Assembly (NCBI GenBank): GCA_026134085.1 | Contig: JAOQIN010000004.1 | Coordinates: 26-64,025, forward strand | Direction: 5' to 3' | Length of the DNA stretch: 64,000 nucleotides | From: Candidatus Methanoxibalbensis ujae | Lineage (GTDB): Archaea; Halobacteriota; Syntropharchaeia; Alkanophagales; Methanospirareceae | Part shown: positions 1-64,000 of the stretch, in pieces | Layout of the letters: each line of letters starts with the position of its first letter | How positions within the stretch are numbered: position 1 is the first letter of the stretch | Notes under the pieces: model-generated | The model's input: the letters and a program-made list of their open reading frames with translations, nothing else | The model's database searches: none | Told to the model about the DNA's origin: nothing | Made by a program: the position numbers and the translations under genes

Positions 1-420
1 TTCTCGCTCATCTTTCAGCTTTGGAAGCATAGATTGCACCTTGCGTTTTGAAAGTTCTCACACTCATTTATGATTGAAAGCAGCTATAGAGCCACCTGCA
101 TTGCTCCAGTATGAACAGCAACTTCTCTTTTTGCTCCTCCGAAGGATACAGCCTGAACTTATGAGTTATTGCAATCGTTTCACATTCTGCCTCTCTATAA
201 ATTGTCTGTGACATCTCCACATGTTCCACAATAAATTCAGAGATGACCTTTCCACAATTTCCCTTCAGCTCAGGTCTCAAACGGGAACTTTGCTGTCCTT
301 TGCCTCACATGAGGACGCCCATTTCGGATGGGCTGTTATAGTGCTCCTGCTTCGCCTTCATAAGTCACCATATACAAATCCCCTGCTCCACCAAAAGGCG
401 GGAATCGGCGGCATCTTAAA
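1..420 (-). mobile_element. IS200/IS605-family element remnant (TnpB/OrfB N-terminus, possible TnpA C-terminal trace), cut by the window edge
   Basis: Minus ORF 68-280 contains ITHKFRLYPSEEQKEKLLFILEQCRWLY, the canonical TnpB N-terminal signature (KFRLYP..EQ....R.vYN). Below position 68 the frame breaks: there is a stop after CFQS, and LPKLKDERE continues in another frame. The minus strand at ~340-400 translates to FWWSRGF, reminiscent of the Y1 transposase C-terminus. Confidence 0.45.
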
Positions 421-427
421 TCGCACA

Positions 428-2545
428 TTAATGTTTTTCATCTTTCCATCGCAGGAAGTTGCAGTAAGGGCATCCAAATTTCCAGTTTCTTTTTTTTCTT
501 CCGCTTTTTATCTCAAGTTTGAAGAATGTGGGATGTTCCTCACACTTTTCATCCGTTACGATTATCCTGCCATGTGCTGGCAGGGGGAGCGAGAAAATGC
601 ATTCTGGATATCTCTCGCAGCTGAGGAACCGCTTTCCCCTTCTTGAATGTCTTATGTATAAGGATGCGCCGCACTCAGGGCATGCACCGACACACTCATC
701 TTTCATCGCGCCTTCTCTGAGCGCCTCACCGATTTCATCGCGGTTCTTTTTCATCTGTTCAAACACGCGCTTGAGCATCTCTCTTGATGCGTTTATGACA
801 TCATCCTTACTCCGCACACCCTGTGCAATTTTCTCCATCTCCTCCTCAAGCTGCCTCGTCATGTCCGGTTTCGTGATGACCTCCGCATATTTTCGCAGGA
901 GGTCAATGAGAGATAGCGCCTTCTCGGTGGGTTTCGCTGGGTCACCGCTCAGATATTTTCGCTCATACAGTTTTGAGACGATCTCATGGCGTGTGCTCTT
1001 CGTGCCTATGCCGAGCTTTTCCATCTCCTTTATGAGAGAAGCCTGTGAAATCCTTTTTGGAGGTTCTGTCTCCTTTTCAACGATCTCCACTTTCTCTATT
1101 TTCAGATGCTCACCCCTGCTCAATTGTGGAAGATGTTCCTCTTTCTTCCTTGCATACGGGTAAACGGCGAGAAAACCTTCCTCCTTGAGCTCCTTCCCTC
1201 TCGCCTCAAGCGTCTCACCGCCCGCTGAAATCCTCACAACTGTGTCTTTCCACACAGCATCTTCAGAGAGTGTTGAAAGAAATCTCCTCGCAACAAGCTC
1301 ATATATGCGCCATTCATCCCTGCTCAATCCATCCTTCGCATCCTTCGCATCATTTGCAGCTTTTGTCGTGGTGGCACTGGATCCTGTCGTGGTGGCATCT
1401 GTCGTGATGGCAGCACCCATCTCGTTTTCGTCTGGCACAGATACCGGATGAATGGGCGGATGATCGGTGGTCTTCTTCTTTCCAGCTGTCGGCTTCAACT
1501 GCTTTCTGCTGAGTATCCTCAGCGCATGCTTTCTGAGAGCATCAATGCGTGTGAGCATTTTCACCTTCTCCCGCAGGTCTATTGTCGGGGGATATGTGGT
1601 GTTGTCCGTGCGGTGATATGAGATGAGTCCACGCAGATAAAGGCTTTCAGCGATGTTCATCGCTTTCTTGGGCGAGAATCCCATGTATCCCGCAGCTCTT
1701 ATGAATGAAGTTGTGTCAAAGGGCGTCGGAGGCTTCACCCTTCGCTCTTTTTCACGAATTTCAGAAACCTCAGCCAGTGCTGCGTTTTTTATCTTTGAGA
1801 AAGAACACTCCGCTTTGTCACGCTCCCAGAACTTCACGGGTATCTTCGCACTCAGCACATCGCCTTTTTCTGTTATCAATCTGGCATGGATCTCCCAGTA
1901 TTTTTTCGGAACGAATTCAGAGATCTCGCGCTCCCTGTCAACGAGCAGTGCAAGCGCGGGCGATTGAACCCTTCCAACTGAGAAAAAGTCCGAGCCAAGC
2001 CTCTTCGCAGCGAGTGATACGAACCTCGACAGCGATGCCCCCCATATCAGATCAATGACCTCACGCGCCTCAGCAGATGCGGCGAGGTTTTTGTCGATCG
2101 CAGTGCGATGTGCGAAGCTCTCCTTTATGTCTCTCTCCGTTATTGCGCTGAACCTCATTCTGTCCACAGCGACAGATGGGTTGACCCTCCTCACAATGCC
2201 CAACGCCTCAACGCCTATCAGCTCGCCCTCCCTGTCATAATCAGTGGCTATTGTCACAATGCTCGCCCGTTTTGCGATATGCTCAAGCGCCTTCACAACA
2301 TTTTTCCTCAGCGGAACCGCAACTAAATCAGCATTAATCAGCTCGTAAGGGTCTATCCTGCTCCAATTACGATATTCCTTCGGAAAATCAAACTGAAATA
2401 TGTGCCCCTTGAGCCCTATTACAACGGTATCCCCGAATTCATACACATTTATGTCGTATATCTTCCTCGCTCTCGCATTCCCTCCCGATAAAATCGCTGC
2501 AATCCGCCTTGCTGCAGTGTCCTTTTCCGTTATTATGCAGTGCAT
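428..2545 (-). CDS. topA: DNA topoisomerase I (type IA) with C-terminal zinc ribbons
   Basis: 705 aa. TOPRIM motif ATDYDREGE, catalytic Tyr context LISYHRTDN, and C-terminal CPECG...CERYPEC and CPYC Zn fingers. Confidence 0.95.
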   Translation of the reverse strand: MHCIITEKDTAARRIAAILSGGNARARKIYDINVYEFGDTVVIGLKGHIFQFDFPKEYRNWSRIDPYELINADLVAVPLRKNVVKALEHIAKRASIVTIATDYDREGELIGVEALGIVRRVNPSVAVDRMRFSAITERDIKESFAHRTAIDKNLAASAEAREVIDLIWGASLSRFVSLAAKRLGSDFFSVGRVQSPALALLVDREREISEFVPKKYWEIHARLITEKGDVLSAKIPVKFWERDKAECSFSKIKNAALAEVSEIREKERRVKPPTPFDTTSFIRAAGYMGFSPKKAMNIAESLYLRGLISYHRTDNTTYPPTIDLREKVKMLTRIDALRKHALRILSRKQLKPTAGKKKTTDHPPIHPVSVPDENEMGAAITTDATTTGSSATTTKAANDAKDAKDGLSRDEWRIYELVARRFLSTLSEDAVWKDTVVRISAGGETLEARGKELKEEGFLAVYPYARKKEEHLPQLSRGEHLKIEKVEIVEKETEPPKRISQASLIKEMEKLGIGTKSTRHEIVSKLYERKYLSGDPAKPTEKALSLIDLLRKYAEVITKPDMTRQLEEEMEKIAQGVRSKDDVINASREMLKRVFEQMKKNRDEIGEALREGAMKDECVGACPECGASLYIRHSRRGKRFLSCERYPECIFSLPLPAHGRIIVTDEKCEEHPTFFKLEIKSGRKKRNWKFGCPYCNFLRWKDEKH

Positions 2546-2790
2546 CCCTCTCTCTTCACTGTTAGTATAGGACGCCTTATAATTCCTGCGCTGTCATTAC
2601 TGCCAAGTGCAATTGTCAGTGCAATTGCCAGCAAATGCCGCAACGCGCAGTCTCGGCGTTGCAGTGCAACTGGCGTTGCAAATATATGCCAGACACCACA
2701 TATACACACCACATATAAATGTCACGAAGCGCAATACGAAGCGCAATCTATTTATACTGTTGCAACTCACTGAACATTGATGTTGGCGAA

Positions 2791-2864
2791 GGGGCCGTAG
2801 CCTAGCCAGGAAGGGCGGCGGGCTCCAGACTCGCCGGTCGTGCGTTCAAATCGCACCGGCCCCA
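2791..2864 (+). tRNA. tRNA-Trp (anticodon CCA), no intron
   Basis: Cloverleaf folded by hand. Acceptor GGGGCCG/CGGCCCC, anticodon stem GCGGG/CTCGC with loop CTCCAGA, T arm GTGCG-TTCAAAT-CGCAC, discriminator A. Confidence 0.9.
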
Positions 2865-3649
2865 TGTCGGAGCAGTTTCCAAGCATTTGCATACACATTG
2901 AATCTTCTCTCTCTTGCGAATCCGACGAGTGTTATGCCCGATATCTCAGCAATTTTTATCGCAGCGCTCGTTGGAGCTGAGACGCTCACGACAGCGGGAA
3001 ACCCTGCATTTGCTGCTTTTCGCATTGTCGAATATGTCTGACGGCATGAAGTCACGAGTACGCTTTCATATGTGGAAATGCCTTTTTCAATGCAGAGACC
3101 CACAGCCTTGTCAATCGCACAGTGCCTGCTCACATCCTCCACGATCACATGTTTATCGCCGCAGCACTCAAAAACACCGACAACATGCGTGCATCCCGTT
3201 TTTTTGAATGTTGTGCCGCATTCATCCAACATGCGGACGAGCGTGGGAATCTCACATATCACCCGCTCACACACCCTGTGCGCGCTGTGCTTCGCATCAT
3301 CAGTGACGGAGACATCGCTCACAGTCTCCGACAGTTCAACAATGACCTCGTATCTCTCACATGCGTTACGGACATCCGCCTCTGCTGCGAGGATGCGCAC
3401 ATTTTCAACAGATGAACGGAAACCCTCACATATCAGGAATCCCACGGCAAGTTCTCTCAAAAAAACGGGAAGGCAGTGAACAGAAACCCTCTCAATCTGA
3501 CCTCCCCTCAAAAATCTCAGACACACTTCAACCTCTTTCGCCACACAATCCGTTCGCTCAGTTACTCTATCATTGACATTGACATGCCATATGCGTGTCC
3601 GTACATCAGACCTCATCACCTCAATATCCTCCAATGACACGCTCAGCAA
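2846..3649 (-). CDS. fdhD: FdhD-family sulfurtransferase (formate dehydrogenase accessory protein)
   Basis: 267 aa. The C-terminal region SCRQTYSTMRKAANAGFPAVVSVSAPTSAAIKIAEISGITLVGFARERRFNVYAN matches the FdhD pattern. The last codons overlap the tRNA-Trp 3' end on the opposite strand. Confidence 0.85.
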   Translation of the reverse strand: MLSVSLEDIEVMRSDVRTRIWHVNVNDRVTERTDCVAKEVEVCLRFLRGGQIERVSVHCLPVFLRELAVGFLICEGFRSSVENVRILAAEADVRNACERYEVIVELSETVSDVSVTDDAKHSAHRVCERVICEIPTLVRMLDECGTTFKKTGCTHVVGVFECCGDKHVIVEDVSRHCAIDKAVGLCIEKGISTYESVLVTSCRQTYSTMRKAANAGFPAVVSVSAPTSAAIKIAEISGITLVGFARERRFNVYANAWKLLRHGAGAI

Positions 3650-3992
3650 TTCTGCTCACAACCTCGGGCGGTATCACAATCTCACGCCCTGATAGATTCA
3701 TCGCAACCCATGTGTTGAGGGCTGTGCATATCATCAATACAGCCTGCTCATCTTCCGTCACATCTGTCATCGCCTCCACAACCTCCCTTTTGTTCCTTAT
3801 ATCAACGTCATACGCAGATTCAATCACCTTCAACATCGCCATCGCGCTTTCTTCTGCTGATGATGTCGCGTGCATGCTGCCGTATTGGAAGCTGATTTTA
3901 TTTAAATTGTCGCAGCCGATTTTGCGCCATGCGAAAGGAGCAGCTCCGAGCGGTATACGATCAGAAATACTCAATCTTCTCAAGTTTTTCAA
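3621..3992 (-). CDS. Hypothetical small protein (true start probably internal)
   Basis: ORF fills the gap between fdhD and the channel gene on the same strand and overlaps both neighbours. No motif recognised. Confidence 0.35.
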   Translation of the reverse strand: MKNLRRLSISDRIPLGAAPFAWRKIGCDNLNKISFQYGSMHATSSAEESAMAMLKVIESAYDVDIRNKREVVEAMTDVTEDEQAVLMICTALNTWVAMNLSGREIVIPPEVVSRIAERVIGGY

Positions 3993-4977
3993 GTGCCTTC
4001 TTGCTGCCGATGAACACGACTATATCTCCTTCCCTTATCACCTCATCAGGGTGTATGTTTGAGATGATTCTGTTGCCTCGTATGATTGCGATTATCACCG
4101 CTCCCGTCCTCTCTTTCAGATGCAGATCACTTATTTTCTTACCTGCGATCTTCATTCCCTTCTTCACTGTCAAGCTCTCAAGCGAAGTCTCCCCCACGCC
4201 TGCTGTGACAAAATCAACGAAGTCTATTATAGCCGGTTTGAGCAGGCTTTTTGCCAGTCTCCTGCCGCCTATCGCCTCCACCATCACAACCCTGTCCGCA
4301 CCGATGTTGCGAAGGCGTTTCGCAGCTTTATCAGAGGATGCCCTCGTCGCGATCTCTATGTTGGGGTTAAGTGACTTCGCAGAAATGCAGAGCAGAAGGT
4401 TGTCGCAGTCGGAAGGCAGTGTTGACACGAGACCCGATGCGCGCTCAACGCCCGCTTCAATAAGAACCTCCTCGTTGGTGGCATCTCCTTCAATGACAGG
4501 TATGCCCTTCCTCCGCAGCTCAGCCGCAATTTGAGGGTCCCGCTCTATCACAACAAAATCAACACCCTCACGCATGAACTCCTCTATCACAATATTTCCC
4601 GTCCTGCCAGCACCACATATGATTTTGTGTCCCCTCATCTTTGAGACGCTCACCCTCCCACGCACGATCCCAAAAGCTTCCTTTATACGCCCCTCAAATA
4701 CAGTCTCAGCAATCGCACTCATCGCATATAAACCGACTCCAACACCCCCTATCATCAGAACAGTTGCGAAAACCCTTCCCGAGGGTGTCCTCGGAGTTAT
4801 ATCTCCATATCCCACCGTTGTTATCGTTGTTACAGTCACATACAGAGATTCCATAACGGATAGTCCCTCAAAATATCGGAATCCCACAATACCCACAGCG
4901 ATCAGCACAACAAGCGATAAAAACGCTATCAATACATGCTTAAGCGGTTCCATATGCCAATCACTCCTCCGTGACAC
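3961..4977 (-). CDS. MthK-like potassium channel with RCK/TrkA-N and TrkA-C domains
   Basis: 338 aa. K+ selectivity filter TTVGYGD after two TM helices, and a Rossmann motif KIICGAGRTGN. Confidence 0.9.
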   Translation of the reverse strand: MSRRSDWHMEPLKHVLIAFLSLVVLIAVGIVGFRYFEGLSVMESLYVTVTTITTVGYGDITPRTPSGRVFATVLMIGGVGVGLYAMSAIAETVFEGRIKEAFGIVRGRVSVSKMRGHKIICGAGRTGNIVIEEFMREGVDFVVIERDPQIAAELRRKGIPVIEGDATNEEVLIEAGVERASGLVSTLPSDCDNLLLCISAKSLNPNIEIATRASSDKAAKRLRNIGADRVVMVEAIGGRRLAKSLLKPAIIDFVDFVTAGVGETSLESLTVKKGMKIAGKKISDLHLKERTGAVIIAIIRGNRIISNIHPDEVIREGDIVVFIGSKKALEKLEKIEYF

Positions 4978-5193
4978 ATATCCCCAGTGGAGTCACCTCC
5001 GCTGCCCATCCTATTATGATGTCCTATTATGACATCGCTGTTACGATCACACGCCTCCGTCACATGAAAAAATCGCTGCTCACTTCAGAAGCTTAAAAGA
5101 TAGTAAAAGATCTGCCACTTGCTTCCTCGCTTCCAAATATCCAGCCTTTTTATTCTTCATATACATCGCACAGCCTCTTATAAAATATCAGCG

Positions 5194-5508
5194 TTATGTA
5201 TCTTCGGCGTATCTATTCTCCAATACCGCATGCTGCCCCCAAAAGCCGGTTTTGAGTTGAAATATCCAGTTTTCCAAGCCCCACCCCAATCCTTTCCTTC
5301 CTCCATTTTCATATTTTTTCATCATTTCTTCAAAGAGCTTAAGTTCAGAGCATATCAACCATTCATCTGAGAATTCAGATTTATATGTTTTAATTTTTGT
5401 ATAATAATAAAGCACAAAGGTGCAGTTATTAACTAAATAAAAAATAATAAAAATTATATTTTCGCTTCTATCACCTGTCACAGCGCCCACAGCACCTCCG
5501 AACACCAC
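5194..5508 (-). CDS. Doubtful hypothetical protein in an AT-rich spacer
   Basis: 104-aa ORF only. Very AT-rich codons, no recognisable motif, competing ORF on the other strand. Confidence 0.2.
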   Translation of the reverse strand: MVFGGAVGAVTGDRSENIIFIIFYLVNNCTFVLYYYTKIKTYKSEFSDEWLICSELKLFEEMMKKYENGGRKGLGWGLENWIFQLKTGFWGQHAVLENRYAEDT

Positions 5509-5742
5509 TTGTGTGCCTTACTCGTGTGCCTTATCGTTGATAATATGAAAATGGGAAAATGGTTCCTCCACGCCTGAGGAATGAGGAGGAAGAAATACAT
5601 GCCTCCTCTGACCCGGTAACCCCGTTGTTATGTCAATGAAATACGGCGCCGTGCTGCTTTCTTCAGAGGAGGGTTGAGCAAATATATAACAGTTTTATAG
5701 AGGAGGTGGCAATTTTAATGAAAAGTCCACAGGGGGGAAACC

Positions 5743-6294
5743 ATGGGAACGCTTTTGGATGAGATAATAGAGTATGGAGGAGAGGTATTTGGAAAGGAGC
5801 ATATGGAGACTGTCCGGGAGTGTGTGCAGTGTGGCAAGTGCACAGGAAGCTGTCCTTCGGGCAGGATAACCGCATACAGAACAAGAAAAATGATTCAGAT
5901 GGCGAGGATGAACTTGCGAGAAGTGTTGAGCATGTATGAGTTATGGTTCTGCACAACTTGCTTCACATGTTATGAGCGCTGTCCTCGCGGCGTGAAGGTG
6001 ACAGACATCATACGCACGATGAGGAACATAGCGGTAAGTGAGGGTCACATGTCATTCAGCCATAAAAAAGTTGCAACTTATGTTTTCAAGACGGGACATG
6101 CTGTTCCAATAGGAGAGCCGCAGATGAAGCTGCGTGAGGGTGTCGGACTTGATCCTATGGCGCCCACAACGCAGAAATTCCCTGAGCAGCTTGAGCAGGT
6201 AAGGGAGATTGTGCGCACAACAGGATTTGACAAGAAAGTTGGGTTTGATTGGGAAACGATGAAGCTGCGTGAGGAGTTGGAGGAGGGAAAATAG
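5743..6294 (+). CDS. hdrC: Heterodisulfide reductase subunit C
   Basis: 183 aa. Two ferredoxin-type cluster motifs, CVQCGKCTGSCP and CTTCFTCYERCP. Immediately upstream of hdrB. Confidence 0.9.
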   Translation: MGTLLDEIIEYGGEVFGKEHMETVRECVQCGKCTGSCPSGRITAYRTRKMIQMARMNLREVLSMYELWFCTTCFTCYERCPRGVKVTDIIRTMRNIAVSEGHMSFSHKKVATYVFKTGHAVPIGEPQMKLREGVGLDPMAPTTQKFPEQLEQVREIVRTTGFDKKVGFDWETMKLREELEEGK

Positions 6295-6349
6295 GAGAAC
6301 ATGAAAACAGCCACAAGCGCGTGCTGTGTTCGTGACAGGTGAGGAAAAA

Positions 6350-7234
6350 ATGGCTGAAAAGGAATATGCGTATTTTCTTGGCTGTATAACACCCAATCGT
6401 TATCCGGGCATAGAAGCAGCGACAAAGAAAGTGTTCAAAGAATTTGGAATAGAGACGAAGGAGATGATTGGAGCCTCTTGCTGCCCAGCTCCCGGTGTTT
6501 TCGGGTCTTTTGACCTGCACACATGGCTGCCAATTGCGGCGAGAAATCTTGCAATTGCCGAGGAGATGGATCTTGAGATATATGTGACATGCAACGGCTG
6601 CTACGGCTCTCTGCAGGAGGCTGACCATCTTTTGAAGCATAATGAGCGGTTGAGGAAGAAGGTGAATGAGGTCCTCGGAAAAATAGGAAGGGAATACAAG
6701 GGGAAAACGAAGGTGAATCATTCAATTGTCATTCTTCATGATGTTATCGGGCTTGATCGCATAAAGGAAGCGGTGAAAAAACCGATGGACGATGTGAATG
6801 TCGCTGTCCACTACGGCTGCCACTTCCTAAAGCCTTCAGAGGTGAGAGGGCACGGCTCCCCCGAAAGACCTTACATACTTGAGGATCTCGCTCATGCGAT
6901 AGGTGCGAAGACCCCTTACTACAAGGACAAACTCATGTGTTGCGGCGCTGGTGGCGGTGTCCGCAGTTTTGATGCACCAACTTCACTTGAATGGACACGC
7001 CAGAAAATCGTGAACATGATTGAGGCGGGTTGCGACTGCATCATGCATCCCTGTGCTTTCTGCCACCTGCAACTTGACAGAGGACAGGTGGAGATGCAAA
7101 ATCTATTCGGCATTGAACCGAAGATGCCAGTCCTTTTCGCCACTCAACTCATCGGTCTGGCAATGGGATTCAGTGAGAAAGAGCTCGGACTCGACATACA
7201 TGAGGTGAAAATGCCAGAAAAACTTTTGAAATGA
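6350..7234 (+). CDS. hdrB: Heterodisulfide reductase subunit B (two CCG domains)
   Basis: YAYFLGC...GASCCPAPG and HYGCHFLKPS...MCCGAGGG. Start moved to ATG 6350 (MAEKEYAYFLGC), preceded by GGTGAGG. Confidence 0.9.
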   Translation: MAEKEYAYFLGCITPNRYPGIEAATKKVFKEFGIETKEMIGASCCPAPGVFGSFDLHTWLPIAARNLAIAEEMDLEIYVTCNGCYGSLQEADHLLKHNERLRKKVNEVLGKIGREYKGKTKVNHSIVILHDVIGLDRIKEAVKKPMDDVNVAVHYGCHFLKPSEVRGHGSPERPYILEDLAHAIGAKTPYYKDKLMCCGAGGGVRSFDAPTSLEWTRQKIVNMIEAGCDCIMHPCAFCHLQLDRGQVEMQNLFGIEPKMPVLFATQLIGLAMGFSEKELGLDIHEVKMPEKLLK

Positions 7235-7235
7235 C

Positions 7236-7300
7236 TTTTTCTCTTTTCTTTGTTTCTACTTTTATTTTTGTTTATAATTTTATCTTCACATCATTTTAAA
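7236..7300 (+). terminator. Oligo-T rich archaeal terminator region after hdrB
   Basis: Multiple T tracts (cttttt ctctttt ctttgttt ... ttatttttgttt) directly after the stop codon at 7232-7234. Confidence 0.5.
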
Positions 7301-7353
7301 ACATTATAAAATCCGCTCAGGCATCATAGAGCTATGGCAGAGGGACAGATGTG

Positions 7354-8274
7354 ATGAATGTGATAGAAATCAAAAATTTAACAAAAAAGTTTGGAGACAA
7401 AGTTGTTCTGAACGGAATAAACTTTGATGTGGCGGAGGGGGAGGTGTTTGGCTATCTTGGTCCAAATGGAGCTGGAAAGACCACAACAATGAGAATAATT
7501 CTGGGACTTCTGAATCCGACTTCTGGAGAAGCGCTTGTGATGGGAAGGAACCTTGCTGAGGATGATGAGGCGAGAGGAAGGATTGGAGTTGTGTTGGAGA
7601 ACGATGGCCTGTATGAAGACCAAACAGCTTACGACAACTTGGATTATTATGCTCAACTTTACGATGTTTCAAAAAGGAAAGAAAGGATTGAAGAGCTGCT
7701 GAAATTTGTCGGACTTTATGACCTCAGATATGAAAAGGTGGGCGCATTCTCAAAGGGAATGAAAAGGAAGCTTGCAATAGCGAGAGCCCTTGTTCATGAT
7801 CCAGAAATTCTGTTCCTGGATGAACCATCTGCAGGTCTTGACCCTGAAGCTCAAAGAATGGTGAGGGAACTCATCGTCAATCTCTCAAAGGAGAGCGGAA
7901 AGACAATATTCTTGAATTCACACAATCTGGATGAGGTTCAGCGCATATGTGATAGAACAGCAATTCTGCACAGAGGAAAGATTGTGGTATGCGATACCGT
8001 TGAAAATCTCAGAGAGAAATTCAGCAAGCCTGTGGTTCTCATCACAGCAGGTGATAAAAGAAACACCGAAAGGGCGTTTGAAATTCTTTCTTCACTTGAT
8101 TTTGTATATGATTGTGAGAAAGAGGGCAGAACAATAAAACTGACACTGAGAGAGGAGAGACAATCTTTGGTGAAGATATTGACGGAAAAGGGTATAGAAA
8201 TTGAAGAGATCAGAAAGGAGAGAAGAAGTCTGGAGGACATTTATTTGGAAATTGTCGGGGAGAATGGGAAATGA
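7354..8274 (+). CDS. ABC transporter ATP-binding protein (ABC-2 type)
   Basis: Walker A GPNGAGKTT, signature FSKGMKRKL, Walker B LFLDEPSAGLD. Confidence 0.9.
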   Translation: MNVIEIKNLTKKFGDKVVLNGINFDVAEGEVFGYLGPNGAGKTTTMRIILGLLNPTSGEALVMGRNLAEDDEARGRIGVVLENDGLYEDQTAYDNLDYYAQLYDVSKRKERIEELLKFVGLYDLRYEKVGAFSKGMKRKLAIARALVHDPEILFLDEPSAGLDPEAQRMVRELIVNLSKESGKTIFLNSHNLDEVQRICDRTAILHRGKIVVCDTVENLREKFSKPVVLITAGDKRNTERAFEILSSLDFVYDCEKEGRTIKLTLREERQSLVKILTEKGIEIEEIRKERRSLEDIYLEIVGENGK

Positions 8275-8957
8275 GAAAGGAGTTAGTTATCGCAAAAAAG
8301 GAAATAAAGGGAATACTCCTGAGCAAAAGCTCCTTGCTTTTTGCAGGTTATGCGATTTTCTTCAGCTTTATTGCAGCACTGGGTATAAAAAAATCTCCGA
8401 ATGCAATTAATACAGCTGTTTTCTGCATTCCTGTTGTTATGGGAGTTTTCTTTGCTTACACCTCAACTGGAAAAATATTCTTAAGGGAGAAGCGAGACAG
8501 AATCATAGAAACCCTTCTCTGTGCACCGGTTAGCCTGAGGAAAATATGGTTCGGAAAGGTTTTGGGTGCTGCTGTTCCTTCGTATGTCGTATCAGTATTA
8601 TCAGCAGTATTGATAGTTTTAATCTCAGGTTTTTTCTTGAAATTCGTGATATTTCCATCTCAGATTCTCCTGCTTCATATGCTGGTAACCACCCCTTTGT
8701 TTATATTTGCATCAGTTGGATTGATCGGGCTCCTTTATCTTCTTGCAGGTATGAAAGAGGTCGGAGCAGCCGGCATAATAATATTTATGGGGATATTTGG
8801 TGCTCTCTTCGGAAGTCTCAGTTTGACGGGTGAAGGTTACCGTATTTCACTTTCAGCCGAACTTGCATTATTTGTAGCTTCGCTTGTTCTGACAGTTCTC
8901 ACAGGTTACTTAACAAGATATTTGAGCAGGGAGAGGATTGTCACCACAATCGGATAA
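8271..8957 (+). CDS. ABC-2 type transporter permease
   Basis: 228 aa with multiple hydrophobic helices. ATGA start/stop overlap with the ATPase gene. Confidence 0.75.
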   Translation: MRKELVIAKKEIKGILLSKSSLLFAGYAIFFSFIAALGIKKSPNAINTAVFCIPVVMGVFFAYTSTGKIFLREKRDRIIETLLCAPVSLRKIWFGKVLGAAVPSYVVSVLSAVLIVLISGFFLKFVIFPSQILLLHMLVTTPLFIFASVGLIGLLYLLAGMKEVGAAGIIIFMGIFGALFGSLSLTGEGYRISLSAELALFVASLVLTVLTGYLTRYLSRERIVTTIG

Positions 8958-9135
8958 AATGGAACGGAAAATGCCGGCAGCCGATGGGGCGCCTGACACA
9001 GCCTCAGCTCGCTGCATGCTTGTTGCTTGTGACAGATGAGAGATGGGCAATACAGTCAGGCTGCTGACAGTGGCGTGGCGACAACAGCGAACGGCGACAA
9101 AAAAAGATGAGCGCTAAAAAATGAAAAATAAGCAA

Positions 9136-9879
9136 TCAAAACACCTTTTTGAACAAAATTTCGCCACCTGCGAACCGCTGCACATATTCAGTTGCGACAG
9201 AAATGCCGCGCTCAAGATCTCTTATATCAATTCCCGGGACGCCATAAGCGACAATAAGGATATTTTCGGTATCCTCCCGCACTTTTGTAGAATCAACGTC
9301 GCCATGCACATACACGCATAGGATATTTGAGGTGTCTGTAAGGACGAGTTCATTTTTAAGGCGCCTCTTTCTGTTTCCGATGAGTGTCACTTCTTCTCCA
9401 TCACGGGCGAACCGCACATTCAGCACGATCTCATCAGCATATGAAATGCGATCAGCGTCAAACGCACTGAATGTGATCAATGTCCTGACTGATGCGATGT
9501 TGTATGCGTTCACAACAGGCGATATCCTCGGAAGGTTTTTGCCGGCGAGAATTCTCCTTATGAGCGCCTCAGAAGCGGGTCTGACTTTTGTGGGATCAAT
9601 GCCCATTCGCCAGAAGAAATCCCTCTGAAGTCTTATCAGAGGCACATCTTTCAGCGTATCCAGTGTATATCTGCTGCGAATTTCAGCCTCCGTATTCTGA
9701 ATCTCTCGCTCCATCTCATCCGATCCGACGCTGCCTGCGCATTTCACACCGCTCAGCACTGAGACACCTATGTGAATGCTTTCAAACTTCCGCCTCACAT
9801 CTTCATCAACATGAAAACGCACTCCCAAACCTCGCAACAGCGCCTCCTTCACATCATCCCTTTCGCACATTCCACTCAC
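9136..9879 (-). CDS. B3/B4 tRNA-binding-domain protein (PheRS beta-like, COG3382-like)
   Basis: 247 aa. LRRILAGKNLPRISPVVNAYNIASVRTLITFSAFDADRI resembles the B3/4 domain. Confidence 0.55.
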   Translation of the reverse strand: MSGMCERDDVKEALLRGLGVRFHVDEDVRRKFESIHIGVSVLSGVKCAGSVGSDEMEREIQNTEAEIRSRYTLDTLKDVPLIRLQRDFFWRMGIDPTKVRPASEALIRRILAGKNLPRISPVVNAYNIASVRTLITFSAFDADRISYADEIVLNVRFARDGEEVTLIGNRKRRLKNELVLTDTSNILCVYVHGDVDSTKVREDTENILIVAYGVPGIDIRDLERGISVATEYVQRFAGGEILFKKVF

Positions 9880-9898
9880 CCCTTCCAGTCATGGAATG

Positions 9899-9955
9899 CA
9901 GACAGCCTCACAGTCAGACAGCCTCACAGTCTCACAGTCTCACAGCCTCACAGCC
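9899..9955. repeat. Degenerate short tandem repeat array (cagcctcacagt / ctcacagt units)
   Basis: Read directly: gcagacagcctcacagtcagacagcctcacagtctcacagtctcacagcctcacagcc. It lies just upstream of the 9136-9879 gene. Confidence 0.8.
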
Positions 9956-10006
9956 GAACAAGCGGAGCGCGCTGATCGATGCGAGCGGTGCGATCAGAGC
10001 AAGCGA

Positions 10007-11134
10007 TCAGAGCAGGTATTCATTTACATTCTTGTATTCAAAATATTCATCTGCGAGGACATTTTCAGCGAAATTGAATATTTTTCTTCTGGTATCGGCG
10101 GGGAGATGAGGATACCATATCGGTGATGCAATCACAAGACATCTGAATGCGAAAAATGGCTGAACAACACTCAGTATCTCTTCATCACCTGTTTTATGCA
10201 AGTAAGTTTCGAAGAAGACATTGAAAAGTTCAGCAAATTCACCCTTCATCATACCATATTTCATGAGCGAAAAGAACATGAAGTTTATGGACATCGCCGT
10301 AAGGTCGTCCGCTGCCTCCCCCCACTCCCCTCTGCTGCGGTCAAGCACTGTGAAGTCCGTGTGATGATGAAATATAACATTCCAGGGATGGAAATCACCA
10401 TGAACTGCACACAATCTATGAGATTTTTCCTTCAATTTCCATCTCCATTCCACACATTTCTTCTCCAACTCAATCAATTCTTCAGCTGATATGAATTCAG
10501 TTTTAGGTGGATAGCTGTCTGTTAGTCCGAATATGCATTCATTATGTCCAACTAATTCTCTTATTCGCCTGACATATAGTTGAGGATCGTCCTTTTTTTC
10601 AGCATGTATTTCGGAGAGGTAAGATGCGAGTGCGACTGCGCGCTCCTCATCAATTCTCCCATATTCTCGCGCTCCTGTGAGCAGGTTCTGGAGATCTGAT
10701 GCGTATTCTGTGCCTTCCGCTTTCTCACATACTATGAAGAACTCCTCAGCGTCGCTGACAGACTTCAGAGAACCGTCTTTGGCGAAGTATCCGACATCTA
10801 TCGCACGAACATGTTTTGGAAGCGTGTTGAACGCGTGAAATTGCCAGAGCAGTATTCCAGCGCGGTCCGCGAAGTGCTGATGACCAAAAGCGTCTGCTTT
10901 CATTGTTGAAATAACCAATTCCCTGCGCTCAACACCACCTCTATCGCATTCAAATGACACAAGAAGCGGTTTCCCGTAGCCGAAGCCCTTTATCCCTTCA
11001 GCCTGTTCGGATGTATCCTCCGCCTTCAACAATTCGCTCACGCTCAAAATCCTCACGGGGGCTCCAAATTTGCTCTCAAGATACGCCTTCAGCTCTTTCA
11101 TGCTCAAAGATTGAGATTCATCCCCTATATACAT
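10007..11134 (-). CDS. Phosphotransferase (APH/choline-kinase-like) family protein
   Basis: 375 aa. Catalytic-loop motif CAVHGDFHPWNVIF. Confidence 0.7.
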   Translation of the reverse strand: MYIGDESQSLSMKELKAYLESKFGAPVRILSVSELLKAEDTSEQAEGIKGFGYGKPLLVSFECDRGGVERRELVISTMKADAFGHQHFADRAGILLWQFHAFNTLPKHVRAIDVGYFAKDGSLKSVSDAEEFFIVCEKAEGTEYASDLQNLLTGAREYGRIDEERAVALASYLSEIHAEKKDDPQLYVRRIRELVGHNECIFGLTDSYPPKTEFISAEELIELEKKCVEWRWKLKEKSHRLCAVHGDFHPWNVIFHHHTDFTVLDRSRGEWGEAADDLTAMSINFMFFSLMKYGMMKGEFAELFNVFFETYLHKTGDEEILSVVQPFFAFRCLVIASPIWYPHLPADTRRKIFNFAENVLADEYFEYKNVNEYLL

Positions 11135-11228
11135 CCTGGCGCCCGGAGATGTAAAATTGCACGAGCGATCCTCCCACCCACGAAAAGGAACTAAAGTATG
11201 ATGAGGGCGAGATTCTTTGTTTCATTGA

Positions 11229-11483
11229 TCACCCCACTGAAATTCCTCCTCTGTCTTGATAACTCCTCAATAACTCCACAAGACCACAAGACACGCAAAT
11301 TCCCACTTCGCAAATCCGAAGAAGAATATGAGCGAACGTGCCAATTGAAGCTCCTGCCAGTGCCGCACTGAGAGAACCCGCCATCAGGCATGAGCCTGTA
11401 ATGGCAGCGATTATGATGGGAATATAGATGAGGACAATGATGAAAATAGCCCTCGGATCTCCCCGATTTTCCCACTTCGGCAT
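11229..11483 (-). CDS. Possible small membrane protein
   Basis: 84-aa ORF with two hydrophobic stretches (IFIIVLIYIPIIIAAITG, SLSAALAGASIG). No homology recognised. Confidence 0.25.
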   Translation of the reverse strand: MPKWENRGDPRAIFIIVLIYIPIIIAAITGSCLMAGSLSAALAGASIGTFAHILLRICEVGICVSCGLVELLRSYQDRGGISVG

Positions 11484-11841
11484 CCCTGCCCTCTATCGTG
11501 TCTGACAGATGTATCCGTAATCCACACCTCCACCACAACTGCCCCTCACTGCACCCTTCTTTGCGGTCTCCTTTCAACATATCTGCAGATGATTTTGCGT
11601 CCTGAATTGCTGAATTCTCGTAAATCTTCAATTTTGATTTCATCGTCCCGTATCGCTCATCCGTTATTTATCCTCCGAGACGCTCCAGACTTCCTCTTCT
11701 TTTTTGTTGTAACTGCTTCTCCTCCAGCATCCTTCTCTCCCCCATCCCGTCCAGCGGAGGGCTGCGGATGATCAAATCCGTCCCTCTAAGGGATCCGTTC
11801 CATAAAAAGCATTATGTATTTTGCTCTTTATAGAGAGGGAC

Positions 11842-12885
11842 ATGGCGGGAATTATATCGTATGGCGTGTATGTGCCTGATTTCCGCATAAAAGCGGATGA
11901 GATAGCGAGGCAGTGGGGGGAGAACGCAGAAGCGATAAAATCCTCGTTGCTTATTGAGGAGAAGAGCGTGCCTGATCTGGATGAAGATGCTGCGACGATA
12001 GCTGTTGAGGCTTCTCGTGCTGCGATTCAGCGTGCTGAGATAGATGCTCGTGAGATTGGTGCGATTTATGTCGGTTCTGAGAGTCATCCGTATGCTGTTA
12101 AGCCCACTGCCACAATTGTTGCCGCTGCTATAGGCGCTTCTCCCTCTCTTACTGCTGCTGATTGGGAATTTGCGTGCAAGGCGGCGACCGCATCATTTCA
12201 AGCTGGCATATCGCTGGTTGAGAGTGGCAGAGCGAAATATGTGCTGTGCGTGGGAGCAGATGTCTCTCAATCAGCGCCTCGTGACCCTCTTGAATTCACT
12301 GCTGCGGCAGGTGCAGCTGCGTTTCTCATGGGCTCGTCTGAAGTGATCGCTGAGATTGAGGATTTCACATCATTCACAACAGACACTCCTGATTTCTGGC
12401 GAAGAGACCTGCAGCGATTCCCATCGCATGGCGGAAGGTTCACAGGAGAGCCCGCTTATTTTAGGCACACGAAGTCAGCGGCTGAAATGCTTATGCATAA
12501 AACGGGACTTCGTGCATCCGACTTTGATTTCGCAGTTTTCCATCAGCCGAACGGGAAGTTTCCCCTTCGCATCGCTCAATCGCTCGGATTCAGGAAGGAA
12601 CAGGTAATGCCCTCTCTCACTGTCACGCGTCTCGGTAACACATACTCCGCAAGCTCTCTTATAGGATTTGCTGCGGTTCTCGATGTCGCATCTCCCGGAG
12701 ACAGAATACTGCTTTGCTCGTTCGGCTCTGGTGCTGGAAGCGATGCTTTCTCCATAAGAGTGACCTCTCATATAGAGAAGATGGATAGAACCCCCAAGGT
12801 CAAAGATCTGCTGAATTCATCAAAATATCTGAATTACGCAGAATATGCCAAACACACACGCAAGATAGTTGCGCTTCCTGAATGA
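11842..12885 (+). CDS. Archaeal hydroxymethylglutaryl-CoA synthase
   Basis: [27 protein letters not shown]-terminus, active-site Cys context [10 protein letters not shown]. Start moved to ATG 11842. Confidence 0.85.
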
Positions 12886-12908
12886 CTGAATGAGGGGAGG
12901 AGAATGAA

Positions 12909-14075
12909 ATGAAGCGTAAAGTTGCTGTAATAGGTGTTGGATGCACAAAATTTGGGGAGATATGGGAGAAATCGCTGCGTGATCTGGCAGTGGAAGCGGG
13001 TATGAAGGCGATTGAAGACGCTGCGATAAGCGGGGAGGAGATAAAAGCGCTCTATGGAGGGAACATGTCCGCCGGAATGTTCATTGAGCAGGAGCATGTC
13101 GGCGTTCTCATAGCTGATTACTCGGGGCTCGCATCCCTTCACATACCTGCTGTGCGTGTTGAGGCGGCGTGTGCCTCTGGCAGTGTGGCATTTCACCTCG
13201 CATGTCTCGCAGTTTCCTCCGGGATGTATGATATTGTGATAGCGGCGGGCGTGGAGAAGGTGACGGATGTTGATGCTTCTCGTGTTGAGGACATGCTCGC
13301 ATCTTCTGTGGACAGGGAGTGGGAGGCGATATATGGTGCGACGCTTCCTGCACTGTATGCACAGATCGCGATGGAGCATATGAAGAAATATGGAACAACA
13401 GAAGAACAGCTTGCGAGGGTTGCAGTGAAAAATCATGCTAACGCAGTTCACAATGAGATCGCGCAATACAGGCGGGAGATATCTGAGGAGTCAGTTCTCA
13501 GATCTCCCATTGTCGCATCGCCATTGCATGTGCTTGACTGCTCAACACCCGCTGATGGGGCAGCTGCTGTTGTGATATGTGATGCTTCAATGGCACGAAA
13601 ATACACAGACACTCCTGTGTATGTGGCAGCGTCTGCGCAGGCAACAGACACAATAGCGCTGCACGACCGCCACGATATCACGACAATGCTCTCAACAGCC
13701 ACAGCTGCGAGAAAAGCGTTCCGCACCGCGGGCATAGAGCCATCTGATGTCGATGTGGCGGAGGTGCACGACATCTACACAATATCTGAAATAGTCAGCA
13801 TTGAGGACATCGGTTTCTTCAAAAAGGGAGAAGGCGGCACAGCAACAGAAGAAGGTGCAACTGAAATAGGCGGTGAAATCGCTGTAAACCCGTCAGGCGG
13901 TCTGAAGGCCTGCGGCAATCCGCCAGGCGCAACAGGTATACGCCAGATTGTTGAGCTCGTAACTCAACTGAGAGGAGAGGCGGGAAAGCGACAGGTGCCA
14001 GACGCCGAAATAGGACTGGCCCATAACATGGGAGGCACAGGCGGCACCGCAGTGGTTCATATACTCGCGGTTTGA
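12909..14075 (+). CDS. Archaeal acetyl-CoA acetyltransferase (thiolase)
   Basis: KVAVIGVGCTKFGE N-terminus, active-site Cys in VEAACASGSVAF. Adjacent to the HMG-CoA synthase gene. Confidence 0.85.
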   Translation: MKRKVAVIGVGCTKFGEIWEKSLRDLAVEAGMKAIEDAAISGEEIKALYGGNMSAGMFIEQEHVGVLIADYSGLASLHIPAVRVEAACASGSVAFHLACLAVSSGMYDIVIAAGVEKVTDVDASRVEDMLASSVDREWEAIYGATLPALYAQIAMEHMKKYGTTEEQLARVAVKNHANAVHNEIAQYRREISEESVLRSPIVASPLHVLDCSTPADGAAAVVICDASMARKYTDTPVYVAASAQATDTIALHDRHDITTMLSTATAARKAFRTAGIEPSDVDVAEVHDIYTISEIVSIEDIGFFKKGEGGTATEEGATEIGGEIAVNPSGGLKACGNPPGATGIRQIVELVTQLRGEAGKRQVPDAEIGLAHNMGGTGGTAVVHILAV

Positions 14076-14112
14076 GCGCATCCCCCGCATAGCCTCATCA
14101 TTACGGCTTTCT

Positions 14113-14140
14113 CATTTTCTCAACTCCATTTTCTCAACTC
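14113..14140. repeat. Perfect 14-nt tandem duplication (cattttctcaactc x2)
   Basis: Counted base by base. Located in the spacer upstream of orc1/cdc6. Confidence 0.95.
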
Positions 14141-14350
14141 ACCTCCGCCCTCCTCGCACCTGACATTGGCGGCATTGACATCATTATCACAGACATCACA
14201 GACAGCATGCATATGACGCCTGCATGACGCCCGCCCACATTGCAGCGGCAAGGCGACCGAAGTCTTTTTTTCATAATGCCACATACTGAAATGATGAGGA
14301 GTGGTGTTAAAATCCTGCTGAGAAATGTGACTGGAGGAGTGTGAGAACAT

Positions 14351-15562
14351 ATGAACCTGTTTGACAGCGTTATGCTTGAGCGCAGGATATTTGCGAACAA
14401 GGATGTCCTGCGCCCTTCTTATATTCCGGAGAACCTTCCACACAGGAAGCAGCAGATAAAGCAGCTTGCAGAGATACTTTCAGCCGCTCTCAGAGGAGAA
14501 ACACCATCAAATATCCTGATTTATGGGAAAACAGGAACGGGTAAAACGGCAACCGTGAAGTATGTTGCGAAGGAATTGGAGGAAACATCTCACAGAATAG
14601 GTGCTAAATCTGAAATTGTGTATATTAATAGTGAGATTTTTGATACTCAATATAGAGTGTTTGCATATCTTGCGAGAATTTTCAATCGCAAAGTGCCTGT
14701 GATGGGCTGGCCGACGGATATGGTGTATGAGGCGTTCAGGGAGGGTGTTGACAGGGAGAGAAGGTGTGTGATTGTTGTTCTTGACGAGATAGACAGGCTT
14801 GTCAGGAACGGTGATGAGGTGCTTTACAATCTCTCAAGGATAAACTCCGAGCTCAGCAGAGCGAGGGTGAGTGTCATTGGCATTTCAAACGACCTCATAT
14901 TCACCGAGCGGCTTGATCCTCGTGTGAAGTCATCACTCGGCGAGGAGGAGATTGTGTTCCCGCCTTATGATGCGAAGCAGTTGAGCGACATACTTGAGGA
15001 GCGTGCTGCTGTTGCGTTCAATGAGAATGTCCTAGCCGAGGGCGTCATACCTCTCTGTGCTGCATTGGCGGCGCAGGAGCATGGAGATGCTCGCAGGGCG
15101 CTTGACCTCCTTCGCATATCTGCTGAGATAGCGGAACGCGCTTCTTCTGATGTTGTGACGGAGGAGCATGTCAGGATGGCATGTGAGCGCATAGAGATGA
15201 ACAAGGTCGCTGAGGTCGTGAGGACACTTCCTCTCCATTCAAAAATAGTGCTCGGCAGTATGTTGTTCCTCGGAAGGGAGAACTGCAGAAAAAAATTCAC
15301 GAGCGGGGAGATATACAACATGTACAGGAAGATGTGCGTTTTCGTCGGCATTGAACCGCTGACGCAGCGACGTGTTTCGGACCTTATAGCCGAGCTTGAT
15401 ATGCTCGGCCTTTTGAACGCGACAGTCGTGAGCAGGGGAAGATATGGGAGAACAAAAGAGATATCTCTGAGTGTTCCTGAGAAAAATCTCAGGGATGTAT
15501 TATTTGACCACAGACTTAAATCGTTGGAATCATTCAGAATAAGAACACAGATGACCCTTTAG
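14351..15562 (+). CDS. cdc6: Orc1/Cdc6 replication initiator
   Basis: 403 aa. Walker A YGKTGTGKT, Walker B VVLDEID, C-terminal winged-helix region. Confidence 0.95.
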   Translation: MNLFDSVMLERRIFANKDVLRPSYIPENLPHRKQQIKQLAEILSAALRGETPSNILIYGKTGTGKTATVKYVAKELEETSHRIGAKSEIVYINSEIFDTQYRVFAYLARIFNRKVPVMGWPTDMVYEAFREGVDRERRCVIVVLDEIDRLVRNGDEVLYNLSRINSELSRARVSVIGISNDLIFTERLDPRVKSSLGEEEIVFPPYDAKQLSDILEERAAVAFNENVLAEGVIPLCAALAAQEHGDARRALDLLRISAEIAERASSDVVTEEHVRMACERIEMNKVAEVVRTLPLHSKIVLGSMLFLGRENCRKKFTSGEIYNMYRKMCVFVGIEPLTQRRVSDLIAELDMLGLLNATVVSRGRYGRTKEISLSVPEKNLRDVLFDHRLKSLESFRIRTQMTL

Positions 15563-15574
15563 GGGGGATGAGAG

Positions 15575-15952
15575 ATGAGTGCCGTATATGTGCGGTTTGA
15601 AGTGCCTGAAGAGCTGCAGGAGAAAGCGCTGAATGTGATGGAGATCGCAAGAGACACCGGAAAGGTCAAGAGAGGGACAAACGAGACGACGAAAACAGTT
15701 GAGCGGGGGCTCGCAAAGCTCGTGTACATCGCTGAGGATGTGAACCCCGAGGAGATCGTGATGCATCTCCCGCCTCTGTGCGATGAGAAAAACATCCCTT
15801 ACATATATGTGAAGAGCCAGCGAGACCTCGCCGCAAAGGCGGGATTGGAAGTCCGCTGCGCATCCGCCGCGATAATTGATGCTGGCAACGCCGAAAAAGA
15901 GCTGGAAGAGGTTATTGAAGAGCTCAAACGAATAAGAGAGAGCTCTTCCTGA
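15575..15952 (+). CDS. rpl7ae: 50S ribosomal protein L7Ae
   Basis: [40 protein letters not shown]. Confidence 0.95.
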
Positions 15953-16054
15953 CGCGGCAGCGATGAGGAGGATGAGAATGAGAGAGAAATGAATGTGGGA
16001 GAAGAGGTGAAGCGGTAAAGGAGAAAGAGAAAAACGGAGAAGATCGGTGAGGAG

Positions 16055-16276
16055 GTGGTGGAGATGCCTGAGGAAGAGGCAGTTCCAGTGGAGGTCATTG
16101 AGATCATAGGCAGAACAGGAATGCACGGTGAGGTCACACAGGTCAAGTGCAAGGTGCTTGAAGGCGAGTTCAAGGGCAGAATAATCACAAGAAACTGCAT
16201 CGGTCCAGTTGAAGTGGGGGATATCCTCATGATCCTTGAGCCCGCTCGTGAAGTCCGCAAACTGACAGGCAGATGA
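16055..16276 (+). CDS. rps28e: 30S ribosomal protein S28e
   Basis: [26 protein letters not shown]...[27 protein letters not shown]. The start may be the internal ATG at 16064 (MPEEE, 4th codon of the ORF). Confidence 0.9.
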
Positions 16277-16336
16277 GCAGATGAGCAGATGAGCAGAAGC
16301 AGATAAAGGCAGCGTGGCGCGGGAGGAGATGATGAT

Positions 16337-16507
16337 ATGAAATGTTCTTTCTGCAACTCTGATATTACGCCGGGAACAGGTAAAATGTATGTGAAGCGAG
16401 ATGGCACTGTCCTCTTTTTCTGCAGTTCAAAATGTGAGAAAAACATGCTTAAACTCGGAAGGAAGAGCAGAAAACTGAAATGGGTATATAAGCAGCGGAA
16501 GCAGTGA
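16337..16507 (+). CDS. rpl24e: 50S ribosomal protein L24e (56 aa; below the ORF-track size cut-off)
   Basis: Hand translation [58 protein letters not shown]...C..C zinc motif. Canonical position between rps28e and ndk. Confidence 0.85.
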
Positions 16508-16609
16508 GGAGAAAGAGAGTGAGAGAAGGAGAGTGAAGAGAAGGAGAAGGTGCACTCAAAGCTCAAAGGATCCATCCTGAGAGGGAGAGGAGATATGAGA
16601 GAAGGAAAT

Positions 16610-17023
16610 ATGAGAGAGAGAACATTCATCATGATAAAGCCCGAATCTGTTGAGAGAGGACATATCGGTGAGATAATCACGAGATTTGAGCATCGCGGAT
16701 TTCGCATAGTTGCAATGCGCATGGAGAAGTTGAGCAGGGAAAAAGCGGAGGCGCAATATGAGGAACATCGCGGAAAGGATTTCTTTGAAAACCTCGTCTC
16801 ATATATCTGTTCAGCGCCAGTCGTTCTTATTGTGATTGAGGGAGAGGATGCAATATCCACCGCGAGAAAAATAGTCGGTGAAACAGACCCCAAGAAAGCA
16901 GAACCTGGCACAATCCGTGCTGATTTCGGCATTGACATACAGCGAAATGCAATTCACGCAGCTGACTCGCCAGAAAAAGCAAAACTGGAAATAAAACTGC
17001 ACTTCCCCGAACTCAGCACTTGA
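16610..17023 (+). CDS. ndk: Nucleoside diphosphate kinase
   Basis: MRERTFIMIKPESVERGHIGEIITRFEHRGF and active-site His in RNAIHAADS. Start moved to ATG 16610. Confidence 0.9.
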   Translation: MRERTFIMIKPESVERGHIGEIITRFEHRGFRIVAMRMEKLSREKAEAQYEEHRGKDFFENLVSYICSAPVVLIVIEGEDAISTARKIVGETDPKKAEPGTIRADFGIDIQRNAIHAADSPEKAKLEIKLHFPELST

Positions 17024-17046
17024 GCACTTGAGCACCTGACACCACG

Positions 17047-18453
17047 TCAATCAAAATCCATCTCCGCCTTCACACTCTCACCTCTGGCTGCTGTTTTTCT
17101 CCGTCTTCTCCTCGCCGTCTGAACTTCCGAGGTCTCTTTTGATACTATCTCATAGAGTATGGCGGTGCCGTTTTTCGGTCTCAGTATCCTTCCAAGCCTT
17201 TGAATGTATTCCCTGACACTTCCACTCCCGCTCATCACTATTCCAATGTTCGCGTCAGGAACATCAATTCCCTCATCAAGCACCTGACTGCTCACAACAG
17301 CGCTGAAAACGCCAGTTTTGAACCCATTTAGTATCATTCTTCTCTCATCCTTGTGTGTTTTATGTGTGATTGCGGGAATAAGAAATTTTCTTGAAATCCT
17401 GTAAACGAGATCATTGTATCTTGTAAAAATGATTATTTTGTCATTACGATGAATATCAAGCAATTCGCCAAGTTTTTTTATTTTATTTGACGAGCTGAAT
17501 GCGATTTTTCGTGCTTCATCCCATGCACGAAGTGCGTCATATGCGTGTTTATCGCGACCTGTTGCCATGACAACCTTTTGGAAGTCCTCATGGTTTTTTA
17601 TCATGATTTTTCTGCGTCTGAGATATTCTCTGAATACCCGCGCAGCCTTTTCATATCTCTCACGCTCATCATCGGTGAGCGGCACATATATGCGTTTGAA
17701 CCTGTAATTTGCGAGGTGTTCGCCTGCGAGCTCATCTGGAAGGACTTCAAACACCTTTCCTCCGACGATTTCTGGAAGTATCTGGTGCATGCCGTCCTCC
17801 CGTTCGTATGTTGCGGTGAGCCCCAATCTGAAAGGTGCCGCGCTGAACTCTGCGATGTGCCTGTATGCCTCAGCTGGCAGGTGATGAACCTCGTCAAAAA
17901 CGAGAAGGATAAACCTGTTTCCGAGTGTTTCCGCATTGACATATGCTGAATCGTATGTTGCTACGGTGAGCGGCTTCAGTTCTTTCTCCCTGCCCGAAAA
18001 CTCGCCTACAATATCGCTGCCAAAAATTGACAATCGCTCCTTCCACTGATCAAGAAGGTCAAGTGTGGGGACGACGATGAGTGTTGATACAGAAAGCCTG
18101 CGTATTATATCCATCGCAACGAACGTCTTGCCTGCACCCGTCGGAAGGACTATGCATCCCCGCCTGCCCGCATTGAACCATCTTCTCACAGCCTCTTCCT
18201 GATAGCTGCGAAGAGTGATTTTGACATCAAAAAAAGGACATGGAACGGGGTCAAGCACATCGTCGCTGAACTCAATATCAGATTCTTTCAGAAAGGAAAT
18301 GATGTCACGATACTTGTAGGCGAGTGCACGGTAACGCCCCTCTCTTGAATCATACCTCGCAAACGGAACCACCACATCTCCCGTTATCTGAATCGTCCCT
18401 CTACTGTATGTCAGCCTTGCATGCATCTCATCCACCCTCCCCATTATGCGCAA
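17047..18453 (-). CDS. XPB/Rad25-type SF2 DNA repair helicase
   Basis: 468 aa. Motif I LPTGAGKT, motif II VFDEVHH, and an N-terminal damage-recognition-like domain. Confidence 0.85.
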
Positions 18454-18856
18454 TTCTCAAGCATGTGGCAAGTCCAATTTTCATAGTGCTTTTTCTGACA
18501 AATCAACATCCGGTCAGCCACAGGAGATCATGAGATCGAGTCATGAGATCGCGTTCCGATTTGATCATGAAATCAAAAACTCAGGATCCCGTTGCAGGTG
18601 AGGGGAAACTCCGTCAAAATTTTATTTTCCCTGATTCCTCCATTTTCATACATTCGCATAATTTTTTTCCGAAAACTGCACACCTGTTTGAAAGGAAAGA
18701 ACGTTTTTAATAGATATGAAAGGGATACTTTATAATGGAAGAGGAAACACTTGAGAGTCTTGGAGTGAATATTGAGATTATGGAGGAGCTATGGTGCTCT
18801 CAATATGAGGAAGATTATCGCAGGTGGATAAAACCGTGACACAACGCATGGATGAG

Positions 18857-19843
18857 CTATGACAAAATGTCGTTTATCCTAACTTCTTCCTGCTTTCTGT
18901 AGGAGTTTATCGCTGCAATTGCCACGGCAAGCACTTTTTTTCCATCCTCTGCGGAAGGATGCGGCTTTGCTCTTGTTGAAACGCATCTGATAAATGACTC
19001 AAGTTCGTTTCTCAAGGGCTCCTGTCTGTCAACAGACACTGTTATCGTGCATTCGGGCTTCCACACCTCCGCATTCTGCGTTATGTAATCAGCATGAGCA
19101 ACAGCTTCCGTCCCCACGATCATCAACGTCCGCACCTTGCGAGGAGTCAGCCAGTTCGTCTCAACGACACCTATATTGCCGCCCTCATACCTCAGGACCA
19201 CCGTTGCATAATCCTCCAGATCATGGCGATTGCTGTTCCTGAAGGAATTTCCTGCAAATGCATTCACACTTATCACATGCTTCCCATACAACACAGATAT
19301 GACATCAATATCGTGAACTGCAAGGTCAAGAATAACCCCTACATCCTTTATTGATGGAGGGTAGGGACCCAATCTTTTGCTTGATATTGTTAATATTTCT
19401 CCCAGTTCCGGCATTATATCTTTCAATGCTTCAACCACTGGATTGAATCTCTCTATATGCCCTATCATAACGCGGACATCCTCTTTATCCGCCGCTTCTA
19501 TTATTTCATCTGCCGCCTTAAGTGAATCTGCAATTGGCTTCTCAATAAGTGCGTGGATACCTGATGCTATTATATCCAGCGCCACATCTTTATGCATTGT
19601 CGTAGGCACAGCGATGCTGACAGCATCCGGGCGCTCCCTCCTTATAAGCTCGTGATATGATGTGTATGCCTTCGTGTTATACAAAGAGGCGAGATGTCTC
19701 ACACGAGCACGGTTTATATCTGCGATGCCAACGAGCTCAACATTATCCATCCCGCTGTAAACACGCACATGGTGCTTTCCCATGTTGCCCGTTCCAATAA
19801 CTCCAACACGCACAACACTTCTCCTTTTAAACATTTCCCTCAC
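18857..19843 (-). CDS. Gfo/Idh/MocA-family NAD-dependent sugar-nucleotide oxidoreductase
   Basis: VRVGVIGTGNMGKHH Rossmann motif. Adjacent to a DegT-type aminotransferase, a typical amino-sugar pair. Confidence 0.8.
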   Translation of the reverse strand: MREMFKRRSVVRVGVIGTGNMGKHHVRVYSGMDNVELVGIADINRARVRHLASLYNTKAYTSYHELIRRERPDAVSIAVPTTMHKDVALDIIASGIHALIEKPIADSLKAADEIIEAADKEDVRVMIGHIERFNPVVEALKDIMPELGEILTISSKRLGPYPPSIKDVGVILDLAVHDIDVISVLYGKHVISVNAFAGNSFRNSNRHDLEDYATVVLRYEGGNIGVVETNWLTPRKVRTLMIVGTEAVAHADYITQNAEVWKPECTITVSVDRQEPLRNELESFIRCVSTRAKPHPSAEDGKKVLAVAIAAINSYRKQEEVRINDILS

Positions 19844-19924
19844 TTCCAGATTTCTTCATAATGATTTAAAAAAAGATAAGTGCAAAAGGCATATGTGGAG
19901 AACATATGGCAATAACATGTCAAT

Positions 19925-21130
19925 TCAGCAGTTCATTGTATCTCTTATGACATCAGCAATGCGCTCAATATCCGAACGCTCAACGCCTGGATGAACGGGA
20001 AGGGATAAAACCTCCTTCGCAAGTCTTTCGGATACGGGTAGAGAAATGTCGCCATATCCAAGTTTTCTGTATAAGGGCTGTTTGTGCACAGGTATCGGAT
20101 AATATATGCCCACCTCAACGCCGTTTCTGCGCAGTATGTCAGCGAGCATATCCCGCATCACGCCGCCCTCAGCACCACCGGCAGAACGAGATGCACGTCT
20201 CTCATGTGAGAACTGCAATTCATCCGAAACAACGCGTATTGTGTACTGATGAAAAACATGAGTGCGCCCATCTTTGATGACTGGCGTGATTATATTGGGG
20301 ATATTTTTGAGGTTTTCAGTAAGATATTCTGCGTTTTTACGCCTTTTCATTGTAAATAAAGGGAGTTTTTTGAGCTGTGAAATGCCTATTGCCGCGCATA
20401 TATCTGTCATTCGCATGTTGAATCCGAGCATTTCATGTGTGTATTTTGAAGTTGAGCCGTGATTTCTTATCATACGTGCTCTGTCTGCAATCTCCTTTAT
20501 ATCTGTTGTTATCATTCCCCCCTCGCCTGTTGTCATGTTTTTTGTTGCGTAGAAGCTGAAGCATCCTGCCGTGCCGATTGCGCCTGCTTTTTTTCCATGG
20601 TATTCAGCGCCGTGTGCCTGACACGCATCCTCTATGACAATCAGATCATAATCCTCCGCTATTTCCATGAGCGCATGCATATCACACGGCTGACCGTAGA
20701 GGTGGACGGGTATTACCGCCTTCGTCCGTCTGGATACGGCTTCATTCACCTGCTCAACATCTATGTTGAAGTCGTCCTCGCGGACATCAACGAAAACCGG
20801 CTTTGCACCTGTGAACAGAACTGCGTTGGCAGTTGATATGAACGTAAAAGGAGTTGTGATGACCTCATCCCCTCTCCCTATGCCTGCGGCTAGAAGTGCG
20901 ATGTGAATTGCTGCTGTTCCCGAGCTCACCGCAACTGCATGCTCAACACCTGTAAAATCTGCAAACTCTCTCTCAAATTCACGCACACAAGCACCCTGAG
21001 CAAGCATACCAGAAAGCATCACAGATTTTACAGACTCTATCTCCTCCTCCCCGATAATCGGTGAGGATATCCTTATGTTTTCTGCACTCGCTCTCATCGC
21101 GATCTCTCGCAATCTCATCCGCAATCTCAC
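19925..21130 (-). CDS. DegT/DnrJ/EryC1/StrS-family PLP aminotransferase
   Basis: SSPIIGEEEIESVKSVMLSG and PLP-Lys context SFYATKNMTTGEGG. The start may be the internal MRASAEN. Confidence 0.85.
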   Translation of the reverse strand: MRLRMRLREIAMRASAENIRISSPIIGEEEIESVKSVMLSGMLAQGACVREFEREFADFTGVEHAVAVSSGTAAIHIALLAAGIGRGDEVITTPFTFISTANAVLFTGAKPVFVDVREDDFNIDVEQVNEAVSRRTKAVIPVHLYGQPCDMHALMEIAEDYDLIVIEDACQAHGAEYHGKKAGAIGTAGCFSFYATKNMTTGEGGMITTDIKEIADRARMIRNHGSTSKYTHEMLGFNMRMTDICAAIGISQLKKLPLFTMKRRKNAEYLTENLKNIPNIITPVIKDGRTHVFHQYTIRVVSDELQFSHERRASRSAGGAEGGVMRDMLADILRRNGVEVGIYYPIPVHKQPLYRKLGYGDISLPVSERLAKEVLSLPVHPGVERSDIERIADVIRDTMNC

Positions 21131-21162
21131 ATCACAGCATCACGCCTCAGCCAATCGCGGGC

Positions 21163-21624
21163 TCACTTCTTCCATTTTCTTCTGAAAGGGCTCGGCCCCA
21201 CTTTTTTCACATTTTCAGTTACCTCTCTCACCATATCAGCAAATATAGGTCCTTCTGAGGCGGATATCCATCTGAGACCGATCCTCTCAGGCTCCAGGCC
21301 GAGCTCATCAACAAATTCCTTCAGGAACTCATAGCGGTTACGCGCTTTGTAATTTCCATCTATGTAATGGCAATCGCCGATATGGCATCCTGTTATGAGA
21401 ACAGCATCAGCACCTTCAAGCAATCCCAGCAGCACGAACGCGGGATCTATACGACCGGAACACATCACCCGCACCACCCTGAATGTCGGTGGCATCTGCC
21501 TTCTCTCAAGGCCTGCCGCATCCGCACCTGCATAAGAACACCAGTTGCAGCAGAACGCAAGAATCTTGGGCTCCCACTCCTCGCCAGCAGAGGATGCAGA
21601 CTCCTTCCTCACTTCATTCTCCAT
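21163..21624 (-). CDS. mvhD: MvhD/FlpD-like protein (methyl-viologen-reducing hydrogenase delta subunit family)
   Basis: KILAFCCNWCSYAGADAAG ... RVMCSGRIDPAFVL ... ITGCHIGDCHY. Confidence 0.85.
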   Translation of the reverse strand: MENEVRKESASSAGEEWEPKILAFCCNWCSYAGADAAGLERRQMPPTFRVVRVMCSGRIDPAFVLLGLLEGADAVLITGCHIGDCHYIDGNYKARNRYEFLKEFVDELGLEPERIGLRWISASEGPIFADMVREVTENVKKVGPSPFRRKWKK

Positions 21625-21706
21625 ATTCGCTCACTATTGCTCTTTTTTCAATTTCTTCAAAAAAGCATAGCGCATTTCGCACCTCACTCACTTAATCATA
21701 CTTCAC

Positions 21707-21766
21707 CATGCGGTCACTCATGCAGTCACTCATGCAATTCATGCGGTCACTCATGCAATCACTCAC
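21707..21766. repeat. Imperfect ~12-nt tandem array (catgcRgtcact units, ~5 copies)
   Basis: Read directly: catgcggtcact catgcagtcact catgcaattc atgcggtcact catgcaatcact. Confidence 0.8.
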
Positions 21767-21885
21767 TCAGGAAGCCATGACTGAGCTTGACTGAAATTCG
21801 TCACGGTCTTCCTGTTCATCAAATGCGCGAAATAATGAAAAAACAAACAAATAAATAATAAATAAATAAATAAATAAAAAATAAC

Positions 21886-22533
21886 TCATCTTATAGGTAT
21901 GCTTTTTTTCTTCTTTTCCACCTCCTTCTTCTTCAATTTTACACTGAGTATTCCGTTTTTATAGGATGCTTCGGCACTTTCTGGTATTATTTCAGAATCA
22001 AATTTCACTTCTTTATAATATTTTCTGTCGTTCTCCGCTCTTATTTCAAGCGAATTTTCTGTTGCATGCAGATTTATGTTTTCCTTCTCAACGCCAGGCA
22101 GCTCAGCAACCACCTCGTAGGAGTTTTCCTGCTCTATCACATCCACAAGAGGCTCTCTCTCTCCGTGAGGTATGGGCTCAAATCTTCTCATTGTGGGTCT
22201 GATATTTCCGAACTCTATGATTTCAGGCTCCTTACCGGGCTCTTTTCTGAATGCGAAGCCGTATATGAAAGGTCCTATACGCTTTACTCTACCTTCAGGG
22301 GTCTCAATTTCCTCCACGAATGCTCTGTATTCTTCCGGTGATTCTTTTTCAAGCCACTCAAGCATCTCCTCAAAAGGGTCTTTCAGGAGATCCTCTATGT
22401 CAAATTCCTCTCGCCTTCGCCTCACTCTCTCCTCAAAAGGAAGAGCTGAGATGCGCCGCATCTCCTCCATCATCCGCTCCATATACCGCTCCATCAGATC
22501 AAATATGGAAGGTCTCCTTCTCTCTTCTCGCAT
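21886..22533 (-). CDS. Hsp20/alpha-crystallin small heat-shock protein with a long charged N-terminal extension
   Basis: C-terminal YEVVAELPGVEKENINLHATENSLEIRAE...ASYKNGILSVKLKK. Confidence 0.8.
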   Translation of the reverse strand: MREERRRPSIFDLMERYMERMMEEMRRISALPFEERVRRRREEFDIEDLLKDPFEEMLEWLEKESPEEYRAFVEEIETPEGRVKRIGPFIYGFAFRKEPGKEPEIIEFGNIRPTMRRFEPIPHGEREPLVDVIEQENSYEVVAELPGVEKENINLHATENSLEIRAENDRKYYKEVKFDSEIIPESAEASYKNGILSVKLKKKEVEKKKKSIPIR

Positions 22534-22666
22534 ATTTGGCGTTTATACGCAATTGCATAAAAAGTTTACGAGCCATGCCGCTTTGTGCCGCGGTCATGTA
22601 TCACGTGCACAACACAGTCTCACATCATGATTTCAATTGCAGTTGCAGCCAGGGGTGCGCAATCTT

Positions 22667-23497
22667 TCAATCTGAAATGAACACGCATTTATCTCTCCGA
22701 CACTTTTCGCAGCTTTCCTCAAGAACATGCACTCGCACCGCTGATTTCTTTATTTTGACGATGAGATCCATGAGTGCATCAAGTCTTTCAGCGGAGCATT
22801 CAACGCATATGACAACTGATCCCTCACCGTAATTGACGCCGCCTGCACCTATGGGGAACGCGTCATCAGCGCCTAGGATTTTGAGTGCGGTGACCTCCGT
22901 GACGATTTTACCGCATACGGGCATGAGCCCCACAGGCATGCCAGTCGCCCTGCGCACCCTTCCACCGCCGAGGCGGCGGGAAGCCTCGTTTATTGAGAAA
23001 GGAATTGTTTTCTCCAACCCGACAGGGATTATGAAGTTCACGCCACGCGCCATGATGACGCCTATCGCAGTGCCTATGGTTCCGCCGAACGGATGACCGA
23101 GAAATATGCCCGCAACCTCACCGCTCGCATCGAGAGCATTCGCTCCTTTCAGAAAGACATCGGATGCTGTCATGTCATCAATGACATCTTCAAGACATTC
23201 CTCCGTCACTTTTCCCTCTCTTATCACTATCTCCCGCTGCCTTTCCTCCTTGGGAACCGAGCAGAGAGCTTTCGCCGTTACGACGCCGGCTGCAAACCTG
23301 TCTCGCATCACCACAGCGGACTCATCACGCAGCTCCTCCAGCAACTCCTCGGCAACAAAAGCATTTGTTGTTCCCTGTGATATCACAACAATGCCTGATT
23401 TCAACGCATGCCTCACCTCTTCCATGCGACGAATGCCCATCGCAATCAGCTTCTTCCCCTCGGAAGGCGTAAGAGAGACCAAAAACCGCTCAGACAT
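22667..23497 (-). CDS. Conserved-looking hypothetical protein (function unknown)
   Basis: 276-aa ORF with good coding appearance and a Cys-rich C-terminus (CVECS...CEKCRRDKC). Family not recognised. Confidence 0.6.
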   Translation of the reverse strand: MSERFLVSLTPSEGKKLIAMGIRRMEEVRHALKSGIVVISQGTTNAFVAEELLEELRDESAVVMRDRFAAGVVTAKALCSVPKEERQREIVIREGKVTEECLEDVIDDMTASDVFLKGANALDASGEVAGIFLGHPFGGTIGTAIGVIMARGVNFIIPVGLEKTIPFSINEASRRLGGGRVRRATGMPVGLMPVCGKIVTEVTALKILGADDAFPIGAGGVNYGEGSVVICVECSAERLDALMDLIVKIKKSAVRVHVLEESCEKCRRDKCVFISD

Positions 23498-23943
23498 ACG
23501 ATAAACATCAAAAACCCCTCATAAATAAGCTCATACTCACTCCAGACTCAGCACCACTTCCCCGCACAGCTCACCTTACAACCATTATAACCCATTTGGG
23601 TATTATTTATAATCTGAAATAGAAGTTATATATGAAGATGTTCTTCAAAAAACTTTCGGCATTGCGCGGAGGCATTGTGTGAGGCTTTGTGTGAGACATT
23701 GCGCGGAGGGGTGCGTGGACTGTGAGCAGCGTGCGTGATGTGTTGCGGTGCCTGTGGAAGAATGCGGGAGATGTGAAGCCTGAGCAGGATGTGTGTTTTT
23801 ATACACACCTTTTTTATAAATTTTCTGAAGAAAATAAACAGAACGAACATAAAATAATAAAAGCCTCCTTCGTGATGCGATATTCACGAGGAGGGTGAGG
23901 TGCACTGTCTGATGGCCGTGTTGAGGATGTTGAGGAAAAGGAG

Positions 23944-24804
23944 GTGATGTGGATGCGAGGAGAAATTGCGATATTCGTGTCTGTGATCGTTGCGGCGATG
24001 ATAGCGTCCTGCATACCTGCGGCGATTGGAGATGAAGCCCCAACGAATGTTTCTGTGAACAATGTCGCGCCGGATGTTGTTGATGTGTCTGTGTCGCCGA
24101 GTTATGTGGCGTTGAACCCATGCCCCGACAGCACACCAATTCTGGTTGAGGCTGAGGTCTCAGATGACAACGGTCCCGATGACATCAGCACTGTGCAGGT
24201 GACCGCGATAGAAAACAGCAGTGGAGGAGATGCGAGCGAATATCTTGAGGAGTCGCTGCCTGTTGACATGACATACAACGAGAGCACCGGAAAATACGAG
24301 GCAACTCTGCATTTGAAATGCACGACGCTTAACGACACATACACAGTTGAGGTCACCGCAGAGGATAAAGGCGGACTGGAAGATGTGGGCACTGGAAATT
24401 TCGCCGTTGGAATGACATGTGCGATTGAGATAGATTTCAACGCGATATCCTTCGGTGAGGTGAACCCGGGCGCTGCATCCTCAGTTGATGGAGACAGTGT
24501 CATGGAAACTGTGGGAACTGCCCCACCTGTCAAGCCGACCATAAAGAACTGCGGGAACGCGCCGATAAATGTGAGCCTGAAAATAGAGGACAGTGCTGGA
24601 AATCCGACAACACTCTTTGAGGGAAACACAACCGCTGTTGTGGACGATTCAGGACCTGAAACCCTCTCAAACACGCCGACAGAATTTGCAGTCAACCTCC
24701 TACCGGGCAATACAACAAATCTCGACATCTCACTCTATGTTCCCGTAGGCACCACATGGGGCTCATACACAGGAACACTCACAATAGAACCCGTGTGCAT
24801 GTGA
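23944..24804 (+). CDS. Secreted/surface protein paralog 1 (N-terminal hydrophobic anchor, sequon-rich)
   Basis: MRGEIAIFVSVIVAAMIA N-terminus. Shared modules with the next two genes (NVAPDV..., DDNGPDDISTV, YTVEVTAEDKGG, ISFGEVNPG, YTGTLTI). Confidence 0.75.
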   Translation: MMWMRGEIAIFVSVIVAAMIASCIPAAIGDEAPTNVSVNNVAPDVVDVSVSPSYVALNPCPDSTPILVEAEVSDDNGPDDISTVQVTAIENSSGGDASEYLEESLPVDMTYNESTGKYEATLHLKCTTLNDTYTVEVTAEDKGGLEDVGTGNFAVGMTCAIEIDFNAISFGEVNPGAASSVDGDSVMETVGTAPPVKPTIKNCGNAPINVSLKIEDSAGNPTTLFEGNTTAVVDDSGPETLSNTPTEFAVNLLPGNTTNLDISLYVPVGTTWGSYTGTLTIEPVCM

Positions 24805-24910
24805 TCTCTGCGTAAAACAAACTCCCTTTTTTCATTTTTTTTCACAAATTCCGCGAGACGCGAGAAAAAAAGAAAAATAAAAGGGGAAAAGGGAAAAAGG
24901 AGTGAGGAAA

Positions 24911-25966
24911 ATGCGCAAAAAAATGAATAAAATGAATAAAAAAATAGATTCGCGGAGGTATTTCGCTATCATGGCTGCCGTGCTCATCATAGCTGTGGTC
25001 ATTGCTCCAACATTGACTGCGATTGAAACTGAGATACCGGCAAATGCTTCTGTGCCGAACATAGCACCATCATTCATATCATTGAGCATACCGGATGACA
25101 GTGCTGATCCTGGATATCAGGTTATAAATCCGGATCCGGAGAGGAACAGGACAGTCAGACTGGAGGTGGTGCTGTGTGACATGAACGGACACGATGATAT
25201 ATCAAATGTGAATGCGAACATAACAGGTCCAAGTCATGTTGATCCATTTACATTGAAATTAAATCGCACTTTAAATGTGAGCACAGCAGTTTATGAGGGA
25301 TATTTCAACATGTCACATCACAAACAGGGAGAATACACAATAACAGTGAGAGCCTGCGATAAAGGAGGTATGTCCTCTCAGGCAGAATTGAATTTCACAT
25401 ACTCATATGGTGAGGTTGAGGTTGTGAGATATGATTTCTCCGATGGAGCAGGAGAGGACAAATGGGCATATCGGTATCAATGTGCTGAATTTCCGCCGAA
25501 CACGAATGATGTCCCTTCAATTGAGTTCACACCGAGGCAATATTCGTTCATAAAAAGCAGGAATTACATAATGTATGTGAGCGTGACGGACAAAACAGGA
25601 TACCACGCAGCACATCGCTTCGTGTTCAACATCAGACAACCTGAGAACATTCTCATGATGAACATATCATGGTGGGGATTCGGTTTCAAGTTCCTCGGTG
25701 AGGATGGTGCCACGCTGTTCATATGGAACTGCACCGCCGGAAGATACGAGCGTATTGATCGCGACAACAGCATATTCGCAATGCTTAAGGGGAGCATCAG
25801 CGATGACATATCAAACTACATTGATGAATGTGGAAACATCACGATACTCGTTGAGCAGAACAGCCCGCAAACAACAGCAACATCATTCTGGAGATCAATA
25901 CAACTGCACTCTTTCCTTGGCACGGATTACATCTGCCTGGATGTCCATTATCTGTCGCCTTGCTGA
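24911..25966 (+). CDS. Secreted/surface protein paralog 2
   Basis: Hydrophobic N-terminus YFAIMAAVLIIAVVIAP. Modules NIAPSF, DMNGHDDISNV, YTITVRACDKGG. The C-terminal half differs from paralogs 1 and 3. Confidence 0.7.
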   Translation: MRKKMNKMNKKIDSRRYFAIMAAVLIIAVVIAPTLTAIETEIPANASVPNIAPSFISLSIPDDSADPGYQVINPDPERNRTVRLEVVLCDMNGHDDISNVNANITGPSHVDPFTLKLNRTLNVSTAVYEGYFNMSHHKQGEYTITVRACDKGGMSSQAELNFTYSYGEVEVVRYDFSDGAGEDKWAYRYQCAEFPPNTNDVPSIEFTPRQYSFIKSRNYIMYVSVTDKTGYHAAHRFVFNIRQPENILMMNISWWGFGFKFLGEDGATLFIWNCTAGRYERIDRDNSIFAMLKGSISDDISNYIDECGNITILVEQNSPQTTATSFWRSIQLHSFLGTDYICLDVHYLSPC

Positions 25967-26085
25967 GCGCAGATGAGTCGCAGATGAGTGCGAAGGAGGT
26001 GTGATGTGTGGTGTGGAGATGAGGGTGATGATGAGGTGGTGATGAGGTGGTGATGAGGGAAATGATCACAGAAATGATCACAGGT

Positions 26086-27489
26086 ATGAGAATGAAAGGA
26101 GGTATAAGAGGTTGGGCTCTGCTGATGATATTGCTTGCATCACTGATGTCAACTGTGTCAACACTCGCACAGCCTTCCCCATTTTTCATAAATGGTTATG
26201 TTTTTCATGCAAACGGCACTGCGTGTGATGCGCCTTTGGTGAAGATAACAAACGAGAATACAGGAGCACACTGGACAGCGGAAACTTCGCAGAACATGTA
26301 TGGATGCATAATTGCAAACGGCATGGATGTGAATGTCTCCGAGACATTGCAGATATATGCGTGGAAAGATGTGCAATCAAAGATCATACATCACACAGTC
26401 ACAGAGAATGAAACGGAAGATGGCATATTATGCATGAATATCACTCTCCTGAATCCTCCCGAAACGCCTTTTGTCGTGCAAGGCGCAGTGTATTACGAGA
26501 CGGGTGAGCCCTGCATTAATCTGACAGGCGTTACCATAACAAATAAAAACACAGGAAACACATGGAATGCGGAAATACATGAGGGATTCAACCAATATAT
26601 GCTCGTTATAAGCGATAATGTGAGTGAGGGAGATGTTCTTGAGATAAACGCGACAGATGGCTCCTCCCGCAACAGCACAACACATGCAGTTTCTTCCGGG
26701 GAAATTGACAGCGGCATCGTATCTCACAATGTCACACTTCCAGCACTTAACATGGCGCCCTCTGTTGACAGCATACTCATAACACCGGATGATGATGTTG
26801 AGGAGGGCGTGCAGATAGACCCGCAGCCAGGAGAAAACAAAACAGTGAACATCTCAGCGGTTGTGAGAGATATGAACGGATATGATGACATATCCTCTGT
26901 GATTGCCACGATAACAGGACAGAGCAATGTCGCCGACAGCCCTGTAATTCTGCATTTCGTCTCAAATATTGATGGAAACACCGCAATATTCAATGGGTCT
27001 TTCAACATGAGCTTCTACTACGAGAGCGGTATATACACAGTGACTGTGAACGCAACTGACAAAAGCGGCGCAACAGGCACAAACACATCATCATTCAATT
27101 ATCGCGAGGCGATAGCACTGCGGATGGATGCTGTTTCCATAAGTTTTGGCAGTGTTGATCCGGGAGAATATTGTGAGGTCTCAGGTGATCATGATTTCGC
27201 CACCACGGATAAACCCACAATACAGAACATAGGGAACACCGTGATAAATGTGAAGATAAGCGGGACAAACCTCACATCAGAGGAGAATGCGGTGATAGAA
27301 AAGCGAAACATACGCGCACGCGTGGATGCTCTTTCATATAAAAACCTGAGCGAGGAAAGAGTGTTTGATGTGCAGATGCCCATCGGAAATGCGGTATTTG
27401 AGAACATTGACTTCAGCCTGAGCGTTGAACGCGGCACACCCCCAGGAAATTATGAGGGGAATGTGACAATAACTGCCGTCTCTGTATGA
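26086..27489 (+). CDS. Secreted/surface protein paralog 3 (longest; extra N-terminal repeats)
   Basis: Signal-like MRMKGGIRGWALLMILLASLMSTVSTLAQP. Modules NMAPSV, DMNGYDDISSV, YTVTVNATDKSG, ISFGSVDPG, YEGNVTI. More than 15 N-x-S/T sequons. Confidence 0.75.
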   Translation: MRMKGGIRGWALLMILLASLMSTVSTLAQPSPFFINGYVFHANGTACDAPLVKITNENTGAHWTAETSQNMYGCIIANGMDVNVSETLQIYAWKDVQSKIIHHTVTENETEDGILCMNITLLNPPETPFVVQGAVYYETGEPCINLTGVTITNKNTGNTWNAEIHEGFNQYMLVISDNVSEGDVLEINATDGSSRNSTTHAVSSGEIDSGIVSHNVTLPALNMAPSVDSILITPDDDVEEGVQIDPQPGENKTVNISAVVRDMNGYDDISSVIATITGQSNVADSPVILHFVSNIDGNTAIFNGSFNMSFYYESGIYTVTVNATDKSGATGTNTSSFNYREAIALRMDAVSISFGSVDPGEYCEVSGDHDFATTDKPTIQNIGNTVINVKISGTNLTSEENAVIEKRNIRARVDALSYKNLSEERVFDVQMPIGNAVFENIDFSLSVERGTPPGNYEGNVTITAVSV

Positions 27490-27594
27490 TTTCTGGCTTT
27501 TTTTTCTTTTTTTATTATTGTTATTTTTTATTATTATTTTATTTTTGCTTCTAATAAATAAAAGCGAAAAAGAGGTGAAGGATAAAGAAGCTGC
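27490..27594. terminator. Bidirectional T-/A-rich terminator region between convergent genes
   Basis: ttttttttctttttttattattgttattttttattatt on the plus strand, then A-rich aataaataaaagcgaaaaag, which gives T tracts for the minus-strand AOR gene. Confidence 0.5.
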
Positions 27595-29418
27595 TTATGC
27601 GGCGAGTCCGAGCTCTCTCAGTTTATCCTCAGTTGGGTGACCTTCCGCGGTGTATCCTCGTTTCTCGTAATATATGTCAAGGAGTTTTTCAAGCGGATGC
27701 ACTCTTCCTGATGCGGGTCCTTCAGGAGCGGGTTCCTTCAGCAGTCTTTCTGGGAGTGTGTCGTATTTGCGATCGAATCCTTCACGCCTGTTGAACAGCC
27801 GCTCAAGTGCGAATATTCTTTCGCCCGTCTTGATGAATTCCTCAGCGCTGTAATTCTCCCATCCGGTTACAGCAGCAATCATCTCAGCGATTTCCTCCGC
27901 GCTGATGCCGAATGTGAGGAACAGGCAGTTCACTGCCGAGTCAACTGCTGCGGTGATGTCCTGGAAGAGTATTGAGAGTTCAACTTTCTTATCAGACGCG
28001 TCAAGTGGGTCAACCTTCATAGCTTCTCCTCCAACGCTCCCTATGATCTCAGCAGCGATAGTGTATCCGCTCACATGGCAGCCTCCTCTGTTTGATGTTG
28101 CGAATGTCATGCCTATGCCCACAGCTCCTCTCGGGTCATATGCGGGAAGCTCCAATCCCTTGACATGCATCGCATATCTCTCAGCTCCCTTACCTATGCG
28201 CTTCGCTGCGTTCCTTGCGCCATCAGCGAGCACATCTCCGAATCCCTCTCTCCTTGCTATCATCTCCACCATGCGAACCATCGCATCGGCATCTCCAAAT
28301 TTCAGCTCAAAGCCGACATCGTCCTTCGTGATTATGCCCCTTTCATAGAGTTCCATTGCGAACCCTATTGTCGAGCCACATGATATCGTGTCTATTCCAT
28401 ACTCGTTGCAGAGATAGTTCGCACGGGCGATTGCGTTCAGGTCGGAAATGCCGCACTGACCGCCAAAAGCCCATATGGTCTCGTATTCAAGACTCTCCCC
28501 CTCGGTAGTTGCGTATTTACCGCTCTCTATCTTTATCCAGCGACCGCATTCCATCGGACACTCATGACATGCAGTCGTCCTCACGAAGATTGAATCCCTC
28601 AGCGCCTCTCCAGATATTTTATCAGCGTCAGCGAAAACTCCGCTCTGGAAGTTTCTCGTGGGATATATGCCAGCCGCGTTCATGAGACCCGTGAGCACGG
28701 GCGTCCCATATGTGTTGAGAGCGCCACCCTCCTTTGTGACATCATTTTCCGAGAGCTTTTTAAGCGCTCTATCCGCTGCTCTTCGCAGTGCAATCGGGTT
28801 CGCAACCTCAACATCCTTTGAGCCCTTCACTGCGATCGCACGAAGGTTCTTACTGCCTATCACAGCGCCTGCGCCTCCCCTCCCGGCAGCACGATATTTC
28901 TCATTCATCACGCATGCGATGCATGAGCGCTTCTCTCCGCCTATGCCTATCTGAAGCACTTTTGCCTCTCTGTCTGTCTCCCCGCGGATAATGTCGTCAA
29001 CTTCAGACACCAGCTTGCCCCATAGCCCGCCTGCATCTCTGAACTCCACGCCACCGTCGTGAATCCAGATGTATGTCGGCTTCTCCGCTTTTCCCTTCAG
29101 AACGATGCCGTCATATCCACATCTCCTGAGCTCAGCCGCCCATGTCCCGCCAGATGTCGTAAATGTGATTCCGCCCGTCAGCGGACTCTTCGTTACGATG
29201 CAATGACGACCGCTGCTCGGCGTCTTTGTGCCTGTGAGAGGGCCTGTGGCAATCACAACAATGTTCTCAGGCGATAGAGGGTCTGTCCCGGCGGGAAGTT
29301 CATCGTATAAAATCTTGGTGCCAAGACCTCTGCCGCCGAGAAACTTGCGCACCGTGCCTTCATCCACATCTCTCTCATCACAGCTACACGCGGACAGATC
29401 AACCTGCAATAACTTCAT
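27595..29418 (-). CDS. Aldehyde:ferredoxin oxidoreductase family (tungstopterin) enzyme
   Basis: 607 aa. N-terminal MKLLQVDLS...RKFLGGRGLGTKILYDE and overall AOR-like sequence. Confidence 0.9.
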   Translation of the reverse strand: MKLLQVDLSACSCDERDVDEGTVRKFLGGRGLGTKILYDELPAGTDPLSPENIVVIATGPLTGTKTPSSGRHCIVTKSPLTGGITFTTSGGTWAAELRRCGYDGIVLKGKAEKPTYIWIHDGGVEFRDAGGLWGKLVSEVDDIIRGETDREAKVLQIGIGGEKRSCIACVMNEKYRAAGRGGAGAVIGSKNLRAIAVKGSKDVEVANPIALRRAADRALKKLSENDVTKEGGALNTYGTPVLTGLMNAAGIYPTRNFQSGVFADADKISGEALRDSIFVRTTACHECPMECGRWIKIESGKYATTEGESLEYETIWAFGGQCGISDLNAIARANYLCNEYGIDTISCGSTIGFAMELYERGIITKDDVGFELKFGDADAMVRMVEMIARREGFGDVLADGARNAAKRIGKGAERYAMHVKGLELPAYDPRGAVGIGMTFATSNRGGCHVSGYTIAAEIIGSVGGEAMKVDPLDASDKKVELSILFQDITAAVDSAVNCLFLTFGISAEEIAEMIAAVTGWENYSAEEFIKTGERIFALERLFNRREGFDRKYDTLPERLLKEPAPEGPASGRVHPLEKLLDIYYEKRGYTAEGHPTEDKLRELGLAA

Positions 29419-29767
29419 TCATATCCCCGCATGTTCTATTTTCAATCATCTTAAAAATCTTTTTTCTGTTCACAACAGCACATTTCGTGTCGCTGACAGA
29501 AACGCTTCGGTCAACATCGCCATCAGGGCGGGCCTCAAATTCCACTTCCATTCAACATAAATAAATTCCTCTTCAACAGTTTTCTGATGCCCGACAGTGT
29601 GTGGGGCAACATCATGACTCACTCCTGATGCAGTTTCAGGGGCTTGAGGTCGGAACCAAGTAACCCCTGCCTTCCGTCCTCAAACAATTCTTAATCCTTG
29701 ATTTAGTATTTCCGCCTTCATGCGTCCCGGTCTCCAGAGGAAATGGAGATAGTTCTGTTGAAGGTTT

Positions 29768-29782
29768 CGTAAGGTTTATATT
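29768..29782 (+). promoter_or_regulatory. Candidate BRE/TATA promoter for island-1 cassette
   Basis: tcgtaaggTTTATATTgg closely resembles the rRNA promoter in this window (gcgtaacaTTTATATAagg). It lies ~190 nt upstream of the methylase start. Confidence 0.35.
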
Positions 29783-29969
29783 GGATTTTTCGTCTTTTGA
29801 AGGTTTAAATGGTGTTGGAAGCTGAGGCCAAGATATCCCAAAGCAGCAAAGCCCGCACACAGTTCGTAGTAACTCCCAGAACCTCTTAAGTCCGGCGAAC
29901 GAGTTGGGATAACGGAGGGTGATAAAATCCAAAAGTGGCGAATTGAATATGCCTGCAGGTTGGTGGAGT

Positions 29970-32936
29970 ATGAGGCTAATCGAGAAGGGCTTTAATCTGG
30001 TCGATGTGAACAAGCTTGCAGTCAAAGAAGCTGGATACAAGGCTGGCAAGGGCTCAGTAATTTTTCCTAAGATTCACAACATCCACACTTGGTTTGCGAG
30101 GAGACCCTGCGGAATTGCAAGAGTTTCGACGATATCAGCGGTTTTACCTGCGGATATAGATGAAAAAGAGTTCGAACAGATTGTCGGTTTGGATAAGGCG
30201 AAGAGAAGTGCTAAGGTAATTTACATGGCTGAGCCAAACTTAAAAATGCTTAAGAAATACGTAAATAAGAAATATGTAAATCCTTCAGAAATTACGGTCT
30301 TGGACCCGATGGCTGGTGGAGGCTCAATTCCTCTGGAATCCGCAAGGCTTGGATTTAGGACTATAGCCATGGATTACAATCCCGTCGCATACCTGATTCT
30401 GAAGGCAACTGTTGAATATCCAGCTAAGTTCGGCGAAGAACTCTTTAATTTGGCTTTGAAGGAAGCTAAGAAATTTATTAAGTTTGCAAGGGAGAAATTG
30501 GGTGAATTTTACACAGATGCCGAGAATTACATCTTTGCAAGAGGTATCAGATGTCCGAAGTGCAACGGCTTAATCCCAGTTGCTGGAGTCTTTCCAGAAA
30601 TAACCACTAAAACTTCATACAAGAAAAGATTTTTGAAGGTTGGATTTGATAAAGACAGTAAGAACTTTGGAGTTGAAACCACTAACGAGAAGCAGACTTG
30701 GTCTCTAAAGAAGTTCAGAAAAGGTCAAAACATATTCGCTCAATGTCCTTACTGCGAGCATGTTTTTAAGTTAAGAGGTCAAGGAGAAGACCATGCCTTT
30801 GCAAAGTGGTTTAAGGAGCATGCGAAGTTGATGAAAGCCGTTGTTGAAGACTTACAGCCCGTTGATGAAGAATTAGTGAAGAAATTACTCGAACTGCACA
30901 TTCCTCTCGTTAAGCAGGTTGGAAACGAGTTTGTTGCCGTAAAGGACGATGAAGAAGAGATTGAGAAGTTCGTTAAAGCCTTTAGAGAGCTTTCAAACAG
31001 AATATTCGAACTTCAGAGCTACATTCCAATGGATGAAATACCAGAGGAGAACGAATGGGCTTCTACCTTCAGAAATCTCGTTGGTGATGAAGTCACGCCA
31101 AAGTGGTATATGCTCTTCAATCCGAGACAGCTTTTGGTTTTAGCTGAATTGATTAGATACGTTGCAGAGAGAGTTAGAGAGCTTTACGAAGAAAAAGGAG
31201 AGTTTGGAATTGCTTCTATGCTTTACATTGCTTTTGCTTTGGATAAACTTGGGAATTTCAACACCATAGCTAATAAATGGCAAGGAACTCAGTTTAAAAC
31301 TGGAATGAGTGACACACTCCGAGGAGAACCAACTTTAAGCTTTAGAGCAGAATACTGTGAAGCAAAGAGAATTGAACAGGCATTGGAATGGACATTAGAG
31401 CCAGAACTTGCAGAAAACAGAAAGTTTACGAAAACTGCTGGCGGTATTCTCCCAGTTCTAAGATTCCTAACAGACCAGTTCAAAGAGAACAAGAACGAAA
31501 ATGTCAAAGTCATTTTGGGCGATGCAACTAAACTAAGCGAGATAATGGACGAAAAAGTCGATGTTATCAACGTCGATCCACCCTACTACGACCAAATCAC
31601 TTACTACAGTGATAAGAGCGAAATCTTTTGGATTATCTTAAGGAGAGCCTTATCACCAGCCCTATCAATACTGTTCAAAGATTCCAAACTCGATTGGGAT
31701 TACAACAGTCCGAAAGTTCCGAGAGAAAAGGAGATGGTTGCAAGAAAGAACGACGGAAGAAGATTCGAACAGCTGTTCAAACAGTTCGTAAAAGAATCAC
31801 ACAAAATTCTAAAAGACGATGGTTACCTAATAATCTGGTTCACTCATCCGAGGGCAGAAGCGTGGTATGCTGTTGGTGAATCTCTATACGATACTGGATT
31901 CATAGTTCCAAAGGTCTATCCAGTCTATACGGAAATGAGAACAAGATATCTAAAACAGGTTTTCGAGGCGGTTCAACAGGTAACCCTCGCAATCGTAGCC
32001 AAGAAAGGGGAGAGAAAACACATCGCAGTCCCAAGTGGAAACGTAAAAGCCTCATTACTCATGAATGAAGAGTTCATAAGTTCAATTCGTTCTGCCGTAG
32101 AAACTGCGAGAAAAACAATAGCAAATCTCGACATAACGACTGCTGACGCCTCGGCAATCGTCTTCAGCACCGCAATGGGTGTGATAACAAACTACTCCTT
32201 ACCGTTCAAAGCAAAATTCAAAGACCTATACGAGCCAGCGATAACCCTGTCTGTGAAAGAGTTTTTCACTCCTCTACTCGAAAAGGTCTTCAAGAAGGGT
32301 TACATAGCATTGGATGAAGAGAAAGCGAAGGTCCTACTTGAAAAGGTTGAGAAGAGACTTCTACTCGACCCTTCATCCCGTTCCTTCTTATCCCTATGGA
32401 CGATTTCACATGTCAGGATGGACGGGAGCCTCTACGAAGAACCTCTTAATCTGAGCTACGACTTTGCTCAGATGGTTTCAAAGCTCTGCGGATTCGACAT
32501 AAACGACCTCAAAAAGTTCGGATTAATTAGAAAGGTCAACAGCACTTACAAGCTAACACACCTTTCAGACTACGTAAACGGTAGAGTAAAGGCGGACATT
32601 AAAACGTTCCTGAAAACATCTGTAGGAAGAGCGATTTATTTGACATACCTCTCCGCATCAACTGGCGGAACCCCTGCTGTTAGAGCGAGAGAGATCGCCG
32701 AAAACGAACACGTAAGCAACTGCGCAGATGAGATAGAGTTTGATTCCTCATTAGCCTTAGTGTTACTATCAACCGCTCCAGACTCTGAATTCGAGGACGT
32801 ATCAAAGATAGACGTCAGGCAGATGAGAAAGATTATATCTGAAACTTTAACCCACTTTATATTAGGGGATGTCAAGATAGAGGTTAGAAGTGTTAAGAGC
32901 GGGATTAAAACGCTCGAAGGGTTCGGTGTCTTATGA
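29970..32936 (+). CDS. DUF1156/COG1743-type Zn-ribbon N6-adenine DNA methyltransferase (island 1)
   Basis: HNIHTWFARRP (DUF1156 hallmark), SAM motif VLDPMAGGGSIPLE, Zn ribbon CPKC...CPYC, catalytic NVDPPYYD. Clear paralog of the methylase at 58810. Start moved to ATG 29970 (MRLIEKG) after GGTGGAG. Confidence 0.85.
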   Translation: MRLIEKGFNLVDVNKLAVKEAGYKAGKGSVIFPKIHNIHTWFARRPCGIARVSTISAVLPADIDEKEFEQIVGLDKAKRSAKVIYMAEPNLKMLKKYVNKKYVNPSEITVLDPMAGGGSIPLESARLGFRTIAMDYNPVAYLILKATVEYPAKFGEELFNLALKEAKKFIKFAREKLGEFYTDAENYIFARGIRCPKCNGLIPVAGVFPEITTKTSYKKRFLKVGFDKDSKNFGVETTNEKQTWSLKKFRKGQNIFAQCPYCEHVFKLRGQGEDHAFAKWFKEHAKLMKAVVEDLQPVDEELVKKLLELHIPLVKQVGNEFVAVKDDEEEIEKFVKAFRELSNRIFELQSYIPMDEIPEENEWASTFRNLVGDEVTPKWYMLFNPRQLLVLAELIRYVAERVRELYEEKGEFGIASMLYIAFALDKLGNFNTIANKWQGTQFKTGMSDTLRGEPTLSFRAEYCEAKRIEQALEWTLEPELAENRKFTKTAGGILPVLRFLTDQFKENKNENVKVILGDATKLSEIMDEKVDVINVDPPYYDQITYYSDKSEIFWIILRRALSPALSILFKDSKLDWDYNSPKVPREKEMVARKNDGRRFEQLFKQFVKESHKILKDDGYLIIWFTHPRAEAWYAVGESLYDTGFIVPKVYPVYTEMRTRYLKQVFEAVQQVTLAIVAKKGERKHIAVPSGNVKASLLMNEEFISSIRSAVETARKTIANLDITTADASAIVFSTAMGVITNYSLPFKAKFKDLYEPAITLSVKEFFTPLLEKVFKKGYIALDEEKAKVLLEKVEKRLLLDPSSRSFLSLWTISHVRMDGSLYEEPLNLSYDFAQMVSKLCGFDINDLKKFGLIRKVNSTYKLTHLSDYVNGRVKADIKTFLKTSVGRAIYLTYLSASTGGTPAVRAREIAENEHVSNCADEIEFDSSLALVLLSTAPDSEFEDVSKIDVRQMRKIISETLTHFILGDVKIEVRSVKSGIKTLEGFGVL

Positions 32937-35900
32937 TTCCGATTGGAGATGTTTACAGGTTCAAAGCTGAAGTCGAAGAAGAGCTCACACCGAGCTTTCA
33001 TTCGGCAATCATGAGCAGTTTGGGGAAACCCTATCCCACAAGCTTCGGAGATGCAGACCACGTTTTCAGCATAACATGCTTCACCGAACCTCTTAAGATA
33101 TTTATCGAAGATGTGATCAAATCTTTAAATTTCGGAACAACGCCTTTCCCGCTCGTGAGGGGTTTTGGATTCGGAAAGACCCACTCTCTAATTGTTCTAT
33201 GGCATATATTTACAAATGCTATAACAGACGATCACCTGAGAAGATTGTTATCCGAAAATGAAATCTTAAAGCGGACCTTCGTCTTAGCATGTGATGTCAG
33301 CGAGAGAGCACCCCCACTAGAAACGTTTGCTGAAACTCTCTTCGCATCCAAAAGCATGAAGAAGGATTACGACTTACTAAGAGTTTTATCAGATTTAGAA
33401 GAAAAATATGATAAAAACGAACTTCTGAGCCCGACGAGATTTGCAGATTTCTTAACTGAATTTGTGAAGGAGTCTAAGAGGAAATTTCAAAAAACTCCTA
33501 AGTTCCTGGTTCTAATAGATGAACTCGGATACGGAACTATAAAGAGGATAGACGAATACGCCGACTCAAAATTTACCAAGGAGGAGTTGATAGAGGATAT
33601 TAGGAGATTGATAAGTTTCGTTACTACTATTGCTGAAGAGTTGAAAAGATTAGGTTCCTCAGTTGCAATAGTTTATGCATTTGCCGAACAAGACCTGAAC
33701 TCTCTTGATGCGAGAATAAAGATGCACTATTCAAATGAAAATGCGAGAGCAAAGCTTGAGGGATTGAAAGAGCTGATTAGAACAGATTTAATAGAAAGAC
33801 TTAAGAGGTATTCTGGTGGAATAGAAAGAGCACCGTTGCAGTTAAATCCCCTGCAAAACATAGAAATTGCGAAGTTTAGAGTTTTAAAAGCCATAGGAGA
33901 TGAGAGCAAAGCAAGAGATTCGACATCCTCTTATATCCAGAACCTTTTGGAAAACTTCAGAATTTTTGATGAAACCGACATCCACAACTATGTGGAGGCT
34001 GTTCGGCAGTTTTACCCTATTTCACCAGACTTGCTTAACCTCCTTAAAAAGGCTCATGATTCGACAGAATTTCCAAAAACAGAATACGTTAGAACTGTAA
34101 TATCTCTGTTAAAAGATGCTGTGAGGAATGCTTTACAGAACGAGCCTGATGCTCCTTTAATTGGCGTTGGATTTCTCAGCTTACAGCAATCTGCATTAAG
34201 CGACATACTTGACGATTATGCTCAAAGCGATTGGTTTACAATACTCAAAGATATTGAACTTACCATAAACTCCTCCAGGAATCAAAAGCTTGCAGAACTA
34301 ATTTCAAAGCTAATTCTATCGAAAGCTACTACCTCCAACATCCTTGCCCTGATAGAAGAAAGAGAGATAGAAAAATATGGCATGTCTCAAGAAGAAATTC
34401 AGGCATCCATAGTATCAACATTCAATAAAGATGAAGTTAGCTCAGCTTTAGAAGAATTTCCAGAAGTCTTGATGGATTTGAGGGTCAGAAGTGCAAGGAT
34501 AGTTGAAAGGATTGTAGAGGGTAAGAGATTGTTCATTCCTTCAGTAGTGAGGCACGTAATTGCACAAAAGGAATCTTACGTGATTGAGGAGAAGAAGAGA
34601 GCTCATGATAGTGGTATTCTCACATATATTCGGGAGTCAAGCGTGCAACCTCTTCTTAACAAACTTTCCAAGTCCGCAAATATACTAACAAAAGACCACA
34701 AAGAATTGAAAGAGCTAAGTAACGTTCACCTTAGTGAGCCAACGTGTTTCATCATTCCACCTTGGGATTTCGCCTTGTATAGAGAAATTGAGCAGAAAGG
34801 TCACGATAATGTGGTCAATGAAGCAGTAAATATTCTCAACAACAAATTTGAGAGAGGCGAAATCGTCAGAGCTCCTTATCTTATCGTTCTAATTCCGAAT
34901 CTTTCAAAAGTGAGCGATTTAGTAAACTCTCTAATAGAATACAATGCATCCATAAAATTCCTCGATTACTTGAAAAAGGAAGAATCCATCGTAAAGAACT
35001 ACATTGAGAAGGTGAAAACTGAGATTCTAACCAAAAGAACGAGCGAAAAAGTTGATGAAAGGAAATTGAGTAAACATATAGTTCAGAGTGTTCAGCAGCA
35101 GATCAGGGAAGCTAAAAATACCGCAATGGCTGAGGTTGTCAGATGTGCAAGAGATGTAATTGCAAACTTGCTTCGTTTATATGAAAAACCCATAGTATAT
35201 AATTTGACTCATAAAAATTTCGTATTTTCAACGAGATTCTTGGAAAGAAGGGAGGAGACTATAAAGAGAATTGTGCCTGAGATAAAGACAAAGGATGTTG
35301 ATAAATACTCAGATATGATCAAAAAGTTAGTTGAAGACATTTTAAACCTTGTAGGTTTTGAAGAGAAACATACCGTCGTGAAAGAAGCTTTATTCAACCG
35401 CATAAAGAAGGAGCTTGAAGAGTATGAAATGGAAAGTATAAGCATTGATGAATTACTCGAAAATTTAATTCTCGGAACGTACGGAATCCTACCTAAGACA
35501 GAAGAAATTGCGAGAAAATCTATTGGGGGTCTTAATGGAAAAATCATAGATTATTCAGACAAGATTGTGAAGATAATAGTCAATAAAAAGAGCTTGTTAT
35601 TTAAATATGAAAAGAAAGAACCTAAAATGAAGATAGAGTCGATTCAGGTTTCTCCAAAGAAGCTCACCTACAATCCGAAAGAGAACGTCAGGTTAAATAT
35701 CAGCATTGTGAATGAGGGGGCAAGAGGAGACTGCATTTTGAAGATTGAAAGTTGTGACGATGGGAATGTCATAGTTCAAAGAGAACTCAAAGAAATTGAA
35801 ACTAAGGAAGAAAGAGTCTTACCATTGGAGTTAGTTTTGCCTGAAGTCGGAGGAGAGCATCGCTATAGGGTTTCAGTAATGCATAATCCCATAGAAGTTG

Positions 35901-36265
35901 ATGATGAGAGAGAGCATATGTTCACAGTGGAACCCGAACCATATCCACTGCCTCCAGAGTTCGTGAAAGAGATAACCGCTGATATAACGGAAACTGATAA
36001 GGAAAGCATAATCGACTTTGTTTCGTCGAATCAGAATGCTTTTGAGGAATGCGGGATTTACATGGAGTCGGACGATTTTGACATATCTATAGATGTTAAA
36101 AGCCCGAAGCGAGGCAACTTAGATGTTTTAATGAGGTTCGTTCAACCGCTCGCCAGAAGATGCAATACTGTGCCAAAGATTCATCTTAAGACCAAACACG
36201 GCATTTTGAAGAAAGATGATGTAAAATTTGAAGCGGATATCAAGCTCTATGATCAGAAAAGTTGA
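32933..36265 (+). CDS. Divergent DUF499/BrxC-like P-loop ATPase with a C-terminal beta-sandwich (CARDB-like) region (island 1)
   Basis: 1110 aa. GFGFGKTHSLIVLWH and KFLVLIDELGY align with PFGGGKTHTLIALYH and PVLILMDEILEY of the DUF499 protein at 61497. ATGA overlap with the methylase gene. Confidence 0.7.
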   Translation: MIPIGDVYRFKAEVEEELTPSFHSAIMSSLGKPYPTSFGDADHVFSITCFTEPLKIFIEDVIKSLNFGTTPFPLVRGFGFGKTHSLIVLWHIFTNAITDDHLRRLLSENEILKRTFVLACDVSERAPPLETFAETLFASKSMKKDYDLLRVLSDLEEKYDKNELLSPTRFADFLTEFVKESKRKFQKTPKFLVLIDELGYGTIKRIDEYADSKFTKEELIEDIRRLISFVTTIAEELKRLGSSVAIVYAFAEQDLNSLDARIKMHYSNENARAKLEGLKELIRTDLIERLKRYSGGIERAPLQLNPLQNIEIAKFRVLKAIGDESKARDSTSSYIQNLLENFRIFDETDIHNYVEAVRQFYPISPDLLNLLKKAHDSTEFPKTEYVRTVISLLKDAVRNALQNEPDAPLIGVGFLSLQQSALSDILDDYAQSDWFTILKDIELTINSSRNQKLAELISKLILSKATTSNILALIEEREIEKYGMSQEEIQASIVSTFNKDEVSSALEEFPEVLMDLRVRSARIVERIVEGKRLFIPSVVRHVIAQKESYVIEEKKRAHDSGILTYIRESSVQPLLNKLSKSANILTKDHKELKELSNVHLSEPTCFIIPPWDFALYREIEQKGHDNVVNEAVNILNNKFERGEIVRAPYLIVLIPNLSKVSDLVNSLIEYNASIKFLDYLKKEESIVKNYIEKVKTEILTKRTSEKVDERKLSKHIVQSVQQQIREAKNTAMAEVVRCARDVIANLLRLYEKPIVYNLTHKNFVFSTRFLERREETIKRIVPEIKTKDVDKYSDMIKKLVEDILNLVGFEEKHTVVKEALFNRIKKELEEYEMESISIDELLENLILGTYGILPKTEEIARKSIGGLNGKIIDYSDKIVKIIVNKKSLLFKYEKKEPKMKIESIQVSPKKLTYNPKENVRLNISIVNEGARGDCILKIESCDDGNVIVQRELKEIETKEERVLPLELVLPEVGGEHRYRVSVMHNPIEVDDEREHMFTVEPEPYPLPPEFVKEITADITETDKESIIDFVSSNQNAFEECGIYMESDDFDISIDVKSPKRGNLDVLMRFVQPLARRCNTVPKIHLKTKHGILKKDDVKFEADIKLYDQKS

Positions 36266-37004
36266 AAGACTTGTGGAAATTGTAACTGAGCTTGAGATGG
36301 ATTTGAGGAGCTTGCATGCCATATACTTAATCACATTCCTCAGAACGGGGTGCGAGAATGATAATTTACGTGGAATTGCAGAATCTTTCCTCTCATACAA
36401 AGATAGAATGATCGTATTTGATCCCTTTTTCGAAGGAGTTAGAATTGCTTCAGAAATACTTGATCAATTAGAGTTGAGTGTTGAACGCTCAGATATCAGA
36501 AATGTCATAAATGAGCTGAAAAAGAGGGTAAAAAATGTGGGCGTGACCTTTGTCATAGATTGCTTCTCTCCGATTGAGTTGTTAACATATCTCACAAAAC
36601 TCAGATCTGATGGCTTTCAGTCAAAACTACTTGAGATATATTTCACGAACATAGGTGGAGTTACCAGATACCTCACAGCTCAAGCCAGTGGCACAATAAG
36701 AGGTTTTTCGGAATATCTTGCAGAGTTTTTAAATGCAAAAGTTCACGATGAATGCTCCTATTTCGATAGACTCGTTCACACATCTATTTTGATCGATGAC
36801 TTCCTACGTAGCATTCCCCACGGGAGCATATATTCAAGAATTGTAAAATACCTCAATTCTTACAAGTCCATTTTGATAACTTCAGACCATGGCTACGATG
36901 TCGTGAGTTCTGATGGTTTGCTCTACGTTACTCATCCCTCCCCTCCTGAGGGTAGTATACTTAAATTCAGCAACATTGCGATGTACTTAGTCGGTTGGAG
37001 GTGA
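36249..37004 (+). CDS. Small PglZ/alkaline-phosphatase-superfamily-like protein (island 1)
   Basis: Motif order VTFVIDCFSP ... NIGGVTRYLTAQASG ... FDRLVH ... ILITSDHGYD mirrors the metal-ligand Asp, Ser/Thr nucleophile and DHG motifs of PglZ-type phosphatases. Overlaps the upstream gene by 17 nt. An alternative start is at 36228. Confidence 0.45.
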   Translation: MIRKVERLVEIVTELEMDLRSLHAIYLITFLRTGCENDNLRGIAESFLSYKDRMIVFDPFFEGVRIASEILDQLELSVERSDIRNVINELKKRVKNVGVTFVIDCFSPIELLTYLTKLRSDGFQSKLLEIYFTNIGGVTRYLTAQASGTIRGFSEYLAEFLNAKVHDECSYFDRLVHTSILIDDFLRSIPHGSIYSRIVKYLNSYKSILITSDHGYDVVSSDGLLYVTHPSPPEGSILKFSNIAMYLVGWR

Positions 37005-37456
37005 ACAAATTGTTCGATTACAACATGATATATAAAGAGAAGAAGAAACCAGAACTGAAGATAACGGTCGGAAAGGGAGAAGAGTTGGTAATCAAAGTTT
37101 CTGGAAAGACTGCAAGACACGTTTTCGAGAAAATAACAGATAATTCAAAGGTATGGGATTACTTGGAACCTGCAAACATAACATCCAAAGAAAAGAAGTA
37201 TAGTATGAGAGCAGATGTAGCACCGATCATAATAAGCTATGTCCTCTTAAACAGGAGGAGCCCAAAACCTGAGAAGTGGGATTGGTATCTGGATGAAGTT
37301 CTTGATGGGAGATTATCGATTGCTGGAAAAAGTATAAGCAGTTTGGTTGAGATGTTCTTCACACTCTCAAACACATTTGGCTACAAGGAATCATCAGATG
37401 TCCTCACAAGTATGTTCAAAACATTTGCCGACAAGGTGAGGAAGTATCTGCACTAA
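36995..37456 (+). CDS. Hypothetical protein, last gene of island-1 cassette
   Basis: 153-aa ORF overlapping the stop of the previous gene. Possible starts: TTG 36995, GTG 37001, TTG 37010, ATG 37025. No motif recognised. Confidence 0.5.
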   Translation: MEVNKLFDYNMIYKEKKKPELKITVGKGEELVIKVSGKTARHVFEKITDNSKVWDYLEPANITSKEKKYSMRADVAPIIISYVLLNRRSPKPEKWDWYLDEVLDGRLSIAGKSISSLVEMFFTLSNTFGYKESSDVLTSMFKTFADKVRKYLH

Positions 37457-38281
37457 ATTTATGCCTTCCGCAATATGCCAATGTCTAACAAACTTTGGGC
37501 TTGCGCACATCGTCTTACTTTAGCATTTTTTCTGCAGTCAACCTTAGTCATGATTCATTCATACTTTACGCTCTATCTCTAATCCTGAAAGATCGTTCTC
37601 CAACTTCTCCACGTCAGATTTTGCGGTTAAGCCCCTAAATTCAGTAGGACAACTTTGCTCGGTGGCAGTAGGTGTGTGCCCTCACCCTCTCCAGTAAAAA
37701 GATTCCTTCGACTTTCTTCTGATCTTCAGGAGAAAGCCTTCCAAGGACTATATAAGGCGGTTTGAGGAGATAAGAACTGATGGCTTCAAAGCTTATGACT
37801 GGCTAAGAAACCTGGAGTAAAGAGGTTTGGGCTTATGGTGAGAATCAGGTAGTTGAAAGTTCGGATTAAGCAGACATTGGCTGACCAAGTTTAATAGCAT
37901 GGAAAATGCAGGAAACTTCCCTGCTCTATGGATATGTACAACTTCGTTAGAGAGCATTTGGGAAGAGAGTTCCTTGCGAGGCTTTGGGAATGAAAAGGTT
38001 GAGTTCTGGAGAGTTAGTAGTTGAGATTGTTCCTGGTTTTGGGGAGTGTTTTAGTAGGAGGTGACAATAAGTTTATCTTATGAAGTTCAAAACAACTTTC
38101 CTCTCCACGCTTTCGCATGGAGTCTCCAGGGATAAGATGAAACGATGAAGGAGTCCTTCCATGACGGAGAGCTTCATTGCTCAGACAAGGACGCACTTCC
38201 CCATGCATATATACATCTCCCGCTCCTGAAGAGATATTGGCAGCAACTATTTCCTACGAGATTGATGAACAATGAAAGATT

Positions 38282-38920
38282 GTGAGGAGAAAAGTGATCG
38301 GCGGCGTTAAAACGCTGCGCAGGGAATTTCGTATTGCTGAACTCGTGAATTACGGCACCGAACAGAAGCCGTCATACACTGTAAGTGTTGAGATTTGGAT
38401 TCATGTTGGCGAGAGTCCTGACAGCATGCATCGCATATTCGTGGAAACGGGGCTTATATCCAGAGACACCGTCCCGTTCGAAGTTGTGAACTTCAGGGGA
38501 AGTGTGTCAGGGGATGAGCCTTTTTACGCCGCGGAGATATTATATGAGGGGGCACTTATTGAATACAGCGTCCATCCACGCCATGCAGGCGGTATAAGAG
38601 AATTGCGGTATGAGCCAGTTGTGACTCCTGAGGACATGAGGCTGATACATCCGGCTGAATTTCACAGGCATGGTATTGAGGTGCTCTCGTGGGAACTCCA
38701 TAACTACCGCCCGCATCTCATGCTGTTCATCTCATCAAAAAAATATGAGCACTTTGACTTGTCTGTCAGGCGAGAGGAGGAGAGCACCTCAATAAACATG
38801 AAAATCGGAGAATCAGATCTGCGCAGGAAGACAGCACCATGCAGGTGGCTCCTTCAGCGCATCTCTGTGTTTGACATAGATGTTGAGGAAGAACTGATGA
38901 AATTGCTGTGCGATGAATAG
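38282..38920 (+). CDS. Hypothetical protein
   Basis: 212-aa ORF (GTG start) with host-like composition. No motif recognised. Confidence 0.45.
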   Translation: MRRKVIGGVKTLRREFRIAELVNYGTEQKPSYTVSVEIWIHVGESPDSMHRIFVETGLISRDTVPFEVVNFRGSVSGDEPFYAAEILYEGALIEYSVHPRHAGGIRELRYEPVVTPEDMRLIHPAEFHRHGIEVLSWELHNYRPHLMLFISSKKYEHFDLSVRREEESTSINMKIGESDLRRKTAPCRWLLQRISVFDIDVEEELMKLLCDE

Positions 38921-38975
38921 TGCTGCCACGCTCTACTCCAGAGCCACGATCACGGGTAATCAGACGCATCCACAT

Positions 38976-39653
38976 CTAATCGCGCAGGACGCGCCATCTC
39001 AACAGCACACCATCATCAATCATTTCAACACTGATAAGAGCAAGTTTCAGAATCTCAGATGCAGTGAAGCCATCACCATCAACAAATGTTGGGGCATCTT
39101 TACCTCCAATAACAATATTTCCTACAAAAGTGTATATCTCATCCACGAGACCTTCCGAAAGAAGGGACCAATTCAGTGTTGCACCTCCCTCAACCATTAA
39201 TCTTCTTATACCTCTTTGCCACAGTTCTCGCATTAACACTCGCAAGTTCACCCTCTCAACTCCGCAGACAAGCACTTCAGCTTTCTGACGCAACCTCTCA
39301 ACCCGCTCCGCAGATGCATTTTCAGAGACGACAATCAAACGCCTACCCTCACCTTTCACGAGGAGATCAGCATTTTCAGGCGTTCTCGCCCTGCTGTCAA
39401 CTACAATTCGCATCGGGTTTTCATCCTTTCCATGAATCTTCCTCCACTTCCGCAGCGCCTCAGACTTCACCGTAAGTGAAGGGTTGTCTGCAAGAACAGT
39501 CCCGACGCCCACCAAAATCGCATCACTCTCCGCACGCAAAGTGTCAACACGCTTGAAATCCTCTTCGCCACTTATTTTAGTCTGTCGTCGCTCTCTCGTC
39601 GCGATCTTACCGTCCGCACTCATCGCCACATTTATGAAAACGAAGGGCCTCAT
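38976..39653 (-). CDS. 2,5-diamino-6-ribosylamino-4(3H)-pyrimidinone 5'-phosphate reductase (RibD C-terminal domain type)
   Basis: MRPFVFINVAMSADGKIATRERRQTKISGEEDFKRVDTLRAESDAILVGVGTVLADNPSLTVK. Confidence 0.85.
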   Translation of the reverse strand: MRPFVFINVAMSADGKIATRERRQTKISGEEDFKRVDTLRAESDAILVGVGTVLADNPSLTVKSEALRKWRKIHGKDENPMRIVVDSRARTPENADLLVKGEGRRLIVVSENASAERVERLRQKAEVLVCGVERVNLRVLMRELWQRGIRRLMVEGGATLNWSLLSEGLVDEIYTFVGNIVIGGKDAPTFVDGDGFTASEILKLALISVEMIDDGVLLRWRVLRD

Positions 39654-39813
39654 TCATCTTTTTTCTTGTTCCCTTTTTTCAATAAAAAAAGAGGAAGCGG
39701 GGGGATGTTGTTGCGAAAGAATATAAAAATAATTATTAGTATTTAAAATTTTTCAAAAATAATATTCATTTAATATAAGATGCCCAACATGGGCGTGAAG
39801 GAGGTATTTAAAA

Positions 39814-40545
39814 ATGAATGCGCAGGAGCAGAAGCCGTTTGAGGAGATCCTTGAACATCTAAACGGTGCCAAGAAGATCGTGCTGATGGGATGTGGTGGC
39901 TGCGCAACGATATTCCGCACGGGAGGCATAAAAGAAGTGAACGATTTGGCGGAGCGCCTTGAGAATACAGGTAAGGAAGTCCTTGCGAGAATAGGGTTGC
40001 CTTTCGGCTTCCTCTGCTGCTATCTGCCGGTAAGTTCCAAGTTCGTTGAGGAGCATATAGAGGCGTTCAAGGCGTGCGATGCGGTATTAATGATGAGCTG
40101 TGGGGACGGTGCGCAGACGGTGCGTGAGTATCTGGATGAGAAAGGGGTTGTGAAGCCGCTTTTCTGCGTGAACAATGCCCTCGGATATTCAGGTGGCGGG
40201 CCCACGCAATTTCACGAGGAATGTCTGGGCTGTGGGGATTGCAAGCTCGCGCTCACCGCGGGGATATGCCCGCTGACGCAGTGTTCAAAGAGTCTGATGA
40301 ACGGACCTTGTGGGGGTGTTCGCCCAGATGGAAAGTGTGAGGTTGACCCTGAGCGTGACTGCGCGTGGGTGCAGATCTACAAGCGTTTGGAGAAGCTCGG
40401 AAAGGTTGACCTGCTGCTTGAGATGAGGGAGCCTCACGATTGGAGTAGGGCGGCGAGACCGAGGCGGGAAGAGGTTGAGTCGATAGACATGATGGAGGAG
40501 TTGGCGAGGACGAAGAGGGCAATAGAGGCGCTGGGAGTGAGATGA
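39814..40545 (+). CDS. metV: MetV-like methylene-THF reductase-associated Cys-rich protein
   Basis: CPLTQCSKSLMNGPCGG...DGKCEV motif. Immediately upstream of metF. Confidence 0.75.
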   Translation: MNAQEQKPFEEILEHLNGAKKIVLMGCGGCATIFRTGGIKEVNDLAERLENTGKEVLARIGLPFGFLCCYLPVSSKFVEEHIEAFKACDAVLMMSCGDGAQTVREYLDEKGVVKPLFCVNNALGYSGGGPTQFHEECLGCGDCKLALTAGICPLTQCSKSLMNGPCGGVRPDGKCEVDPERDCAWVQIYKRLEKLGKVDLLLEMREPHDWSRAARPRREEVESIDMMEELARTKRAIEALGVR

Positions 40546-40546
40546 G

Positions 40547-41470
40547 ATGGCAGCGAAGGAGGCATACAGCAGATTCATGGAAGAACTGCTCTCCGGAAAG
40601 TTCGTATGGACGGGTGAATTGGAGCCCGGGAAGGACATAAAAGAATCCCTGGAGGCTGCTCGTGAGCTCAAAGGACTCGTCACGGCGTGCAATGTGACGG
40701 ATAATCCGCAAAGCTTCGCATCAATCAGCAGTCTCGCAGCTGCTCATGTCATCCAGCGGGAAACTGGAATGGAATGCATATATCAGTTGAGATGCTCGGA
40801 CAGGAATCGCCTCGCCCTGATGTCTGAGGTGATGGGTGCGGGCATACTCGGCTTGAAGAATGTGCTTGCGCTCACTGGCGACTATGTGATGCTCGGAGAC
40901 ACGCCGGCGGCGAAGCCTGTATATGATCTGGACTCAACGACTCTCACTTACATGATTCACCGGCTCGTGCATGAAGGTAAAGACATCGCAGGGAACGATG
41001 TGCCGAATCCGCCGAAGATGCATGTAGGCGTCGCAGCAGGTCCGGGCGTCGACCCGATAGAGCCCGAGATGTATAAATTGAAGAGGAAGGTGAAAGCGGG
41101 TGCGGAATTCGTGCAGACACAGGTCATTTACAAGACTGAGGTCGTCGACAGGTTCTTCAAATGGGTCAAAGAGCTTCAAATAGATGTGCCAATCCTGATA
41201 GGCATATTCCCCGCGAAAAGCTATGGAGCGGCGAAGTTCTTTGATGAGAATGTCACGGGCGTAGATGTGCCGAGGGAGTTCCTCGCCGAATTGGAGCAAA
41301 CAGTCAAAATAAAAGACAAGGAGAAGCGAAGGGAAGAGACAGACAGGATAAATATAGAATATTTCACAAAATTCCTTGAGCATCTTAAGGGAACTCCAGC
41401 CGCAGGATGCCACATAATGGCAGTTGGATACCCCAGAATAATACCTGAACTGAAGAAAATAGTTGAATGA
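40547..41470 (+). CDS. metF: 5,10-methylenetetrahydrofolate reductase
   Basis: 307 aa. CNVTDNPQSFASISSLAAAHVIQ...YQLRCSDRNRLALMSEVMGAGILGLKNVLALTGD. Confidence 0.85.
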   Translation: MAAKEAYSRFMEELLSGKFVWTGELEPGKDIKESLEAARELKGLVTACNVTDNPQSFASISSLAAAHVIQRETGMECIYQLRCSDRNRLALMSEVMGAGILGLKNVLALTGDYVMLGDTPAAKPVYDLDSTTLTYMIHRLVHEGKDIAGNDVPNPPKMHVGVAAGPGVDPIEPEMYKLKRKVKAGAEFVQTQVIYKTEVVDRFFKWVKELQIDVPILIGIFPAKSYGAAKFFDENVTGVDVPREFLAELEQTVKIKDKEKRREETDRINIEYFTKFLEHLKGTPAAGCHIMAVGYPRIIPELKKIVE

Positions 41471-41627
41471 GAGGAGAATCCCTGCTTCTCCCCTCTTTCC
41501 TTTATTTCAATTGAATGACTTCATCCGCTTTCGTTGTGTCTTATCTTTATCTCTCATCCTCGCCTGTTGTTTGATCAAGCAGAACGAGAACTACTTCTCA
41601 TCTCAGCACGGCAGACAAAGCAAAGAG

Positions 41628-41655
41628 ATTTCATACGATGCATTTCATACGATGC
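41628..41655. repeat. Perfect 14-nt tandem duplication (atttcatacgatgc x2)
   Basis: Counted base by base in the non-coding spacer after metF. Confidence 0.95.
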
Positions 41656-41929
41656 AGGAGTCACCGCGATGGGGCATCACCAACCATTTCATTGTGTCCT
41701 CCGGATGCCAACAGTGCCGGTGCCAGATGCTCATCATGATCCGCAGCGAAGCATTACCACTGTGGTTCTTCAGTGGTTCCTCAAACAATGCCGGGCTCTC
41801 CCTCAAATAATGTAACCGGCTCCCCAGCAGCACTTATAGGCGATTTTCATATATTTACTTAAATGGTAAATATATGTTTCACTGAATGAAAACACATGGT
41901 TTTGAAGAAGAAAAAAAGGGGAGGAAGAG

Positions 41930-42874
41930 ATGAGCAGAGGCGTTACATCTGACATGAGGATTTTTGTGGTATTTCTGCTTGTGCTGCTGGCTGCATCTGC
42001 GGCTGCGTTTTCGGCGCTTCACCTCATGCACGGCATGGAGTATCAGACTGCGACGCTGACGATCATTGATGATTTCAACAGAACTGTTGTCATAAACGGC
42101 ACACCGAGCAAGATTGTGTCCATGGCACCTTCATGCACTGAGATATTGTTTGCCATAGGTGCCGGAGATCGTGTGGTTGGTGTAACGGAATACTGCAATT
42201 ATCCTGAATCCGTGCAGAACATAACGAAAGTTGGCGGCGTCTCAACGATCAGTTTGGAGAAGATTGTTGCGCTGGACCCTGATGTTGTGTTCGGCTGCGA
42301 GCTGAACGGCAAGGAAGTATTTGAAAAGCTCACATCTCTCGGCATACCCGTCGTCGGGTTCAATCCGAAGAATTTGAGTGGGATATTGAACGATATAATT
42401 GTTGCAGGCGAGGTCACAGGCGAGAGGAGAAATGCAACACGCCTTGTTGAGATGATGCAGCTGCGCATACAGGAAATAGTTCGGAAAACAAACAACACAT
42501 ATAAGCCGAAAGTTGCGCTCATCACATGGCATGATCCGATCTGGGTGACAGGCAGCGGAACTGTTCAGGACGAGCTCATCACCCTTGCTGGGGGTGAGAA
42601 TGCTTTCGGCTATCTTGAGGGCTGGAAAAGTGTCAGCTTGGAGGAGTTCATAGACAGAGATCCAGATGTCATCATAGTCTCTGTCGGTCATGGCGTTGAG
42701 GGCGAGAAGCCATATGAGTATATACTCAATGAAGAGCGCATGAAAATTGTGAGCGCAGTGAAGAACGGTCATGTGTATAAGATAGATGCTGATGTTGTCT
42801 CCAGATCAGGTCCGAGAATTGTGAATGCGCTTGAAGAGATTGCAAAGATGGTGCATCCGGAGATATTCAGCTGA
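41930..42874 (+). CDS. ABC transporter substrate-binding protein (BtuF/FecB-like, cluster A PBP)
   Basis: Signal/anchor MRIFVVFLLVLLAASAAAFSA. IVSMAPSCTEILFAIGAGDRVVGVTEYCNYPE. Confidence 0.8.
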   Translation: MSRGVTSDMRIFVVFLLVLLAASAAAFSALHLMHGMEYQTATLTIIDDFNRTVVINGTPSKIVSMAPSCTEILFAIGAGDRVVGVTEYCNYPESVQNITKVGGVSTISLEKIVALDPDVVFGCELNGKEVFEKLTSLGIPVVGFNPKNLSGILNDIIVAGEVTGERRNATRLVEMMQLRIQEIVRKTNNTYKPKVALITWHDPIWVTGSGTVQDELITLAGGENAFGYLEGWKSVSLEEFIDRDPDVIIVSVGHGVEGEKPYEYILNEERMKIVSAVKNGHVYKIDADVVSRSGPRIVNALEEIAKMVHPEIFS

Positions 42875-43008
42875 TTCCTTTTCTTTTTTTTGTCTTTTTT
42901 GTATTATTTTTTTGTTTGTTATTATTATTATTTAATTATTATTTAAATAAATTCAATACGTGCAAAAAGTAAGGAAACACTCGGCGCATACACAGAGAAT
43001 TCATATCG

Positions 43009-43734
43009 GTGCCGACCTTAAGAGAGAATGTGAGGTCGGTGTTGAAGATTTTATTTCTGCTCCTCACGTCGCTTTTGTCATGTGTTCCCTCTGTTCATTT
43101 CGGCTTGGAAAGCATTGACTTTTATCTTTCATACCCTTTCTATTGCCACCGCCGGAAGATGTCCTCAGAGAATATGCGGCACTGCACGGGATTTTGGGTT
43201 CTGCAATAGGGTCGTGGGTTATCCTCTTGCGAAGTCAGGAAGATTGGAGAGAATGCTTTCTCCGTATATCGTTGCTGCGCAGACTGCGCCAAAAATCGCT
43301 TTAGCTCCTCTCATCGTTATATGGCTCGGCTTCGGAATCGCATCAAAGTTCTTTCTTGTCGCTTTGATCGTTTTCTTTCCTATATTCGTGATATATTCGT
43401 GAACATAATCACAGGTGTGCGTTCTGTGGATAGAAATCTGCTTGAACTGATGAGATCTACTGGTGCGAGCAAGTTTGATATTTTCTGGAAGATAGAGATA
43501 CCGAGTTCTCTTCCCATGCTATTTGCAGGTTACAAGACAGGTATTACACTTGCTGTAATCGGCGCAGTCGTTGGCGAATTTGTGGGTGCAAATGCAGGTC
43601 TCGGCTATTTAACTATTTATGCTGCTGGACTTATGGATACCACGCAGGTGTTCGTTGCTATCATCCAGCTCACACTCCTCGGCATCTCTTTATATGCCCT
43701 CATATCATTCATTGAGAAGAAACTGATGCCTTGA
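43009..43734 (+). pseudogene. NitT/TauT (SsuC-like) ABC permease pseudogene with several frameshifts
   Basis: Homologous pieces occur in different frames: PLFISAWKALT; FLLPPPEDVLREYAAL; DFGFCNRVVGYPLAKSGRLERMLSPYIVAAQTAPKIALAPLIVIWLGFG...FFPIFV; NIITGVRSVDRNLLELMRSTGASKFDIFWKIEIPSSLP... The last break is caused by an 11-bp tandem duplication. Confidence 0.8.
43381..43402. repeat. Perfect 11-bp tandem duplication (tatattcgtga x2) that frameshifts the permease gene
   Basis: Removing one copy restores ttc ttt cct ata ttc gtg aac ata atc aca ggt = FFPIFVNIITG, the expected permease sequence. Confidence 0.9.
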
Positions 43735-44670
43735 GAGGAGGGAGTAGTTGCTCCATCTTATGCCACTTCACTCAGACTTTAAGGAGAACTGTTTCATAGT
43801 CTTCACACATGCTGGTTCCACTGACCGCAGAGCTCCATCAAATTAAATGAAAATATTCACACTTTCGCAGTTAAAATCAAAAAAACAGGCGTTGCCGGGC
43901 ATTTCAGCGTCGCTTCTTGCATCCTCATCTATATAAGGACAAAAGCGAGCTTGAGCGTGATGCCCCTTACTCCCCTGTATAGCTCTCCCTTTCTCATCAG
44001 AACGCCCATATCGTATGCACATGCGATTTCGTTTCAACATATGCTCTTTTTGATGATGAGGTCTACTTTAATCGTAGCAGGATAACCAAAAACGAATCCT
44101 TCGCTGTCCTCATATATCCGATGTTCAACTGAACATCCTCTGTGAGAATCCCCCAGCGAGCTCCGAGAGCGCAAGCCTGCGCAGGAAATCGAGGAAATTT
44201 AACGCCTTTATTTCTTCAATTTCTTCTTCATGCCTGTCCGATCTCACGGATATGAGAAGACAATATATGCCAGAAATTAATAATATGCCAGAAATCGTGT
44301 TGATTCCTGTAATTTACATTGATGCGATGGGCACACCTTGAAGGAGAAGTTGATTGTCCAAATTGTAAAGTATATGTATCACATGAAGGTAGCAGGGTGG
44401 CATCCTTTAATGAATTGAGAGTTGGGAGAACTATCCGATGTCGAAATCTATCTCCGAAGCATCTCCGTCCTTAGGTGTTGGTGCGTATACCGCAAGTGAA
44501 ATGATGAGCCTGAGATGTTTAGAAAGCATTTTAAGGTATACGGGACAAACGAAATTAGGAAAGCTAAATATAAGGAATTATCTGACCTCAAAAATTTCAT
44601 ATTTTAAGGATGTAAAAAACAGAGCGGCACATCTTGAGAAAATATTTTCTGAATTCTTTTTCATATAGGC

Positions 44671-45150
44671 TCAGGCTCTCACCATTTGCATCCATACCCA
44701 CAACAAGCGGACAAAAATCAACATAGAAGTGTCAAACGCCTCTGCAAACCCCAAATCCCCTCAATAAACCTGCGCGCATTTTTGATGCTGCGAGGACACC
44801 AGCGCGCCTGTGAATGCGAGGTGGACGCATCCTTGCTTTCGCATCGCTTCTCTTGTTGCAGCATTCACATCTTTGCCAATTATTGCTCTAACCTGCGGAA
44901 TTTCAATGATTTCAGGAATCACAGCATTTTTGCACTCGTCGTCGGCCCTGCGGATATGATTTCCTATGCTCTCCTTCACTCGCCCTTTCACTCCTGCACC
45001 TGCAGGCCTCACCTTCTTCTCTTTCTCTTCCTCCTCTCTTTCCTTCACTTTTAAACTTTTAAAGAGCAGACCGCAGTGGTAAATCTTCGTATCTCGTTGC
45101 AGAGGCAAGTTCAGAAATTCTCGCGCTTGCAGGGTTTCTCGCCGTTTCAT
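44671..45150 (-). pseudogene. Probable remnant of a Fe-S hydro-lyase beta subunit (fumarate/tartrate dehydratase beta type) with an in-frame stop
   Basis: RAIIGKDVNAATREAMRKQGCVHLAFTGALV resembles iiGKG....ea.k..g.vY....GG. After the TGA stop at 44761-44763 the same frame continues GDLGFAEAF, like the conserved DLG.pEA motif. The N-terminal half is low complexity. Confidence 0.4.
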
Positions 45151-45303
45151 CGATCAGAAATCGATCAGAAACACAATCCGACTCGCTCAACGGACTACCT
45201 CATTCTCTAAAATTTTCTTCTCCAAGAAACAGGCATGGAGGAGCAAGAGGAAAGGGAAGAAGAAAGAGAGGAGGAAAGCGAGGGCGGTGGAGAGGAGAAA
45301 GGA

Positions 45304-46569
45304 ATGAAGGAGGCAAGCGTGCTGGATTTGCACCGTCGTTACGAGGGGAAAATAGAGGTGGCGTTGAAAGTGCCTGTGCGCAGCCACGAGGACTTCGCCG
45401 TTTGGTATACGCCGGGCGTCGCAGCAGTCGCAAGAAGGATTGCAGAGCGAAAGGATGCGGTCTTTGAACTCACAAACTGCGGGAACACTGTTGCGATTGT
45501 CACAGACGGCACTCGTGTTCTCGGTCTCGGAAATGTCGGTGCGGAGGCTGCTCTCCCCGTGATGGAGGGTAAGGCTCTCCTTTTCAAATACCTGGGCGGC
45601 GTTGACGCTTTCCCGCTTTGCCTCGCAACCTCTGATGCAGATTCGCTCGTGAATGCGGTGAAGTGGCTCTCTCCCTCCTTCGGAGGCGTGAATCTTGAGG
45701 ACATTGAGAAGCCGAAGTGCTACGATGTGCTTGAGCGTCTTCAGCAGGAATTGAGCATTCCGGTGTGGCACGACGACCAGCAGGGAACCGCCCTCGTCAT
45801 TCTCGCAGGTCTGCTGAATGCGTTGAAGGTTGTGGGCAAGGACATTGCCACGATAAAGATTGCGCTCATCGGTGCTGGGGCGGCGAATGTGAACGTCGCA
45901 AACTTCCTGCACATTGCGGGTGCGAGGTATGAGAACATGCTTGTTGTTGACAGCAGGGGAATTCTGCATGCGAACAGAGATGATGTGAGGACTGGTGGCG
46001 ACAGGAAGAAGTGGGAGCTCTGCATGCTGACGAATCCAGGCTGCACTGAAGGAGGTATAAAGGAGGCTCTGCGTGGAGCAGATGTATGTATTGCGCTTTC
46101 AAAGCCAGGGCCTGGCGTGATAAAAAAGGAATGGGTCGCGGGGATGGCGGAAGATGCGATTGTATTTGCGTGTGCGAACCCGGTTCCGGAGATAATGCCA
46201 TGGGAGGCCAAGGAAGGGGGTGCGAGAATTGTGGCTACGGGGCGTTCGGACTTTGAGAATCAGTTGAACAATGCGCTCGGATTTCCTGCGGTTTTCAGAG
46301 GAGCTCTGGATGTGCGAGCGAGAATGATAACTGATGAGATGTGCATATCGGCGGCGTATGCTATAGCTGAGTATGCGGAGGAGCAGGGATTGAGCGAGGA
46401 GCGCATCATTTCAGGAATTGATGAGGAAGAGATGTATGTGCGTGAGGCGGTTGCAGTGGGTGTTGCAGCCATGCGAGGAGGTGTTGCGAGGTTACACATC
46501 AGCGTTGAGGAGCTGGAGGAGCGCGTGCGAGAGCGGATACGGAGAGGCAGAGAGGCGGTTATACGATGA
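45304..46569 (+). CDS. NAD(P)-dependent malic enzyme
   Basis: LDLHRRYEGKIEV...YTPGVAAV...IVTDGTRVLGLGNVG...LIGAGAAN. Start moved to ATG 45304 (MKEASVLDL). The upstream E/R-rich extension is unlikely to be real. Confidence 0.9.
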   Translation: MKEASVLDLHRRYEGKIEVALKVPVRSHEDFAVWYTPGVAAVARRIAERKDAVFELTNCGNTVAIVTDGTRVLGLGNVGAEAALPVMEGKALLFKYLGGVDAFPLCLATSDADSLVNAVKWLSPSFGGVNLEDIEKPKCYDVLERLQQELSIPVWHDDQQGTALVILAGLLNALKVVGKDIATIKIALIGAGAANVNVANFLHIAGARYENMLVVDSRGILHANRDDVRTGGDRKKWELCMLTNPGCTEGGIKEALRGADVCIALSKPGPGVIKKEWVAGMAEDAIVFACANPVPEIMPWEAKEGGARIVATGRSDFENQLNNALGFPAVFRGALDVRARMITDEMCISAAYAIAEYAEEQGLSEERIISGIDEEEMYVREAVAVGVAAMRGGVARLHISVEELEERVRERIRRGREAVIR

Positions 46570-46730
46570 GGTGCGGGGGAGCGCTGAGATTCTGTGTGGC
46601 GATTATGTGTGTCGGATTATGTGCGTCGGATAATAAGGTGCATGATGGGAGTGAGGTGATAGGGTGGGAGGGGGCAGCCATCTATGCAGCCATCTGTGGC
46701 CTCTCTGCAAAGAGAGGTCGATTCAAGAGG

Positions 46731-46745
46731 CGTAACATTTATATA
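46731..46745 (+). promoter_or_regulatory. BRE + TATA box of the rRNA operon promoter
   Basis: cgtaaca TTTATATA, ~190 nt upstream of the 16S 5' end. Matches the archaeal BRE/TATA consensus. Confidence 0.6.
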
Positions 46746-46878
46746 AGGTGAAAAAGAAAGGAAGTAATGAGGCGTGACCCCGGCGTCGGCTCGGACAGTG
46801 GGGGACACCCATGCGGATGAGGAGCCGTGTCCGGTCACGGCACAGATGGGGACATGATGGTGAGTCATGTCCGACATA

Positions 46879-46911
46879 GGTCTGCCTGATGGTCCGGTGA
46901 CACAGGCAGGA
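46879..46911 (+). other. 5' half of the 16S processing stem (pairs with 48443-48475)
   Basis: ggtctgcctga (46879-46889) is complementary to tcaggcagacc (48465-48475). cacaggcagga (46901-46911) is complementary to tcctgcctgtg (48443-48453). The two helices are separated by unpaired segments, as in bulge-helix-bulge processing sites. Confidence 0.7.
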
Positions 46912-46937
46912 TGGTGCAGGGACATTCCCCCGCCACA

Positions 46938-48426
<1,489 letters not shown>

Positions 48427-48480
48427 AATTTCATTTTAAATCTCCTGCCTGTGCCGTAAGACCGTCAGGCAGACCTGCCA

Positions 48481-48552
48481 GGGCTCGTAGATCAGTGGTA
48501 GATCGTCGCCTTTGCGAGGCGAAGGCCCTGGGTTCGAATCCCAGCGAGTCCA
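48481..48552 (+). tRNA. tRNA-Ala (anticodon TGC) in the 16S-23S spacer
   Basis: Acceptor GGGCTCG/CGAGTCC with the G3:U70 identity pair, anticodon loop TTTGCGA, T arm CTGGG-TTCGAAT-CCCAG. Confidence 0.95.
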
Positions 48553-49164
48553 TATGAGATGCACCCGGCAAGATGCTTGTCGGGGAAGGACCGATGACTG
48601 TTTGTCAGATGAGGTCGTCACAGGCACTTCGTGGTCCCGGCATCTATTGGGAGAGTGGCTGGGCTGCTCCGCTGGCGGCTATGCCACCTGGTGGATGGCT
48701 CGGCTCAGGGCGCCGAAGAAGGGCGTGCCAAGCTGCGAAAAGCCTCGGGTAGGCGCAGGGAGCCTTTGAACCGAGGATTCCCGAATGGGAATTCCCGCCA
48801 TCAGGCGCTCCCGTAAGCTTCGGCTGAGGGAGAGGGAACGCCCCGAATTGAAACATCTTAGTAGGGGCAGGAAGAGAAATCAAATGAGATGCCGTGAGTA
48901 ACGGCGAGTGAAAACGGCAGAGCTCAAACTGAACCCTCCTCCGAAAGGAGTGAGGGGATGTGGAGTTGGAGGCTCCCTCCGTCAGCACCCGAGGGGTGAA
49001 GCTGAAGTCCGCTGGAATGCGGCGCCGGAGAGGGTGAGAGCCCCGTAGGCATAAGCCCTGAGGGTGTGGAGGGATGACCTGAGTACCGCGGGTTGGATTT
49101 CTCGCGGGAATCTGGGGGCTACCAACCTCCAAAGCTAAATACGTCCTGAGACCGATAGCGCACT

Positions 49165-49197
<33 letters not shown>

Positions 49198-50664
49198 TGA
49201 GGGAGGTGAAAAGAGCCTGAAACCAGGTGGTGATGGTGTGATGCGGCATGGAAGCGATGATGACGCCGAAGGAAAGCCGTAAGGCGAGTACGAGGTGTCC
49301 GGAGCAGTGTCGCATCGTACGTTTTGAAAAACGGGCCAGGGAGTGTGTCCCGATGGCGAGGCTAACCTGAATGGGGAAGCCGCAGGGAAACCGAAATGCC
49401 CGCACCCGAGAGGGGAGGGGCGGCGTACGAACTGCGCGGAGTCATCGGGGCACGACCCGAAGCCGGGTGATCTAGGCGGAGGCAGGGTGAAGCCTCCCGA
49501 AAGGGAGGTGGAGGCCCGCACCGATGCTGACTTGCAAATCGCTCGGATGACCTCCGTCTAGGGGTGAAAGGCCAATCAAACCCGGCGATAGCTGGTTCCC
49601 CCCGAAACATGCCACAGCATGACCCGGTCTGAGGTGGACGGCGCTGTAGAGTTACTGATAGGAGGTCACCGGGAGGAAACTCCTGGCCCTTCTGTCAAAC
49701 TCCGAAGGTGCCGTCGCCTTAGATGACCGGAAGTCGGGGCGTCGGGGTAAGCTCGGCGTCCGAAAGGGGAACAACCCAGACCGGGGTTAAGGCCCCTAAG
49801 TGTTGGCTAAGTGTCGAAATCCGAAGGGAGTCCCGAGCCGGAGACAGCTGGGAGGTGAGCTTAGAAGCAGCTATCCTCTAAGGAGTGCGTAACAGCTCAC
49901 CAGCCGAGGCTCGGGGCACCGAAAATGGACGGGGCTAAAGCCAACCGCCGATACCCCGGGACACCGAAAGGTGATTCCGTAGGGGGGCGCCCTGCGAGGG
50001 CGGAAGCATCTCCGTGAGGAGGTGTGGACCTTGCAGGGACGAGAATCCTGGCGATAGTAGCAGCATAGCCGGGTGAGAATCCCGGTCGCCGAAGGGGCCA
50101 GGTTTCCTCGGCAATGTTCGTCAGCCGAGGGTTAGCCGGTCCTAAGGGCGTCCTCAACCAGAGACGCCCGAAGGGGAAGCAGGTCAATATTCCTGCGCCG
50201 TCCAGCCTGAAAGGGTGAAAGCCCGCCTGACGCTTCCGGGTATGCCGAGCGGCGCCGTCGCGCCGTCCAAGCCCAGAAGTCCCCGGAGAGCCGTAATGGC
50301 GAGAAGGGGATGAATGGGTGATGGCGAAAGTCGGTAGATCCCGGGAGACCGTGAAAAGGGTGGCTGGACGACCGTACCGAGAACCGACACAGGTGCCCCT
50401 GGGTGAGCAGCCCAAGGCGTGTCGGGGCACTCCGGCTGAGGGAAATCGGCAAACTCGCCCCGTAACCTCGGGAGAAGGGGTGCCTGCTCTTGCGCAAAGA
50501 GCAGGTCGCAGTGACAAGGGGAGGCCGACTGTTTAATAAAAACATAGGTGGCTGCAAGCCCGAAAGGGTGAGTACAGCTGCCGACTCCTGCCCAGTGCCG
50601 GTCCCTGAAAGCCCCGTTCAAGGGGACGAAGGGCCGGTAAACGGCGGGGGTAACTCTGACCCTC

Positions 50665-51396
50665 AAGGAGGGGGTCGTTAAATCCGGCTGTATGCTGGGA
50701 AGTTTGAGCGCTCGGCTCCTGAGTAAGGGAAAATGCCGGGTGCGATGAGAACAATCAGCAGGAAACCGAGGAGGTGCGTGCTGCTTGCTCTACGAGTTCA
50801 GGGATTTGATTGACCCGAGAATGCTTCCAGGGCGGAGGAAGGAACTCATGTATTACCTCGTGGGCTTCACAGACGCAGAGGGTTGCTTCAGTGTTTCGCT
50901 GAAAAAACAGGAAGGCACGAGGTTTGGATGGGTTCTTGACCCGGTGTTCCATGTGACGCAGCACAAAAGCAATCGCATCGTGCTTGAAATCTTCCGCCGA
51001 ACACTCATGTGCGGCAGAATCATTGAGAAGCATGGACAGCCAGACACGCTGGTTTACATCGTTGACAACCGCAGACAGCTCGCAGAGAAAGTGATTCCGT
51101 TTTTCCGAAGGCACAGACTTATCCTGAAGCACAGGGATTTTGAGCGTTTCGCAGAGATCGTGGAGGCATTAGAGGAGAAGAAGCATGCGACGGCTGAAGG
51201 CTTCAGGGAACTCGTGCAGAAAGCGTTTGAGATGAACATGGCGGGTAAGCAGCGGAGACACACGCTTGAGGAAATCCTTAGTGATATTGCCTCTGTGGCC
51301 TCCTCGGGATCCTCAGAGGCCATACGCCGGACGCCCCGAGAAGGCGTGAGTAACGCCGAGAAGGGGCGAAGATATGGTCCACCCGGGAAGGGTGCT
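50665..51396 (+). mobile_element. Archaeal rRNA intron carrying a homing-endonuclease ORF
   Basis: The conserved exon sequence GACCCTC (ends 50664) resumes as TTAAGGTAGCG at ~51396/51397. The intervening 732 nt has no rRNA similarity and contains a LAGLIDADG ORF. Boundaries are accurate to within a few nt. Confidence 0.8.
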
Positions 51397-51399
51397 TAA
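50785..51399 (+). CDS. Single-motif LAGLIDADG homing endonuclease (intron-encoded)
   Basis: YLVGFTDAEGCFSV is a LAGLIDADG motif. Only one motif is present, so a homodimeric type is inferred. The stop codon overlaps the predicted 3' splice junction. The start may be the internal MLPGRRKEL. Confidence 0.8.
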   Translation: MLYEFRDLIDPRMLPGRRKELMYYLVGFTDAEGCFSVSLKKQEGTRFGWVLDPVFHVTQHKSNRIVLEIFRRTLMCGRIIEKHGQPDTLVYIVDNRRQLAEKVIPFFRRHRLILKHRDFERFAEIVEALEEKKHATAEGFRELVQKAFEMNMAGKQRRHTLEEILSDIASVASSGSSEAIRRTPREGVSNAEKGRRYGPPGKGA

Positions 51400-52396
51400 G
51401 GTAGCGTAATACCTAGCCGCTTAATTGGCGGCTTGCACGAAAGGAGGAACGAGCCTCCCGCTGTCCCCAGCCGGAACCCGGCGAAATCCACATCCTGGGG
51501 AACGGTCCAGGGACCCCCGAGGGGAAGCGAAGACCCCGTGGAGCTTTACTGCAGCCTGCCGCTGGACCATGGCTTCGGATGTAGAGCGTAGGTGGGAGGC
51601 AGTGAGACGCTCTCGCCAGGGGGCGTGGAGCCGCCAATGGAACACCACCCTTCCGAGGTTGTGGTCCTTACCCGAAAGGGGACAACGGCAGGTGGGCAGT
51701 TTGGGTGGGGCGCCACGCCCTCGAAAAAATATCGAGGGCGCCCAAAGGTCGGCTCAGCCGGGTCAGAACTCCGGCGTAGAGTGCAAGGGCAAAAGCCGGC
51801 CTGACGTGACCCCGCATACCAAAGGGTCACGAGCCGAAAGGCGGGCCTAGCGAACCTTTGAGGGTCATTGGTAGGCCCCAAAGACGTCAGAAAAGCTACC
51901 CCGGGGATAACTGAGTTGTCTCCGGCGAGAGTCCACATCGACCCGGAGGCTTGCTACTTCGATGTCGGCTCTTTCCATCCTGGGCGTGCAGCAGCGCCCA
52001 AGGGTAAGACTGTTCGTCTGTTAAAGGAGATCGTGAGCTGGGTTTAGAACGTCGCGAGACAGTTCGGTTGCTATCTATCGGGGGTGTTGGAGGTCTGAGG
52101 GGAAGCTCCCCCTAGTACGAGAGGAACGGGGGAGCGGCGCCTCTGGTGTACCGGTTGTCCGACAGGGCAACGCCGGGCAGCTACGCGCCACTGGATAAGA
52201 GCTGAAAGCATCTAAGCTCGAAGCCACCCCCGAAAAGAGACCTCCAGGGCACCGCTAGAACAGCGGTTTGATAGAGCCGGGGTGTAAGTGCCGAGGCGAA
52301 AGCCGAGGCATTCAGCCCGCGGCTACTAACGCCCGTAGCCAGCTCTTAAAGCCCTGCCACTCCTCCAGATGAAGCCGGAACCGCGAAGTGCCTCAT

Positions 52397-52468
52397 GCCA
52401 AGGTGGCGGAGAGGCTACGCGGCTGACTGCAGATCAGCTATACCCCGGTTCAAATCCGGGCCTTGGCT
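52397..52468 (+). tRNA. tRNA-Cys (anticodon GCA) distal to the 23S rRNA
   Basis: Acceptor GCCAAGG/CCTTGGC, anticodon stem GCTGA/TCAGC with loop CTGCAGA, T arm CCCGG-TTCAAAT-CCGGG. Confidence 0.9.
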
Positions 52469-52644
52469 TAAGTCATTTCCTCCTCTCAAAGCTCAAGGAT
52501 TGGCTTATATCTTATATAATTGTTATTAAAATTCATGAAAATAAATTTAATAATTTTAGAAAAATTTATTTTTTATTTTGAAAATAAAAATTGAAATTAT
52601 TCATAATCATAAAAACTAACTCTAAATTTTAAATGTTGTGACTT

Positions 52645-52680
52645 AACAGATGCAATATAAAAAAAACAGATGCAATATAA
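52645..52680. repeat. 16-nt direct repeat (aacagatgcaatataa) x2 with 20-nt period
   Basis: Copies at 52645-52660 and 52665-52680, counted base by base. They lie at the end of a ~170-nt almost pure A/T stretch following tRNA-Cys. Confidence 0.9.
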
Positions 52681-52860
52681 GAAGGAGGTGCGCGAGCTAT
52701 TTCAAAGCTATGGCCACTCTGCTCATATTCCATAGGTAAGCTTTCTCTTGGGGAAGTGGTTGCACGAGGAACACGGAAAGGATTTCGGAGATTGCTTTGA
52801 AATTGATCCCACATCCTTGCTCATTGAGGAATTCGCCAGGAAATCTCATGCAATGAAGTC

Positions 52861-53790
52861 ATGAGGTGGACAGGTGTGAAGGAAAGAACTGATATTCACC
52901 AGAGGATATTAAGAGTGATTGGTATTGATGGCAAAAGGTTGGATAGGTCCTCCTACAAATTACAAAATGGCAAAATGGTAATGTTCAGATATTCAAAACC
53001 TTATATACGTGGTGATCTATTAGATTACTGGTTTGGTCTATCAAAGGAAAAATTTGAGAGATATTCCTCTGAGAGTTTTTTTGTGTTATTCATTTGCGGA
53101 TCAGATGACCAAGTCCTGGTCATACCTTCTTCATATTTATCAGAACTGCTGAGAGATGTGGGCACAGCCATAGACAATCACTGGAAACTTCATATTTTCA
53201 AGCGCGAGAATATCTTTGAAATTTCAGTTACGGGAAAACCAGATGAGGATGTATCAAAGTATCTCAATAAATATGAGCTGTTAGTGGAAGGAACAGAGCA
53301 TGTTCCAAAAACTCCAGCATCTATGGATATAGAAGATAAAATAATGAATCTTGATGGCGTGCAGGGAAATTTACATGATAAACTGGCAGATATGGTCAGG
53401 CAGATCGGAGAATGGATGGGTTATAAATCAATACGCAATTATCGTGTCCGTCCTGATGCGCCTTATTTGGATGTGGCGTGGTTATTAAACGATGCTATAC
53501 ATATAGCAATAGAAGTCCAAATCGGAGAAATCAGAGGCAACCTCACGGAGGTAAAAGATCGTTTGATCCTTGCAAAACGTTTCGGAGCCAGGAAATGTAT
53601 AATTATCTCCAAACCCGAGAGCGTAGAAAGAATAAGAAGTCTCTTTCGTTACGAAACAGAAATTAAACACTGGATTGAGATCTGGGGATTGGAGAGAATA
53701 TATATTATGTTTGTAAGCGGGAGAATCTTCTTTGAAAACTTCAATGAATTCAACAGACATCAATATCGTGATGACATTGTTTTTGTGTGA
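52861..53790 (+). CDS. Hypothetical protein with a C-terminal PD-(D/E)xK-like (restriction-endonuclease-fold) region (island 2)
   Basis: 309 aa. The C-terminal half MVRQIGEWMGYKS...PYLDVAWLLNDAIHIAIEVQIG...KCIIISK has the pattern of endonuclease-fold domains (D ... E-x-Q/K on consecutive strands). N-terminal domain unknown. Confidence 0.4.
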   Translation: MRWTGVKERTDIHQRILRVIGIDGKRLDRSSYKLQNGKMVMFRYSKPYIRGDLLDYWFGLSKEKFERYSSESFFVLFICGSDDQVLVIPSSYLSELLRDVGTAIDNHWKLHIFKRENIFEISVTGKPDEDVSKYLNKYELLVEGTEHVPKTPASMDIEDKIMNLDGVQGNLHDKLADMVRQIGEWMGYKSIRNYRVRPDAPYLDVAWLLNDAIHIAIEVQIGEIRGNLTEVKDRLILAKRFGARKCIIISKPESVERIRSLFRYETEIKHWIEIWGLERIYIMFVSGRIFFENFNEFNRHQYRDDIVFV

Positions 53791-53920
53791 ATGACTGTGT
53801 GAACAGTGCCGCCTGCAACTCTCCGCTTTGCCTCGGTGTCTCTGCAGATAAGGCATCTGTCCTCGCCACGCTTCGCTCAGCGCATACACTCCAGACGCGA
53901 ATCATGGCAGGTGATGGATA

Positions 53921-56900
53921 ATGGAGGCGGGAGATATTATTGAAGGGCCGTTCTGGAATGAACCTGTCAGGATTGAAAGAATTGAGAATGTGGAGAATTA
54001 TATACGAATTGTAGGTTTTACAACCCGCTCAAATCAACCTGTTGATGTATTCCTGAAAAGAGAAGAGATAAACAGATTGAAAATTATTGAAGATATAATC
54101 GACCTTTCTTCTGATCCTGAAAATACATTTTTTGCTATTGAAGCAACCCGGTTCAGATATGCATCTCTTTTTGACCCACTTCTTGCGATGAATGTCTCCA
54201 GAATAGATCCACTTCCATTTCAGATAGAAGCTGTATATGGATATGTTCTGAAACAACCACACATAAGATTTTTAATTGCGGATGACCCTGGTGCAGGAAA
54301 GACAATAATGGCGGGACTTATACTGAAAGAGCTTAAATTAAGAAGACTTGTAAAAAGAATATTGATTGTGGTTCCAGGACACCTGAAAGACCAGTGGAGA
54401 AGAGAATTAAAGGAAAAATTTGATGAGAAATTTGTGGTGATTGACAGAAATACTTTCAACGCCCATTATGGAGAAAGCCCCTGGGACGATCAGGTGATAA
54501 CATCCATTGATTTTGCAAAGCAGGATGAGATTCTTTCAACTCTCAGATCTGCTCATTGGGATCTGGTGATAGTTGATGAAGCACACAAAATGTCCGCATA
54601 CAGATACGGTGATAAAATCTCAAAAACCAGGCGATATAAACTCGGGGAAGTTCTGTCCAAAACATCAGACCACCTTTTATTCCTGACAGCGACCCCGCAC
54701 AAAGGAGACCCCGAAAACTTCAGACTCTTTCTGGATCTTCTGATGCCGGGATTTTTTGCATCTCCTGAAATGGTGGAGGAATCTCTCAAGAACAAAGACA
54801 ATCCTTTATTCATAAGAAGGCTGAAAGAAGACCTCAAAGACTTTGAAGGAAAACCCATCTTCACGAGAAGATTCCCAAAAACGATAAAATTTCATCTATC
54901 TGAGCCTGAGAAGGAATTATATAATGAAGTTTCACGTTATGTAATTGAACAATACAACAGAGCATTGCAATCTGACAAAAAAAGAAATGTTGCGTTTGCT
55001 CTTATGATCCTTCAGAGAAGGATGGCATCAAGCACATACGCTCTTTTAAAGTCGTTGGAGAGGCGAAAAAATAGATTGGAGAATATATTAAATGGTGGGA
55101 GGGTGCAAAGAGAGACAACTGTTGACTTTGAAGAATTGGAGGACCTTGAAGAACATGAAAGATGGAAAAAGGAAGAAGAATGGGAGGCACTCACCTCAGC
55201 AAAAGACCCGGAAGAGTTGAGAGATGAAATAAAAACTCTCAAAAAGCTCATTGAAAAAGCAAAGGAGGTGATAAAAGGTGAGAATGAAGTGAAGCTGAGA
55301 GAGCTCAAAAAGGCGATAGAGGATGGTTTTAAAATCAAGAAGATAGAAGGCAGATCAAAAATATTGATATTCACAGAATCAAAGGACACACTTGAACACC
55401 TTGTGGAAAAAATAAGAGCATGGGGCTATAAAGTAAATTACATCCATGGAGGGATGGGAACAGATGAAAGGATAAAAGCAGAAAAGGTGTTCAGGGATGA
55501 TACGGAAATCATGGTCGCAACAGAGGCTGCGGGAGAGGGAATAAACCTCCAGTTCTGCCATATCATGATAAATTATGACATCCCCTGGAATCCCAATCGC
55601 CTGGAGCAGAGGATGGGAAGAATTCACAGATATGGACAGCAGATGGATGTTTATATATTCAATCTTGTGGCAGAGGATACAAGAGAAGGGAAAGTTCTGG
55701 CAAAACTTTTTGATAAACTTGAAGAGATAAGAGACAAGCTCGGGAGTGATAGGGTTTTTGATGTCATCGGTGATGTGTTTGAAGGTAAAAACCTTTATCA
55801 GTTAATTCTTGATGCCGTAACAAATGCAAAGAGCATGGATGAGATTTTGAAAGAGTTGGATGTCAAGCCTGACGGGAAATACATATCAAAAATAAGAGAG
55901 GCACTGGGCGAAAGTCTGGCAACGAGATTCATTGACTACACCAGAATAAAAGAGATGGCTGAAAGGGCAGAAGAACACAGGCTTGTTCCAGAGTATGTGG
56001 AGGAGTTCTTCAAAAGAGCTTTCAAAAAAGCTGGGGGAAAATTCAAAATTAAGGGAGGTTTCATAGCCATAGATTCTGTTCCTTATGAAATAAGGAAGAT
56101 TGCGGAAAGTGTTGAATTCAAAAACAGATATGGTGTTGTGATGAGAAGGTATCCCAAAACAACATTTGACAGGGAGGTTGCATTCAAGAACCCCGGGGCG
56201 GAGTTCATATCGTTCGGGCATCCCTTGCTTGAAGCTCTTTTGCAGTGGGTCGTTGAAAAATTTGGAGAAGAAGCAAAAAGAGGTGCTGTCTTCAAAGACC
56301 CTTCCGGAAGGTTAAATGGTTATATATGGTTTTACATAGGGGAGGTAAGAGATGGAAAGGGTGAAGTTGCCGGCAGGAAAATCCTCGCGATTTATGATGA
56401 CGGAGAAAACAAAAGAGAAACAAACCCCGCAATTCTGTGGGATCTCTCTCCTGTATATAATTCCGATAATTCCGATGATTTGCCCGATAAAAACAGATTA
56501 CTGCCTTTTGTGATAGATGCGGTTGGAAGATATAAAGAAGGAATAGCAGAAGAAAGAAGAAGGCAGGCGGAAATAAAAAGAAAGTATGGGCTAAAGTCTC
56601 TTGATTATCTCATAGGGAAGCTTGATGAGGAGCTTGCTGAGTTGTATGAGAGGCAAGCAATAGGCGAAAATGTGGATTTGCCCATCAGAAATAAAGAGGA
56701 GCAGAAGAAAAGATACGAAGAGGCGAGAAAAACTCTCAGAAATGAAATAGAGCTGGAGCAGAGTTTGAGCATATCCATGCCAGAGTTTTTGACCGTTGTC
56801 AGGGTAATTCCTGAGAGGAGTGAAATTGTTGAAGTTGAGGATGAGGAGATTGAGAGAAAGGGAATGGAATTGGCGATGGAATATGAGAGAAAGCAGGGAA

Positions 56901-57220
56901 GAGTTCCTGAAGATGTGTCAAAGGAAAACATCGGTTTTGATATTCGCTCAAAAGGTGGGGGAGAAACAAGATACATAGAGGTAAAGGCGAGGGCAGAAGA
57001 GGGAGATGTCGCTCTGACTCCAAATGAGTGGTTCAAGGCAAAAAGGTTCAGGGAGCAGTACTGGCTTTATGTTGTGGCAAATGCGGCAACGAATCCTGTG
57101 CTTTACATTATAAACAACCCCGCAGAAAACCTGAGGCCACAGGAGAAAATTGAGGTTGTGAGATTTGTAGTTCCCACAAAAGAGTGGAAAAACAGAAGTA
57201 GTGATGTGTGGAGAGGGTGA
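53921..57220 (+). CDS. SNF2-family helicase fused to a C-terminal DUF3883 (PD-(D/E)xK-like) domain (island 2)
   Basis: 1099 aa. Motif I ADDPGAGKT, motif II VIVDEAHKM, motif III LLFLTATPHKGD, motifs V/VI TEAAGEGINLQ and NPNRLEQRMGRIHRYGQ. C-terminus GFDIRSKGGGETRYIEVKARAEEGDVALTPNEWFKAKRFREQYWLYVV. Confidence 0.9.
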   Translation: MEAGDIIEGPFWNEPVRIERIENVENYIRIVGFTTRSNQPVDVFLKREEINRLKIIEDIIDLSSDPENTFFAIEATRFRYASLFDPLLAMNVSRIDPLPFQIEAVYGYVLKQPHIRFLIADDPGAGKTIMAGLILKELKLRRLVKRILIVVPGHLKDQWRRELKEKFDEKFVVIDRNTFNAHYGESPWDDQVITSIDFAKQDEILSTLRSAHWDLVIVDEAHKMSAYRYGDKISKTRRYKLGEVLSKTSDHLLFLTATPHKGDPENFRLFLDLLMPGFFASPEMVEESLKNKDNPLFIRRLKEDLKDFEGKPIFTRRFPKTIKFHLSEPEKELYNEVSRYVIEQYNRALQSDKKRNVAFALMILQRRMASSTYALLKSLERRKNRLENILNGGRVQRETTVDFEELEDLEEHERWKKEEEWEALTSAKDPEELRDEIKTLKKLIEKAKEVIKGENEVKLRELKKAIEDGFKIKKIEGRSKILIFTESKDTLEHLVEKIRAWGYKVNYIHGGMGTDERIKAEKVFRDDTEIMVATEAAGEGINLQFCHIMINYDIPWNPNRLEQRMGRIHRYGQQMDVYIFNLVAEDTREGKVLAKLFDKLEEIRDKLGSDRVFDVIGDVFEGKNLYQLILDAVTNAKSMDEILKELDVKPDGKYISKIREALGESLATRFIDYTRIKEMAERAEEHRLVPEYVEEFFKRAFKKAGGKFKIKGGFIAIDSVPYEIRKIAESVEFKNRYGVVMRRYPKTTFDREVAFKNPGAEFISFGHPLLEALLQWVVEKFGEEAKRGAVFKDPSGRLNGYIWFYIGEVRDGKGEVAGRKILAIYDDGENKRETNPAILWDLSPVYNSDNSDDLPDKNRLLPFVIDAVGRYKEGIAEERRRQAEIKRKYGLKSLDYLIGKLDEELAELYERQAIGENVDLPIRNKEEQKKRYEEARKTLRNEIELEQSLSISMPEFLTVVRVIPERSEIVEVEDEEIERKGMELAMEYERKQGRVPEDVSKENIGFDIRSKGGGETRYIEVKARAEEGDVALTPNEWFKAKRFREQYWLYVVANAATNPVLYIINNPAENLRPQEKIEVVRFVVPTKEWKNRSSDVWRG

Positions 57221-57346
57221 GGAATGGAGAGATGGATAATACAACAGAGAGGATTTCAAATCAATTGTGAGGAATTACATCGCAGAAAAAAGAGAGCAGC
57301 CAGAATACGCGATGTGAGTTATCCTACTTATTTCTGAAAGAAGGTA

Positions 57347-57380
57347 TTGAGATATGAGCGCTGTTGAGATATGAGCGCTG
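57347..57380. repeat. Perfect 17-nt tandem duplication (ttgagatatgagcgctg x2)
   Basis: Counted base by base. Lies inside the insertion. Confidence 0.95.
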
Positions 57381-57793
57381 AAACAGTTAAAACTTAATCA
57401 GGTTGAGATTGTTTCACTTGCGGATTATGCTGTGAAGAACACTGTGCCGCTCCAACCCGTCAACATCAAACACAAACATATTCAAACATATAAATAACGC
57501 CGTTTCCTCCCATGACATTGTGAGAGTGTGAATTTTATACCGCCTCCGATCCAGGAAAACCTGAAATTACAGGGAATTATGAGAGGATGAAGGAAAAATA
57601 AAAGAATTGAGAAAGTCTTAAATGGTCCGACTCAAATATTGGCTCACGAGCAGGAGAAAGTCATGTCTCAGAAAGTGACTGGGACATTTTCATTGCTTTG
57701 ATTGTTTTGAAGTCGCAGCTCTGGAAAAATGAGAATACAGCATGAGATGGACACTGCATAAAAAATTCCGCAAATCTTCCACTGATGTGTTTT

Positions 57794-57827
57794 GAATATG
57801 TAAGAATATGGAATATGTAAGAATATG
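57794..57827. repeat. Perfect 17-nt tandem duplication (gaatatgtaagaatatg x2)
   Basis: Counted base by base. Lies inside the insertion. Confidence 0.95.
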
Positions 57828-58809
57828 TAAAATCGGAGACTCATAGTGGGAACCCTCAACTGAATCTATTTGTTTTCATGCCCAACAGGCAGTTGAGAAG
57901 TTTATGCATATTTGACTCTGCATGACATATATGGACCCCGCTCTCAATCTCCTGGAACTTCTTCCTCTCTCACGCAGATGAGAGCATACCACTCTCCGCT
58001 ACCTATTATCTACCTTCAATGGGACGGTGAATTTGGGAACCTCTTGAAATATAAAGTCTGTCCAGTCTGCTTCACTTGATTTTGAATCCTGACTGGTTCA
58101 AAATAAAATACCTCTCTTATATCTCAGCAACATTCTTCCTTCTCCTCTTCAACTCCGATAAACTCCGATAAAGTTCAGTTTGTAGAGCATATTTCTTCTC
58201 GCTCTTTCGCAGGATACAACTTGCCCGTGACTTGCTCTCTCCTGCCATGTTGACTTCAGCATAATTCCGTGTTCTTAAATTCGCTTAAAAAGACAAAAAC
58301 ATCCGCCGGGTATGCGTCTCAGTGAATGATATTCCTGGTCGTTTTTGGATGCCCAGAATTCGGTTGTTTTAGCGAATAAACGAAGATTTAAATGGAATCT
58401 CTCTGGATGTTTTAAGGATGTTCAGTGGCTTTGCTCATGTGGTCTTTATCGTATGCCAAAATTTGAGAAAATTTATAATTCCGCTGCTCGCAAATACTTC
58501 CCTACGATACTTTAAGCAAAGATGAGATGAACAGAAAGAATGTGCTCTTCATAGTTGTTATTTTTCTCACAACTATAAAGGCTCTCATTCAGATGGGGAC
58601 CTCCCGCCGATAGAGTTGAAAATGAGAATTTACTCCATGATCTGAGAAGAATATCTGATAATATTTGAGAATGAATTTTAAAAAGTTGTCAGATTTAATT
58701 TATCAAAATTTTAACAAATGTATCAATAACATCAATAATAATGAAGGCTATAAAAAAACTTTTGTTTAATGAATTTTGAGAGCAATTTTGATTGAAGAGA
58801 GGATAAACA

Positions 58810-61500
58810 ATGAAAGATAAACGCTTCATAGAGGAAAGTTTTCCCGTGAAGGAAGTGAGTGAAATTTCTGCAAAGGAGAAGAACATCAGACATGGGCACA
58901 TATCAACCTTACATATATGGTGGGCACGCCGTCCGTTGGCTGCGTCAAGAGCAACGAGTTATGCCGCATTAATTCCTGCTCCAAAAGACGAGGTTGACTG
59001 GAATGAGAAGAGGCGGTTTATAATAGAGCTTTCAAAATGGGAAAATTCTTTGAATCAGGGCATAATCAAAAAAGCAAGAGAAGATGTTTTGAAGGTAAAT
59101 GGAGGAAATTTAAGGATTCTTGATTGCTTTGCGGGTGGAGGTTCCATACCTTTGGAGGCATTAAGGCTTGGATGTGAGACGCACGCAGTAGAATACAACC
59201 CTGTTGCAGTCCTCATCCTAAAATGCACCCTTGAGTATCCTCAGAAGTATGGAAAGCCTATGGGAAGGAATTGGGATTTTCTGAGTGGCAGGAATCCCCT
59301 TCTGGAGTATGTGAAAAAATGGGGGAATTGGGTTCTTAAAGAGGCAAAGAAGGAGATCGGTAGATTTTATCCGAGTGATGAGGATGGCTCAATTCCTGTT
59401 GGCTATATCTGGGCTCGCACAATTCCATGCCAGAATCCTGCATGTGGTGCTGAGATTCCTCTGATGAGACAGTTCTGGCTTGCTAAGAGGCGTAAGAGGG
59501 TTGCCCTGTATCCCTATGTTGACGGAAAGGAGGTAAAGTTCAAGATTGTTGGAGATGGCTATGAAAAGATGCCTGCGGGCTTTGATCCTTCAAAAGGCAC
59601 TGTCTCAAGGGCAATAGCGACATGTCCAGTTTGCGGTTATACAGCCGATGCAAACACAACAAGGAAACTCTTTCAGAAAGGAAAAGCAGGGCAGAGAATG
59701 GTTGCTGTTGTTCTGCATAAACTGGGCGAAAATGGAAAAAGATACAGGCTTGCAACGGAGAAGGATTTGGAGGTTTTCAGGGATGCGGAGAAGTATCTGG
59801 AAGAGAAAAGGGAAAGGTTGAGGGAGGAGTGGGGAATTGACCCTGTGCCGGATGAGGAATTAGACTGGAATTGCCTAAAACAGAGAGATGTGATGAGGTA
59901 TGGAATGACAAAATGGGGCGACCTTTTCAACTCCCGACAGAAGCTCGCTTTGATCACATTCACCGAAAAGGTGAGACTTTCTTATCAAAAGATGATTGAA
60001 GAGGGCTATGACAGAGAGTATGCGAAGGCGGTGGTGAGTTATTTAGCATGTGCAATAAGCAGGACTATAGACCAATCTACAGTTTTGGTTCCATGGATAA
60101 CACAATTAGAAGCAGTTGCACACACTTTTAATAGGCAAGCGTTAGGAATGGTCTGGGATTATATTGAGGCGTTTCCTTTCACTTATTTTTCTAATGCAGT
60201 TGATTGGATTTATAGAATAATTGCCCACCTCTCCCAGATTCCATATGTCGCATTCGAGGAGGAAGGAAAGTTAAGAATTCCCACCGTCACCCAATTCTCC
60301 GCCACAGAGCTTCCATATCCCGACAACCACTTTGATGCGGTTTTCACTGATCCGCCGTATTATGATAATATTAACTATGCAGAGCTTTCGGATTTCTTCT
60401 ATGTGTGGCTTAAAAGATGCGTGGGTGATTTATATCCCGAGCTGTTTATGACTCCGCTTGTTCCAAAAACAAAAGAAATTGTTTCAAATCCAGTAAGGCA
60501 CGGCTCTAACGAAAAAGCCAAAATATTCTTTGAATCCATGCTCAAAAAATCCTTTAAAGAGATTTCAAGAGTTTTAAAGCCCAATGGCATTACAACCATC
60601 GTTTACACTCACAAATCCACATCCGGCTGGGAAACCCTCATAAATTCTCTTCTTGAATCCGATCTTGTCGTTACCGCTTCCTGGCCTATTGATACTGAAA
60701 TGAAGTCTCGTTTACTCGCAAAAGGAAATGCCGCCCTCGCCTCTTCAATCTACTTCGTCTGCCGCAAAATGGAGAGAAAAGAAGTTGGATGGCTCAATGA
60801 GGTAAAAGAGGAGATCAAAAACCACATTTACAGAAAGCTGGAATCTCTCTGGGAAGAAGGAATAAGCGGTGCTGATTACTTCATCTCCGCAATAGGCTCA
60901 GCCATTGAGATATTCGGAAAATACAGGAAGGTTATGGATTATGAGGGGAACGAAATAAATGCGAGCAAACTGCTTGAGTATGTCCGCGAAATCGTAACTG
61001 ATTACGCTGTTAAACAGATTCTTCACAACGGCATTGCTGAGGAGCTTTCTCCCCTGACGAGATTCTACCTTCTCTGGCGCTGGACTTATGGAGAGGCAAG
61101 GGTTCATTTTGATGATGCCCGCAAATTGGCACAGTCAACAGGCGTTGATTTGGAAAAGGAGTGGAACAAAGGCTTCATAAAAAAAGAGAAAGAATTCATA
61201 ACACTGCTTGGCCCTCAGGAAAGGACGCTGGAGGAAATTGGCGATTTGACCGAGATGACGGATGTCCTTCACAAAGTCCTTCTTTTGTGGAAGGCTGGAA
61301 GGAAAGAGGAGATGAAAGAAGTTCTTGTAAAAACAGGATGCGGAAGGAAGGAGTCATTTTACAGAGTTGCTCAGGCAATATCCGAAACCTTACCAAACGG
61401 GAGCAAGGAGAAAAAACTCCTTGATGGCTTCCTAAGCGGGAGGGATAAACTGATTGATGAGATCAGGGACAAATATAGGCAGAGGAGGTTGTTTGAATGA
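58810..61500 (+). CDS. DUF1156/COG1743-type Zn-ribbon N6-adenine DNA methyltransferase (island 2)
   Basis: 896 aa. MKDKRFIEESFPVKEVSEISAKEKNIRHGHISTLHIWWARRP, ILDCFAGGGSIPLE, Zn ribbon CQNPACG...CPVCG, catalytic FTDPPYYDNINY. Confidence 0.9.
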   Translation: MKDKRFIEESFPVKEVSEISAKEKNIRHGHISTLHIWWARRPLAASRATSYAALIPAPKDEVDWNEKRRFIIELSKWENSLNQGIIKKAREDVLKVNGGNLRILDCFAGGGSIPLEALRLGCETHAVEYNPVAVLILKCTLEYPQKYGKPMGRNWDFLSGRNPLLEYVKKWGNWVLKEAKKEIGRFYPSDEDGSIPVGYIWARTIPCQNPACGAEIPLMRQFWLAKRRKRVALYPYVDGKEVKFKIVGDGYEKMPAGFDPSKGTVSRAIATCPVCGYTADANTTRKLFQKGKAGQRMVAVVLHKLGENGKRYRLATEKDLEVFRDAEKYLEEKRERLREEWGIDPVPDEELDWNCLKQRDVMRYGMTKWGDLFNSRQKLALITFTEKVRLSYQKMIEEGYDREYAKAVVSYLACAISRTIDQSTVLVPWITQLEAVAHTFNRQALGMVWDYIEAFPFTYFSNAVDWIYRIIAHLSQIPYVAFEEEGKLRIPTVTQFSATELPYPDNHFDAVFTDPPYYDNINYAELSDFFYVWLKRCVGDLYPELFMTPLVPKTKEIVSNPVRHGSNEKAKIFFESMLKKSFKEISRVLKPNGITTIVYTHKSTSGWETLINSLLESDLVVTASWPIDTEMKSRLLAKGNAALASSIYFVCRKMERKEVGWLNEVKEEIKNHIYRKLESLWEEGISGADYFISAIGSAIEIFGKYRKVMDYEGNEINASKLLEYVREIVTDYAVKQILHNGIAEELSPLTRFYLLWRWTYGEARVHFDDARKLAQSTGVDLEKEWNKGFIKKEKEFITLLGPQERTLEEIGDLTEMTDVLHKVLLLWKAGRKEEMKEVLVKTGCGRKESFYRVAQAISETLPNGSKEKKLLDGFLSGRDKLIDEIRDKYRQRRLFE

Positions 61501-64000
61501 AACCATTTACACAGATAGCAATACCACATGAAGACATACTTGAAGGGCGCCTGACAATGGATGTCTTTGCCGCCGACCTGTGGCAGGTGGTAAACGGAAA
61601 GGCACCACTGGATTATCAGGATGCGGATCTGTTTTTCAGAAAAACTTACCTGACAAAGGGACTGAGAAACATCATTGAAATTGCGAGGGCAAGGCTTGAG
61701 GGAAGAAGTGGTGATTCTGTTATTCAGATTCAAACACCTTTTGGTGGTGGTAAAACCCACACCCTCATAGCTCTATACCACAAGGCAGGGGAATGGAACA
61801 CAAAAGTTGTTGTATTTGATGGGACGGCGTTAAACCCGGAAGAGACAAAGCCTTGGGAAGAACTTGAAAGACAGTTGACTGGAAGAATTGAGATGACAGA
61901 AGGCAATATATCCCCCGGTAAGAAGAAACTCATAAAGCTTCTCTCAGAAAACTCACCGGTCCTTATTTTGATGGATGAGATCCTTGAATATGTCACAAAG
62001 GCTGCAGGCATAAGAATTGGAGATTCAAACCTTGCATCACAGACCTTTGCTTTCGTTCAGGAACTCACAGCTTCTGTCGCCACTGTTGGAAATGCCCTCT
62101 TAGTTCTCACTTTGCCCTCCAGTATTCTGGAGCATTACGATGAAAACGCAGAGAGAATGTTTCAGCAACTTCAAAAGATAAGTGGAAGAATGGAAAAGAT
62201 ATACACACCTGTGGAGGATGAGGAGATAGAGCATGTTGTAAGAGCGAGGCTTTTCAGCAAAACAAATGAGAAAGAGGCAAAAAAAGTTGTGGATGAGTTT
62301 GTAGAATATGCAAAAAATGAAGGTTTGCTTTCAGGAGATGAAGTTGCAAATTACAGGGATAAATTCCTGAGAAGTTATCCGTTTAAACCGGAGGTTATAG
62401 ATGTTCTTTACAGGAGATGGGGTTCATTCCCCACATTCCAGAGGACAAGAGGAGTTTTAAGACTTCTTTCTCTTGTTGTTCACGACCTTCTGGACAAAAA
62501 TATCCCGTTCATCCGGCTTGGAGATTTCAACCTGAAAAATGATGAGATAAGAAGGGAACTCATAAAGCACATCGGTCAGGAATGGGACAGTATAATTGCT
62601 CAGGACATAACTGCAGATGATTCTGGCTCCAAGAAAATTGATAACGGTCTTGGAAGTTCCTATATGCAGTATAAACTCGGAACTGCTGTGAGCACAACAG
62701 TTTTCATGCTTTCATTTTCGGGCAGGGGAGAGAAGGGCGCCAGTATAAGAGATATAAAGCTCAGCACAGTGTTCCCGGAAATTTCAAGCTCTGTGATAGA
62801 CACTGTGATCAACAAAATAAGGGAGAAATTATTTTATATATCTGATGAGGAGCTCTACTTCACGAATCAGCCAAACTTGAACAGGATAATTCTCATCAGA
62901 GAGGAAAGTGTTCCTGAAAAAGACATTTATGAGGAGGAGAAAAGTATGTTATTTGTTTCAAAAAATTCAATGTTCAGGGTTTATATACATCCCAAATTTC
63001 CAAGAGATGTTCAAGATACACCCGAGCTGAAGCTTGTGATTCTGAACGCCACAAAGCCTGCTGAGGACTTTCTGGAAAAATATGGTGAAAGCCCGAGAGT
63101 TTACAGGAACACTCTCCTTTTTCTGTGCAACGAAGAGTCGCAAAAAGAGAGTTTCCACTCATTTATCAGAAAATTGCTGGCTTTAAAATCAATTGAGAGA
63201 GATGAAAAACTTTTGAAGGAGAGTCAGAAAAAAGAGATCAGAAATAAACTTAAAAACTACGAGCAGAGAAAATATGAAGAATTGAGGAAATTTTATCGCA
63301 AAGTGTTTCTGCCTGCAAAAGAGGGATTCAGGGAGATTGATATGGGAATTCCAACAATTGGAGAATCATTTCTTGATAAAGAAATCTACGATTGCCTGAG
63401 AAATCAGGGGGAAATCCTTGAGAGAGTTGCACCTGAGGTCATCAGAGACAGGTATCTCGGAGATAAAAAATATGTGAGAATCAAGGATATTTACGAGACT
63501 TTTTTGAAAACTCCCGGAGAGCTCAGATTAAGTTCTGAAGAGGCTTTTGTGGAGAGCATAAAAAGAGGTGTTGAGGAGGGCCTGTTCGGCTGCGGCTGCT
63601 TAAAAAATGAAGAAATTGAGTGTGAGTATATAAACAAAACTCCAGTTTTTGAGCTGAGTGATGATGAAATCATTATCAGAGCTGATCTGTGCGCGGATGA
63701 AACAGAATCGGAAGGCTCCTCACCGCCAGAAGATGAAACGGGAACTGAGGACGAAAATGGGGGAGAAAATGGGCATGAGATGTTTTCAAGGATAAACCTT
63801 GAGCTCAATGTTCCTGCGAATCAGATTTCCACAATTGCGAAAATTGCAAATTACCTGAAAACCAGATTCAATCAATTTGAGATAAGGGTAACTATTCAGG
63901 CGAGAGATGGTTGCATCCCGGTTACAGTATATGAAGACAAAATCAAGGAGGCAATAAAACAGGCGGGGATTAAAATTGAAAGGGAAGCCGCTTTGACGAG
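61497..64000 (+). CDS. DUF499/COG1483 (BrxC/PglY-class) P-loop ATPase, 3'-truncated by the window end; NOT in the supplied ORF track
   Basis: Hand translation from ATG 61497 (ATGA overlap with the methylase stop) stays open to 64000: MKPFTQIAIPHEDILEGRLTMDVFAADLWQVV...IQTPFGGGKTHTLIALYH...PVLILMDEILEY...YPFKPEVIDVLYRRWGSFPTFQRTRGVLRLLS..., which is typical DUF499 sequence. Confidence 0.85.
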   Translation, partial: MKPFTQIAIPHEDILEGRLTMDVFAADLWQVVNGKAPLDYQDADLFFRKTYLTKGLRNIIEIARARLEGRSGDSVIQIQTPFGGGKTHTLIALYHKAGEWNTKVVVFDGTALNPEETKPWEELERQLTGRIEMTEGNISPGKKKLIKLLSENSPVLILMDEILEYVTKAAGIRIGDSNLASQTFAFVQELTASVATVGNALLVLTLPSSILEHYDENAERMFQQLQKISGRMEKIYTPVEDEEIEHVVRARLFSKTNEKEAKKVVDEFVEYAKNEGLLSGDEVANYRDKFLRSYPFKPEVIDVLYRRWGSFPTFQRTRGVLRLLSLVVHDLLDKNIPFIRLGDFNLKNDEIRRELIKHIGQEWDSIIAQDITADDSGSKKIDNGLGSSYMQYKLGTAVSTTVFMLSFSGRGEKGASIRDIKLSTVFPEISSSVIDTVINKIREKLFYISDEELYFTNQPNLNRIILIREESVPEKDIYEEEKSMLFVSKNSMFRVYIHPKFPRDVQDTPELKLVILNATKPAEDFLEKYGESPRVYRNTLLFLCNEESQKESFHSFIRKLLALKSIERDEKLLKESQKKEIRNKLKNYEQRKYEELRKFYRKVFLPAKEGFREIDMGIPTIGESFLDKEIYDCLRNQGEILERVAPEVIRDRYLGDKKYVRIKDIYETFLKTPGELRLSSEEAFVESIKRGVEEGLFGCGCLKNEEIECEYINKTPVFELSDDEIIIRADLCADETESEGSSPPEDETGTEDENGGENGHEMFSRINLELNVPANQISTIAKIANYLKTRFNQFEIRVTIQARDGCIPVTVYEDKIKEAIKQAGIKIEREAALT

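What the first reader, a model, noticed from the sequence alone, without database searches (positions are those of the whole stretch)
29970..37456. Compact four-gene cassette: DUF1156 methylase + DUF499-like ATPase + mini PglZ-like protein + unknown; BREX-like logic in an undescribed composition
Four co-directional genes are translationally coupled, with an ATGA overlap at 32933-32936, a 17-nt overlap at 36249-36265, and an overlap at 36995-37004. (1) A Zn-ribbon adenine methylase of the DUF1156/COG1743 type (HTWFARRP, LDPMAGGGSIPLE, CPKC..CPYC, NVDPPYYD). (2) A 1110-aa P-loop protein whose N-terminal ~250 aa align with the canonical DUF499 ATPase at 61497 (GDADHVFSITCFTEPL vs QDADLFFRKTYLTKGL; GFGFGKTHSLIVLWH vs PFGGGKTHTLIALYH; LVLIDELGY vs LILMDEILEY). 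(3) A ~250-aa protein with alkaline-phosphatase/PglZ motif order. (4) A 153-aa unknown. A methylase, a DUF499-class ATPase (the class of BrxC/PglY) and a PglZ-family protein form the conserved core of BREX. Here the methylase is not PglX-like, the PglZ-like protein is about a third of normal size, and no BrxA/B/L, helicase or nuclease is present. DUF1156+DUF499 neighbourhoods have, to my knowledge, only been flagged by comparative genomics of defence islands and usually include an SNF2 helicase. I do not know of a described or tested system with this gene set.
Basis: partly seen in the sequence, partly recalled or inferred. Interest (0 to 1): 0.9.

Follow-up and report, generated by a model that had tools for sequence, protein, structure and literature searches.

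The report
Compact archaeal BREX-like defence cassette
A four-gene cassette in a methane-oxidising archaeon encodes a DNA methylase, a BREX-type ATPase, a very small PglZ-like enzyme and an unknown partner protein; it looks like a stripped-down relative of the BREX antiviral system that is not in current defence catalogues.

Summary
Four tightly packed co-directional genes lie at 29970-37456 in a low-GC island of a Ca. Methanoxibalbensis ujae (ANME-1) contig.

- **g1** is a DUF1156/HmaB-type Zn-ribbon m6A methylase.
- **g2** is a very divergent DUF499/BrxC-class AAA+ ATPase with a hypervariable C-terminus.
- **g3** belongs to a rare, unannotated archaeal family: about 40 clusters at 50% identity among 1.84 billion proteins. 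A confident model (pLDDT 95.5) matches PorX PglZ domains best. The family's invariant residues follow the PglZ order D..T..D..DHG..H.
- **g4** always follows g3 and resembles nothing known.

The g1-g4 set recurs in about 30 archaeal loci, once in permuted order, and all four genes are under purifying selection. Most sister loci add a genuine short BrxL between g2 and g3, and often a DUF6884-like gene upstream. One lineage has an adjacent SF2 helicase instead. None has a Snf2 helicase.

The closest published system is the "Type-3 BREX-related" system (NAR 2026). This family lacks that system's defining helicase, and its PglZ-like and partner proteins have not been shown to be the same families as that system's.

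My verdict is a new variant of a known kind (BREX family). Function is inferred and untested.

The parts
29970..32936 (+). g1: DUF1156/HmaB-type N6-adenine DNA methyltransferase (about 988 aa). It has an N-terminal DUF1156-like segment (HTWFARRP), motif I (LDPMAGGGS), a target-recognition insert with a 4-Cys Zn ribbon (CPKC...CPYC), motif IV (DPPY) and a roughly 350-aa C-terminal region. The start is ambiguous (GTG 29919, ATG 29949 or ATG 29970).
   Evidence: PADLOC: MTase_II 2.7e-41, HmaB 2.1e-29, DUF1156_MTase 3.8e-17. NCBIfam DUF1156_antiphage 5.3e-28, but 97.6 bits against a cut-off of 1000. Pfam DUF1156 scores only 14.9 bits, below its 24-bit cut-off. BLASTP to the window's HmaB: 26% identity over 737 aa, E 4e-50. 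hhalign probability 100% to HmaB and 31% to PglX.
32933..36265 (+). g2: divergent DUF499/BrxC-class AAA+ ATPase (1110 aa). Walker A is GFGFGKTH (K82 invariant) and Walker B is LVLIDE (D196, E197 invariant). The last ~210 residues are hypervariable and include a CARDB-like beta-sandwich. Annotated in NCBI as hypothetical protein MCW7077888.1.
   Evidence: PADLOC HmaC 6.8e-10, N-terminus only. BLASTP to the window's HmaC E 1e-9. hhalign of a 10-sequence family profile: 97.5% (E 5e-12) to HmaC and 89.9% (E 1.7e-6) to BrxC. No Pfam DUF499 hit in any of 10 members. Invariant residues. Mean pairwise identity is 9-15% over residues 901-1110 against 27-45% elsewhere. One member hits CARDB at 0.005.
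36249..37004 (+). g3: mini PglZ-like protein (251 aa). It has an N-terminal helical bundle (about residues 1-95) and a minimal alkaline-phosphatase-superfamily core of about 155 aa. Family-invariant residues are D104, S107, E110, N134, T139, D173, H177, D213-H214-G215-Y216 and H229. Annotated in NCBI as hypothetical protein MCW7077889.1.
   Evidence: No Pfam, PADLOC or NCBIfam hit. AlphaFold2 model from a 35-sequence alignment: pLDDT 95.5, pTM 0.93. Foldseek against PDB: ranks 1-10 are all PorX (PglZ domain), best E 1.3e-4 at probability 1.00; most of the remaining top 50 are alkaline phosphatases, MCR-1 and iPGM. Invariant residues; canonical PglZ shows the same order. Sub-threshold PglZ, Sulfatase, Metalloenzyme and Phosphodiest hits in family members. 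hhalign to BREX PglZ: probability 37%, E 3.6e-4.
36997..37004 (+). Shine-Dalgarno-like GGAGGTGA inside the end of g3, 5 nt upstream of the probable g4 start (TTG 37010).
   Evidence: Read directly from the sequence. Gene calls for g4 homologues start at MFDY.
37010..37456 (+). g4: 148-aa protein of unknown fold (153 aa if it starts at TTG 36995). It follows g3 in every locus where the sequence downstream of g3 is present. Invariant residues are Y69, R72, D74, R87, K94, W95 and G105. I propose it is a partner or scaffold of the mini-PglZ; this is inference.
   Evidence: 13-sequence family alignment drawn from diverged loci. g4 is present after g3 in every genome and metagenome locus long enough to show it. 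No Pfam or PDB sequence hits. hhalign to BrxA and BrxB gives probability below 1%. dN/dS 0.17.

Best explanation
The cassette is the compact, motor-less form of an archaeal BREX-family restriction/modification-like immune module.

Shown:
- g1 is a DUF1156/PglXI-class adenine methylase.
- g2 is a DUF499/BrxC-class AAA+ ATPase with a fast-evolving C-terminal module.
- g3 is a miniaturised PglZ-like metalloenzyme that keeps the full set of PglZ-type metal-ligand and nucleophile residues.
- g4 is an obligate neighbour of g3.
- The four genes form a conserved, selected unit in thermophilic archaea. Most relatives add a short BrxL.

Inferred, by analogy with BREX:
- g1 methylates a host-specific motif and so marks self DNA.
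- g2 assembles on DNA as scaffold and sensor. Its variable C-terminus reads invader features.
- The g3-g4 pair is recruited to unmethylated foreign DNA. There g3 acts as a metal-dependent phosphodiesterase or nickase and blocks viral or plasmid replication.
- g4 plays the role BrxB plays for PglZ, as a binding partner or scaffold.

In sister lineages a BrxL ring ATPase, or in one lineage an SF2 helicase, supplies a DNA motor. The window's clade works without one.
For: **Component identities:** for g1 and g2; for the g3 fold; for the active-site order (D104, T139, D173, D213-H214-G215, H229 in g3 against D439, T474, D552, D594-H595-G596, H677 in canonical PglZ).

**Conserved linkage:**
- The g1-g4 order recurs where g3 identity is as low as 22-30%.
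- Gene order is permuted to g2-g3-g4-g1 in L010/L011.
- There are 8 GTDB archaeal species and 32 metagenome loci.

**BREX tie:** a true BrxL (Pfam BrxL_ATPase 3.5e-112, BrxL_N 1.7e-25; 35-39% identical to annotated BrxL) sits between g2 and g3 in 6 of 8 genome loci and in 20 of the 28 metagenome loci where the junction is visible.

**Selection:** dN/dS against L031 is 0.11, 0.09, 0.19 and 0.17 for g1 to g4.

**Defence-island context:** GmrSD/DUF262, SocA_Panacea, AAA_15/21 and PIN neighbours. The cassette is a low-GC island. A second methylase-ATPase defence system lies in the same window.

[quoted passage not shown] DUF499 ATPases have hypervariable C-terminal sensor modules (PMC12839542), which matches.
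Against: - There is no experimental or methylome evidence; every functional step is inferred.
- g3 misses every PglZ HMM threshold. It is about half the size of a PglZ domain. It shows no obvious stretch for the cap sub-domain that PMC12839542 describes as characteristic.
- Foldseek TM-scores to PorX are low (0.35-0.41 normalised to the query). I could not inspect the 3-D clustering of the invariant residues.
- g4 shows no similarity to BrxB.
- The window's form has no motor or helicase. In type-1 BREX, restriction generally needs all components.
- The g3 comparison with the near-identical L029 gives dN/dS of about 1, although on only 12 amino-acid changes.
Confidence: 0.6

Rival explanations
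1. The cassette is a restriction-disabled remnant. Its lineage lost BrxL, and the cassette now only methylates DNA, as an orphan epigenetic or anti-restriction module. g2-g4 are kept because methylation needs them.
For: Most relatives carry BrxL. In type-1 BREX, methylation needs only a subset of the proteins while restriction generally needs all of them (abstract of PMC13326643). A clearly decayed relative exists: L004/L005 keep only a g2 fragment plus g3 and g4.
Against: g3 and g4 are under purifying selection inside the BrxL-less clade (dN/dS 0.17-0.19). BrxL-less loci occur in several deep branches of a g2 neighbour-joining tree (window, L006, L001, L010, L012, L023). g2 overlaps g3 directly, which leaves no room for a BrxL remnant. 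Per PMC12839542, 24% of type-1 BREX loci lack BrxL, and BREX PglZ nuclease activity is not needed for methylation (PMC12205998), so keeping all catalytic residues of g3 argues for an effector role.
Confidence: 0.15
2. The cassette depends on the neighbouring Hma (Type-1 BREX-related) system and borrows its Snf2 helicase-nuclease HmaA in trans. Functionally it would then be a split Type-3-BR-like system.
For: A complete HmaA-HmaB-HmaC system lies at 53921-64000 in the same window. g1 and g2 are distant paralogues of HmaB and HmaC.
Against: No HmaA-like protein was found at E<=1 in 55 related loci covering 562 kb. Sequence identity between the paralogous pairs is only 21-26%, which makes shared interfaces unlikely. 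Hma sits beside a tRNA and the rRNA operon as a separate island.
Confidence: 0.08
3. g3 is not a DNA-targeting effector. It is a PorX-like oligonucleotide phosphodiesterase that makes or removes a nucleotide signal, so the module is a signalling or regulatory circuit and not a restriction-like one.
For: The closest structures are PorX, whose PglZ domain cleaves cyclic and linear oligonucleotides (PMC12205998 introduction and discussion). g3 lacks every DNA-binding accessory domain found in BREX PglZ.
Against: BREX PglZ cleaves both oligonucleotides and dsDNA (PMC12205998), so the two activities are not exclusive. No cyclase or nucleotide-sensor gene is conserved in the loci.
Confidence: 0.1
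4. The genes are a chance juxtaposition: an orphan methylase followed by unrelated genes.
For: None beyond the lack of annotation for g2-g4.
Against: The same four families co-occur in every sufficiently long locus. The only exceptions are the decayed L004/L005 and L007/L008, which are cut inside g2. This holds down to 22% g3 identity and includes one permuted order.
Confidence: 0.02

Closest known systems
Type-3 DUF499-centred BREX-Related (BR) system (Rakesh & Krishnan, NAR 2026, PMC12839542)
   Same: Both have a DUF1156-type N6-adenine methylase with a Zn-finger target-recognition insert, a DUF499-class AAA+ ATPase, a standalone PglZ with no fused accessory domains, and one small extra protein. 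Both are well represented in archaea.
   Different: Type-3 BR is defined by a tripartite core that includes a Swi2/Snf2 helicase. No Snf2 helicase is linked in any of 55 loci here. The published standalone PglZ keeps the cap-like sub-domain; g3 has only a ~155-aa core and passes no PglZ HMM threshold. The small partner in Type-3 BR is an inactive STAND NTPase (BrxB-like), whereas g4 shows no similarity to BrxB. Most members of this family carry BrxL, which that paper restricts to BREX types 1 and 4.
BREX type 1 / type 4 (Goldfarb 2015 classification, as summarised in PMC12839542 and PMC12205998)
   Same: The core logic is methylase + BrxC-class ATPase + PglZ. Sister loci also have BrxL, in the short form without a Lon domain described for type 4. 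A PglZ gene paired with a small neighbour mirrors the PglZ:BrxB sub-complex.
   Different: The methylase is DUF1156/PglXI-like, not PglX. The ATPase is nearer to DUF499 than to BrxC. PglZ is 251 aa against about 810-860 aa. There is no BrxA or BrxB. The window's cassette has no BrxL.
Hma (PADLOC; HmaA tested in Halomonas, PMC11232893), also called the Type-1 BR system. A copy is present at 53921-64000 of this window.
   Same: g1 and g2 are distant homologues of HmaB and HmaC.
   Different: The Hma effector is the Snf2 helicase with a PD-(D/E)xK nuclease (HmaA), which is absent from this cassette. Hma has no PglZ-like or g4-like gene.
PorX PglZ domain (type IX secretion response regulator; PDB 8THP, 7PV7, 7PVK)
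   Same: It is the best structural match to g3. Both have a Thr nucleophile plus Asp/His metal ligands in the same order.
   Different: PorX is a bacterial signalling protein with a receiver domain. Its PglZ domain is about 305 residues (T213-K518, PMC12205998), against about 155 in g3.

Membership tests
BREX (sensu Goldfarb: PglZ + BrxC/PglY core) | A PglZ-domain protein | tested here: inconclusive
   Sequence models are not met. The window's g3 has no Pfam, PADLOC or NCBIfam PglZ hit, and only sub-threshold hits appear in 3 of 35 family members. hhalign gives probability 37%. The fold and motif order are met: PorX PglZ domains are the top 10 PDB matches (E 1.3e-4, probability 1.00), and the invariant residues follow the same D..T..D..DHG..H order as canonical PglZ.
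BREX (sensu Goldfarb: PglZ + BrxC/PglY core) | A BrxC/PglY-class P-loop ATPase | tested here: met
   hhalign of the g2 family profile gives 89.9% (E 1.7e-6) to a BrxC alignment and 97.5% (E 5e-12) to HmaC/DUF499. Walker A and B residues are invariant. g2 is nearer to DUF499 than to BrxC proper.
BREX type 1 | BrxA, BrxB, a PglX-type methylase and BrxL | tested here: not met
   g1 against PglX gives probability 31%. g4 against BrxA and BrxB gives below 1%. The window has no BrxL, although it is present in sister loci.
Type-3 BR system (PMC12839542) | DUF1156-type N6-methylase | tested here: met
   hhalign probability 100% to HmaB. PADLOC HmaB and DUF1156_MTase hits. NCBIfam DUF1156_antiphage E 5.3e-28, though far below the equivalog cut-off.
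Type-3 BR system (PMC12839542) | DUF499 AAA+ ATPase | tested here: inconclusive
   g2 is homologous by hhalign and BLASTP. No Pfam DUF499 hit appears in any of 10 members. I did not test whether g2 falls inside the published DUF499 clades.
Type-3 BR system (PMC12839542) | Swi2/Snf2 helicase without a nuclease fusion (BrxHII-like) in the locus | tested here: not met
   No HmaA/Snf2-like ORF at E<=1 in 55 loci covering 562 kb. No helicase Pfam family appears on the called genes of L001, L006, L007 or L012. Only L023/L060 has an adjacent helicase, and it is YprA/Lhr-like, not Snf2.
Type-3 BR system (PMC12839542) | Standalone active PglZ with metal ligands, a six-stranded alpha/beta/alpha core and a three-stranded cap insert | tested here: inconclusive
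   g3 is standalone, its ligand order is conserved and it has an alpha/beta core. The core is only about 155 aa, with 15 residues between DHG and the last His against 82 in canonical PglZ. That leaves no obvious room for the cap. I could not inspect coordinates.
Type-3 BR system (PMC12839542) | Inactive STAND NTPase (BrxB/BrxF-like) partner | tested here: inconclusive
   g4 has no sequence or profile similarity to BrxB or to any Pfam or PDB entry.
Hma / Type-1 BR | HmaA Snf2 helicase with a C-terminal PD-(D/E)xK nuclease | tested here: not met
   It is absent from the cassette and from all related loci. The only copy belongs to the separate Hma system at 53921-57220.
Alkaline-phosphatase superfamily | Alpha/beta core with a nucleophile (Ser/Thr) at a helix N-terminus and Asp/His ligands for a two-metal site | tested here: met
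   Below the PorX hits, the Foldseek list is mostly alkaline phosphatases, MCR-1 and iPGM. The best BFVD hit is a type I phosphodiesterase (E 0.014). Sub-threshold Sulfatase, Metalloenzyme, Phosphodiest and PglZ hits occur. T139 sits at the start of helix 139-143, after strand 124-133.

The most novel reading that the evidence does not exclude
The four genes are the minimal self-sufficient core of BREX-class immunity. Under this reading, a methylase, a BrxC/DUF499-like ATPase, a ~155-aa PglZ catalytic core and a previously unknown partner (g4) exclude foreign DNA with no motor protein at all. g4 would define a new PglZ-partner fold unrelated to BrxB. BrxL or helicases would then be add-on modules, gained or swapped in sister lineages.
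Probability: 0.35. Interest if true: 0.8.

Novelty: new variant of a known kind. Interest (0 to 1): 0.66.

Why it matters
How BREX stops phage replication is still unresolved, partly because the canonical system has six large multidomain proteins. This is a naturally minimised relative from thermophilic archaea, with four or five genes, a PglZ reduced to its catalytic core and a small obligate partner. That would make a tractable system for reconstitution and structural work.

The family also shows which parts are core and which are exchangeable. The methylase, ATPase, PglZ and partner are always present. The motor varies between BrxL, an SF2 helicase and nothing.

Two protein families (g3 and g4) and a very divergent ATPase currently escape Pfam, PADLOC and NCBIfam, so such loci are invisible to defence-system annotation in archaea. 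The host, an uncultured ANME-1 methanotroph, has a large virome (bioRxiv 10.1101/2022.07.04.498658) and few characterised defences.

Tried and rejected
- **Shallow g3 model.** The first g3 model, built from a 15-sequence alignment (pLDDT 72.8), gave only noise in Foldseek: DUF89 and FtsY on top, PorX at rank 48. I discarded it in favour of the 35-sequence model.
- **Sequence profiles against PDB.** Profiles of g3, g4 and g2 gave no meaningful hits.
- **hhalign of g3 against BREX PglZ.** The result was only weakly supportive: probability 37%, and the Thr nucleophile was misaligned.
- **g4 against BrxA and BrxB.** No similarity, but the test used only 3-sequence profiles, so it is weak.
- **Flanking repeats.** A search for att-like repeats or inverted repeats around the cassette found only chance-level short matches.
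- **IMG/VR viral contigs.** No relatives of g3, so there is no evidence of viral carriage.
- **L028 (Abditibacteriota plasmid).** Its gene sizes looked similar, but it is a different BREX-like locus with a PglX-type methylase and DUF4007.
- **Supplementary alignments of PMC12839542.** I tried to extract Type-3 BR PglZ and iSTAND sequences, but they are held as images or garbled text. So I could not compare g3 and g4 directly with the published standalone PglZ and iSTAND.
- **A2 as a query for genome scanning.** The locus survey is therefore biased towards relatives that keep the TSDHGY and SYFD motifs.

Full report
**1. What is there**

Four co-directional ORFs occupy 29919/29970-37456 on the + strand.
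- g1 and g2 overlap by ATGA at 32933-32936.
- g2 and g3 overlap by 17 nt at 36249-36265.
- g4 follows g3 either with a 10-nt overlap (TTG 36995) or with a 5-nt gap (TTG 37010). The second is more likely. Gene calls for homologues begin MFDY, and a GGAGGTGA Shine-Dalgarno-like element lies at 36997-37004.

The cassette is a low-GC island: GC 0.37-0.42 against 0.46-0.51 on both sides. It sits between an aldehyde:ferredoxin-oxidoreductase-like gene on the opposite strand and housekeeping genes.

Exact-sequence look-up places the window in a Candidatus Methanoxibalbensis ujae (ANME-1c) MAG contig of 85,848 bp. There g2 and g3 are 'hypothetical protein' MCW7077888.1 and MCW7077889.1.

**2. g1 and g2**

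- PADLOC matches MTase_II (2.7e-41), HmaB (2.1e-29) and DUF1156_MTase (3.8e-17).
- NCBIfam matches 'anti-phage-associated DUF1156' (5.3e-28), far below the equivalog cut-off.
- The Pfam DUF1156 domain is sub-threshold, at 14.9 bits against a cut-off of 24.
- Against the canonical HmaB at 58810-61500 of this window, g1 is 26% identical over 737 residues, E 4e-50.
- hhalign probability is 100% to HmaB and 31% to PglX.

g2 has no Pfam family at all, and neither do nine relatives.
- Its N-terminal 480 residues align to the window's HmaC (BLASTP E 1e-9).
- A 10-sequence family profile gives hhalign 97.5% (E 5e-12) to HmaC and 89.9% (E 1.7e-6) to a BrxC alignment.
- The Walker A Lys and the Walker B Asp-Glu are invariant.
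- The last ~210 residues are hypervariable: 9-15% mean pairwise identity against 27-45% elsewhere. One member hits CARDB weakly. This matches the hypervariable C-terminal sensor modules described for DUF499 ATPases (PMC12839542).

**3. g3, the key claim**

g3 has no hit in Pfam, PADLOC or NCBIfam.
- A word-indexed search of 5.8 billion proteins found 14 clusters, all unannotated.
- An exhaustive profile search of 1.84 billion representatives found only 40. The full-length ones are about 226-312 aa and the few shorter hits are fragments. None was a long PglZ.

A 35-sequence alignment with 22-80% identity to the window protein has twelve invariant residues: D104, S107, E110, N134, T139, D173, H177, D213, H214, G215, Y216 and H229.

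With this alignment AlphaFold2 gave pLDDT 95.5 and pTM 0.93. Foldseek against the PDB gave PorX, the one PglZ domain among the matches, as ranks 1-10. The best hit was 8thp_A at E 1.3e-4 and probability 1.00. Most of the remaining top 50 were TAB5 and E. coli alkaline phosphatases, MCR-1 and iPGM. TM-scores are modest (0.35-0.41) because PorX is twice as long.

I aligned twelve canonical BREX-1 PglZ proteins. Their domain invariants are D439(xLRYE), PSxT474, D552, D594-H595-G596 and H677xG. These fall in the same order as D104, T139, D173(xxxH177), D213-H214-G215 and H229(G) in g3. T139 sits at the N-terminus of a helix after the second core strand, which is the classical nucleophile position. 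PorX T272/H500 and E. fergusonii PglZ T538/H741 are the experimentally important residues (PMC12205998). I infer that T139 and H229 correspond to them.

Weaker converging signals:
- Sub-threshold hits to PglZ, Sulfatase, Metalloenzyme and Phosphodiest in family members.
- Sub-threshold hits to PADLOC PglZ models.
- hhalign to PglZ at probability 37%, E 3.6e-4, aligning the first Asp, D173 and the DHG motif.
- The best BFVD hit is a type I phosphodiesterase.

So g3 is an alkaline-phosphatase-superfamily enzyme closest to PglZ, reduced to a helical N-domain plus a core of about 155 residues. Only 15 residues separate DHG from the last His, against 82 in canonical PglZ. The cap-like insert described for PglZ is therefore probably missing.

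**4. g4**

g4 forms its own family. It has invariant Y69, R72, D74, R87, K94, W95 and G105, and it follows g3 in every locus long enough to show it. It has no Pfam or PDB relatives and no profile similarity to BrxA or BrxB.

**5. Linkage**

The same gene set recurs wherever g3 occurs.
- The g1-g2-g3-g4 order is found in Archaeoglobus (L001/L016), L006, L012/L013, L023 and several metagenome contigs.
- A permuted order, g2-g3-g4-g1, is found in L010/L011.
- A scan of one genome per GTDB species found eight loci, all archaeal: Archaeoglobus, Sulfolobales, Thermoprotei, Ca. Terraquivivens, Bathyarchaeia (two loci), Desulfurococcaceae and Thermoproteaceae.
- No relatives were found in IMG/VR viral contigs.

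dN/dS between the window and L031 is 0.11, 0.09, 0.19 and 0.17 for g1 to g4.

**6. The unexpected part**

In 6 of 8 genome loci, and in 20 of the 28 metagenome loci where the g2-g3 junction is visible, a ~470-aa gene is inserted between g2 and g3 (the collections were not de-duplicated against each other).
- It is a genuine BrxL: BrxL_ATPase 3.5e-112 and BrxL_N 1.7e-25. It is 35-39% identical to annotated BrxL proteins.
- It lacks the Lon-like C-terminus, like the type-4 BREX BrxL described in PMC12839542.

Many loci also have a ~150-aa DUF6884/YaaA-like gene (g0) upstream of g1.

The Thermoproteaceae locus (L023/L060) has no BrxL. Instead it has a YprA/Lhr-like SF2 helicase ending 21 nt before g1.

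No Snf2/HmaA-like helicase occurs in any of 55 loci covering 562 kb.

A crude neighbour-joining tree of g2 puts the BrxL-containing loci together, with one BrxL-less locus (L012) nested among them. The other BrxL-less forms, including the window's clade, sit on other deep branches. The window's cassette is thus the minimal form: no g0, no BrxL and no helicase.

**7. Comparison with what is known**

- DUF1156 + DUF499 + Snf2 loci are already named. They are Hma in PADLOC and 'Type-1/2 BR systems' in PMC12839542. HmaA has been shown to defend against T4 (PMC11232893).
- A textbook copy sits in this very window: HmaA 2.5e-201, HmaB 2.4e-132 and HmaC 5.8e-117.
- The closest published relative of the cassette is the 'Type-3 BR system': DUF499 ATPase, DUF1156 methylase, nuclease-less Snf2 helicase, standalone PglZ and an inactive STAND protein (PMC12839542, section 33).
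- The present family shares that logic but fails the defining helicase criterion. Its PglZ-like and ATPase proteins are too divergent for current models. Its fourth protein is not recognisably BrxB-like. It usually carries BrxL, which that census restricts to BREX types 1 and 4.
- I could not compare directly with the published Type-3 BR PglZ and iSTAND sequences. So some overlap with that census cannot be excluded.

**8. Mechanism**

Shown: the component identities, the conserved linkage, purifying selection, and a defence-island context (GmrSD/DUF262, SocA_Panacea, AAA_15/21 and PIN neighbours).

Inferred from BREX biology:
- g1 marks self DNA by m6A.
- g2 scaffolds and senses.
- g3, with g4, acts as a metal-dependent phosphodiesterase or nickase on unmethylated invader DNA. 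This parallels BREX PglZ, which is a nuclease that forms a stable sub-complex with BrxB (PMC12205998).

Main rivals:
- A methylation-only remnant after loss of BrxL.
- Dependence on the neighbouring Hma helicase.
- A PorX-like nucleotide-signal role for g3.

**9. Verdict**

The BrxL-bearing sister loci make it stronger. The cassette is best filed as a new, archaeal, miniaturised variant of the BREX / BREX-related family, not a categorically new kind of system. It has two uncatalogued protein families and no experimental support yet.

Noticed in passing
window 53921-64000: A complete canonical Hma / Type-1 BREX-related system: HmaA Snf2 helicase with a NOV_C nuclease domain at 53921-57220, HmaB at 58810-61500, and HmaC from 61497 to the window end. 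It lies directly downstream of the rRNA operon and tRNA-Cys (52397-52468). HmaA and HmaB are separated by a 1.6-kb stretch (57221-58809) with no ORF longer than 63 aa. This could be a decayed inserted gene or a non-coding element. PMC11232893 reports that the hma operon is an insertion hotspot.
   Followed up: partly
window 48666-52348 (ORF 50785-51399): The archaeal 23S rRNA match spans 3683 nt for a 2987-nt model. It contains a 204-aa ORF with a LAGLIDADG_1 homing-endonuclease domain (E 1e-16). This is probably an rRNA intron carrying a homing endonuclease.
   Followed up: partly
L017-L022, L041-L058 (e.g. L017:8574-9986): Most relatives of the cassette carry a short BrxL (about 470 aa, no Lon domain) between the ATPase and the mini-PglZ. 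The window's clade lacks it.
   Followed up: yes
L021:1571-2044, L001:3232-3621, L009:1923-2381 and others: A ~150-aa DUF6884/YaaA-like gene (g0) accompanies the system in many loci. It lies upstream of the methylase, and in L009 downstream of g4. It is absent from the window. Its function is unknown.
   Followed up: partly
L023:2-3148 (same as L060): In the Thermoproteaceae locus a YprA/Lhr-like SF2 helicase (E 1.2e-22 to PDB 6ZNP) ends 21 nt before the methylase gene, and the locus has no BrxL. This suggests that the motor module is interchangeable.
   Followed up: partly
L004:8895-11265 and L005: A decayed copy. Only the C-terminal 369 aa of the ATPase remain, followed by intact g3 and g4, next to a cation-transporting ATPase gene. 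The methylase is gone.
   Followed up: no
window 36249-37004 vs L029:4816-5592: Between the window and a 95%-identical relative, g3 shows dN/dS of about 1.1 and g4 about 0.74, while g2 shows 0.14. The number of substitutions is small. This may reflect recent relaxed or diversifying selection on the effector pair, or it may be noise.
   Followed up: no
window 38282-38920: A 212-aa ORF downstream of the cassette has no family hits. It has three NCBI accessions from Ca. M. ujae MAGs, whereas g2 and g3 have one each. The cassette may therefore be variably present among MAGs of the species.
   Followed up: no
L024 (Thermus oshimai plasmid pTHEOS01, 78854-80389): A gene annotated as BrxL sits in a non-BREX neighbourhood with a RecQ-family helicase, a 3'-5' exonuclease, a tubulin-like protein and vWA proteins. 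No PglZ, BrxC or PglX is annotated within 14 kb on either side.
   Followed up: no

What the first reader, a model, noticed from the sequence alone, without database searches (positions are those of the whole stretch)
36249..37004. Miniature PglZ/alkaline-phosphatase-like protein (~250 aa)
The sequence has, in the right order and spacing, a beta-strand ending in Asp (VTFVIDCFSP), a Gly-rich turn with a Thr that could be the nucleophile followed by xxxxG (NIGGVTRYLTAQASG), FDRLVH, and ILITSDHGYD. The SDHG motif is the most recognisable signature of PglZ-type domains. PglZ proteins of BREX are several-fold longer, so a stand-alone minimal domain coupled to a DUF499 ATPase would be unusual and useful for defining the catalytic core.
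Basis: inference. Interest (0 to 1): 0.7.

Follow-up and report, generated by a model that had tools for sequence, protein, structure and literature searches.

The report
Miniature stand-alone PglZ in archaeal defence operon
This 251-residue archaeal protein is most likely a stripped-down version of PglZ, the metal-dependent DNA-cutting enzyme of BREX anti-virus systems; it sits in a four-gene methylase/ATPase defence operon, a kind of arrangement first described in print in 2026.

Summary
The ORF at 36249-37004 (+) is real. It matches MCW7077889.1, a "hypothetical protein" of the ANME-1c archaeon Ca. Methanoxibalbensis ujae.

In 55 homologs (16-95% identity) eleven columns are invariant: D104, E110, N134, T139, D173, H177, D213, H214, G215, Y216 and H229. 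Seven of them reproduce, in order, the metal ligands and Thr nucleophile of PglZ/PorX.

- **Sequence libraries:** none recognises the protein. Sub-threshold Pfam hits recur on PglZ, and hhalign against BREX-1 PglZ gives P = 5e-5.
- **Structure:** a confident AlphaFold model (pLDDT 94, pTM 0.92) has PorX as its 13 best PDB matches (E down to 2e-4). Other alkaline-phosphatase-superfamily enzymes follow.
- **Context:** a translationally coupled cassette of DUF1156-type methylase, BrxC/DUF499-like ATPase, mini-PglZ and a ~155-aa protein is conserved in diverse archaea. Some loci also carry a short BrxL or a Snf2 helicase.

Stand-alone PglZ in DUF499-centred "Type-3 BR" systems was already described (Rakesh & Krishnan, NAR 2026). 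This is a smaller, unannotated variant without the cap subdomain, in an operon without a helicase. Moderate interest.

The parts
29919..32936 (+). N6-adenine DNA methyltransferase of the DUF1156 / HmaB / PglXI type (1005 aa). First gene of the cassette. Presumed self-marking enzyme.
   Evidence: PADLOC hits: MTase_II 1.8e-41, HmaB 1.9e-29, DUF1156_MTase 3.9e-17, PglXI 3.3e-9. NCBIfam DUF1156_antiphage 6e-28, far below its cut-off. Pfam UPF0020 and MethyltransfD12 above their cut-offs, N6_N4_Mtase just below its own, DUF1156 only E 0.029. Conserved as the first gene in every complete related locus. Its end overlaps the ATPase start by 4 nt.
32933..36265 (+). Large P-loop ATPase (1110 aa), distantly related to the DUF499 / HmaC / BrxC / SspC group. 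Presumed DNA-scanning scaffold.
   Evidence: Walker A (GFGFGKTH) and Walker B (D196-E197) are invariant in 10 orthologs. PADLOC HmaC is hit by 6 of 10 orthologs (best 1.2e-12); one ortholog hits SspC at 1.7e-7 and one hits BrxC at 0.004. No Pfam DUF499 hit in any ortholog. No PDB sequence hit.
36249..37004 (+). Miniature stand-alone PglZ-like metallo-phosphodiesterase (251 aa). Residues 1-95 form a helical domain. Residues ~97-251 form a minimal alkaline-phosphatase-fold catalytic core.
   Evidence: ORF. Family of 44 representatives at 50% identity among 1.84 billion proteins; the apparently complete members are 226-312 aa and none is long. Invariant residues. AlphaFold pLDDT 94.1, pTM 0.92. 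Foldseek top 13 PDB hits are all PorX. Exact sequence is MCW7077889.1, 'hypothetical protein', Ca. Methanoxibalbensis ujae.
36558..36935 (+). Span holding the codons of the seven predicted active-site residues: D104 (36558-36560), T139 (36663-36665), D173 (36765-36767), H177 (36777-36779), D213-H214 (36885-36890), H229 (36933-36935).
   Evidence: All are invariant in 55 sequences. Their order matches the PorX ligands D239, T272, D361, H365, D415, H416, H500 (PMC9757075) and the pEFER PglZ residues D503, T538, D617, D621, D661, H662, H741. Mutations T538A and H741A were tested experimentally in PMC12205998. Codon coordinates are computed from the ATG at 36249.
36995..37456 (+). Small, fast-evolving partner protein (153 aa), always encoded directly downstream of the mini-PglZ. 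Identity unresolved. It occupies the position of the iSTAND/BrxB-like component of Type-3 BR systems.
   Evidence: Present downstream of the PglZ-like gene in all 18 related loci. No invariant column among 11 orthologs. No Pfam, PDB, BrxA or BrxB similarity. Its start overlaps the mini-PglZ stop by 10 nt.

Best explanation
The gene encodes a miniaturised, stand-alone member of the PglZ branch of the alkaline-phosphatase superfamily.

**The enzyme.** A ~155-residue catalytic core follows a ~95-residue helical domain. The core keeps the full binuclear-metal site:
- One metal site: D104, T139, D213, H214.
- The other metal site: D173, H177, H229.
- T139 is the nucleophile.

Two things have been lost relative to BREX PglZ and PorX. 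One is the cap subdomain that normally lies between the DH motif and the last His. The other is the insertion between the nucleophile and the DxxxH motif.

**The operon.** The protein is the third product of a translationally coupled four-gene operon carried on a low-GC island. The operon is a BREX-related, methylation-based defence system.

**Inferred mechanism** (by analogy to BREX, PorX and MANTIS):
1. The ATPase, perhaps with the small protein, loads the DUF1156-type methyltransferase onto asymmetric sites. The methyltransferase marks host DNA.
2. Unmodified invader DNA is recognised by the same complex.
3. The mini-PglZ, docked through its helical N-domain, hydrolyses phosphodiester bonds. 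It nicks or cuts DNA, or degrades oligonucleotides, in a metal-dependent reaction.

**What is shown and what is inferred.** Shown here: the ORF, the residue conservation, the fold match and the conserved gene order. Inferred: the enzymatic activity, the substrate, the partner contacts and the defence role.
For: **Active site.**
- Seven residues of the PglZ metal/nucleophile set are invariant in 55 homologs down to 16% identity.
- The D-to-T spacing is 35 residues here, 35 in pEFER PglZ and 33 in PorX.
- The DxxxH spacing is identical to PorX.

**Fold.**
- AlphaFold model with the 55-sequence alignment: pLDDT 94.1, pTM 0.92.
- Foldseek against the PDB: ranks 1-13 are all PorX (E 2.2e-4 to 4.7e-3, probability 0.69-0.99).
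- Most of ranks 14-50 are other alkaline-phosphatase-superfamily enzymes, plus BREX PglZ chain 9zn5_B.

**Sequence.**
- Pfam PglZ is the most frequent sub-threshold family: 4 of 39 members, and 6 of 10 divergent members. It always hits profile positions ~122-174 of 179.
- Three other alkaline-phosphatase-type Pfam families (Sulfatase, Metalloenzyme, Phosphodiest) also appear.
- hhalign of A3 against BREX-1 PglZ scores 39.9 (P 5e-5). The shuffle maximum was 24.4.

**Context.**
- The cassette methyltransferase - ATPase - X - small protein is conserved in loci where X is only ~21% identical.
- Eight loci insert a BrxL homolog (Pfam BrxL_N plus BrxL_ATPase) directly upstream of X.
- One locus adds a Snf2 helicase, which reproduces the published Type-3 BR architecture.
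- The island has GC 0.34-0.45 against roughly 0.45-0.55 in the flanks.

**Enzymology of relatives.**
[quoted passage not shown] T538A abolishes that activity (PMC12205998).
- PorX is a phosphodiesterase (PMC9757075).
Against: - No curated library calls the protein PglZ. The best Pfam score in the family is 18 bits against a cut-off of 25, and the window protein itself gives no PglZ hit at all.
- The hhalign match covers only ~30-40 columns around the DHG strand. Probability is 59-67%. The N-terminal motifs (D104, T139) were not aligned in register.
- Foldseek TM-scores are modest: 0.38-0.40 normalised to the query, with rmsd ~11 A.
- The first, shallow-alignment model (pLDDT 68) found nothing. 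The structural result therefore rests on a single model.
- I could not inspect coordinates, so ligand geometry was not verified.
- The cap subdomain listed as a PglZ synapomorphy is missing or reduced to a hairpin.
- No experiment exists for this family.
- BREX PglZ catalytic mutants retain much of their defence, so a purely nucleolytic effector role is uncertain even in the model systems.
Confidence: 0.75

Rival explanations
1. It is an alkaline-phosphatase-superfamily enzyme of a different branch that only resembles PglZ. Candidates are an iPGM/phosphopentomutase-like 'Metalloenzyme', a sulfatase, or a phosphoethanolamine-transferase-like hydrolase. Its substrate would be a small phospho-metabolite or a protein, for example dephosphorylation of a partner, rather than nucleic acid.
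For: - The short DH-to-His spacing (15 residues) is more like iPGM or phosphopentomutase than like PorX (84) or pEFER PglZ (79). The iPGM/phosphopentomutase comparison rests on my own knowledge.
- Weak Pfam hits to Metalloenzyme (0.013), Sulfatase (0.0015) and Phosphodiest (0.14) occur in some members.
- Foldseek lists PH0037 and iPGM, MCR-1 and alkaline phosphatases, all at E 0.04-0.8.
Against: - PorX occupies all of the top 13 structural ranks, with E-values 100 to 1000 times better than any non-PglZ family.
- PglZ is the most recurrent Pfam family.
- The strict linkage to a methyltransferase, a BrxC-like ATPase and in many loci BrxL is the PglZ context, not a metabolic one.
Confidence: 0.12
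2. It is a PglZ homolog whose essential role is structural. It would be needed to assemble the methyltransferase-ATPase complex, as pglZ deletion abolishes methylation in BREX. Restriction would be carried out by something else, such as an unlinked nuclease, BrxL or a helicase in sister loci, or replication blockage.
For: - In E. fergusonii BREX, catalytic PglZ mutants keep methylation and much of the defence. According to work cited in PMC12205998, deletion of pglZ abolishes both.
- The N-terminal helical domain and the obligatory small partner suggest complex formation.
Against: Absolute conservation of all seven catalytic residues, plus E110, N134, G215 and Y216, across sequences as little as 16% identical argues for selection on catalysis rather than on scaffolding alone.
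Confidence: 0.1
3. The motif pattern and fold match are coincidental. The protein would be an unrelated Rossmann-like alpha/beta protein of unknown function.
For: - No curated profile reaches threshold.
- The first AlphaFold model matched only generic alpha/beta folds such as eIF2B and AAA+ proteins.
Against: - That first model was low-confidence (pLDDT 68).
- The confident model hits PglZ specifically.
- Seven residues of the correct chemical type, order and secondary-structure position are invariant.
- The genomic context independently predicts a PglZ.
Confidence: 0.03

Closest known systems
Stand-alone PglZ of 'Type-3 BR' (DUF499-centred BREX-related) systems, Rakesh & Krishnan, NAR 2026 (PMC12839542)
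   Same: - A single-domain PglZ encoded as a separate gene beside a DUF1156-type N6-methyltransferase and a DUF499-like ATPase, followed by a small fast-evolving protein (iSTAND in the paper).
- Frequent in archaea.
- All metal ligands retained.
- Locus L009 (Bathyarchaeia), which carries a member of this family, also has the Snf2 helicase and so reproduces the full published architecture.
   Different: - The window operon and four other loci have no helicase. Eight loci carry a short BrxL instead. The paper states BrxL is specific to BREX types 1 and 4.
- The paper lists a three-stranded cap subdomain as retained. Here only 15 residues, a beta-hairpin, lie between the DH motif and the last His.
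- The ATPase does not match Pfam DUF499.
- I could not obtain the paper's representative (KAA0250883.1) to test direct homology. Whether this family is already inside their set is unknown.
PglZ (BrxZ) of type 1 BREX, e.g. E. fergusonii pEFER PglZ (885 aa; PDB 9NV3, 9ZN5)
   Same: - Same seven-residue active-site pattern: D503, T538, D617, D621, D661, H662, H741.
- Identical 35-residue D-to-T spacing.
- hhalign match over the helix-strand-DHG element.
- Partnership with a methyltransferase, a BrxC-type ATPase and, in sister loci, BrxL.
- Experimentally a metal-dependent nuclease.
   Different: - It is 3.5 times longer. The mini form lacks the N-terminal inactive Swi2/Snf2-like domain, the HTH units, the cap subdomain and the C-terminal beta-sandwich.
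- The methyltransferase here is DUF1156/PglXI-like, not PglX.
- No BrxA or BrxB is recognisable.
- The second residue of the DxxxH motif is His here, as in PorX, but Asp in pEFER.
PorX PglZ domain (type IX secretion response regulator; PDB 7PVA, 8THP, 8P6F)
   Same: - Best structural match.
- Same ligands, including DxxxH with His.
- A helical linker precedes the catalytic domain.
- A zinc-dependent phosphodiesterase acting on oligonucleotides.
   Different: - PorX is a two-component response regulator with a receiver domain and belongs to a secretion-regulation pathway, not to defence.
- It has an ~84-residue cap region between DH and the last His, and ~89 residues between the nucleophile and DxxxH. 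The figures here are 15 and 34.
MANTIS / Gao_RL / Hma (Type-1 and Type-2 BR systems)
   Same: - DUF499-type ATPase plus DUF1156-type methyltransferase. PADLOC HmaB and HmaC models hit the window proteins.
- In MANTIS the ATPase and a small co-regulator load the methyltransferase for hemimethylation of asymmetric sites. This is a plausible template for the ATPase and 153-aa protein here.
   Different: - The effector in those systems is a helicase-nuclease (MtsD/HmaA), which is absent from the window.
- The small protein there is DUF3780/DUF3870, which shows no detected similarity to the 153-aa protein.

Membership tests
PglZ domain family (Pfam PF08665; alkaline-phosphatase superfamily) | Scores above the Pfam PF08665 gathering threshold (25 bits) | tested here: not met
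   The window protein gives no PglZ hit up to E = 10. The best family member reaches 18.0 bits, E 0.003. PglZ is nevertheless the most recurrent sub-threshold family.
PglZ domain family (Pfam PF08665; alkaline-phosphatase superfamily) | Seven metal-coordinating/nucleophile residues in the order D, T, D-x3-H/D, D-H, H (PorX D239, T272, D361, H365, D415, H416, H500) | tested here: met
   D104, T139, D173, H177, D213, H214 and H229 are invariant in 55 sequences. The PorX list comes from PMC9757075 and the pEFER positions. The correspondence rests on order, spacing and secondary-structure position, not on a residue-level superposition.
PglZ domain family (Pfam PF08665; alkaline-phosphatase superfamily) | Alpha/beta/alpha alkaline-phosphatase fold, with PglZ structures as nearest structural neighbours | tested here: met
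   Model pLDDT 94.1, pTM 0.92. Foldseek PDB ranks 1-13 are all PorX, with E down to 2.2e-4 and probability 0.99. Other superfamily members follow.
PglZ domain family (Pfam PF08665; alkaline-phosphatase superfamily) | Three-stranded beta-sheet cap subdomain inserted between the DH motif and the last His | tested here: not met
   Only 15 residues separate H214 from H229. They are predicted as a two-stranded hairpin, E217-221 and E224-228. PorX has 84 residues there and pEFER has 79.
PglZ domain family (Pfam PF08665; alkaline-phosphatase superfamily) | Metal-dependent phosphodiesterase/nuclease activity | not testable with these tools
   Activity has been shown for E. fergusonii and Salmonella PglZ and for PorX. 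No data exist for this family.
Type-3 BR (DUF499-centred BREX-related) system, PMC12839542 | DUF499 AAA+ ATPase | tested here: inconclusive
   No Pfam DUF499 hit in 10 orthologs. The PADLOC HmaC model, a DUF499-type ATPase, is hit by 6 of 10 (best 1.2e-12), with single-member SspC and BrxC hits. Walker A and B motifs are intact.
Type-3 BR (DUF499-centred BREX-related) system, PMC12839542 | N6-methyltransferase with N-terminal DUF1156 domain (PglXI-like) | tested here: met
   PADLOC DUF1156_MTase 3.9e-17, HmaB 1.9e-29, PglXI 3.3e-9. NCBIfam DUF1156_antiphage 6e-28 over residues 125-759, though well below its equivalog cut-off. Pfam DUF1156 itself only E 0.029.
Type-3 BR (DUF499-centred BREX-related) system, PMC12839542 | Swi2/Snf2 helicase without nuclease fusion (BrxHII-like) in the locus | tested here: not met
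   No helicase lies between the flanking housekeeping genes in the window, nor in L001, L004, L007 or L018. One is present only in L009.
Type-3 BR (DUF499-centred BREX-related) system, PMC12839542 | Stand-alone active PglZ encoded as a separate gene | tested here: met
   See the PglZ rows. The apparently complete family members are 226-312 aa and no long or fused member turned up among 1.84 billion representative proteins.
Type-3 BR (DUF499-centred BREX-related) system, PMC12839542 | Inactive STAND NTPase (BrxB/BrxF-like) partner | tested here: inconclusive
   A ~155-aa fast-evolving protein always follows the PglZ gene. It shows no detectable similarity to BrxB, BrxA, Pfam or the PDB.
Canonical BREX (Goldfarb 2015 types 1-6) | Co-occurrence of PglZ and BrxC/PglY, with type-specific genes (PglX, BrxA, BrxB, BrxL and others) | tested here: inconclusive
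   PglZ-like and BrxC-like genes are present. BrxL is present in eight sister loci but not in the window. The methyltransferase is not PglX-type. BrxA and BrxB were not detected. The locus fits none of the six canonical types.

The most novel reading that the evidence does not exclude
The four-gene operon (DUF1156-type methyltransferase, BrxC/DUF499-like ATPase, 251-aa mini-PglZ, 153-aa partner) would be a complete, self-sufficient BREX-type immune system, the smallest known. It has no helicase, no BrxL and none of the sensor domains of BREX PglZ. On this reading, a ~155-residue PglZ core is all the catalysis BREX-like restriction needs, and the Snf2 helicase (L009) or short BrxL (eight crenarchaeal and bathyarchaeal loci) are interchangeable optional motors. 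The BrxL-containing five-gene archaeal version would be a previously unclassified hybrid between BR and BREX systems.
Probability: 0.35. Interest if true: 0.7.

Novelty: new variant of a known kind. Interest (0 to 1): 0.5.

Why it matters
**Why the mechanism question is open.** How BREX restricts is still unresolved, and the large multidomain PglZ (~850-890 aa) is hard to dissect.

**What this family offers.**
- It is a natural, thermophile-derived PglZ reduced to a helical adaptor plus a ~155-residue catalytic core. Every ligand is intact, so it defines the minimal catalytic unit.
- Such a unit should be easy to crystallise and assay.
- The accompanying four-gene operon is a candidate minimal model for coupling ATPase-driven methylation to PglZ-mediated restriction.

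**Practical consequence.** The family is annotated 'hypothetical' and is invisible to Pfam, NCBIfam and PADLOC. Defence-system surveys of archaea therefore probably miss these loci. The lineages seen here include ANME-1, Archaeoglobus, Sulfolobales, Thermoproteales and Bathyarchaeia.

**Limit on novelty.** The general idea of a stand-alone PglZ attached to DUF499-type systems was already published in 2026.

Tried and rejected
- **Direct library scans.** Pfam, PADLOC and NCBIfam scans of the protein gave no meaningful hit.
- **PDB sequence searches.** Both the single sequence and the profile returned only chance hits: Vav, a reductase and a sugar-binding protein.
- **First AlphaFold model.** The 15 closely related sequences gave pLDDT 68. 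Foldseek then returned only generic alpha/beta folds at E >= 0.07. This was a false negative, cured by the deeper 55-sequence alignment.
- **Exhaustive profile search.** The search of 1.84 billion representatives found only family members and no bridge to long PglZ proteins.
- **Third word-indexed homolog search.** Run with the A2 profile, it returned only 19 proteins and no PglZ-annotated borderline hits.
- **hhalign settings.** Global mode and very low MAC thresholds did not bring D104 and T139 into register with the BREX-1 PglZ profile. Only the C-terminal half aligns.
- **The search for related loci with A3.** It failed because the alignment has no sufficiently conserved stretch. It was repeated with a 12-sequence subset.
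- **Locus L019 (Deltaproteobacteria).** The 61-residue tblastn match lies in no ORF of 100 aa or more, so it was discarded as spurious.
- **PorX sequence.** The pEFER PglZ domain does not reach PorX by phmmer. No three-way residue alignment could be made.
- **The 153-aa protein.** Compared with BrxB, BrxA, Pfam and the PDB; nothing found.
- **ATPase profile against the PDB.** Nothing found.
- **Supplement of PMC12839542.** Searched for this protein's accessions, its organism names and 'DHGY'-type motifs. No text hit; the alignments are apparently images.
- **Repeats flanking the island.** Only short, probably chance matches.
Full report
**1. The observation**

The + strand between 36249 and 37004 is a clean ORF of 251 codons. 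The opposite strand is full of stops. A TTG at 36228 could extend the ORF by seven codons, but every homolog starts at the Met that corresponds to ATG 36249. That ATG overlaps the stop of the upstream gene by 17 nt. The quoted peptides VTFVIDCFSP, NIGGVTRYLTAQASG, FDRLVH and ILITSDHGYD are all present.

The exact sequence exists in public data as MCW7077889.1, 'hypothetical protein', from a MAG of Candidatus Methanoxibalbensis ujae. From my own knowledge this is an ANME-1c methanotrophic archaeon. An archaeal rRNA operon in the window agrees with an archaeal origin.

**2. The family**

A word-indexed search of 5.8 billion proteins found 14 homologs. An exhaustive HMM search of 1.84 billion representatives found 44 clusters at 50% identity. 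The apparently complete members are 226-312 aa, the few shorter ones look like fragments, and none is fused to anything else. The miniature size is therefore the norm for the family, not a truncation.

In an alignment of 55 members the mean column identity is 30% and identity to the window protein ranges from 16% to 95%. Exactly eleven columns are invariant: D104, E110, N134, T139, D173, H177, D213, H214, G215, Y216 and H229. The second Thr (T143) and the 'xxxxG' glycine are not conserved.

**3. Is it PglZ / alkaline-phosphatase-like?**

*Curated libraries say nothing.* There is no Pfam, PADLOC or NCBIfam hit for the window protein. There is no PDB sequence hit with either the single sequence or the profile.

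*Three independent lines nevertheless converge.*

(a) Active-site pattern. The table compares the seven residues here with the metal ligands of PorX (PMC9757075) and with the pEFER BREX-1 PglZ. In pEFER, T538A abolishes the nuclease and H741A weakens it (PMC12205998).

| Protein | Strand-end Asp | Nucleophile | DxxxH/D | DH | Last His |
|---|---|---|---|---|---|
| Window protein | D104 | T139 | D173, H177 | D213, H214 | H229 |
| PorX | D239 | T272 | D361, H365 | D415, H416 | H500 |
| pEFER PglZ | D503 | T538 | D617, D621 | D661, H662 | H741 |

- The Asp-to-Thr spacing is 35 residues here, 33 in PorX and 35 in pEFER.
- The DxxxH spacing is identical to PorX.
- The mini form is shorter in two places. 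Between the nucleophile and DxxxH it has 34 residues, against 89 in PorX and 79 in pEFER. Between DH and the last His it has 15 residues, against 84 and 79. The second region is where the cap subdomain sits.

(b) Weak but consistent sequence signals.
- Scanning all 39 members of A2 against Pfam at E <= 10, PglZ is the family hit by most members (4). Sulfatase, Metalloenzyme and Phosphodiest, also alkaline-phosphatase-type families, follow with two members each.
- Among ten divergent members, six hit PglZ (E 0.003-0.24), always at profile positions ~122-174 of 179.
- hhalign of A3 against a 108-sequence BREX-1 PglZ domain alignment scores 39.9 (P 5e-5, probability 67%) over the helix-strand-DHG element. 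The reversed template scores 15.4. 150 column-shuffled templates give a mean of 14.7, sd 2.6 and a maximum of 24.4.
- The N-terminal motifs did not align in register.

(c) Structure.
- With 15 close homologs AlphaFold gave pLDDT 68, and Foldseek found nothing.
- With the 55-sequence alignment the model reached pLDDT 94.1 and pTM 0.92.
- Foldseek against the PDB then returned PorX as ranks 1-13 (E 2.2e-4 to 4.7e-3, probability up to 0.99).
- After PorX came TAB5 and shrimp alkaline phosphatases, MCR-1, phosphonoacetate hydrolase, ENPP6, iPGM, PH0037 and the Acinetobacter BREX PglZ chain 9zn5_B.
- The model's topology fits the superfamily. D104 ends strand 99-103. T139 starts helix 139-143. D173 and H177 lie in and just after helix 171-176, which follows strand 165-169. 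D213-H214 follow strand 207-211. H229 follows a hairpin at 217-228.
- Residues 1-95 are helical, like the linker that precedes the PglZ core in PorX and BREX PglZ.

I could not access coordinates, so residue-level superposition remains to be done.

**4. Context**

The gene is the third of four co-directional genes. They overlap by 4, 17 and 10 nt. They lie on an island of GC 0.34-0.45 between housekeeping genes with GC of roughly 0.45-0.55.

- Gene 1 (29919-32936) is a DUF1156/HmaB/PglXI-type N6-adenine methyltransferase.
- Gene 2 (32933-36265) is an 1110-aa P-loop ATPase with invariant Walker A and B motifs. It does not match Pfam DUF499 in any of ten orthologs. It does hit the PADLOC model of the DUF499-type ATPase HmaC in six of ten (best 1.2e-12). 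One ortholog hits SspC at 1.7e-7 and one hits BrxC at 0.004.
- Gene 4 (36995-37456) is a 153-aa protein with no invariant residue and no detectable relatives.

I compared the ORFs of 18 related loci by phmmer. Three operon variants appear.

| Variant | Gene order | Loci |
|---|---|---|
| A | methyltransferase - ATPase - mini-PglZ - small protein | window; Archaeoglobus JdFR-37; a Thermoproteaceae MAG; metagenomic contigs where the PglZ is only 21% identical |
| B | as A, with a 470-aa BrxL homolog (Pfam BrxL_N + BrxL_ATPase) directly upstream of the mini-PglZ | Sulfolobales, Thermoprotei, Desulfurococcaceae, Terraquivivens and Bathyarchaeia MAGs |
| C | as A, preceded by a Snf2 helicase | one Bathyarchaeia locus |

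Nine of the ten genome hits are archaeal, and the tenth proved spurious.

**5. Comparison with what is known**

[quoted passage not shown] Their Type-3 BR systems combine a DUF499 ATPase, a DUF1156 methyltransferase, a nuclease-less Snf2 helicase, a stand-alone active PglZ and an inactive STAND protein. They report these in 569 taxa, 134 of them archaeal. Variant C here reproduces that architecture. The family is therefore at least a close cousin of, and possibly included in, their stand-alone PglZ set.

I could not test this directly. The representative accession (KAA0250883.1) is not retrievable with these tools, and the supplementary alignments are not searchable as text.

The differences I can document are:
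- No helicase in the window operon or in the four other variant A loci.
- BrxL in eight loci, although the paper states BrxL is specific to BREX types 1 and 4.
- The cap subdomain listed as a synapomorphy is reduced to a hairpin.
- The ATPase does not register as DUF499 in Pfam.

**6. How it most likely works**

The conservation and the fold are shown here. The following points are inferred:
- The protein binds two divalent metals.
- T139 attacks a phosphodiester, as in PorX and BREX PglZ. The latter nicks and linearises DNA and cleaves oligonucleotides.

Further points rest on analogy:
- In MANTIS, the DUF499 ATPase and a small co-regulator load the DUF1156 methyltransferase to hemimethylate asymmetric sites.
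- In BREX, BrxC dimers bind PglZ-BrxB.

By these analogies the ATPase and small protein would control methylation and recognition of unmodified DNA, and the mini-PglZ would be the effector.

The main rivals are a different alkaline-phosphatase branch acting on a non-nucleic-acid substrate (0.12) and a mainly structural role (0.10). Coincidence is unlikely (0.03).

**7. Verdict**

- The novelty claim is weakened by the 2026 paper.
- What remains new is a markedly reduced, unannotated PglZ lineage, invisible to Pfam, PADLOC and NCBIfam, in helicase-less and BrxL-containing archaeal operons.
- This makes it a useful minimal model rather than a new kind of system.
- Interest 0.5. Novelty: new variant of a known kind.

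Noticed in passing
L005 900-2315; L011 8574-9986; L012 6723-8132; L013 8298-9713; L014 4461-5876; L015 8298-9713; L016 8305-9717; L017 8282-9727: In eight related archaeal loci, a ~470-aa BrxL homolog sits between the ATPase and the mini-PglZ. It has Pfam BrxL_N and BrxL_ATPase but no Lon or HKD C-terminal domain. This gives a five-gene methyltransferase - ATPase - BrxL - PglZ - small-protein operon. The 2026 BREX survey states that BrxL is specific to BREX types 1 and 4, so this DUF1156-methyltransferase/BrxL combination may be unclassified.
   Followed up: partly
L009 389-11238 (Ca. Bathyarchaeia MAG JAWBPB010000001.1): One family member (MEM2126617.1) sits in a locus that also carries an 1107-aa Snf2-type helicase with a NOV_C domain upstream of the methyltransferase. 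This matches the published Type-3 BR architecture. In this locus the ATPase appears split into 822-aa and 189-aa ORFs.
   Followed up: partly
window 46938-52468: An archaeal rRNA operon: 16S, tRNA-Ala, 23S, tRNA-Cys. The 23S match spans 3683 nt against a 2987-position model. It contains a 204-aa ORF (50785-51399, +) with a LAGLIDADG-like motif (LVGFTDAEGCF). This points to an intron-encoded homing endonuclease inside the 23S gene.
   Followed up: partly
window 38282-38920 (+): A 212-aa ORF at the right-hand edge of the low-GC island has no Pfam, PADLOC or NCBIfam hit. It is not conserved next to the cassette in the other loci, so it is probably not part of the system.
   Followed up: partly
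window 23944-27489 (+): Three consecutive ORFs of 286, 354 and 480 aa have N-terminal hydrophobic segments. They share motifs such as 'DMNGxDDIS' and 'TVxAxDKxG'. They look like paralogous secreted or surface proteins. Not analysed.
   Followed up: no
L001 1-702; L004 1-2106: Other defence-type genes flank the cassette elsewhere. An AAA_15/SMC_N ATPase (OLD/ABC-like) lies upstream in the Archaeoglobus contig. GmrSD plus a SocA_Panacea-domain protein lie upstream in L004. This is consistent with defence-island placement.
   Followed up: no
window 36249-37004 (method note): The AlphaFold result depended strongly on alignment depth. Fifteen close homologs gave pLDDT 68 and no meaningful Foldseek hit. 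Fifty-five diverse homologs gave pLDDT 94 and a specific PglZ (PorX) match. A negative fold search on a shallow alignment would have wrongly refuted the finding.
   Followed up: yes
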